Shown here one piece after another: positions 1 to 32,000 of a DNA stretch of 32,000 nucleotides. Origin of the DNA: Microcystis aeruginosa NIES-843 (GTDB lineage Bacteria; Cyanobacteriota; Cyanobacteriia; Cyanobacteriales; Microcystaceae); assembly GCF_000010625.1 (NCBI RefSeq), contig NC_010296.1, positions 3,390,001 to 3,422,000 of the forward strand, given 5' to 3'. Positions within the stretch are counted from its first letter, which is position 1. Each line of letters starts with the position of its first letter. Both the position numbers and the translations under genes were made by a program. Below the pieces are notes generated by a model that worked only from the letters and a program-made list of their open reading frames with translations, did not search any database and had not been told where the DNA came from.

Positions 1-196
1 GCCAATTACTGCGCCCTGGACGTTCTTGTAGTTCATTTTTGCCATAATATTTAATTCTTTGGGCGATTTGCTCTCTATTGAGGCCATTAACAGCCGAACT
101 ACCGAGGATAGATAGGGTGGTTTCCACCGGATAGGTATGCCAAGGTTGTTGCAAGTTAAGGCTAGAATGGGCAGAATAGTCGGCATTAGCGGCCAT
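1..196 (-). CDS. P-type cation-transporting ATPase, N-terminal fragment (gene runs off the left edge)
   Basis: Reverse-strand ATG at 196..194. My translation is MAANADYSAHSSLNLQQPWHTYPVETTLSILGSSAVNGLNREQIAQRIKYYGKNELQERPGRSNW. This fits the Cation_ATPase_N pattern (WH..VE....GL....R...YG.NEL.E..GRS.W). It is absent from the ORF track because it is truncated by the window edge. Confidence 0.7.
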   Translation of the reverse strand, partial: MAANADYSAHSSLNLQQPWHTYPVETTLSILGSSAVNGLNREQIAQRIKYYGKNELQERPGRSNW

Positions 197-419
197 GGCA
201 AGTCAAGATAGTTGATCTAGATAGATCTTAGCCGTTTCTTTCCCCGGTAACAGGAAAAAACAAATGTTTAAACTGGCTCTTCCTGCTCATAGACAGTCTT
301 AACGAGTAATGTAGATAAGTAGCTGGTTATAATTAAATTGAAGATAGATACCCCCTTAATCCCCCCTTGATAAGGGGGGTGTCTGAAAGTTTTTAACATC
401 TACCTACTTAGTCAACAGC

Positions 420-1526
420 TTAGTAGGGCAAAGTAAACCAAAATTGTGAACCTTTTTCGTCATTATTCATAATGCCAATTTCGCCTCCGTGAGCATGGAT
501 AATTTGACGACATAGATATAAACCTAGTCCTAAACTAATCTGATTATTATTATTGCCTCGTTGATAGCGATCAAATAATTGTTTTCTCTGGGTTTCGCTA
601 ATTCCCACCCCATTATCGGCAATAGTACACCGGAGATAATTGCCCTCTAGTCTAGCGGATAAAGTGATAATTATTCCTTGGGGATTGTGTTTAAGAGCAT
701 TGGCTAATAAATTCTCAAAAACTCGCCAGAGATGGTGAGCATCGGCATTAACTAAGGGTAAATCGGGGGAAAAATTATTAATTAAAGTTGCTTGATTTTC
801 CTTTAATCTTAACTCCCATTCCTGACCGATTTGTTGACCGATTTCGTAGAGAGATAAAGGCTTTAGTTCTAGGGAAACTCCCCAAAGATCATTTTGTCGG
901 GTTTCGACGAGAGAATCAATTAAAGTTAATTGTCGATCGCAACTGTTGGCCATCTGTTGTAAAATCTTCCGGGATACTTCTTTAGTTTCTCCCTGAGAAT
1001 TTTTAATTAAATTATTTAAGATCATTGACATCCCGATCACGGGATTGCGGAGATCGTGAGAGACAGCATGAAGATAAATTTCTAAAGTTTCCTCAGTTTT
1101 TTGACGTTCTTTAATTTCGTTTTGTAGTTGTTTTTTTTGACGAGAAATAGTTAATTGATTTTCGATGCGTGCCATCACTTCTTCCCCTTGAAAAGGTTTA
1201 GAAATATAATCAACACCTCCCACTTGAAAAGCTTTGACTTTATCTAAGACATCATCAAGAGCGCTGATAAAAATCACGGGAATTTCTCTGGTTTTTTCAT
1301 CAGCTTTTAACTGTTCACAAACTTGATAACCATTGAGATCGGGCATATTAATATCGAGGAGGATCAGGTCGGGAATTAGCGATCGCACTGTATTCAGGGC
1401 CATCTGTCCATTAATCGCTTTGCGTACCTGATAGCCCTTCTCGGTGAGCATAATCGACAATAGCCGCACATTATTGGGCAAATCATCGACAATTAAGACA
1501 CTAGGGCGCGGTGTGAGTTGAGTCAT
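420..1526 (-). CDS. Hybrid response regulator / sensor histidine kinase (REC + HisKA + HATPase_c)
   Basis: The ORF track gives 420..1547 from a TTG. I prefer the in-frame ATG at 1526 (MTQLTPRPSVLIVDD). REC motifs: VLIVDD, LILLDINMPDLNG, ISKPF. H-box: HAVSHDLRNP. N/G boxes: NLLANALKHN, DNGVGI, GLGLGLYLCRQI. Confidence 0.85.
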   Translation of the reverse strand: MTQLTPRPSVLIVDDLPNNVRLLSIMLTEKGYQVRKAINGQMALNTVRSLIPDLILLDINMPDLNGYQVCEQLKADEKTREIPVIFISALDDVLDKVKAFQVGGVDYISKPFQGEEVMARIENQLTISRQKKQLQNEIKERQKTEETLEIYLHAVSHDLRNPVIGMSMILNNLIKNSQGETKEVSRKILQQMANSCDRQLTLIDSLVETRQNDLWGVSLELKPLSLYEIGQQIGQEWELRLKENQATLINNFSPDLPLVNADAHHLWRVFENLLANALKHNPQGIIITLSARLEGNYLRCTIADNGVGISETQRKQLFDRYQRGNNNNQISLGLGLYLCRQIIHAHGGEIGIMNNDEKGSQFWFTLPY

Positions 1527-1577
1527 GCCGGTTATCTTATAACTCAAACTGTTTAAATAAAGTGTATAAAAAAACAG

Positions 1578-1625
1578 GGGCTTGCCGAAAAAGTTTTTCC
1601 TGGGGGCAGCGTGTCGGGTGGGACA
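1578..1625 (+). mobile_element. Solo left-end remnant of MITE family A
   Basis: GGGCTTGCCGAAAAAGTTTTTCCTGGGGGCAG closely matches the left ends of the full copies at 2207 and 23815 (GGGT[T/C]TGCTGAAAAAG[C/T]TTTTCCT[A/G]GGGGCAG). No matching right end is present. Confidence 0.5.
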
Positions 1626-1658
1626 AGCGAGAAAGTCTCGTTACTCTACAGCGATCGC

Positions 1659-2168
1659 CTAGGGATTGTTGCCCATAAAAAAAGCACGGAACCCCACAGC
1701 AATCAAGGAACCACTCAAGAGAGTTATTAATGTCCAAATTTGGTTACTTTGGGTTCCTTCCACCTTGATCAGTCGATTATCCATACTATCGACTTTCTCT
1801 GTTAAAGTTGCTAGTCCTATCTTCACATCGGTGACATTTTTCTGTAGGTTGTCTAGCTTTTGCTCGACATTTTTCTGTAAAGTTTCTAGCTTTTGATCAA
1901 ACCTTTTTTCGAGATTATCTAGCTTTTGCTCGAAACTTTTTTCGAGATTATCTAGCTTTTGATCAAACCTTTTTTCGAGATTATCTAGCTTTTGCTCGAA
2001 ACTTTTTTCGAGATTATCTAGCTTTTGCTCGAAACTTTTTTCGAGATTGTCTAGCTTTTGATCAAGATCTTTCTGGAAGGTGTCTAGCTTTCGATCAACA
2101 CTTTTAATACTATCTTTAATTTCCTTAAGGACAGATTCCAGGGAATAGGTAACGGTTTCTGCTGTCAT
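1659..2168 (-). CDS. Coiled-coil repeat protein with a single C-terminal TM helix (tail-anchored topology)
   Basis: ATG at 2168 is preceded by AGGAG. It has 11-aa repeats KLDNLEK[S/R]F[E/D]Q and a C-terminal hydrophobic stretch IWTLITLLSGSLIAVGFRAFFMG about 5 residues from the stop. Confidence 0.7.
   Translation of the reverse strand: MTAETVTYSLESVLKEIKDSIKSVDRKLDTFQKDLDQKLDNLEKSFEQKLDNLEKSFEQKLDNLEKRFDQKLDNLEKSFEQKLDNLEKRFDQKLETLQKNVEQKLDNLQKNVTDVKIGLATLTEKVDSMDNRLIKVEGTQSNQIWTLITLLSGSLIAVGFRAFFMGNNP
1852..2115. repeat. 33-bp tandem repeat (about 8 units, 6 near-perfect) inside the coiled-coil CDS
   Basis: The anchor TCTAGC recurs at 1852, 1885, 1918, 1951, 1984, 2017, 2050 and 2083, an exact 33-nt period. 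This is in frame and equals 11 aa per unit. Confidence 0.9.
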
Positions 2169-2206
2169 TGCGGTTAACTCCTATCAGTCGAGAGATAATG
2201 TAATTA

Positions 2207-2419
2207 GGGTTTGCTGAAAAAGCTTTTCCTAGGGGCAGGGTGTGGGGTGTGGGGTGTGGGGTGTGGGGTTTTACCGATTTTCAGGTGGTCAATTACCTAA
2301 TTTTCAGGGAAAAAGTCCAGGAATTTTCCCCCCAATCACTCCAAAGGTCGGCACTTTTTGAGGGAAAACAAGTCTAAAAGTCTTATCCAACAAGGTTTTT
2401 AGATTTATTCAGCAAACCC
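2207..2419. mobile_element. MITE family A, copy 1 (213 bp, TA-flanked, TIR GGGTTTGCTGAA)
   Basis: Left end TA|GGGTTTGCTGAA and right end TTCAGCAAACCC|TA form a perfect 12-bp TIR. It is about 88% identical by eye to the copy at 23815..24027. It carries a (GGGGTGT)n run at 2232..2268. Confidence 0.8.
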
Positions 2420-2422
2420 TAA

Positions 2423-4000
2423 TTATCGATAAAAATCTCCTTTATTCTCCACTTCATTTTTTTCGGGAAATATCGCCTCATCTTCCAATTTATCGCTGAT
2501 TTCCGGCAGTTTTAGCAATATTCCAGCGAATAACCAATAGTAAACAGAAACAGGCTCGACGGAGAGAGGATAATAGTAGGGGTTATAGCTAATAAAAAGT
2601 ATAAAAATCCAGATACAGAGACCCCAATGCTTTAAAGCAGCATTTTTTACTTTTAAATAGGCTTTAAAGGTGAGAATACAGAGAATTGTCACCAGTGCCA
2701 TAAAAGCGATAAAACCGACGATACCGATTTCGTAGAGGAGTTTAGCGTAGTAGGTCTCAATTAGTCTTATCGCCTCTTCTCCCACTATATGACGAGCGCC
2801 ACTGGTGGCTTTGCCTAAACCAAAACCAAAAAGCTGTAAATATCTTAAGGCCCACTGGATTTGATTGACTACAAAGTCAATGGGAGACGAATATAGCCAG
2901 CGATCGATAAAATTTAGCCCTCTTTCCTGAACAAAGGGATTTAACGTCACCGCGAGCAGGGAAATCAGCCCCAAGATTCCCAATTTTAATGGTAACTTTT
3001 GTTTATGTTTGCTAGTAGCAATAAAAAGAACTAAGTAAAACAAAGGTACTAGCAAGAGAGGTAATCTTTGTCCAGAAACCAGAGTCGCAAGGAAGACTAA
3101 AACCATTGCTACCCAACCAGCGACGCGCCATCTTTTTTGCGGATCACTAAAACTGGCTGCGTAACTGATGACGCTGCTAGATACTAAGAACCAACCCCAT
3201 TGCCAAGGATCAGAAAATGTGCCGGGGAGACGAATTAAGCCTCGATCGGGATTATACAACACTGAACCCCCGACAAAACATTGAGCTTTCAAGCTGGCTT
3301 TGTCGGTAATATCTGGATAAAATTGGCTGTCGGATTTCGGGACAAGAACTTCCAGTTGATTGAGGAATTCATTATCAGGACAGATACCTTGGACGAGTAA
3401 GAAGTATTGAATTAGAGCTAAACCGCAACAGACTAAGATCATCACGATTAAAACTCGGTTAACCATGAATAAATCTCGTTTTTGCTCGATTAAATAGTAC
3501 CCACAGAGAACTAGGGGAATATAACTGAGGAGGATTTTTAATCCCACAATTCCCACAGCAATTGCTCCTTGGGGCAGATTGACAAAAAGAAAAGTTATCA
3601 AGCTGCTGGCAAGTAAAATCAAAGCTGTGATGAGAAAAGGCTTGATTTTGGGGCGTAATTGTTTAAAAGTTTTTGTTTTAATTAAAATTGCCGCTAAAGC
3701 GGCGAAATAAAAGGCATCCTTGGCGATTTTGTAGAGAGCATAGGAGGGCTCTATGCCAATAAAGTTGCCCACTACCTGAAAAACTCTCACCACAGACAAA
3801 GCGAAGGTATTACTCAGGGGAAGATAGATGATTAGGGCCAATAATCCCAGACGGGGATGGATAAAAGAAGCGACCATGGCGGGAACTGCCCAAATTCCTA
3901 ACAAGGCCGCTTTTTTGCCAAATAGAATCCCTAAAACTAGACTGATTATTGTAGTGGCGATCGCTAATATAATTAGTAACAGGGAGTTCTTCTCTTTCAT
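2423..4000 (-). CDS. Polytopic membrane protein, O-antigen ligase/polymerase-like (Wzy_C-type)
   Basis: 525-aa ORF with more than 10 predicted hydrophobic helices and a central loop region, an architecture typical of O-antigen ligase family proteins. The family assignment is from overall pattern only, not from a diagnostic motif. Confidence 0.55.
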   Translation of the reverse strand: MKEKNSLLLIILAIATTIISLVLGILFGKKAALLGIWAVPAMVASFIHPRLGLLALIIYLPLSNTFALSVVRVFQVVGNFIGIEPSYALYKIAKDAFYFAALAAILIKTKTFKQLRPKIKPFLITALILLASSLITFLFVNLPQGAIAVGIVGLKILLSYIPLVLCGYYLIEQKRDLFMVNRVLIVMILVCCGLALIQYFLLVQGICPDNEFLNQLEVLVPKSDSQFYPDITDKASLKAQCFVGGSVLYNPDRGLIRLPGTFSDPWQWGWFLVSSSVISYAASFSDPQKRWRVAGWVAMVLVFLATLVSGQRLPLLLVPLFYLVLFIATSKHKQKLPLKLGILGLISLLAVTLNPFVQERGLNFIDRWLYSSPIDFVVNQIQWALRYLQLFGFGLGKATSGARHIVGEEAIRLIETYYAKLLYEIGIVGFIAFMALVTILCILTFKAYLKVKNAALKHWGLCIWIFILFISYNPYYYPLSVEPVSVYYWLFAGILLKLPEISDKLEDEAIFPEKNEVENKGDFYR

Positions 4001-4086
4001 GCCGTGCGGGTTGAACAGGTTTAGCAGAAAGTGTACCGGATTTTTGCCGAGATTCTCATTCTCAATGGCGGAGGTGGGGAGCTTTT

Positions 4087-4128
4087 CAGTGATCAGTAAA
4101 CAGTGAACAGTAAACAGTAATCAAGTGA
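4087..4128. repeat. Heptamer microsatellite (CAGTRAA/CAGTAAA type, STRR-like)
   Basis: The sequence is cagtgatcagtaaacagtgaacagtaaacagtaatcaagtga. A near-identical block occurs at 25825..25858. Confidence 0.8.
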
Positions 4129-4315
4129 GGTTCTTTTTGTTTGTGTTAGGCAATAGACGGGGTTATAAGAGATGAAACCCTTATAGAGAAAGACATTTGG
4201 CGATTTTTTTCAATTGTTTTCCATCTAGAACGAACTAATCAATTAAGTCTCTTGCCAGATAAGGATTTAGTCTATTTATGCCCCCCGATCGAATCATACC
4301 AAGTAACGAAGAACC
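4129..4315. mobile_element. MITE family B, copy 1 (187 bp, degenerate)
   Basis: Homologous throughout to 21318..21503 and 31195..31381; the shared core is gatctagagcgaactaatcaattaagtctcttgccagataaggatttagtc. The right TIR CAAGTAACGAAGAACC is intact. The left TIR is decayed and no TSD is recognisable. Confidence 0.75.
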
Positions 4316-4399
4316 CATCTGATACTGATCAAAGTTTCCTCTTGCTTCTTACCTCTTGCTATACTTATGTAAAATTTTATTTATCTCGATCTTGACTCC

Positions 4400-4891
4400 G
4401 TGGCCGAAAATCTTTCTTTTCAAGACCTTTATCAAGCTGGAATCAGTGCTTTTGAGCGTGGACAATATCGTCTTAGTGTCCAGCAATTAAATGCGGCTTT
4501 AGCCTTAATTTCCTTAGGCTCCCGAGAAGGGGGTGAGATTCAAATTTGGTTAATTTCTGCTCATCAAGGGTTGGGAGAGGGGGAGAAAGCTAGTGAAATC
4601 TGTAAGCAACTTATTACCCATCCTATCTATCAAATTCGCGAACAGGCCAAGCGTCTGCTTTATATTATCGAAGCTCCCCGTCTCAAACGCCCAGATGAGT
4701 GGATGACGAAGATTCCCGATTTAGATAAACTTCCCGATAGTACAGCGCAATTTAAAAAGGGGACAAATAAACAGAAAAAAGAAGAATCCCCCGCACCCAT
4801 GCAGTTAGAGCAGCATAAAAATACTGTTTTTAGCGGACTGGCGATCGCTATTGTTCTATTGATGCTCTGGTTTTTTGCTAAAAATAGCTAA
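4400..4891 (+). CDS. Hypothetical protein, TPR-like N-terminus with a C-terminal TM helix
   Basis: 163-aa ORF starting at GTG. It has a helical repeat-like N-terminal half and the C-terminal hydrophobic segment FSGLAIAIVLLMLWFFA. No family recognised. Confidence 0.55.
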   Translation: MAENLSFQDLYQAGISAFERGQYRLSVQQLNAALALISLGSREGGEIQIWLISAHQGLGEGEKASEICKQLITHPIYQIREQAKRLLYIIEAPRLKRPDEWMTKIPDLDKLPDSTAQFKKGTNKQKKEESPAPMQLEQHKNTVFSGLAIAIVLLMLWFFAKNS

Positions 4892-5922
4892 ATTACTTGA
4901 CAATAAGCTTCTAATATGCTAATGCAGTTAGCTATCGCTCCTAAATGGGCGATTTCATAACCGTGGGTGTTTTGGGTGGGAAAACCTAAGCAAGCGGCCT
5001 TAGCTATATGACCGAATTTCATGGCGATGGAGGCATCGCTACCAAAACCACTAATAATGGCTAATTGCAGCGGTATTCCCGCCTTTTCGGCCGCTATTCT
5101 TAATTCTTGATTTAATTCCTCATCATAGATACCGTAACCATCCTGAGACAATAAAACAGGAGTGCTGCCATCCTTAATCGGATATTCAGGAGCGAGGGGA
5201 CAGATTTCTAGGGCAATTAAAGCATCTAAGCGGTTATTTGCGGTAAAAAATAAGGCCCCTAATGCTCCTACCTCCTCCTTAGCTGAGGCAACCAGATATA
5301 TATCCACCGCGGGGTTAATTACTCTGGCCGCTAATGCTAAAAGAATCGCCACGGAAGCCTTATTATCAAGGGTATAACTGGCAATGTAGTCTTTTAGTCG
5401 CAAGGGTTGTTTTCGGTGTTTTCCCACCACGACTCGACTACCGACGCGCACCCCGCAAGCGTCTAATTCTTCTGGAGTCAATTTCGTCTCTATCCATGCG
5501 GATTCCCAGGTGACGGGAGTGTTTTCCTGCTGCACTTTTTGCGGGGATTGATGGGAAATATGACGGGAACCAAAGGAGAGAATCCCCGATCTGGTTTCCC
5601 TATCACCGATAATATCCACCACTCCCTCTCCGTAAATCCAAGGAAAAGCTCCCCCGAGTTGGCGAATTTGCAGAGTACCATCGGGATTAATTACTTTGAT
5701 AATAGCACCAATTTCGTCTTTATGACCAGTAATAGCCATTTTTTTGGTCGAATCTCGTCCTCTAATTTTGCCGATGACATTTCCCGCTTGATCTTGCCAT
5801 GTTTCTAATCCTAACTCTTGAAAGCGTTCTAGTAAAAAGCGATCGATTTCCGTTTCCATTCCACTAGGAGAATGATGGAGGACAAGAGTAGCAATAGTGT
5901 CAAAGAGGTGATCAAAATCCAT
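4888..5922 (-). CDS. M42 family metallopeptidase (FrvX / glutamyl aminopeptidase / endoglucanase-like)
   Basis: 344 aa. The N-terminus LVLHHSPSGMETEI...AGNVIGKIRG and the later GHKDEIG and DNKASVA segments match the M42 peptidase pattern as I recall it. Confidence 0.7.
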   Translation of the reverse strand: MDFDHLFDTIATLVLHHSPSGMETEIDRFLLERFQELGLETWQDQAGNVIGKIRGRDSTKKMAITGHKDEIGAIIKVINPDGTLQIRQLGGAFPWIYGEGVVDIIGDRETRSGILSFGSRHISHQSPQKVQQENTPVTWESAWIETKLTPEELDACGVRVGSRVVVGKHRKQPLRLKDYIASYTLDNKASVAILLALAARVINPAVDIYLVASAKEEVGALGALFFTANNRLDALIALEICPLAPEYPIKDGSTPVLLSQDGYGIYDEELNQELRIAAEKAGIPLQLAIISGFGSDASIAMKFGHIAKAACLGFPTQNTHGYEIAHLGAIANCISILEAYCQVI

Positions 5923-6036
5923 ATTTGTCTTGATTTGTGGGTCGAAAGAGAATTATTATCGAAACAGGAAATCGAAAAGGTTTTACAGGAACAATATTGG
6001 CGCAGCCATGGCTCTTGGGTGATTGCCAGTTAGCAT

Positions 6037-7374
6037 TTAATGATTAATCAGAGGTGCAGAATTAGCCAGAAAACCCGCAACTTTTAGAGACTCTACCACC
6101 GAATTGTCATCCTCTACCCAATAGTTTTGTCCTAAACGTACAAATTGACGCTGAGTTCCCGCACCAATGGTGGCAATAACGGGAACTTTTGCCTTTTGTT
6201 TGTCTCCCGATTGCAGAATACTTTTAAGAAGATTTTGACGATTTTGGTTGACGACATCTTGCAGCGATAAATTAACCATCACCATTTTAATGGTTTCGAT
6301 CGGTTCCGCATCTTCGATAATTAATTGTACCCGATCATCTCGGCGATCAACTTTTCCCCACACCATTAAAGTTGCTTCCTCCACTAATAATTTTTGCAGA
6401 CGTTCGTAGCTATCGGAAAAAATCACCGCTTCCGATTGTCCCGAGGCATCTTCTAGGGTTAAAAAAGCCATGGGAGTCCCTTTTTTGGTCATAATTTTCT
6501 TGACGGCATTTAATAGGACAATTGCACTAACTTTTTTTCTGGTTTTGTGTTCTTCTAAGTCAGCTAAATTGATAGGAGATAGGACTTGAGCGGCTCTTTG
6601 TAAAGCTTTTAAAGGATGTTCGGAAACATAAAAACCTAAATGTTCTTTTTCCAGTTTTAACTTTTCCTGTAGGGAAAAATCTTCTACTGCGGTTGCACTG
6701 GGAGACTGTTCAAACTCGGATTCTTGTTTATTTTCTGTGCTACCTCCTAGCATATCAAAAATATTCATTTGACCACTTTCTTTCTCTTTGGTGCGTTTTT
6801 GCGCCCAAGCAACTACTAATTCTAAATCTTCAATTAATTGATGGCGATTAGGTTGAATTTTATCAAAAGCACCACAATAAATTAGCGTTTCTAAAGCTCT
6901 TTTGTTGATCACTCGTAAATCAACACGCTCGCAAAAATCCCCTAAGGAAGTAAACTTTCCTCCTGTTGCTTCCCGCGCTTTTAAAATAGCCTCGATCGCA
7001 TTTTCGCCCAGATTTCTAACTGCGGACAAACCAAAGAGAATTTTGCGCCCAATCGGGGTAAAATGTTTTTGCGATCGATTGATGTCGGGAGGTTCGACAT
7101 CGATATTCATTTTCTGACAGTTTTCTCGATACTTTTCCACCTTATCCTGATTATCGCTACTAGCAGTTAGTAACGCTGTCATATATTCCACAGGATAATT
7201 AGCTTTTAAATAAGCAGTTTGATAGGTGACGTAAGCATAAGCGGTAGAGTGAGATTTATTAAAACAATTGGAGGCAATTAACCCGTTGCCCAGCAAAAAA
7301 TTATGATCTTTCTCCACACCAATATCGTAAACGGGTTTCCTTCCCAGGGATTGACGACCGATAATTTTAACCAT
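6037..7374 (-). CDS. dnaE: DNA polymerase III alpha subunit, C-terminal split-gene half with N-terminal split-intein C fragment
   Basis: The ORF begins [36 protein letters not shown]|[25 protein letters not shown]. This is the canonical cyanobacterial DnaE IntC (ending in ASN) followed by the +1 Cys extein CFNKSH and the DnaE C-terminal region. Confidence 0.92.
7267..7374 (-). other. Split intein C-fragment (IntC, 36 aa) of DnaE
   Basis: Residues 1-36 of the ORF, ending in the conserved ...[13 protein letters not shown]. Cys+1 follows immediately. Confidence 0.9.
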
Positions 7375-7930
7375 ATTAGTAACTCAACTCTCCAGAGATT
7401 TTTACAACGGTGCTAATAGAAATATGGCATTTCTTTGCCAAATCAGGCCGCCAAAGTCCCAAAAATGGCTCTCTTATTCCTTGTAACATAAGTTTAACTT
7501 ATATAAGAGCGATCAATCTTTGTGTCCTTTGTGTCTTTGTGGTTCTTTCCACTAGCTCGCCAGCAAGACTGTATCTTAGAATACATTTTACCCACCAAAC
7601 CTAAGAGAGCCAAAAAATTACCATATATATTGATACCTAAAGTGTATATCCTACCTACTATAGGTTACGATCAATGTTAACCGAGGAGAAAAAAACAGAA
7701 AAACTAGACTTCTTGAATGGGGTTAGCTGTGGCCGTTTGCCACAAGGTTTAAGACACCTGTAAACAGCTTTTACTAATTTCTTGGCTGGTCGTACAAAAT
7801 TCGGTTAAAGGGGAGCAACGCAAAGCGGGGCAAAATGCAGCAGTTAGGATAGTAAGGAAACCTTGCCACTGACGGCAAAGGCCTATATTTTACCTTGACG
7901 AGAGGTCGGCGCTGGGTAGTTCACCCATTG

Positions 7931-7939
7931 TGTTATAAT
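7931..7939 (+). promoter_or_regulatory. Extended -10 promoter element (TGTTATAAT)
   Basis: TGnTATAAT at 7931..7939, 41 nt upstream of the ATG at 7980. No convincing -35 at 17 nt, which an extended -10 promoter does not need. Confidence 0.45.
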
Positions 7940-7979
7940 TCTGGCCAAGCCATCAAGGGATTTGAAAAGGAGTAACACC

Positions 7980-8249
7980 ATGAGTCTATCTTCAGAAGCC
8001 TATCGCCAAGCCCTCGTGCGGGATGGAGAACGGCGCTATCAGGAATGGCACCAAAATTATCACAACCAATGCCGTCAATCAACGGCTGAATACCAAGCTC
8101 GTTCTGCCCAACAACGCCCAACAAAGCCCTGGATTTCCTCGGAAGCCTACCGCCAACTTTTAGTCAAAGATGGGGAGCGGCGTTTTGCGGAATGGCACGG
8201 CGAGTTTTTAGACTATCAAAGACAATTTCTGGCCAGTCAATCCACTTAA
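7980..8249 (+). CDS. Small hypothetical protein with an internal duplication
   Basis: The ATG at 7980 is preceded by AAGGAG (7967-7972); the ORF track starts at an upstream TTG at 7962. There are two copies of a roughly 24-aa motif: SSEAYRQALVRDGERRYQEWH and SSEAYRQLLVKDGERRFAEWH. Confidence 0.55.
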   Translation: MSLSSEAYRQALVRDGERRYQEWHQNYHNQCRQSTAEYQARSAQQRPTKPWISSEAYRQLLVKDGERRFAEWHGEFLDYQRQFLASQST

Positions 8250-8463
8250 ACGGACGTCAGCCAATCGCCATTACAGCAATCTCTGAAAATAGTGGCTACA
8301 GTCCCCGAAGAAATAGCTGATACCAATTTTCAATAGTCGTGACTAACATCTGAAAGTGCAATTCCTTTCTCCGAGAGGGATTGCGCTTTGAAATGATCAA
8401 CTAAGTCTGTCATTACTTTTGAAAAATGATATAAAGATGAATAAGTCCAGAATGCAAGACCTA

Positions 8464-8924
8464 TCACGAATGCAGCCAAGAATTCAAGATCAGAAGGAAT
8501 AAGAATCCTGTCAACAAATGCTGATGGGCAGTCAGGAGTTTAAGCTTGTGGAGAGACTGTAAGACTGGTTGGGACTCTCTCAAAAAGCAGGTTTCTGTGA
8601 AGCAAGAATTTCCCATCACACATCTTCGCATTGTGATGGCTAGATTGTCAAGTCTGTCCACCCCTGGTCCCCGCAAATAACACCTAAGATAGCGATCATT
8701 AAAACTAAAATTTCAATACATTCGTGCCTTAAGCACCTAAAAGCCTTGCAAAGCAAGGCTTTTACTATTAGTTTATTTGTCCTGTGTCCATCAAAACAGG
8801 CTCCAGCTACCCTTCTGAGTCGATTATAGCTAGTCAAGGGTATCAAGGGTAGTCGAACAATCGCCAAGACTACCTTGGGGTAAGAAACCGTTTGTAAATT
8901 AATGTAAAAAGCTCGCCAAGTCAA
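8464..8924 (-). pseudogene. Decayed ISAs1-family-like transposase N-terminal remnant
   Basis: The reverse strand reads ...CFDGHRTNK...RHECIEILVLMIAILGVICGDQGWTDLTI*. This resembles the ISAs1 N-terminal domain pattern (DPR...H.L.EIL.I...AVICG...W.DI). After a frameshift it reads DGKFLLHRNLLFERVPTSLTV, resembling GK....WL..FL.L.NGIPSHDTF. Several stops and frameshifts are present and no DDE domain is visible. Confidence 0.45.
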
Positions 8925-9249
8925 GGTTTTGGCGATTTATAGAGCAAATGAACTAAAAACTCAGGATCTTTGTCAAGTAAGGACTTTGGCGATTTAAATA
9001 CTTGTTTACAAACAGTTTCTAAGGGTTTGATTATTTTTCTTGGGGGGGTAAGTCCAGTTATCCCCCCAAGGTTCTTGTATTTGTCTTGTTTTTAGGTGCG
9101 CTCGCCCTGCTCTCCCAATGGGAAGTTTTGCTTAGAAAAAAGGGGAGCAGCAACCACCTTGACCCGCCTTTTCTGAGAACTAACTATATTTATTAAGCAC
9201 AAAACTGAGAATTAACTACATTTCTTAACGAAAAAATCGAGATTAGGTA

Positions 9250-9279
9250 TTGACACCGACAAAAAAAGGGTGTTATTCT
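9250..9279 (+). promoter_or_regulatory. Candidate gvpA operon promoter (-35 TTGACA, extended -10 TGTTATTCT)
   Basis: TTGACA at 9250..9255, an 18-nt spacer, TG at 9271-9272 and TATTCT at 9274..9279. It lies about 105 nt upstream of the gvpA1 ATG. Confidence 0.5.
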
Positions 9280-9384
9280 TCAGATGCCGAAGTGATGAAG
9301 GCAGAAAAAACAAACAAGTTTCTGAATCCTCCATGACTTCAGCACCGTACACTTTCTATGAAAACAACAAAAAGGTCTATTACC

Positions 9385-9600
9385 ATGGCAGTCGAAAAAA
9401 CTAACTCTTCCTCTAGCTTGGCTGAAGTTATTGATCGTATCCTTGACAAAGGTATCGTTATTGATGCCTGGGCTCGCGTATCTCTGGTGGGCATCGAATT
9501 ATTAGCGATTGAAGCTCGTGTAGTTATCGCTTCGGTTGAAACCTACCTCAAATATGCTGAAGCCGTTGGTCTGACTCAATCTGCAGCGGTTCCTGCTTAA
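9385..9600 (+). CDS. gvpA: Gas vesicle structural protein GvpA, copy I
   Basis: 71 aa: [71 protein letters not shown], the canonical GvpA sequence. The ORF-track upstream extension from 9358 is unlikely, because copy III starts at this Met. Confidence 0.95.
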
Positions 9601-9954
9601 GGATTGATCTCAGTGAATACCCTGCTGGGGTTTACAAATTCTTAGCTTTTCTTTCATCCCTATTGAGTTTAGTTAACCCTCTCTTGGGGCGCAATAGTCT
9701 ATAACTGATCAAGTTGACACGGCAACGGATAGCGAAAACGAAGCTAGACCCCTACAAATTATTTTTGTAAACGTGATTTTGTCCTTTGTAGCTAGGATTA
9801 CCCCCTATCACCAGAGTGTGAGACTCACTATTTTTCGGAATAGAAAGTCATTTTTGGTGTGGGAGCCGCGCCCCTGAGATGCGGTAGTTCCATATATCAA
9901 TTTTGGGATCAGCACTGTACACTTTCTATACAACTAACAAAAAGGTCTATTACC

Positions 9955-10170
9955 ATGGCAGTCGAAAAAACCAACTCTTCCTCTAGCTTAGCTGAAGTTA
10001 TCGATCGTATCCTTGACAAAGGTATCGTTATTGATGCTTGGGCTCGCGTATCTCTCGTCGGAATCGAATTATTAGCGATTGAAGCTCGTGTAGTTATCGC
10101 TTCTGTTGAAACCTACCTCAAATATGCTGAAGCTGTTGGTCTGACTCAATCTGCAGCAGTTCCTGCTTAA
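9955..10170 (+). CDS. gvpA: Gas vesicle structural protein GvpA, copy II
   Basis: Identical 71-aa product; it differs from copy I only at synonymous positions (e.g. aaaact vs aaaacc). The ORF-track start at 9859 is a spurious extension through the spacer. Confidence 0.95.
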
Positions 10171-10499
10171 GGATTGATCCCAGATTCTCCTATCTGCTGA
10201 GTGAAAACCCGACTGGGTTTTCCAGATCCTCGGATTTTCTTTAAATCCCTATTGAGTCCAGTTACCCCTCTCTTGGGGCGTAGTGCTCTATGATTGACAA
10301 GGTTGGCACGGCAAATGTGTTTTGACCCTTGCAGCTAGGTTTACCCCCTATCACCAGAGTGTGAGACTCACTATTTTTCGGAATAGAAGGTCATTCTTGG
10401 GCTAGGAAGCCGCGCCCCTGAGATGCGGTAGCTCGATATATCAACTTTGGGATCAGCACTGTACACTTTCTATACAACTAACAAACAAGGTCTATTACC

Positions 10500-10715
10500 A
10501 TGGCAGTCGAAAAAACCAACTCTTCCTCTAGCTTAGCTGAAGTTATCGATCGTATCCTTGATAAAGGTATCGTTATTGATGCTTGGGCTCGCGTCTCTCT
10601 CGTCGGAATCGAATTATTAGCGATTGAAGCTCGTGTAGTTATCGCTTCTGTTGAAACCTACCTCAAATATGCTGAAGCAGTTGGTCTGACTCAATCGGCG
10701 GCGGTTCCTGCTTAA
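10500..10715 (+). CDS. gvpA: Gas vesicle structural protein GvpA, copy III
   Basis: Identical 71-aa product. The ORF starts exactly at the conserved Met. Confidence 0.95.
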
Positions 10716-10958
10716 GGATTGATCCCAGATTCTCCTATCTGCTCAGTTAAAACCCGACCAGGTTTTCTAGATTCTCGGCTTTTCTTTAATCCCTATTGAG
10801 TTTAGTTACCCCTCTCTTGGGGCGCAATAGTCTATAATTGATAGGGTAGTTCACTATCTCAACTTTGGGGTGATAAGAAAAGTCGGACTCTACTGTCTCT
10901 CCCCCCAGTCCCCGTGAAGGTTTTCCTAGCGGGTGATTGGGTCTAATCCATTCCATAG

Positions 10959-11621
<663 letters not shown>

Positions 11622-11654
11622 ATCTCTAGGTTAATTACAACCCACTTAAGCCTA

Positions 11655-11686
11655 GGGCTAGAGTAAAAACCCTCTAGTCCCTTTTC
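11655..11686 (+). terminator. Candidate attenuator/terminator hairpin after gvpC
   Basis: GGGCTAGAG-taaaaacc-CTCTAGTCC forms a 9-bp stem including one G-U pair, followed by CTTTTCC. The U-tract is short, so it is at best a partial terminator. Confidence 0.35.
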
Positions 11687-12159
11687 CTGGCTAAACTAGA
11701 GGACTATCTGAAAATACAACAATAAGCCTTTGGTTTTAAACCTAGCTAGTCCTGCCTTTTCAAGTTTCTAGACTCAACGTAGGAGTGGTGGGTTCCTCTT
11801 CAGGCTGCTCTAGGGCTCTGGTAAATTAAGAAGTATTATAAAACTTCACTTAGTTTATAGCTAATGTTGTCATTATTAGTCTTTTATTGACAAAGGAGGT
11901 AAGGGAAAAGGACTGCATCTGGGCTTGTCATTGTTTAAGTCTTGAAAAGTAATCTAGACAAGAATTTTAGACCCTTAGACTAAGGAATATCCTGAAATAC
12001 CTTCAGAATCAAGGTTCTAGATCTAATTGATGACAGTTCCTAATTTTTTGTGATATTATTATGAGGTAAGCCTTAAAAGCCAAAGACGATTAAACTTGCC
12101 GTAAAATTCGGGTAACACAAGCGTCCTTGCCTACTCGGTTATTAAGGGGAAACCTGAAC

Positions 12160-12210
12160 CAGCAGTTGTTAGCTCAAGAATACCCGTACGCTTCAGGCGG
12201 GGATTATCAA
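12160..12210 (+). other. Hairpin + TCAA module upstream of gvpN (paralogue of 14352..14403)
   Basis: CAGCAGT...AAGAAT.C.CGT.CG.TT.A.GGCG.GGG.TAT.TCAA is shared with the module upstream of gvpK, about two-thirds identity by hand alignment. It ends 22 nt before the gvpN ATG. Confidence 0.5.
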
Positions 12211-12232
12211 TGGTATTTACTATATTTCAACT

Positions 12233-13273
12233 ATGACAGTTACTGAAACTCAAACAAGAAGAGCCGTCCTCAGCCTCCGCCCCGGTCAATTTGTTGTTAC
12301 GCCTTCGATTGATCAAATTGCCACCCGCGCCTTACGTTATCTAAACTCTGGTTTTTCCATTCATCTATGTGGCCCAGCAGGAACGGGAAAAACCACCTTG
12401 GCAATGCACTTGGCCAATTGTTTAGCCAGACCTGTGATGCTAATCTTTGGCGATGATGACTTTACCAGTTCCGATTTAATTGGTAGTCAGTCTGGCTACA
12501 CCCATAAAAAACTGATGGATAACTATATCCACAGCGTTCTCAAAGTTGAAGACGAGCTAAAACACAATTGGGTGGATTCTCGCTTAACAATGGCCTGTCG
12601 CGAGGGGTTTACCCTAGTTTATGATGAGTTCAATCGTTCTCGACCTGAGGTCAACAACGTTTTACTCTCTGCCTTGGAAGAAAAAATTCTCACCCTGCCG
12701 CCCACTAGCCATCAACCCGATTACCTACAAGTCAATTCTCAGTTTCGGGCAATTTTCACCTCCAACCCAGAAGAATACTGTGGGGTTCATGCTACCCAAG
12801 ATGCTTTAATGGATCGGTTGGTAACTATCAATATGCCTGAACCGGACCAACTAACTCAGACAGAAATTCTTGCTCAAAAAACGGGGATTGGTCGAGAAGA
12901 TGCTTTATTTATTGTCAACCTCGTCAAAACCTTTCGTGTGAAAACTGCGACTGAAAAAACGTCGGGTTTGCGCTCTTGTTTAATGATTGCTAAAGTCTGC
13001 GCCTCTCACGATATTGCGGCCAACTCCGCTGACTCGGACTTCCGTGATATCTGCGCCGATGTTCTTTTGTCACGCACAAATTTATCTGTTGATAAGTCAA
13101 GAGCGATTTTATGGGAAATCCTCGAGGACAATCCGTTAGAATCCTTATCCTTTCTAGAGGAAGAGGAGCCTTCCGATGCCCAAGTGTCAACTTCTGAGCC
13201 TTCGACAGGAAATCAATCGTTAAAAGCCATTCAATCTTTACTGCGAGGCAACTTGCCCCAGCGAAAAGACTAA
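12233..13273 (+). CDS. gvpN: Gas vesicle AAA+ ATPase GvpN
   Basis: 346 aa. Walker A is [10 protein letters not shown] and Walker B-like is LVYDEFNRS. Its position after gvpC is typical of GvpN. Confidence 0.9.
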
Positions 13274-13290
13274 TTTTATACTCTTATTGA

Positions 13291-13713
13291 GTGAAACTAA
13301 CTGTGACTTCTTCCACTTTTGCTGGCTCGCTCAGAAACCAGTCAAACAACTCCCTAAAAACAGCAACTCAAGGTTCGAGTTTAGCGGATATACTCGAACG
13401 AGTTTTAGATAAAGGAATTGTGATTGCCGGCGATATTTCCGTTTCGATCGCCTCCACTGAACTTATAAATATCCGCATTCGTTTGTTAATTGCCTCTGTT
13501 GATAAAGCCAGGGAAATGGGGATCAACTGGTGGGAAGGAGACCCCTACCTCCATAGCCAATCCCAAGCTTTACTAGCAGAAAATCGGGAACTTTCGCTCC
13601 GACTCCAAACCCTGGAAACTGAGCTTGAAACCCTAAAATCCTTAACCCAATTGAGTGCAATGGAGAGCCATGATACCAGTCCGAACGATGAAGCACATTC
13701 CTCAGATGCGTGA
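13291..13713 (+). CDS. gvpJ: Gas vesicle protein GvpJ (GvpA-like core plus C-terminal tail)
   Basis: The core is SSLADILERVLDKGIVIAGDISVSIASTELINIRIRLLIASVDKAREMGINWW (GvpA/J/M family). The start is uncertain: GTG at 13291 or GTG at 13303. Confidence 0.88.
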   Translation: MKLTVTSSTFAGSLRNQSNNSLKTATQGSSLADILERVLDKGIVIAGDISVSIASTELINIRIRLLIASVDKAREMGINWWEGDPYLHSQSQALLAENRELSLRLQTLETELETLKSLTQLSAMESHDTSPNDEAHSSDA

Positions 13714-13981
13714 AATTCCTCACTTGAATCCTCAAAGGTTAGGAAATTTACACGAGTTGACGGTTGCCCCTCTTGATAAAGCAAGGGAAATGGCAATTGA
13801 TGGGTGTCAAGGTTATCCCCACCTCCCTAGCCAATGCCAAGCTTTATTAACAGAAAACCTGGAACTTTCACGCCGACTTCAAGCCTTAAAATCCTTAGCC
13901 AAATTGAGTGCAATGGAGAGCCGTGATACCAGTCCGAACGAGCAGGCACATTCCTTATATACATTGAAATTCCTCAATTGA
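13655..13981 (+). CDS. gvpX: GvpX-like ORF, derived from a duplicated gvpJ 3' half
   Basis: The ORF overlaps the gvpJ 3' end. Possible starts are GTG 13655, ATG 13670 (GGAGAG upstream) and ATG 13706 (ATGcgTGA overlap with the gvpJ stop). From APLDKAREMAIDG... it parallels the GvpJ tail ASVDKAREMGINW... in the homologous frame. Confidence 0.6.
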   Translation: MQWRAMIPVRTMKHIPQMREIPHLNPQRLGNLHELTVAPLDKAREMAIDGCQGYPHLPSQCQALLTENLELSRRLQALKSLAKLSAMESRDTSPNEQAHSLYTLKFLN

Positions 13982-14006
13982 ATCCTCAAACGGTAAAGAA
14001 GTTTAC

Positions 14007-14403
14007 CGAAAAATTGGGTTGAAAGCCTCGCCCTTTTAGGGCGACTTTATGTGGTGTATGATATTAAGAATAGGGGGCCGGGTAAGCAACCGCTTAAAAA
14101 ACCCAGTCATCAACCGATGAACGCACCTTGAAAACTAAAGTTATGGGGTTCTCTAGGGGAATGCTCCTATAGGTAAAAGCTCTCAGCGTCAAGTACCAGA
14201 GAAACCAATTATTTTAGAGGTTTTGAACTGTATCGTAGGGGCCCCCGAAAACAGGCTTCTGTAAGGTCGCGAAAGTCTGAGGAGAGAACCACCTCTGGGT
14301 GGGATTTCGCTAGGAATCTAATTCAAGTGGACTCGTTGAGCCAGAAATTCTCAGCAGTGATGCGAGAAGAATCCACGTCCGTTTACGGCGTGGGGTATGT
14401 CAA
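14007..14403 (+). mobile_element. Candidate non-autonomous IS200/IS605-type element (PATE-like) in the gvpX-gvpK spacer
   Basis: TTAC (14003-14006) is followed 21 nt later by hairpin TCGCCC-tttta-GGGCGA (14028..14044). Near the other end is a related hairpin CCACG(T)CCG-ttta-CGGCGTGG (14373..14393) with a bulged T, followed by 10 nt ending in TCAA (14400..14403). The region is non-coding. The geometry matches what I recall for IS608-type ends. Confidence 0.35.
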
Positions 14404-14491
14404 ATCATTATTTTCCCTCAGATAAAATTTCTTGGCCAAGCTCCCCACTAGAGACTCACCGTCAAAAACTGCTCATTTACCAATTCCCACC

Positions 14492-14965
14492 ATGACACTT
14501 GCTTGCACACCTTACGATTCTGATAATCAAGCCTTGCTGACCCGTCCAGAAAGTAATAGCCAAGCTGGTTTAGCCCCTTTACTGTTAACTGTCGTGGAAC
14601 TGGTACGCCAATTGCTCGAAGCCCAAATCATTCGCCGGATGGAAAAAGGGGTTCTCAGTGAGTCTGATTTAGATAGAGCCGCAGAAAGTATCCAAAAATT
14701 GCAAGAACAAATTCTCTATTTGTGTGAAATTTTTGAGGTTGAGCCAGAAGAGTTAAATGTCCACTTAGGAGAGTTTGGAACTCTTTTACCGGAAGCAGGG
14801 AGTTATTACCCGGGAGAGGAGGGTATTAAGCCTTCTGTGTTAGAATTAGTGGATCGACTCCTCAATACAGGGGTTGTTGTGGAAGGAAATGTTGATCTGG
14901 GTTTAGCTCAACTAGATTTAATTCATCTAAAGCTTCGTTTGGTTTTAACTTCTCAGCCGGTTTAA
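14492..14965 (+). CDS. gvpK: Gas vesicle protein GvpK
   Basis: LAPLLLTVVELVRQLLEAQIIRRMEKG...LNTGVVVEGNVDLGLAQLDLIHLKLRLVLTS is the GvpK signature. I prefer the ATG at 14492 (157 aa) over the ORF-track TTG at 14432. Confidence 0.88.
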   Translation: MTLACTPYDSDNQALLTRPESNSQAGLAPLLLTVVELVRQLLEAQIIRRMEKGVLSESDLDRAAESIQKLQEQILYLCEIFEVEPEELNVHLGEFGTLLPEAGSYYPGEEGIKPSVLELVDRLLNTGVVVEGNVDLGLAQLDLIHLKLRLVLTSQPV

Positions 14966-14980
14966 TTTGGGAGAATACTG

Positions 14981-15715
14981 ATGACAGTGGGTCTTTATTT
15001 ATATGGAATATTTCCCGAACCAGTTCCTGACGGACTCGTTTTGCAAGGGATTGATAATGAGCCAGTTCACAGTGAGATGATTGAGGGTTTTAGTTTTCTC
15101 TACTCCGCTGCTCATAAAGAGAAGTATTTGGCATCCCGTCGCTATTTAATTTGCCATGAAAAAGTATTAGAAACTGTCATGGAAGCAGGGTTTACAACGT
15201 TGTTGCCCCTGCGGTTTGGCTTAGTTATCAAAACCTGGGAATCCGTCACCGAACAATTAATTAGTCCCTATAAAACCCAACTGAAAGAATTATTTGCTAA
15301 ACTGTCAGGCCAACGAGAGGTTAGCATTAAGATTTTTTGGGATAATCAGTGGGAATTACAAGCGGCTTTGGAGTCTAATCCTAAGTTAAAGCAAGAACGG
15401 GATGCGATGATGGGGAAAAACTTAAATATGGAAGAAATTATCCATATAGGTCAACTCATTGAAGCCACTGTATTGCAACGGAAACAAGACATTATTCAAG
15501 TCTTTAGAGACCAATTAAATCATCGCGCCCAAGAGGTGATTGAAAGCGATCCGATGACGGATGACATGATTTACAATGCAGCTTATTTAATTCCCTGGGA
15601 GCAAGAGCCGGAATTTAGCCAAAACGTTGAAGCGATCGATCAGCAGTTTGGTGATCGCCTAAGAATTCGCTATAACAATTTAACCGCACCCTATACCTTT
15701 GCCCAACTTGTCTAA
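14981..15715 (+). CDS. gvpF: Gas vesicle protein GvpF (GvpF/L family)
   Basis: 244 aa. The N-terminus LYLYGIFPEP...LLPLRFG and the C-terminal NLTAPYTFAQL are typical of GvpF/L. GGGAGA lies upstream of the ATG. Confidence 0.88.
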   Translation: MTVGLYLYGIFPEPVPDGLVLQGIDNEPVHSEMIEGFSFLYSAAHKEKYLASRRYLICHEKVLETVMEAGFTTLLPLRFGLVIKTWESVTEQLISPYKTQLKELFAKLSGQREVSIKIFWDNQWELQAALESNPKLKQERDAMMGKNLNMEEIIHIGQLIEATVLQRKQDIIQVFRDQLNHRAQEVIESDPMTDDMIYNAAYLIPWEQEPEFSQNVEAIDQQFGDRLRIRYNNLTAPYTFAQLV

Positions 15716-15729
15716 GGAGAGTATTAGTT

Positions 15730-15990
15730 ATGTTTCTCGATCTTTTATTTCTTCCTGTTACCGGTCCTATTGGGGGTCTGATCTGGATTGGGGAGAAAAT
15801 TCAAGAGCGTGCAGATATAGAATATGATGAGGCGGAAAATTTGCACAAATTGTTATTATCCTTACAACTATCTTACGATATGGGCAACATTTCTGAGGAG
15901 GAGTTTGAAATTCAGGAAGAAGAACTTTTATTAAAAATTCAAGCCTTAGAAGAAGAAGAGGCAGAAAACGAATCTGAATCTTCTCTCTAA
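15730..15990 (+). CDS. gvpG: Gas vesicle protein GvpG
   Basis: 86 aa. MFLDLLFLPVTGPIGGLIWIGEKIQE...ISEEEFEIQEEELLLKI is the GvpG pattern. AAGGAG lies upstream. Confidence 0.88.
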   Translation: MFLDLLFLPVTGPIGGLIWIGEKIQERADIEYDEAENLHKLLLSLQLSYDMGNISEEEFEIQEEELLLKIQALEEEEAENESESSL

Positions 15991-16113
15991 ACTTGCAATC
16001 TTTCCCACCACATAGATCATGAACAAAATCACAAATTGTAAGCTTAGTAAGGGCGGATTTGACAAGCTCAAGAACTCGTTGAAGCTTGGTCAGAACTAGC
16101 CCTTGGTTAAGCC

Positions 16114-16446
16114 TTAATATTCTAGGTAAAAAGTTTGGAAATTACTGGAATTATTAGAGGAGTGAGCAACAGTTTTGGGGGAATCAGGTTTTTTAGCTAC
16201 ACTAGGAGGGTTGGCTGTACGCAAATTTTGAATACTTTGTTCTGTAGTCTCAATTTGCTCTGTCACAAACGTGAGACGATTTTTTAATTGCTGAATCTGC
16301 CGCTCCATCATTTCTAATTTTTCTTGGATACGTTGTTTTTCAGTAATTAACTTATAAAGCTCAAGTTGGTGATCTGCTTCAGATTGTTTCCGAGGCATGG
16401 TGCTAATTTTAGATCTAATTGGTCTGGGTGGACGAGTGGTTGTCAT
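16114..16446 (-). CDS. gvpV: Small coiled-coil protein, GvpV-like by position
   Basis: 110 aa, and the only ORF between gvpG and gvpW. It has a central heptad-rich segment LELYKLITEKQRIQEKLEMMERQIQQLKNRL. The assignment rests on position and size relative to the recalled Microcystis gvp map. Confidence 0.6.
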   Translation of the reverse strand: MTTTRPPRPIRSKISTMPRKQSEADHQLELYKLITEKQRIQEKLEMMERQIQQLKNRLTFVTEQIETTEQSIQNLRTANPPSVAKKPDSPKTVAHSSNNSSNFQTFYLEY

Positions 16447-16464
16447 AACAATCCCTGAATAACT

Positions 16465-16476
16465 TAGAATATTCTA
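16465..16476. promoter_or_regulatory. Perfect 12-bp palindrome TAGAATATTCTA in the divergent gvpV-gvpW spacer
   Basis: Read directly from the sequence. It is centred in the 92-bp region between the divergent start codons at 16446 and 16539, making it a candidate operator. Confidence 0.35.
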
Positions 16477-16538
16477 GCATATCAACGCCCCAATATAAAA
16501 ACTTGTAAAAAATCGTCAATTTTCTTTTGGTCAACCCT

Positions 16539-17222
16539 ATGAAATTGTACAATCTATATACTTACGCTTTTTTGAAAACCCCCATAGAAAGCCTAAAATT
16601 ACCCGTTGGAATGGCTAACCCATTGTTACTGATAACTGGTGGAGAGCTATCGGCCGTAGTCGAACCCGAAGTTGGTTTAGACACTTTACAAAATGATGAT
16701 GAACGCTTGATTCAATCCGTTTTATGTCATGATCGAGTCATCTGTCAATTATTTCAACAAACCACTATTTTACCCTTACGTTTTGGCACATCTTTTTTAG
16801 AGGCAGAAAATTTACTGACTCATCTTTGTTCTCATGGCCAAGAATATCAAGAAAAAATTGAAGAACTTGAGGGAAAAGGAGAATATCTTTTAAAATGTAT
16901 TCCCCGTAAGCCAGAGGAGCCTGTACTCTTTTCTGAAAGCAAGGGCAGACAATATTTTTTAGCCAAAAAACAGCTTTATGAAGCCCAACAAGATTTTTAT
17001 ACTTTGCAAGGTTCGGAATGGCAAAATCTCGTGAATTTAATCACCCAAAGCTATCCATCAACGAGGATTATTACTGCTCCGGGGACAGAATCACGAATTT
17101 ATCTTTTAGTTAATCTTCAAGAAGAACCTTTACTAATCGAGCAAGTCTTGCATTGGCAGAAAGCCTGCCCCCGTTGGGAATTACAATTAGGACAAGTTTC
17201 TCCCCCCTATCACTTTACTTAA
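16539..17222 (+). CDS. gvpW: Gas vesicle protein GvpW (GvpF/L-related)
   Basis: MKLYNLYTYAFL...LSAVVEPEV...HDRVICQLFQQTTILPLRFGTSF is a GvpF/L-type N-domain. I prefer the ATG at 16539 over the ORF-track TTG at 16527. Confidence 0.8.
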   Translation: MKLYNLYTYAFLKTPIESLKLPVGMANPLLLITGGELSAVVEPEVGLDTLQNDDERLIQSVLCHDRVICQLFQQTTILPLRFGTSFLEAENLLTHLCSHGQEYQEKIEELEGKGEYLLKCIPRKPEEPVLFSESKGRQYFLAKKQLYEAQQDFYTLQGSEWQNLVNLITQSYPSTRIITAPGTESRIYLLVNLQEEPLLIEQVLHWQKACPRWELQLGQVSPPYHFT

Positions 17223-17234
17223 CTTGATTTCTCT

Positions 17235-19136
17235 ATGACTAACTTTAACTTGGTAAATAACTCTCTAAGTCGTTATGACACTCGACATTTAGTTATGTTT
17301 AGTGGCAAAGGAGGAGTGGGAAAAACCACCCTTTCCTGTGGATTTGCTCGCCGTTGGGCTAAATTATTTCCCGAGGAACAAATCCTGTTAATCTCAACCG
17401 ATCCTGCTCATTCTTTAGGGGATGTATTGCAAACAGAAGTTAGCGATCAAGCATCACCTGTAAAAGACTTACCCAACTTAAAAGTTAGGGCATTAGATGC
17501 GGAAAAATTGCTCTTAGAATTTAAAGAAAAATACGGAAAATTTTTAGAACTTTTAGTAGAACGGGGCAGTTTTGTTGAAGGAGAAGATTTAACTCCTGTT
17601 TGGGATTTAGACTGGCCAGGTTTAGATGAAATTATGGGTCTATTAGAAATTCAACGATTACTTATTGACAATGTTGTAGATCGAATTGTTGTTGATATGG
17701 CTCCCTCTGGTCATACCTTGAATTTATTGGGAATTAAAGACTTTTTAGAGATTATTTTAAATTCTTTAGAGTTGTTTCAAGAAAAACATCGTGTTATTTC
17801 GCAAACTTTTTCAAAAACCTACAATGCCGATGATGTGGATGACTTTTTAGTCAAAACACAAGCAGAATTAACCGAAGGCAAACGAATCCTACAAGATCGG
17901 GATTTTACCCTTTGTTTAATTGTGGCAATTGCCGAACCGATGAGTTTATTAGAAACCGAACGATTACTCAATAGTTTGCATCACTTAAATATTCCCTGCG
18001 GCAGCTTATTTATTAATCGAATTCTAACGGATCCTAATCAAAATTTAGATCGCTATAGTGAGCAACAGCAACTCCTGGATAAATTCCTAAAAATTCCAGG
18101 TCAAGAGACAATTTTCACCCTGCCCCAACAATCAAAAGAACCCCTAGGAGGTGAGGCATTAGATCAGATCATGAGTCAAATTAAAATCATCGAAAAAGTA
18201 GAATTTACTCCCCCGCCTCCTATTCAATGGCCGCAAAAAATTCTGCCGAGTTTTAGTGATTTTATTGACGACAAACGCCAACTCATTATCATTGGTGGCA
18301 AGGGTGGGGTGGGAAAAACCACCGTTGCCGCGGCCATTGGTTGGGCGTTAGCTAATCGTCATCCCGATCAAAAAATTAGAATTATTTCTATTGATCCAGC
18401 GCATTCTTTGGGAGATGCCTTTGGGACAAAGTTAGGACATCAATCCACACAATTAACTGATAATTTAAGTGGTCAAGAAGTTGACGCTAATATCATTTTA
18501 GAAAAATTTCGGGATGATTATTTATGGGAACTGGCAGAAATGATTAGTGGTGAAGGTAAGGAAGAAGGAAACATCAAACTAGCTTATACTCCGGAAGCTT
18601 GGCGACAAATTGTAGCTCAATCTCTGCCAGGAATTGATGAAATGTTATCCCTAGTAACAGTGATGGATTTATTAGACCAGAAACAACAAGATTTGATTAT
18701 TTTAGATACGGCTCCTACCGGTCATCTCCTGCGATTTTTGGAAATGCCAACGGCTTTAGGAGATTGGTTAAGTTGGATTTTTAAGCTTTGGATGAAGTAT
18801 CAAAATGTCTTAGGGCGTGTAGATTTAATGGGACGGTTGCGAATCTTAAGACAACAGGTGATGTCTGCCCAGAAAAAACTAAAAGACCCCCAACATACAG
18901 AATTTATTGGAGTTTTGCAAGCCCAAGATGCTATAGTTGCCGAACAACTGCGATTGACAGCATCTTTGAAAAAAATGGGAGTCTATCAACGTTATGTCGT
19001 GCAGAATCGTTATCACGCTAATGAGGAAATTGATTGGGATTTATTCCCAGATCAAACTTTGATTCGCTTACCCAGTTTACCCCGGTCAGTAGAACCTCTA
19101 GCCCGGGTAAAAAGCGCGGCAGATCTGTTATTTTAA
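17235..19136 (+). CDS. Tandem two-domain ArsA/Get3 (TRC40)-family ATPase with no ars context
   Basis: 633 aa with two homologous halves. The N half has FSGKGGVGKTT, STDPAHSLGD and VDMAPSGHTLNLL. The C half has IGGKGGVGKTT, SIDPAHSLGD and LDTAPTGHLLRFL. It starts 12 nt after the gvpW stop on the same strand. The C half contains no cysteine. Confidence 0.85.
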   Translation: MTNFNLVNNSLSRYDTRHLVMFSGKGGVGKTTLSCGFARRWAKLFPEEQILLISTDPAHSLGDVLQTEVSDQASPVKDLPNLKVRALDAEKLLLEFKEKYGKFLELLVERGSFVEGEDLTPVWDLDWPGLDEIMGLLEIQRLLIDNVVDRIVVDMAPSGHTLNLLGIKDFLEIILNSLELFQEKHRVISQTFSKTYNADDVDDFLVKTQAELTEGKRILQDRDFTLCLIVAIAEPMSLLETERLLNSLHHLNIPCGSLFINRILTDPNQNLDRYSEQQQLLDKFLKIPGQETIFTLPQQSKEPLGGEALDQIMSQIKIIEKVEFTPPPPIQWPQKILPSFSDFIDDKRQLIIIGGKGGVGKTTVAAAIGWALANRHPDQKIRIISIDPAHSLGDAFGTKLGHQSTQLTDNLSGQEVDANIILEKFRDDYLWELAEMISGEGKEEGNIKLAYTPEAWRQIVAQSLPGIDEMLSLVTVMDLLDQKQQDLIILDTAPTGHLLRFLEMPTALGDWLSWIFKLWMKYQNVLGRVDLMGRLRILRQQVMSAQKKLKDPQHTEFIGVLQAQDAIVAEQLRLTASLKKMGVYQRYVVQNRYHANEEIDWDLFPDQTLIRLPSLPRSVEPLARVKSAADLLF

Positions 19137-19192
19137 AGGTAATTAGTCTGCTCAAGTCGGACTTCTTCACCCCATCTATCACCCAGTCCCCA

Positions 19193-19314
19193 CGGCAATT
19201 CTCATTTTGAAACGATTTTGCGTTGTTTCAGCGATCTAGAGACTCGTTAAGAATTATTAACCCCTCTAGGTGCAAGGGTTTTAATGTCATGAAACCTTAA
19301 AATGAGAATTGCTG
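19193..19314. mobile_element. MITE family C (122 bp, 16-bp TIR, 9-bp TSD)
   Basis: The TIRs are CGGCAATTCTCATTTT (19193..19208) and AAAATGAGAATTGCTG (19299..19314), matching at 15 of 16 positions. The direct repeat CAGTCCCCA flanks both ends (19184..19192 and 19315..19323). Confidence 0.8.
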
Positions 19315-19350
19315 CAGTCCCCATCTTTCACTTGACTCAGGAGAAATTTT

Positions 19351-21195
19351 ATGGCAGAATTATTCAAAGGCTTCGAGCAATTATTCGAACTGGCTAAAAT
19401 CTTGGAAGAGAAACTGGAAAAAGGGGAAATTAAAACCGAAATGCAATTTAATTCCCGTCCCTTGAGTAATATTCCCCGTTCTGGCGGTATTCCCCGTTCA
19501 GGGGCAGTTTCTCGTCCGAGCAATTCTGGCGGGGATGATTTTGAGGTCAATCGCAATCGGTCATCTCCCACTGATTCAGGGGTTGAAGACACTGTGACAC
19601 CGCCCGAAGGACCGACCACGGCTTCCCTTAAAGATGTTGGTGGATTGACGGAAGTGATTAAAGAACTCAAAGAACTAATTGCCATTCCTCTGAAACGCCC
19701 TGACTTGTTGGCCAAGTTAGGACTGGAACCCACTCGCGGCGTTCTCTTAGTCGGACCCCCTGGAACCGGTAAAACCCTGACCGCCCGTGCTTTGGCCGAA
19801 GAACTCGGTGTTAACTATATTGCCTTAGTCGGACCAGAGGTGATTAGCAAATATTATGGGGAAGCCGAGCAAAAACTGCGGGGAATTTTTGAGAAAGCCA
19901 GTAAGAATGCGCCTTGTATCGTTTTTATTGACGAAATTGATAGCATGGCACCCGACCGCAGTAAAGTTGAAGGGGAAGTAGAAAAAAGACTGGTAGCCCA
20001 ATTGCTGGGTTTAATGGATGGCTTTGCCCAAAGCCAAGGGGTGATTGTTCTAGCGGCGACAAACCGTCCCGACCATCTTGACCCTGCCCTCCGTCGTCCC
20101 GGACGGTTTGACCGAGAAGTCCTCTTTCGGGTGCCTGACCGCAAGGGTCGTTTAGAAATCCTCCAAATTCTCACCCGTTCCATGCCCCTAGATGAATCAG
20201 TTTCCTTAGATCTGATTGCCGATAATGCGGTGGGATTTGTCGGGTCAGATTTAAAAGCCGTTTGCCAGAAAGCGGCCTATAGTGCTTTGCGGCGCCAGGT
20301 TCCTACGATTGACTCGCGAATTCCAGAAACAATGACGGTAGTCCAAGCCGACTTTTTGCAAGCCCTTAAAGAAGTTAAACCGGCGGTATTGCGGTCTGTG
20401 GAAGTGGAGTCTCCCCATGTGGACTGGGACAATATTGGCGGACTTGAACAGATTAAACAAACCCTACAGGAGTCCGTGGAAGGGGCATTACTCCATCCGC
20501 AATTATATACGCAAACTAAAGCCCAAGCTCCCAAAGGTATTTTACTTTGGGGTCCCCCCGGAACGGGAAAAACCTTATTGGCCAAAGCGGTGGCATCTCA
20601 GGCGCGAGCTAATTTTATCAGTATTAATGGACCTGAGCTTTTGAGTAAATGGGTGGGGGCCAGTGAACAGGCAGTGCGTGAGTTGTTTGCCAAAGCTCGT
20701 CAGGCAGCCCCTTGTGTGGTTTTTATTGATGAAATTGATACTTTAGCACCGGCAAGAGGTCGTTATAGTGGAGATTCAGGAGTGAGTGACCGGGTTGTGG
20801 GACAAATCCTCACGGAGTTAGATGGGTTGCAAACGGCGGCAACGATTTTAGTGATTGGAGCCACTAATCGCCCAGATGCTTTAGATCCAGCCTTATTGCG
20901 AGCGGGACGGTTAGATTTACAGTTAAAAGTTGATTTACCCAATGCCTCCAGTCGTTTAGCAATTCTGGGGGTTCATAATGATGAACGTCCTTTAGAGGAT
21001 GTGGATTTAGGCTATTGGGCCGAGGCAACCGAAGGCTGGAATGGCGCAGATTTAGCGTTATTATGTAACCAAGCGGCACTGATGGCAATTCGTCGTTATC
21101 GCCATCAGGGAATGACTGACCCGGCTGAGATTCGCATTACAACGGCTGATTTTAATCATGCTTACCAACTGTTGGTTGAACAGCGTGCCAATTGA
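19351..21195 (+). CDS. Double-AAA+ ATPase, Cdc48/p97-like (D1+D2) with a low-complexity N-terminus
   Basis: 614 aa. Walker A GPPGTGKT occurs twice and Walker B FIDEID twice. Pore-loop-like motifs are KYYGEAE and KWVGASE. SRH-like motifs are ATNRPDHLDPALRRPGRFD and ATNRPDALDPALLRAGRLD. The first ~100 aa are Ser/Pro/Gly-rich (IPRSGGIPRSGA) rather than a Cdc48 N-domain. AGGAG lies upstream of the ATG. Confidence 0.88.
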   Translation: MAELFKGFEQLFELAKILEEKLEKGEIKTEMQFNSRPLSNIPRSGGIPRSGAVSRPSNSGGDDFEVNRNRSSPTDSGVEDTVTPPEGPTTASLKDVGGLTEVIKELKELIAIPLKRPDLLAKLGLEPTRGVLLVGPPGTGKTLTARALAEELGVNYIALVGPEVISKYYGEAEQKLRGIFEKASKNAPCIVFIDEIDSMAPDRSKVEGEVEKRLVAQLLGLMDGFAQSQGVIVLAATNRPDHLDPALRRPGRFDREVLFRVPDRKGRLEILQILTRSMPLDESVSLDLIADNAVGFVGSDLKAVCQKAAYSALRRQVPTIDSRIPETMTVVQADFLQALKEVKPAVLRSVEVESPHVDWDNIGGLEQIKQTLQESVEGALLHPQLYTQTKAQAPKGILLWGPPGTGKTLLAKAVASQARANFISINGPELLSKWVGASEQAVRELFAKARQAAPCVVFIDEIDTLAPARGRYSGDSGVSDRVVGQILTELDGLQTAATILVIGATNRPDALDPALLRAGRLDLQLKVDLPNASSRLAILGVHNDERPLEDVDLGYWAEATEGWNGADLALLCNQAALMAIRRYRHQGMTDPAEIRITTADFNHAYQLLVEQRAN

Positions 21196-21317
21196 TTTTT
21201 TTTCCCCCTTGCTTTAGTAGGGGGGAGAATCTCAATTCAGGAAAACCATCGTAAAAAGGAAAATTTTCAAAAATGTCTGCAATCATGGGTCTAATACTAA
21301 ATCCGGTTATTAAAAAC

Positions 21318-21503
21318 GGTTCTTCGGTTTGTCTTATGCAACGGACAGGGTTACAAGGAATGAAACTCTTATATAGAAAGACATTCGGGGATTTATGTCA
21401 ATTGTTTTCGATCTAGAGCGAACTAATCAATTAAGTCTCTTGCCAGATAAGGATTTAGTCGATTTATGCCCCCCTATTGAACCATACCAAGTAACGAAGA
21501 ACC
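21318..21503. mobile_element. MITE family B, copy 2 (186 bp, 8-bp TSD TTAAAAAC)
   Basis: The ends are GGTTCTTCGG... and ...CAAGTAACGAAGAACC. TTAAAAAC lies immediately on both sides (21310..21317 and 21504..21511). Confidence 0.85.
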
Positions 21504-21674
21504 TTAAAAACTGATTATTTATTTCCCCTTTTGCATGAGTGCCTATCCTGATATGTAGCCTATACTCAACGGATTTAGTATAACTTTGTCTTGATAATTT
21601 ACAAAACGATTGGAACCTGAAGAAGAAAAATTATTACGGGGTTTAACTGACAGTGTTTCTCAAAAAACTGATGT

Positions 21675-23282
21675 TTACTTTTCCTGTTGTCTTCTTGTTG
21701 CTAATTGGTCTAAAATTTCGGCGTGAACTTGGCGAGTAATTGGATAAAAATAGGCAAGAATTAAGCTAATGATCAGAAAAAATGCTGGTAAAGGGGCAAT
21801 TGCTAGGCGAATTGCTATTAAAGCACTATCTGGCTGCAGGGGAATTGCTTCTCCTGGGATTCTCGGTTTAAAACCCGATGTTTCTAGAGCAATACCGACA
21901 AGAAATAACCCCAAAGCTAGACCAATTTTTTGCAAAAGTACCATGAAAGCATAAAAAATACCTTCTCGACGTTTTCCTGTTTCTAATTCGTCTAATTCAA
22001 TCACATCGGGAACCATTGACCAAGGAATTAAATAGGCCACAGATACGCCAAATCCCGCCAAAACTGCCAAAGCATACATTAAAGTTATTTCTCCTGGTTG
22101 GAGCAAAAATAAACCAATTTGGGCAATAATCCAGAATGTCATCCCTAAAAAATAGACTATCTTTTTGTCTAATTTCTGACTAACTGCTTGCCAGAAAAAT
22201 AACATCACTAAAGCTGTTCCCTGTACTGCCAAAGCGACTAAACCCGATTCTGCTTCCGATAGTCTCATGTAGCTGACGACGTAGTAAACCAAAATCGAGG
22301 CGGTTAATTGTACTCCTAACCAAGCACAAAGATAGATGCCAATAACGTATAAAAAGGGACGATTACCAAAAACTATTTTTAATTGTTCTTTCAGGGGAAT
22401 AGTTTCGGTATTATTATCCGCTTCTCTCTGTTTAATTGCTGCGCTATCCTTGAGATGATTTTCAGTTTTGCCATAGTAAAGGGTTAACCCCGAAACTATC
22501 CCTTGTATTCCTAATAAAATTGTGGAAATAGCGATAAAGTCTCTGGGATTCACCCCAATTTTTCCTAGTCCATAGACCAAGGAAAGCGCACCGATAACTA
22601 TAAAAGCAATTGCCAAAACTTTTTTCTGGGGAGAATTGAGAATCGCTTTTGCTCCTCGTTCTTGTAAAGCTAAAGCGCACCAAATAACTGCTATAATCGA
22701 CATTAAAGCACAAACTACACCTAACAATAAAAAAGCTTGATGGAGATCGTTGGCATAGGACGATGAGACGATAATATAGAGAATTAATGAGAGAATGCTG
22801 CCCCCGATGGAAAAGGCAAAACGAAAACTATTTAAGCGGGTTCTCTCATTATAATCATAAGTTAATTCAGGGGTGAGTGCCTGGTAAGGAAGATTGACTA
22901 CTGTATAGGTTAAATTAAAGATAATGCCGATAAAAATATAATATAAAAATAGCCATAATTGGTTATTAGTCGGGATTAACCACAGTAAAAAATAGCTAAT
23001 TCCGAAGGGAATCGACCCCAATAACATCCATGGTAAGCGACGACCCCAGATAGTACGAGTTCGATCGCTCCACATGCCAATAATCGGATCGTTAATAGCG
23101 TCGAAAATTCTCACCACCATCAGCACACTACCAGCTAATCCTGCCGATAATCCTGCCACATCAGTGAGGAAAAATAGCAGGTAAAATACCGAGATATTGG
23201 CAGTGATAGCCGGTCCCAAATCCCCCGCACCATAGGCGATTTTTGTGGTTAAATTGAGTCTTTCAGAAGTCAAATGAGCCAT
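21675..23282 (-). CDS. MFS transporter, glycoside-pentoside-hexuronide (GPH):cation symporter-like
   Basis: 535 aa with about 12 or more hydrophobic helices. The N-terminal motif MWSDRTRTIWGRRLPWML resembles the GPH/MelB-family signature. Confidence 0.7.
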   Translation of the reverse strand: MAHLTSERLNLTTKIAYGAGDLGPAITANISVFYLLFFLTDVAGLSAGLAGSVLMVVRIFDAINDPIIGMWSDRTRTIWGRRLPWMLLGSIPFGISYFLLWLIPTNNQLWLFLYYIFIGIIFNLTYTVVNLPYQALTPELTYDYNERTRLNSFRFAFSIGGSILSLILYIIVSSSYANDLHQAFLLLGVVCALMSIIAVIWCALALQERGAKAILNSPQKKVLAIAFIVIGALSLVYGLGKIGVNPRDFIAISTILLGIQGIVSGLTLYYGKTENHLKDSAAIKQREADNNTETIPLKEQLKIVFGNRPFLYVIGIYLCAWLGVQLTASILVYYVVSYMRLSEAESGLVALAVQGTALVMLFFWQAVSQKLDKKIVYFLGMTFWIIAQIGLFLLQPGEITLMYALAVLAGFGVSVAYLIPWSMVPDVIELDELETGKRREGIFYAFMVLLQKIGLALGLFLVGIALETSGFKPRIPGEAIPLQPDSALIAIRLAIAPLPAFFLIISLILAYFYPITRQVHAEILDQLATRRQQEK

Positions 23283-23378
23283 AAAAGCAATTATAGAGAC
23301 TAAAATAAGCTTAACTGTTCTGGGAGCAGTTGAGGAACTTTAATTTTTTTTGTCTCTAGTAATTCCTGAAAATATCTA

Positions 23379-23612
<234 letters not shown>

Positions 23613-23814
23613 TATCTAGCGTTAAAAGGGAAGATTCCCCGATGACACAAGGGACAAAGAAATAGCTTGATCTTTGGCATCCCGGAAAATTCTGACTATT
23701 TCCCCGTCCTTCACTTTTTATCTATCGCCTTGACCAGCATTATGAGCTAAACTGACTAATATCAGTTATTTTAGCTATCAGCATCGGAATTCCCCTTATT
23801 CTGGCAGTTAAGTA

Positions 23815-24027
23815 GGGTCTGCTGAAAAAGTTTTTCCTGGGGGCAGGGTGTGGGGTGTGGGGTGTGGGGTGTGGGGTTTTACCGGTTTTGAGGTGGCCAA
23901 TTACCTAATTTTCAGGGAAAAAGTCCCGGAATTTTCCCCCTGATCACTCCCATGCCGGGTACTTTTTGATTGACAAAAAGTCTAAAAGTCTTACCCAACA
24001 AGGTTTTTAGATTTATTCAGCCAACCC
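23815..24027. mobile_element. MITE family A, copy 2 (213 bp, TA-flanked)
   Basis: The ends are TA|GGGTCTGCTGAA and TTCAGCCAACCC|TA. It is collinear with copy 1 over its full length and has a (GGGGTGT)n run at 23839..23876. Confidence 0.8.
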
Positions 24028-24060
24028 TAAGTAGGTGGGTGGAATTAAATATAAGATGAA

Positions 24061-24127
24061 CGTAGGTTGGGTTGAAGCATGAAACCCAACTCCCGCATGG
24101 GTTACGCTACCGCTAACCCATCCTACA
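24061..24127. repeat. Compound palindromic element (two 8-bp-stem hairpins enclosed by GTAGG/CCTAC)
   Basis: One hairpin pairs GTTGGGTT (24066-24073) with AACCCAAC (24083-24090). The other pairs ATGGGTTA (24097-24104) with TAACCCAT (24114-24121). The outer arms are GTAGG and CCTAC. Confidence 0.6.
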
Positions 24128-24310
24128 AATAATTGTGCCTCCCTACTTACAAGCGAGAAGATCGCCCAGATTGTTCTTTTTCGGACTGTTAGCGGTTAGG
24201 ATCTATTACTGGGGAGACGATCGAAATAGATCAAGAAAGTGTGATAGTACAGATAAGAGATCGGGGAAAATTTTTTCGCCAAACCTAAAACTTTTTGACG
24301 CTGACGTTCT

Positions 24311-24631
24311 ATGATGCCTCATATCTTCCTATTTTTAGAGATTTTTTCCCAAGAAGGCGGTATTCAATCATATATCAAGGATGTCCTGCAAGCTTATCTC
24401 ACTTTGCCCGATTGCGAGGCGGCCGAGGTTTTTTTACTGCGGGATGCCCCTGATTGTCCTAATCCTTTCAAAAATCAAGGTATTACCTTTCATTACCTGA
24501 AAAATAACTCAGCAACTCTCGGACGCATTCAATTAGCCCTTAAGTTTCTAGTTTCTCTCCTCCGGAAACGTCCCCAACGGGTTTTTTGTGGTCATATAAA
24601 TTTAGCCCCCCTCTTTGTCACTCATTATTAA
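24311..24631 (+). pseudogene. Truncated glycosyltransferase (GT4-type N-terminal ~100 aa only)
   Basis: MPHIFLFLEIFSQEGGIQSYIKDVLQAY...RPQRVFCGHINLAPL resembles the N-terminal domain of GT4 glycosyltransferases, which are normally about 350-400 aa. The ORF stops after 106 aa, 20 nt before glsA. Confidence 0.5.
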
Positions 24632-24651
24632 GATAACTGCTATACTCCTCT

Positions 24652-25668
24652 ATGGCTTCCCCAAAAGATTTTATTAGTCCGGTCAATTCTGGTCAAAAGT
24701 TGGTCTATCCTTTTCGCAACTATCTTAACTATCTTCACGACAAATACTCTGATTTACAGACGGGTAAGATCGCCGATTATATTCCTGAATTAGCCCTAGC
24801 AGCTCCACAATGGTTTGGTATTTCGGTAATTACCACTGACGGTCAGATTTTTGAGGTGGGAGACTGTCAGCAAACCTTTACAGTACAATCGATTTCTAAA
24901 GCTTTTGTCTTTGGATTAGCTCTAGAAGATCACGGAAGGGAATACGTTAATAGTAAAGTCGGTGTTGAACCCACGGGGGAAGCTTTTAACTCGATTATTC
25001 TCGATGAAAAAACCAATCGTCCCTATAATCCTATGGTTAATGCTGGTGCGATCGCTACCACGGATTTAATCACCGGACAGAATGCCACAGAAAGGCTAAA
25101 ACGTATTTTAGAAATGTTTAAACGCTATACGGGTAGGGATCACGAGATTAATGTCCCCGTTTTTCTCTCGGAAAAATCCACCGGCAATCGTAATCGGGCC
25201 ATGGCCTATCTGATGCTAAATTTTGGCATGGTCAGCGATAAAATTGAAGAAACCCTCGACCTTTACTGTCAACAATGCGCCATCCTCGTCCATGCTCACG
25301 ATTTAGCCCTGATGGCCGCTACCTTGGCTAATGGAGGTGTCAACCCCATCACAGGAATACGGGCGATCGATGAACACTACGTTCAAGATGTGATCAGTGT
25401 TATGCTTACCTGTGGAATGTATGACGCTTCGGGAGAATGGGCCTATCGGGTAGGATTACCGGCAAAAAGCGGTGTCGGGGGCGGAATTACGGCAGTAGTT
25501 CCCCATCAGTTAGGAATTGGAACTTTTTCGCCCCTTTTAGATGAAAAAGGCAACAGCATCAGAGGAGTGAAAATTTGTCAAAATATTTCAGAGGATTTTG
25601 GTTTACATTTATTCAATGTGGCCAAACCAGAACGAGATTTAAAAACATGGCTTGAAGGCAATAGTTGA
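24652..25668 (+). CDS. glsA: Glutaminase
   Basis: 338 aa. The Ser-x-x-Lys site VQSISKAF, plus NPMVNAGAI and SGVGGGI, are characteristic of the glutaminase (beta-lactamase-fold) family. Confidence 0.88.
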
Positions 25669-25761
25669 TAGGCTGTAAGCTGTTCGTAATTTAAATTGCT
25701 TGTTGAGATGAGGCACTCTTGCAAGAGGCAAGACCCCCCCAACCCCTAGTAGGGCAAGGGG

Positions 25762-25858
25762 GAATTATGAATTATGAATTATGAATTATGAATTGGGGTG
25801 TGGGGAAGTGGAGAGTTTTCTGTTGTGAACAGTGAACAGTAAACAGTAATCAGTGAAC
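25762..25858. repeat. Heptamer microsatellite block: (GAATTAT)x4.7, GGGGTGTGGGG, (GTGAACA/GTAAACA)n
   Basis: Read directly from the sequence. The second half is near-identical to 4101..4128. Confidence 0.85.
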
Positions 25859-25979
25859 TGAAAACTCAAATCTGATCACTGATTGAAGATGGCTACCTAG
25901 CTTTTTGTCATAAATATTGATATGATTTAACAATCAGCAGCAATTTATGGTAAATATATTTATTTAGGAGAGCGAGAAA

Positions 25980-26357
25980 ATGGCTGGATTCTTTGGCCTG
26001 TTTGGCAATAAGACGAAATACGTCGATGAACCGATGGATCTGAGCGCACCGGAACCGCAAGAGGCTTTTTACTTGGAACCCGATGACGCTAAAACTCTCG
26101 GTGATATCGACTTTATGCGGACACCGATCACGATCCGACGTACTTTCCCGAAAACTGCCTCGAATAAAAAGGGTGGCGAATCGATTAAACAGATTTCTTC
26201 CATGGAAGTCAGCAAAGTCACCGATAACGGTATTGTGGCAAAATCGGCGACTTCCGAGGCTAATAGTAAAGCTAATGGTACTAATGATAACGTTCGTCGC
26301 GCTAACGATGACAGTATCAATCCTTTCCTGAAAATGGCCCGCGAAATCAAGAAATAG
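25980..26357 (+). CDS. Hypothetical protein (125 aa)
   Basis: AGGAGAG lies upstream of the ATG and a strong intrinsic terminator follows at 26399. The overlapping antisense ORFs look like low-complexity artefacts. No family recognised. Confidence 0.6.
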   Translation: MAGFFGLFGNKTKYVDEPMDLSAPEPQEAFYLEPDDAKTLGDIDFMRTPITIRRTFPKTASNKKGGESIKQISSMEVSKVTDNGIVAKSATSEANSKANGTNDNVRRANDDSINPFLKMAREIKK

Positions 26358-26398
26358 TATAGTAAGGTGAGCATTGGCCACCCTTGAGAGCAAACTTT

Positions 26399-26422
26399 GG
26401 TGGGGAAAGCCCACCTTTTTTT
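26399..26422 (+). terminator. Rho-independent terminator
   Basis: GGTGGG-gaaag-CCCACC is followed by TTTTTTT. It directly abuts the aroE ATG at 26423. Confidence 0.75.
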
Positions 26423-27283
26423 ATGACCATTATTAACGGAAAAACCAAGTTATTAGGCGTAATCGGCGATCCTATCGGCCATACTCTTTCTCCCCCCATG
26501 CACAATGCCGCTATCGATGCCTTGGGGCTAAATTATGTCTATCTTCCCCTACCTATCGCCCCGGAAAATTTAGAAACTGCGATCGCTGGCTTGTCCGCCA
26601 TTGATCTAGAGGGTTTTAGCGTCACAATTCCCCATAAATTAGCAATTATTCCCTTATTATCGCAAATTACGGAGAAAGCAAGGCTAGTGGGCGCAGTTAA
26701 CACCGTCTGGCGCACGGAAACCGGCTGGCAGGGAACGAATACCGATGTGGATGGCTTTCTCGCACCCTTGAAATCCCTTGACAAAGATTGGAGTCAGGTG
26801 AATCCAGTTATTTTAGGCAATGGCGGCGCTGCCCGGGCGGTGGTGGTGGCTTGCGCCCAGTTGGGCTGTGGCGAAATTCATGTGGTAGGACGCAATCAAA
26901 AGAAATTAGATCCTTTTAAAGAAAGTTGGGCGAATACAAGCCTCTATGACCTCCTAGAAGTGCATAGCTGGGACGAATTAGAGGGGCTGGTATCCACCAC
27001 AGAACTCCTGATTAATTCTACCCCGATCGGAATGTCCCCCCAGGGCGAACAATCCCCTGTTGAGTTAGAATTATTAGACCTTTTACCGCCATCGGCGATC
27101 GCCTACGATCTAATTTATAATCCCCGGCCGACCAAATTTCTGCGGTTGGCCCGGACTAGAGGGATAAGAATTATTGATGGGTTAGAAATGTTAGTTAATC
27201 AGGGAGCGATCGCACTAGAAATCTGGTTAGGTCAACCCGTCCCCGTCTCGGTCATGCGGGAAGCTTTGTTAAAACAATTCTAA
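26423..27283 (+). CDS. aroE: Shikimate 5-dehydrogenase
   Basis: MTIINGKTKLLGVIGDPIGHTLSPPMHNAA...SVTIPHK...GAVNT...NTDVDGF...LGNGGAARA is the canonical AroE motif series. I prefer the ATG at 26423 over the ORF-track start at 26384, which would include the terminator. Confidence 0.9.
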   Translation: MTIINGKTKLLGVIGDPIGHTLSPPMHNAAIDALGLNYVYLPLPIAPENLETAIAGLSAIDLEGFSVTIPHKLAIIPLLSQITEKARLVGAVNTVWRTETGWQGTNTDVDGFLAPLKSLDKDWSQVNPVILGNGGAARAVVVACAQLGCGEIHVVGRNQKKLDPFKESWANTSLYDLLEVHSWDELEGLVSTTELLINSTPIGMSPQGEQSPVELELLDLLPPSAIAYDLIYNPRPTKFLRLARTRGIRIIDGLEMLVNQGAIALEIWLGQPVPVSVMREALLKQF

Positions 27284-27312
27284 ATGCTAAAGTTCTATTT
27301 CTGGCTTGATTT

Positions 27313-28356
27313 ATGACCCCTTCTAGCTCCTTTTGGAAAACTCTGAATAACTCGATTCTAGTGCGCTATCTATTATTATTTGGCTGTGGCTGGAGTCTAA
27401 TTATCTTAATTAACTATTTCTACGGGATGATCGCTATTTTTACTGGTTCGGCAGTCCTGGCCGCTCTATTAAATTATCCCGTGGTTTGGTTATCCCGTTA
27501 TCTACCGAGAGGACTAGCCATTGCTATTACCACCCTAGTAGCTTTTATCCTCCTATTTAGATTAGTCACAGGCATAGGATTAGAAGCGGTTAATCAGGGG
27601 AGAGGACTACTATTTAATCTTACCGATGCCCTTAGTCAAAAAGATTTTTTACCCTTTCAAGACTTTCTCGATCGATTAGATTTAAATAAAATGGTGGGAA
27701 GCTTACAAACCGGTTTAGCCACGGGTTTATCGCTCGTACAGGGAGTTTTTTCCAGTGTCTTTACGGGCATTTTCGGGGCGGTGATCAGTGTTTATATGCT
27801 CATCGACGGTGATAAACTCTGGCGAAGTTTTTTGCAACTTCTCCCCATAGCATACCGGGAGCGTTTTGCCAAGTCTTTTCGACAAAGTTTTCTGGGATTT
27901 ATTCGCGGGCAACTGTTGTTAATGCTCTTTTTATCCGTGACGAGTTTCTTAAGTTTTTCCCTATTAGGAATCAAATATGGGCTAATTTTAGCGAGCATTC
28001 TCGGTGTTATCGATGCTATCCCGGGTGTCGGGGCAACCCTGGGCATTTTGTTGGTAACTATCTTGACTTTTACCTCCCAGGGACTAGCAATTGCCGTTAA
28101 AGCTTTTATTGTCTGTGTTGTCTTGGTGCAAATTCAAGATAATATTCTTCGCCCTAAAGTTATGGGCAATGCCCTAGAATTAAACCCAGTAATTTTATTT
28201 TTATCTCTCTTTATCGGCGAAAGAGTTGCGGGATTATTAGGAATTTTTCTCTCCATTCCTATCGCCGGAATGATTGCGATCTGGATCGGATCGAGCGAAG
28301 AAAAACCAATAACAGCTTTAGAGGAAAATCAGTTAGGAGAAAGTCAAGAGAATTAA
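27313..28356 (+). CDS. AI-2E family transporter (PerM/UPF0118)
   Basis: 347 aa with about 8 TM segments. The conserved distal region IDAIPGVGATLG...RPKVMG...LNPVILFLSL is typical of the family. Confidence 0.75.
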   Translation: MTPSSSFWKTLNNSILVRYLLLFGCGWSLIILINYFYGMIAIFTGSAVLAALLNYPVVWLSRYLPRGLAIAITTLVAFILLFRLVTGIGLEAVNQGRGLLFNLTDALSQKDFLPFQDFLDRLDLNKMVGSLQTGLATGLSLVQGVFSSVFTGIFGAVISVYMLIDGDKLWRSFLQLLPIAYRERFAKSFRQSFLGFIRGQLLLMLFLSVTSFLSFSLLGIKYGLILASILGVIDAIPGVGATLGILLVTILTFTSQGLAIAVKAFIVCVVLVQIQDNILRPKVMGNALELNPVILFLSLFIGERVAGLLGIFLSIPIAGMIAIWIGSSEEKPITALEENQLGESQEN

Positions 28357-28423
28357 GGGCTGATACCCAGTCTCTACTATACAATTAGAGAAATTTGTTA
28401 TCCACAAAACTCGATCGCTACCT

Positions 28424-29404
28424 ATGGAAAACCTAGATTTAAAGAAATCCTCGCCCCTCTTATTTATCTCACCGTTTTTTCTCTGGGGAACAGCGATGGT
28501 AGCGATGAAGGGTGTTATCCCCCATACTACCCCCCTATTTATGGCGGCAATTCGCCTTGTTCCCGCCGGAATGTTAGTTTTAATAGTAGCTTGGTTTTTA
28601 GGTCGTCCTCAGCCCAAAACCCTGCAAGCGTGGCTATGGATTGCCCTTTTTGCTCTGATGGATGCCACTCTTTTTCAAGGTTTTCTGGCATTGGGATTAA
28701 ATCGCACCGGGGCAGGGTTAGGATCGGTAATTATTGACTCTCAACCTCTAGCGGTGGCTTTAATGTCGAGTTGGCTATTTAAAGAAGTTATCGGTGTCTG
28801 GGGGTGGTTGGGATTGGGTTTAGGAATTGGGGGAATTAGTTTAATTGGCTTGCCCGATCAATGGTTTTATGACTTTTTTGGACAAAAAGCGGTAAATATT
28901 GACTTTAGCTGGCAAGAATTACTAAATAGCGGCGAAATGCTGATGCTTTTGGCTTCCCTATCCATGGCGGTGGGAACAGTCTTAATCCGGTTTGTCTGTC
29001 GTCATGCGGATCCCGTCAGCGCCACAGGATGGCACATGATTTTAGGGGGATTGCCGCTATTTTTAGCTTCAGGTTTCAGAGAATCCCATCAATGGCAGAA
29101 TATCGATTTGAATGGTTGGTTAGCTTTAAGTTATGCCACGATTTTTGGTAGTGCGATCGCCTATGGAATATTCTTTTATTTAGCCGCCAAGGGCAATTTA
29201 ACCAGTTTAAGTTCTTTAACTTTTTTAACTCCGGTTTTTGCCCTCACTTTCGGGAATTTATTCCTCGGTGAGATGTTAAGTGTATTGCAATGGGTGGGGG
29301 TATCTTTAACCCTCGTTAGTATTTATTTAATCAATCAAAGGGAAAGAATCGCCCCACAAGTGCGAGCAATTTTTGCTAATCTTTCCTCTGCTTCCGTGAA
29401 GTAA
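28424..29404 (+). CDS. EamA/DMT-superfamily transporter
   Basis: 326 aa with about 10 TM segments in two homologous halves, each ending in a G-rich helix. The pattern matches duplicated EamA domains. Confidence 0.75.
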   Translation: MENLDLKKSSPLLFISPFFLWGTAMVAMKGVIPHTTPLFMAAIRLVPAGMLVLIVAWFLGRPQPKTLQAWLWIALFALMDATLFQGFLALGLNRTGAGLGSVIIDSQPLAVALMSSWLFKEVIGVWGWLGLGLGIGGISLIGLPDQWFYDFFGQKAVNIDFSWQELLNSGEMLMLLASLSMAVGTVLIRFVCRHADPVSATGWHMILGGLPLFLASGFRESHQWQNIDLNGWLALSYATIFGSAIAYGIFFYLAAKGNLTSLSSLTFLTPVFALTFGNLFLGEMLSVLQWVGVSLTLVSIYLINQRERIAPQVRAIFANLSSASVK

Positions 29405-29410
29405 ACATGA

Positions 29411-29576
29411 GTGTTGGGTGTTGGGTGTTGGGTGTTGGGTTTTAGGGTTTTAGGGTTTTGAGGGATTAGTTAAAATTTCCCCATTTCCCCATTTCCCCAT
29501 CCCCCTATTTCCCTATCCCCCTATTTCCCTATCCCCCTATTTCCCTATCCCCCCATTTCCCCATTTTCCTATCCCC
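29411..29576. repeat. Composite microsatellite: (GTGTTGG)x4, (GGGTTTTA)x3, (CCCCATTT)n, (CCCTATCCCCCTATTT)x3
   Basis: Read directly from the sequence. It fills the gap between the convergent genes, and its right part encodes the last residues of the minus-strand methyltransferase ORF. Confidence 0.9.
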
Positions 29577-30875
29577 AATCTCTGATTTATACCCAAAAGC
29601 AACTAACTCAAATTCCGTCCGAATTACCTCGACTCTGGCAAAATTTGCTTCTTGTAATTTCCGGTTGAGATTTTGAGAGGTAAAACCAGTTTTATGAGCC
29701 ATATAGGGCATCCCGGGAACTTCTGTTCCCATGCCGTAAAACATCCACAAAGCGCGCACGGGACCTCCGGGAGAAATATATAAAGGTTCATTTTCCATAT
29801 CGCCTCTAGCGACAAATTCGGCGGCAGTTTGCATATCGGGAACCACGATCATCAAAAAGCCTTCGGGTTTAAGAATGCGTTTAAATTCCTCTAGGGCGAT
29901 GGGAACTTCGTAATGATAAATATGTTCTAGATTATGACTAGAAAAAACCGCATCGACGGAGTTATCGGGAACGGCACTTAAATCGGTAATAGTTCCTAAA
30001 ATATCAGGGTTAACAGCAGTATTGATATCGAGGCGAATTTCTTGCCAATTGCCATCGCGGAATAGTTGGGGTAAAGCTTCGGGATTATAGGGACCACAAC
30101 CCACATTTAAAACCAGTTTTTTCGGGGATTTTAGCGCTGTTATCTCTGGGGGAGCATTCCAAGCTAATAAACAAATATTTTTCAAACCAAGCAAACCGTG
30201 ATTAGCGACTTGATCATCTAAAATTATCTGGGCTTGGGGATGGGTTTTAATAAAATCTTTTATCGCCTGTTGGAGAGCAGGATGCTGACATTTATTGATG
30301 ATAATTAAAGCGGAATCAGACCAGAATTTTTTGGCTAAAAGTAAGGAGATCAAAAGCGATCGATAGTCTTCGGCGGCATCGTAGTAATAAACTCCCAGCT
30401 TTTCTTCACTGTTTAATTCTTCGAGATCATCGAAAAAGTTTTCCGTTTCTTGATCGCTTAAAAATATCTGTTCTGATAGTTGAAAATCCTCCAAATCCTC
30501 AGATAATATAGTTAGCTTTTCTCCCGATGGATCGTATTTAAAAAAAGCTTCTACGCCATAACCGCAGCGATCGCTATTATCGCAGAAAGCGGCGACTAAA
30601 CTACCGCGACGAAAACAACCCACTTGACAGTAAACCTCGTCCGGTTGCAGACAGGCAACGGCGAGATTGAGCAGGGGAAAGAGATTGCGATCGGGATAGG
30701 AGGCGGTTTTTTCGCTTAAAAGGGTTAATTGCTCGGAAATAGGCGACATCAAAGGCGATCCCCAATCCTGATACTGTTGGGGCAGTTTTTCTAAGAATTT
30801 CTGTAAATCCATGCTCTTGCAAAAGTGACGATCCTCACCCTTAATCATAGATCGTTGTGTTAGGGATGAAGTCAC
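29529..30875 (-). CDS. Two-domain protein with a C-terminal class I SAM-dependent methyltransferase
   Basis: The C-terminal half has LVLNVGCGPYN...VDAVFSSHNLEHIY...LKPEGFLMIVVPD (Methyltransf_11-like motifs I, II and III). The start is ambiguous: GTG at 30875, or ATG at 30812 (MDLQKFLEKLPQQ). The last ~16 aa (GDRKMGKWGDREIGG) are encoded by the microsatellite. Confidence 0.7.
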   Translation of the reverse strand: MTSSLTQRSMIKGEDRHFCKSMDLQKFLEKLPQQYQDWGSPLMSPISEQLTLLSEKTASYPDRNLFPLLNLAVACLQPDEVYCQVGCFRRGSLVAAFCDNSDRCGYGVEAFFKYDPSGEKLTILSEDLEDFQLSEQIFLSDQETENFFDDLEELNSEEKLGVYYYDAAEDYRSLLISLLLAKKFWSDSALIIINKCQHPALQQAIKDFIKTHPQAQIILDDQVANHGLLGLKNICLLAWNAPPEITALKSPKKLVLNVGCGPYNPEALPQLFRDGNWQEIRLDINTAVNPDILGTITDLSAVPDNSVDAVFSSHNLEHIYHYEVPIALEEFKRILKPEGFLMIVVPDMQTAAEFVARGDMENEPLYISPGGPVRALWMFYGMGTEVPGMPYMAHKTGFTSQNLNRKLQEANFARVEVIRTEFELVAFGYKSEIGDRKMGKWGDREIGG

Positions 30876-30943
30876 TGCCTTAATTGTGGAAGAGTGCTAA
30901 TCTGATCTATTAGCCCATCAGCACAAGTAGACCAACTTCTGAT

Positions 30944-32000
30944 ATGCCCTACAACTGCTTCCAGATCAAATTTTGGGGAGTACGGGGGAGTATTCCCTGT
31001 CCAGGTTCGGAAACCGTTCGTTATGGTGGTAATACTTCCTGTGTGGAGATGCAAGTCGGTAGAGAAAGATTAATTTTTGACGGTGGTACAGGGTTACGCA
31101 TCCTAGGACAGTCTTTGATGGCAGAAAGTCCAGCGAAAGCCCATTTATTTTTCAGCCACTCCCATTGGGATCATATTCAAGGTTTTCCTTTTTTGGCTCT
31201 TCGGTAATTGTTATGCAATGGACGGGGGTTATAAGGGATGGAACCCTTATATAGAAAGGCATTTAGCGATTTTTGTCAATTATTTTTGATCTAGAGCGAA
31301 CTAATCAATTAAGTCTCTTACCAGATAAGGATTTAGTCGATTTATGACCCCCTATCGAACCATACCAAGTAACGAAGAACCCCTTTTTTTATCCCTGCTT
31401 TTATCCGGGGCAATACTTTTAAAATCTACGCAGTTCCCTCCCCCAACGGGGCAACCATCAAGCAAAAATTACACGATCAGATGTCACATCCCAATTTTCC
31501 CGTGCCTTTGCAGATTATGCGGGCCGATTTAGAATTTTATAATCTAGAAATGGGCGAAACCCTCCACTGTGGGGATGTCACCGTCGAAACCCGTCCTTTA
31601 AATCATCCAGGAGAAGCGGTGGGTTATCGGGTAAATTGGCAGGGTTTATCGGCAGCTTATATTACCGATACCGAACATTTTCCCGATCGCTTTGATGATA
31701 ACGTTCTGGCTTTAGCCCGGCAAGCGGATGTGATGATTATTGATGCTACCTACACCGATGAGGAATACAACGATCCTAAGTATTCTAAGGTGGGTTGGGG
31801 TCATTCCACTTGGCAGCAGGCAGTCAAAATCGCCCGGGCAGCGCAAGTTAAGCAGTTAGTTCTATTTCATCACGATCCCGCCCATAATGACGATTTTCTT
31901 GATCGCATTGGGGAAGAGGCAAGAAAGATTTTCCCTGAAACTATTCTCGCCCGGGAAGGACTTTCGATCGAATTGCGGCCGGGAGATGATCAGATAGATG
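30944..32000 (+). pseudogene. MBL-fold metallo-hydrolase interrupted by a MITE (3' end beyond the window)
   Basis: The upstream part reads IKFWGVRGSIPCPG...YGGNTSCVEM...FFSHSHWDHIQGFPF (HxHxDH motif) and hits a TAA at 31205 inside the insert. Removing 31195..31389 restores ...GFPFFIPAFIRGNTFKIYAVPS...LNHPGEAVGYRV...GHSTWQQAV...LFHHDP in one frame. Confidence 0.85.
31195..31381. mobile_element. MITE family B, copy 3 (187 bp, 8-bp TSD CCTTTTTT), inserted in the MBL-fold gene
   Basis: The TIRs are GGCTCTTCGGTAATTG and CAAGTAACGAAGAACC, matching at 13 of 16 positions. CCTTTTTT lies at 31187..31194 and again at 31382..31389. Confidence 0.88.

Follow-up and report, generated by a model that had tools for sequence, protein, structure and literature searches.

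The end of the gas-vesicle gene cluster

The window, by which we mean the whole 32,000-nucleotide stretch of DNA that was analysed, contains a gas-vesicle (gvp) gene cluster that is followed on the same strand by two ATPase genes. One encodes a tandem ATPase of the Get3/ArsA fold, here called the "ArsA-like" protein, and the other encodes a protein with two AAA+ modules, here called the "AAA+" protein. The features of this region are listed below in window coordinates.

9358 to 16446, plus strand: upstream gvp genes from gene calls and Pfam, namely three copies of gvpA, gvpC, gvpN, gvpJ, a gvpX-like gene, gvpK, gvpF and gvpG, with gvpV on the minus strand
16527 to 17222, plus strand, ATG at 16539: gvpW, GvpL/GvpF family, the last named gvp gene (Pfam GvpL_GvpF PF06386, 1.2e-25)
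17223 to 17234, plus strand: 12-nt spacer between the gvpW stop and the ArsA-like ATG, similarly short across genera
17235 to 19136, plus strand: ArsA-like ORF, 633 aa, tandem (pseudo-dimeric) Get3/ArsA-fold ATPase with two PF02374 halves
19184 to 19323, no strand assigned: MITE 1 in the spacer between the ArsA-like and AAA+ genes, body 19193 to 19314, terminal inverted repeat GCAATTCTCATTTT, from the inverted repeat and from filled and empty sites
19340 to 19343, plus strand: GGAG ribosome-binding motif, 7 nt before the AAA+ ATG, kept in the Microcystis alignment
19351 to 21195, plus strand: AAA+ ORF, 614 aa, two PF00004 domains
19351 to 19449, plus strand: N-terminal helix of the AAA+ protein, about residues 1 to 33, LFKGFEQL.EL.K.LEEK...GEIK (orthologue alignment, model)
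19450 to 19620, plus strand: variable linker of the AAA+ protein, about residues 34 to 90, predicted disordered, opening with the conserved SRP.S.IPR.G.IPR (alignment, pLDDT)
19621 to 21195, plus strand: D1 and D2 modules of the AAA+ protein, Cdc48/VAT-type (Pfam, PDB match, orthologue alignment)
21200 to 21229, plus strand: 13-bp stem-loop right behind the AAA+ stop (fold z-score -2.0)
21310 to 21511, no strand assigned: MITE 2, body 21318 to 21503, terminal inverted repeats GGTTCTTCG/CGAAGAACC, 8-bp duplication TTAAAAAC, absent from locus L003
21675 to 23282, minus strand: MFS_2/GPH-family symporter gene, convergent, outside the unit (profile matches)

An earlier, sequence-only reading of this DNA had placed the ArsA-like gene 12 nt past the gvpW stop and the AAA+ gene a further 214 nt downstream, with a convergent transporter gene beyond. 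All three placements hold: the interval from the ArsA-like stop to the AAA+ ATG (19136 to 19351) is 214 nt, and the transporter is the minus-strand MFS_2/GPH symporter. The order of the upstream gvp genes recurs in our survey of loci L001 to L080. No terminator-like site was found on the plus strand in the 12-nt spacer between gvpW and the ArsA-like gene, where consensus scans gave results at chance level, and the short gaps between these two genes suggest, from the sequence, that they are co-transcribed.

Of the 214 nt before the AAA+ gene, 131 had been attributed to a MITE plus its target-site duplication, leaving an ancestral gap of about 83 nt, and comparison with other strains bears this out. 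The 9-bp target-site duplication CAGTCCCCA flanks MITE 1 at 19184 to 19192 and 19315 to 19323; the site is filled in the window and in L001 and L007, and in the empty-site strains (L002, L006 and L010) the two genes are separated by about 83 nt. In this strain the insertion may separate transcription of the AAA+ gene from that of the genes before it. The second MITE that had been noted past the AAA+ gene is also substantiated, since L003, which is otherwise collinear with the window, has the empty site. Apart from L003, the sequence common to the Microcystis strains ends about 90 nt past the AAA+ stop, with the stem-loop at 21200 to 21229 marking its end, and L003 is again the sole other Microcystis locus with the symporter gene on the downstream side. 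The Microcystis comparison and a PCC 7120-type genome place the end of the unit right behind the AAA+ gene, as the boundary had originally been drawn.

Conservation of gene order in cyanobacteria

In 62 of 80 cyanobacterial loci gvpW immediately precedes the ArsA-like gene, with a median gap of 11 nt. The AAA+ gene lies directly downstream of the ArsA-like gene in 68 of the 77 informative loci (median gap 83 nt) and is missing in 9. The arrangement spans Microcystis, Planktothrix, Limnoraphis, Nostoc, Dolichospermum, Aphanizomenon, Calothrix, Stigonema and others, and a genome of the PCC 7120 type, with gene calls made independently, shows it too. The neighbourhood survey that had been suggested as a check comes out positive, since orthologues of both genes adjoin gvpW in many genera of cyanobacteria that have gvp genes. 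In Laspinema and Oscillatoria, where the gvp genes are rearranged, the pair is still there. At L019 a Cdc48-like AAA+ paralogue without the N-terminal helix adjoins gvpA instead, and thus an AAA+ protein of the Cdc48-like type still belongs to that cluster.

The AAA+ and ArsA-like proteins are the best-conserved proteins of the block after GvpA. Outside Microcystis, the AAA+ protein averages 78% identity to its window counterpart and the ArsA-like protein 71%, with Gvp accessory proteins ranging from 44% to 71%. Among the top 120 AAA+ relatives listed, every named match comes from a genus with gvp clusters at the loci examined. In at least two genomes (L034 and L079) the ArsA-like orthologue is intact although neither a gvp gene nor an AAA+ gene lies within 10 kb of it, and these stand-alone orthologues hint at a role that is not strictly tied to vesicles; at L038 and L048 the orthologue has no gvp or AAA+ neighbours on flanks that are shorter than 10 kb. 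L021 and L025 combine gvp genes with the ArsA-like gene and lack an AAA+ gene over 10 kb.

Family and fold of the ArsA-like protein

The ArsA-like protein has two intact P-loops (each GKGGVGKTT) and two intact switch-II signatures (DMAPSGHT and DTAPTGH), and 40 orthologues show no variation in the deviant Walker A and switch-II motifs. The protein scores 342 bits against TIGR00345, the model for the TRC40/GET3/ArsA subfamily, which is above the cut-off of 135, and 191 bits against TIGR04291, the ArsA equivalog, which is below the cut-off of 650. Its only cysteines (C35, C227 and C255) are in the N-terminal half, and it has no CXXC motif. Because the C-terminal half is devoid of cysteine, a three-Cys metalloid site is not possible, just as the sequence-only reading had argued. 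That reading had also reported arsB/acr3, arsC, arsR and arsD to be absent from the 32 kb, and a Pfam scan of the main ORFs in the window agrees, giving no match to ArsB, ACR3, ArsC, ArsR or ArsD. Identification of the protein as an arsenic pump ATPase was rejected on these grounds: the equivalog score of 191 against 650 bits, the missing Cys triad and the missing ars genes.

The tandem A1-A2 organisation and a DTAPTGH-type signature are shared with ArsA (E. coli R773, PDB 1F48; L. ferriphilum, 9NBW), whereas the metalloid site of E. coli ArsA, composed of C113, C172 and C422 from both halves, is not matched. ArsA operons carry arsB/acr3, arsD or arsR alongside, whereas the ArsA-like gene has gvp neighbours in 72 of 80 loci. 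Fold and the subfamily model TIGR00345 are common to the ArsA-like protein, Get3/TRC40 and Chlamydomonas ARSA1 (PDB 2WOJ, 4XTR, 5ZME), although identity to Get3 and ARSA1 is only 24% to 28%. ARSA1, a tail-anchor chaperone, is also a two-domain fusion, and it is the best PDB sequence match (5ZME, 1.6e-46). Get3 is a homodimer bridged by zinc through a CXXC motif; in the ArsA-like protein, as in ARSA1, the halves are joined by gene fusion instead. Get3 inserts its clients into a lipid bilayer with the help of membrane receptors (Get1/2 or equivalents), whereas the ArsA-like protein has no known receptor partner and no candidate for one in the cluster, and its gene context points to an organelle with a protein shell, not to a membrane.

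The AlphaFold2 model of the ArsA-like protein (pTM 0.81) is a closed pseudo-dimer. Each half superimposes on Get3 with TM-scores of 0.76 to 0.83, normalised to the Get3 chain, and the predicted model fits closed ArsA best (TM 0.68 to 0.75); for this model, comparing folds does not tell Get3 and ArsA apart. Get3 binds a client transmembrane segment in an ATP-dependent hydrophobic groove; in the ArsA-like protein the helical subdomains, where such a groove would be expected, are present, but are modelled with low confidence at residues 113-126, 158-164 and 444-463.

An unfoldase with an unusual N-terminus

In the AAA+ protein the Walker A lysines (K141, K407), the Walker B residues (D194/E195, D460/E461), the sensor-1 asparagines (N238, N506) and the Arg fingers are invariant among 36 orthologues, as are the pore-loop motifs KYYGEAE and KWVGASE, both of which are aromatic. 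The initial description of a D1+D2 protein with both pore loops intact is therefore accurate, and both modules are predicted from their motifs to be active. The label "Cdc48-like" is apt for the two tandem modules and their complete motifs, but not for the N domain, which is lacking, nor for the score, which is below the CDC48 cut-off. Against TIGR01243 (CDC48 family) the protein scores 670 bits, the cut-off being 802.65, and aligns with profile positions 176 to 676 only. Its best PDB match is Thermoplasma VAT lacking the N domain (residues 92 to 582, 580 bits), and there was no Pfam match to the Cdc48 N-domain families PF02359 and PF02933. D1 and D2 of VAT/Cdc48/p97 (PDB 5VC7, 5G4F) align with it end to end, and D1 of archaeal VAT has a Tyr-bearing pore loop, as does D1 of the AAA+ protein, whereas the double-psi-barrel N domain (with its beta-clam) is missing from the cyanobacterial protein.

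The position of the Cdc48 N domain is occupied by a helix (residues 2 to 23 of the model) whose residues are near-invariant among orthologues, followed by disorder to residue 99 (pLDDT below 50 for residues 27 to 99). The helix resembles the N-terminus of the Hsp20-like proteins of gvp clusters (hhalign probability 60%, E 8.7e-5). This combination of a 30-residue helix and a disordered linker is found only in gvp-linked cyanobacterial orthologues. At the other end the protein terminates in ...EQRAN, without a hydrophobic-Tyr-X tail; such tails serve for docking on the proteasome.

GvpN is likewise an ATPase encoded in the gvp cluster, but it is the product of a gene distinct from the second AAA+ gene at 19351 to 21195. 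It is a single-module AAA+ protein of the MoxR/dynein type (PF07728, window 12233 to 13273) with no pore-loop unfoldase signature; it is believed to act on GvpA and is required for vesicle elongation.

Related gene sets in other phyla

An ArsA-like gene lies inside the gvp cluster at 12 metagenomic loci, of which 5 have a Cdc48-type gene as well. A short contig (L099) carries Hsp20-ArsA-CDC48, with no gvp gene within its 2.8 kb. All six sampled members of a CDC48 clade related to the AAA+ protein are in gvp clusters, where the order is Hsp20, ArsA, CDC48, GvpL/F::DnaJ (GvpL/F fused to a J domain), and in four of the six the ArsA and CDC48 genes overlap by 1 to 4 nt. As in cyanobacteria, the two ATPase families adjoin on the same strand in gvp clusters of Nitrospirota, Bacteroidota and MAGs (L163-L168, L083-L111). 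There are also differences. The ArsA protein of the non-cyanobacterial sets is usually single-domain (311 to 340 aa), whereas the cyanobacterial protein is a tandem of 633 aa; their gvp-linked CDC48 retains both N-domain families that the cyanobacterial AAA+ protein lacks; and they have a separate Hsp20/GvpH-like gene and overlapping genes, unlike the cyanobacterial unit. Identity between the window proteins and their non-cyanobacterial gvp-linked counterparts is about 32% for ArsA and 48% for the AAA+ protein, and because the latter value is so low, it is not proven that the linkage was inherited from a common ancestor.

Relation to previous work

The link between ArsA and gvp genes was reached independently by Castillo & Saier in 2010 and in this analysis. 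Their "Cluster 4" of two-domain ArsA homologues, already tied to gvp operons in four phyla, includes Mae1 (633 aa, Microcystis aeruginosa PCC 7806) and proteins of PCC 7120, Nodularia, Arthrospira and Trichodesmium; they reported that arsR is absent and that the three metalloid cysteines are replaced by W, S/T and an aliphatic residue (PMC2963123). Neither the ArsA-gvp link nor the cysteine loss is therefore new. Castillo & Saier regarded ArsA homologues as transport energisers, one of which "energizes a biogenic step" alongside GvpN, and not as Get3-type chaperones, and they did not mention the neighbouring Cdc48-type gene (PMC2963123). The statement in the sequence-only reading that neither gene is counted among the described gvp genes fails for the ArsA clade and survives for the Cdc48-type gene, no paper tying the latter to gvp genes having been found in the literature searched. 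The same search found no experimental follow-up on the gvp-linked ArsA clade, no mutant of either gene and no transcript data. In a genome paper the ArsA-like gene of Nodularia (nsp15480) was assigned to arsenic resistance.

The Anabaena flos-aquae genes gvpA and gvpNJKFGWV suffice for the formation of vesicles with normal properties in human HEK293T cells (PMC10344784), which indicates that the ArsA/AAA+ pair is dispensable for assembly and hence accessory. Of 15 gvp clusters that Hurt et al. cloned, 10 failed in E. coli, and the cluster of A. flos-aquae produced least; the authors suspected that genes outside the annotated operons are necessary (PMC10344784). No such ATPase genes are given for the B. 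megaterium-type and Serratia-type clusters as published. Iburg et al. (2024) argued that GvpA requires chaperoning, and a chaperone role has tentatively been given to GvpF, GvpG and GvpN (PMC11445434).

A probable helper module for gas-vesicle wall proteins

Linkage to gvp genes across cyanobacteria and in other phyla makes it probable that the pair is an overlooked helper module for wall proteins. The explanation that we favour, at a probability of roughly 55%, is that the two genes belong to the gvp cluster as conserved accessory members and that their products form an ATP-driven proteostasis module, which serves the very hydrophobic GvpA/GvpJ-type wall proteins. We infer that holdase and unfoldase action on GvpA/GvpJ, with recycling after collapse, is the best reading of their function. 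By analogy with Get3 on a transmembrane helix, the Get3-like protein would shield the hydrophobic hairpin of new or extracted GvpA-type subunits. The unfoldase would pull apart misassembled, aggregated or collapsed wall protein for reuse or degradation, and its N-terminal helix may find the client or an adaptor. Such a module would raise the yield or quality of vesicles in the native cell, while assembly itself would be possible without it.

The pair could instead be a removal device, in which the unfoldase strips GvpC or pulls GvpA from intact vesicles to cut buoyancy, as in sinking or when hormogonia revert, and the Get3-like protein captures the released subunits. Gene linkage is equal for this explanation and for the proteostasis module, the AAA+ protein is, like VAT, an unfoldase whose two rings each have an aromatic pore loop, and dispensability for assembly is also in keeping with it. 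We nonetheless consider active dismantling unlikely, because the non-cyanobacterial pair sits amid assembly genes, translationally coupled and beside Hsp20 and the J-domain GvpL/F fusion, in what resembles a folding or assembly set, and because the suggested co-transcription with gvpW would mean that vesicles and their destroyer are made simultaneously. It is similarly improbable that the pair energises assembly directly, acting with GvpN at the growing seam and being needed for growth at the native rate and to the native size, a step that heterologous systems would bypass inefficiently. The "biogenic step" of Castillo & Saier, energised by the ArsA homologue with GvpN, is a proposal of this kind, and the results of Hurt et al. 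(the ten failed clusters, the weak A. flos-aquae cluster and the suspected extra genes) are consistent with it; however, vesicles made in human cells without the pair are normal, and the B. megaterium-type and Serratia-type clusters do without such genes as published.

Two further explanations concern the identity of the ArsA-like protein and the meaning of the linkage. Stand-alone ArsA-like orthologues without gvp neighbours (L034, L079, L038, L048) and the placing of the gene under arsenic resistance in genome papers (Nodularia nsp15480) would be expected if the genes were coincidental neighbours with general functions, such as tail-anchored insertion, arsenic tolerance or protein quality control, that hitch-hike with a mobile gvp block. 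This is very unlikely, given that adjacency holds in different cyanobacterial orders and despite rearrangements and recurs in other phyla with different gene orders, that ars genes nearby and metalloid-binding cysteines are lacking, and that the named matches in the top 120 listed AAA+ relatives come from gvp-cluster genera at the loci examined. Least probable of all is that the ArsA-like protein is a SIMIBI-class positioning ATPase (compare ParA, MinD and McdA) that spaces or segregates vesicles, the AAA+ protein serving some other purpose. It does have weak similarity to the ParA, MinD and CbiA P-loop families, but the ParA/MinD models score 45 to 53 bits against 342 bits for the Get3/ArsA subfamily, and its constant partners are of the chaperone type (Hsp20, CDC48, J domain). 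ParA-type proteins switch by ATP-driven dimerisation, a mode that the ArsA-like protein is unable to use because it is a fused pseudo-dimer.

A more far-reaching form of the proteostasis module can be proposed tentatively, with the odds against it. Gas vesicles may have their own "GET plus Cdc48" cycle, in which a Get3-type ATPase delivers hydrophobic wall subunits to a protein monolayer that borders on gas rather than lipid and a Cdc48-type unfoldase extracts misplaced or collapsed ones. Joined by the Hsp20 and J-domain proteins, the two would make up a chaperone system that is ancient and specific to this organelle, and a deletion joining an Hsp20/GvpH-like N-terminal helix to a CDC48 without its N domain would be the origin of the cyanobacterial unfoldase. 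If this cycle exists, heterologous expression of gas vesicles would be restored or improved by supplying the module.

Gas-vesicle biology still has to explain how GvpA, which is extremely hydrophobic and prone to aggregate, stays soluble, enters the growing gas-filled shell and is cleared once a vesicle has collapsed. Acoustic reporter genes, too, are built on gas vesicles, and for the clusters that failed in E. coli missing genes were suspected by the authors (PMC10344784). Routine annotation, in which such genes are filed as arsenic resistance, "FtsH" or "cell division", is corrected by the present analysis. The Get3-type and Cdc48-type pair, with Hsp20 and the J-domain fusion in other phyla, provides concrete candidates for the handling of GvpA, and if the proteostasis module is real, a Get3 fold and a Cdc48-type unfoldase would be serving a non-membrane organelle.

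Results

The 3' end of the gas-vesicle cluster

The window carries a gas-vesicle cluster of the Microcystis type, with the ArsA-like and AAA+ genes (hereafter the pair) lying 3' of gvpW:

9358-10715: gvpA, three copies
12233-13273: gvpN
16527/16539-17222: gvpW
17235-19136: ArsA-like ORF, 633 aa, two ArsA_ATPase halves, starting 12 nt 3' of the gvpW stop
19351-21195: AAA+ ORF, 614 aa, two classic AAA modules, 214 nt after the ArsA-like ORF
21318-21503: MITE 2, an insertion 3' of the AAA+ gene with an 8-bp duplication, missing from the collinear Microcystis locus L003
Minus strand: gvpV
Also in the window: gvpC, gvpJ, a gvpX-like ORF, gvpK, gvpF and gvpG

The factual statements made about this stretch in the sequence-only reading all hold. 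ORF coordinates bear out the gaps of 12 and 214 nt, and 131 nt of the latter are, as had been proposed, a MITE with its duplication (MITE 1, 122 nt plus 9 bp); the ancestral gap of about 83 nt survives as an empty site with an 83-nt spacer in three sister strains (L002, L006 and L010). L001 and L007 share the insertion. The AAA+ gene has its own GGAG, 7 nt upstream of the ATG. The unit does end at a second MITE and a convergent transporter, an MFS_2/GPH symporter gene that comes next after MITE 2 and was found 3' of the block in just one other Microcystis strain. A 13-bp hairpin (21200-21229) marks where sequence common to the Microcystis strains stops, about 90 nt past the AAA+ stop codon. 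The reported lack of ars genes is also upheld, as none of the main ORFs scanned across the window has a match to any ars family. Consensus scans for promoters and terminators across 9000-23500 found sites not above the level of shuffled sequence, and offer no usable operon evidence.

Other features of the window deserve mention. The three gvpA copies encode identical 71-aa products; two of the mechanically called ORFs are longer on the 5' side (80 and 103 aa), which is probably an effect of ORF calling rather than a true N-terminal extension. GvpK (14432-14965; also in L081, 5996-6463) has a GvpA-like "Gas_vesicle" domain at its extreme C-terminus (residues 135-173); such a tail-like hydrophobic hairpin would suit a Get3-type chaperone as a candidate client. 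Both flanks of the block (21196-21290 and 6000-9300) vary between the Microcystis loci L001-L012, and in one of these, L004, the ArsA-AAA+ spacer is about 500 nt long and must therefore hold a different insertion at the same place as MITE 1. A 445-aa ORF on the minus strand (6037-7374) has only HHH_6 and OB-fold domains, resembles the C-terminal part of DNA polymerase III alpha and may be the C-terminal half of a split dnaE. A hybrid histidine kinase near the cluster (420-1547; also in PCC 7120-type genomes) was considered as a linked gene and rejected as a coincidence, the mutual identity being only 27%.

The two ATPases

The ArsA-like protein scores 342 bits against the TRC40/GET3/ArsA subfamily model, above its cut-off of 135, and 191 bits against the arsenical-pump equivalog, short of the cut-off of 650. 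All 40 orthologues compared keep both P-loops and both switch-II signatures unchanged; PVWDL[NDS]WP and DMAPSGHT are motifs of this tandem clade. All three of its cysteines lie in the N-terminal half, in keeping with the earlier remark that the C-terminal half has none. The closest solved relative by sequence is Chlamydomonas ARSA1 (1.6e-46), a Get3-type chaperone of tail-anchored proteins in which two domains are fused, followed by Get3 proteins (about 1e-33) and E. coli ArsA (2e-30). An AlphaFold2 model is a closed pseudo-dimer (pLDDT 80.5, pTM 0.81) whose lowest-confidence parts are the helical subdomains, which form the client groove in Get3 and the metalloid site in ArsA. A fold search with this model confirmed the fold, with closed ArsA ranked first, but all hits were 20-28% identical and the search did not separate Get3 from ArsA functions. 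The identity of an arsenic-pump ArsA was rejected, as three defining features were tested and failed. By its sequence the protein is a member of the Get3/ArsA subfamily with a putative client-chaperone activity. Residues 612-633 (19068-19133), LP.LPRS.....R...A..LLF, are almost invariant in the 40 orthologues, making the extreme C-terminus a candidate docking tail.

Residues 92-582 of the AAA+ protein align with Thermoplasma VAT minus its N domain (580 bits), and also with p97 and Cdc48. Across 36 orthologues no change is seen in Walker A and B, sensor 1, the Arg fingers or either pore loop (D1, KYYGEAE; D2, KWVGASE), which agrees with the prior description of a D1+D2 ATPase with intact pore loops. 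Its score against the CDC48 family model (670 bits) falls below the cut-off of 802.65 because the Cdc48 N domain is lacking; the protein shares the Cdc48/VAT unfoldase engine but fails the N-domain criterion of that family. In place of the N domain are a near-invariant helix (LFKGFEQL.EL.K.LEEK...GEIK), a conserved SRP.S.IPR.G.IPR motif and a variable linker; the structural model places the helix at residues 2-23 and predicts disorder from 27 to 99. A Pfam search with the first 60 residues of 18 orthologues had no match, even with the E-value limit at 10. The second ATPase is best described as an N-domain-less AAA+ protein of the Cdc48/VAT type with a lineage-specific N-terminal helix. GvpN is distinct from both proteins.

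Conservation among cyanobacteria

A profile of the ArsA-like clade, run over one genome per species, found relatives in 362 species; the best 80 loci (L001-L080), all cyanobacterial, were examined by mapping the window proteins onto them. The sequence-only reading had regarded both genes as an appendage of the gas-vesicle cluster, and the survey places both orthologues beside gvpW in many gvp-positive genera. Among the best 80 loci, gvpW lies directly 5' of the ArsA-like gene on the same strand in 62 (median gap 11 nt), and the AAA+ gene lies directly 3' in 68 (median gap 83 nt), being missing in only 9 loci with sufficient flank. Both neighbours are present in 46 of the 68 loci outside Microcystis, in Planktothrix, Limnoraphis, Aerosakkonema, Nostoc, Dolichospermum, Aphanizomenon, Anabaenopsis, Calothrix, Sphaerospermopsis, Stigonema, Scytonema and Richelia. 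In a PCC 7120-type genome, gene calls made independently reproduce this order; the gaps there are 37 and 42 nt, and a convergent NACHT gene comes next. The gvp genes of Laspinema, Oscillatoria and Phormidium are rearranged and gvpW was not found there, while the pair is retained. Outside Microcystis the mean identity is 78% for the AAA+ protein and 71% for the ArsA-like protein, above every Gvp protein but GvpA.

The linkage has exceptions. At L034 (Oscillatoriales USR001) and L079 (a MAG) the ArsA-like orthologue is intact, and neither a gvp nor an AAA+ gene lies within 10 kb of it; L038 (Kamptonema UHCC 0994) and L048 give the same picture where flanks are shorter. In L021 and L025 the ArsA-like gene is accompanied by gvp genes, and no AAA+ gene was found within 10 kb. 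At L019 the sole such AAA+ gene in the cluster is a Cdc48-like D1-D2 paralogue without the N-terminal helix (2418-4091), which adjoins gvpA. The four stand-alone orthologues are 68-72% identical and have unrelated neighbours, the gene lying at about 10001-11870 where flanks are full.

Compared with Planktothrix and Limnoraphis (L013, L014, L015, L024), the Microcystis block shows identities of 85-92% (ArsA-like), 90-92% (AAA+), 79-86% (GvpF) and 73-85% (GvpW), as against 65-78% for the two ATPases and other cyanobacteria. These identities suggest that the entire gvpA-to-AAA+ block (9358-21195) was exchanged between bloom-forming lineages.

Laminin_G_3 (concanavalin-like) proteins recur within the gvp clusters of filamentous cyanobacteria (L037, 6900-9902; L025, 7342-8172 and 8342-9100; L027, 15068-17458; L019, 141-2411; the same layouts in L032, L035, L036, L040, L042, L029 and L030), one of them a 1000-aa protein of four repeats between gvpN and the ArsA-like gene; the Microcystis window has none. 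The second Cdc48-like D1-D2 paralogue without the helix (L027, 17585-19393; L029; L030; L019) is 64-69% identical to the AAA+ protein of the window and lies directly 3' of the Laminin_G_3 gene. L041 (JBLNEP010000040.1), labelled "Actinomycetota bacterium", has a 72% identical ArsA-like gene of cyanobacterial type and a gvpV-like ORF; this contig and the source of the AAA+ match P0171, which bears the same label, are probably mis-binned cyanobacterial contigs.

Relatives in other phyla

In a search of 1.84 billion representative proteins, two-domain relatives of the ArsA-like protein formed a large family at 30-38% identity, and some matches were used to sample metagenome contigs. Among the metagenome matches listed, gvp genes surround the ArsA-like gene in 12 of 80 loci, a fraction that is merely indicative since the scan pattern was a generic P-loop and the loci are a sample. 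Five of these 12, together with L099 (a short contig with no gvp gene in its 2.8 kb), encode a D1-D2 AAA+ protein 45-51% identical to that of the window. The recurring order is Hsp20/GvpH-like, ArsA, full-length CDC48 and GvpF/L paralogues; the ArsA is often single-domain (311-325 aa), and the CDC48 has CDC48_N and CDC48_2 domains.

Many proteins from Nitrospirota, Bacteroidota and unnamed MAGs are related, at about 80% identity, to the CDC48 of one such locus. Six were sampled (L163-L168), and all six lie inside gvp clusters with the order gvpA ... gvpN ... Hsp20, ArsA, CDC48, GvpL/F::DnaJ J domain, GvpF, GvpG ... GvpK, the ArsA and CDC48 genes overlapping by 1-4 nt in four. Relative to such gvp-linked proteins outside cyanobacteria, identity is 48% for the AAA+ protein of the window and about 32% for its ArsA-like protein. 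The GvpL/F-J-domain fusion comes directly after CDC48 (L163, 12191-13306; L164, 14994-16034), and small DnaJ-type zinc-finger proteins and a "Volactin" (PF25216) protein are further products of some of the clusters. These proteins suggest that Hsp70 is recruited and that the chaperone set is large.

The N-terminal helix of the cyanobacterial AAA+ protein resembles that of Hsp20-like proteins (GLFKGIEKLVDLAADLKEAGGEIK). The likeness is moderate and gave a signal only in profile-profile comparison (E 8.7e-5, probability 60%, 54% identity over 24 columns). In some clusters (L083, L085) an Hsp20-like gene lies directly 5' of the CDC48 gene, so a single deletion could yield the cyanobacterial architecture; this origin by Hsp20-CDC48 fusion is no more than suggested.

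Discussion

Castillo and Saier (2010, PMC2963123) placed Mae1 of Microcystis PCC 7806 (633 aa) in a clade of ArsA homologues of about 637 aa, located these within gvp operons of four phyla, in some with hsp20, showed that the three metalloid cysteines are replaced in the gvp-linked clade, and suggested that the ATPase supplies energy for one step in vesicle biogenesis. Their paper covers the ArsA-like gene but does not mention the Cdc48-type gene. Elsewhere the cyanobacterial cluster is taken to end at gvpW (PMC7204071), and the Nodularia genome paper (PMC3610870) files the gene after gvpW among arsenic genes. The transcriptome and proteome papers examined report named gvp genes only and not the pair. 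In the work of Hurt et al. (PMC10344784), A. flos-aquae gvpA together with gvpNJKFGWV gave vesicles in HEK293T cells, and the pair's genes are absent from their supplements; in E. coli, 10 of their 15 cloned clusters did not work, perhaps because genes outside the annotated operons were missing. Iburg et al. (PMC11445434) argue that GvpA needs chaperoning and tentatively give the role to GvpF, GvpG and GvpN.

Both ATPases are intact, one with a chaperone-type fold and one of the unfoldase type. Get3 shields hydrophobic segments in an ATP-dependent groove, and Cdc48 and VAT thread and unfold proteins taken from assemblies. We consider it about 55% probable, by analogy with these families, that the pair is a proteostasis module for gas-vesicle wall proteins. 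The Get3-like protein would hold GvpA-type subunits, whose hydrophobic hairpin forms the gas-facing surface; the unfoldase would resolve misassembled, aggregated or collapsed wall protein, and its conserved N-terminal helix may recruit a client or adaptor. We infer these steps because of the known activities of the Get3 and Cdc48/VAT families.

The pair's genes are kept beside gvp genes through rearrangements and across phyla, alongside Hsp20 and J-domain proteins, and a functional tie to gas vesicles is very probable. General-purpose genes that hitch-hike with the gvp block by coincidence are set against that record as a highly improbable account, even with the few stand-alone ArsA-like orthologues in view. 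The energy-supplying role proposed for the ArsA homologues has its counterpart in the idea that the pair drives assembly directly and is required for vesicle growth at the native rate; the pair is dispensable for vesicle assembly in a foreign host, and we regard this role as unlikely. Active dismantling of vesicles for buoyancy control would also employ an unfoldase, and it seems to us just as doubtful, set beside the Hsp20 genes and J-domain fusions that adjoin the pair outside cyanobacteria. Least plausible of all is a ParA-like role in positioning, for a protein that fits the Get3/ArsA subfamily far better than the ParA models.

Of these findings, the ArsA-gvp link is prior art. For a gas-vesicle link of Get3, Cdc48, AAA+ or arsenite ATPases, or of all2243/all2244 of PCC 7120, the searchable literature yielded only Castillo and Saier (2010); we found no paper joining Cdc48-type ATPases to gvp clusters in the literature covered, outside which most subscription journals fall. 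Four points appear to be unreported in the searchable literature: that a Cdc48-type gene is the constant partner, that the pair forms the conserved end of the cyanobacterial block, that other phyla have an Hsp20-ArsA-CDC48-J-domain set, and that the cyanobacterial AAA+ protein may have arisen by fusion. These points on the pair, its partner set and its fusion origin are directly testable.
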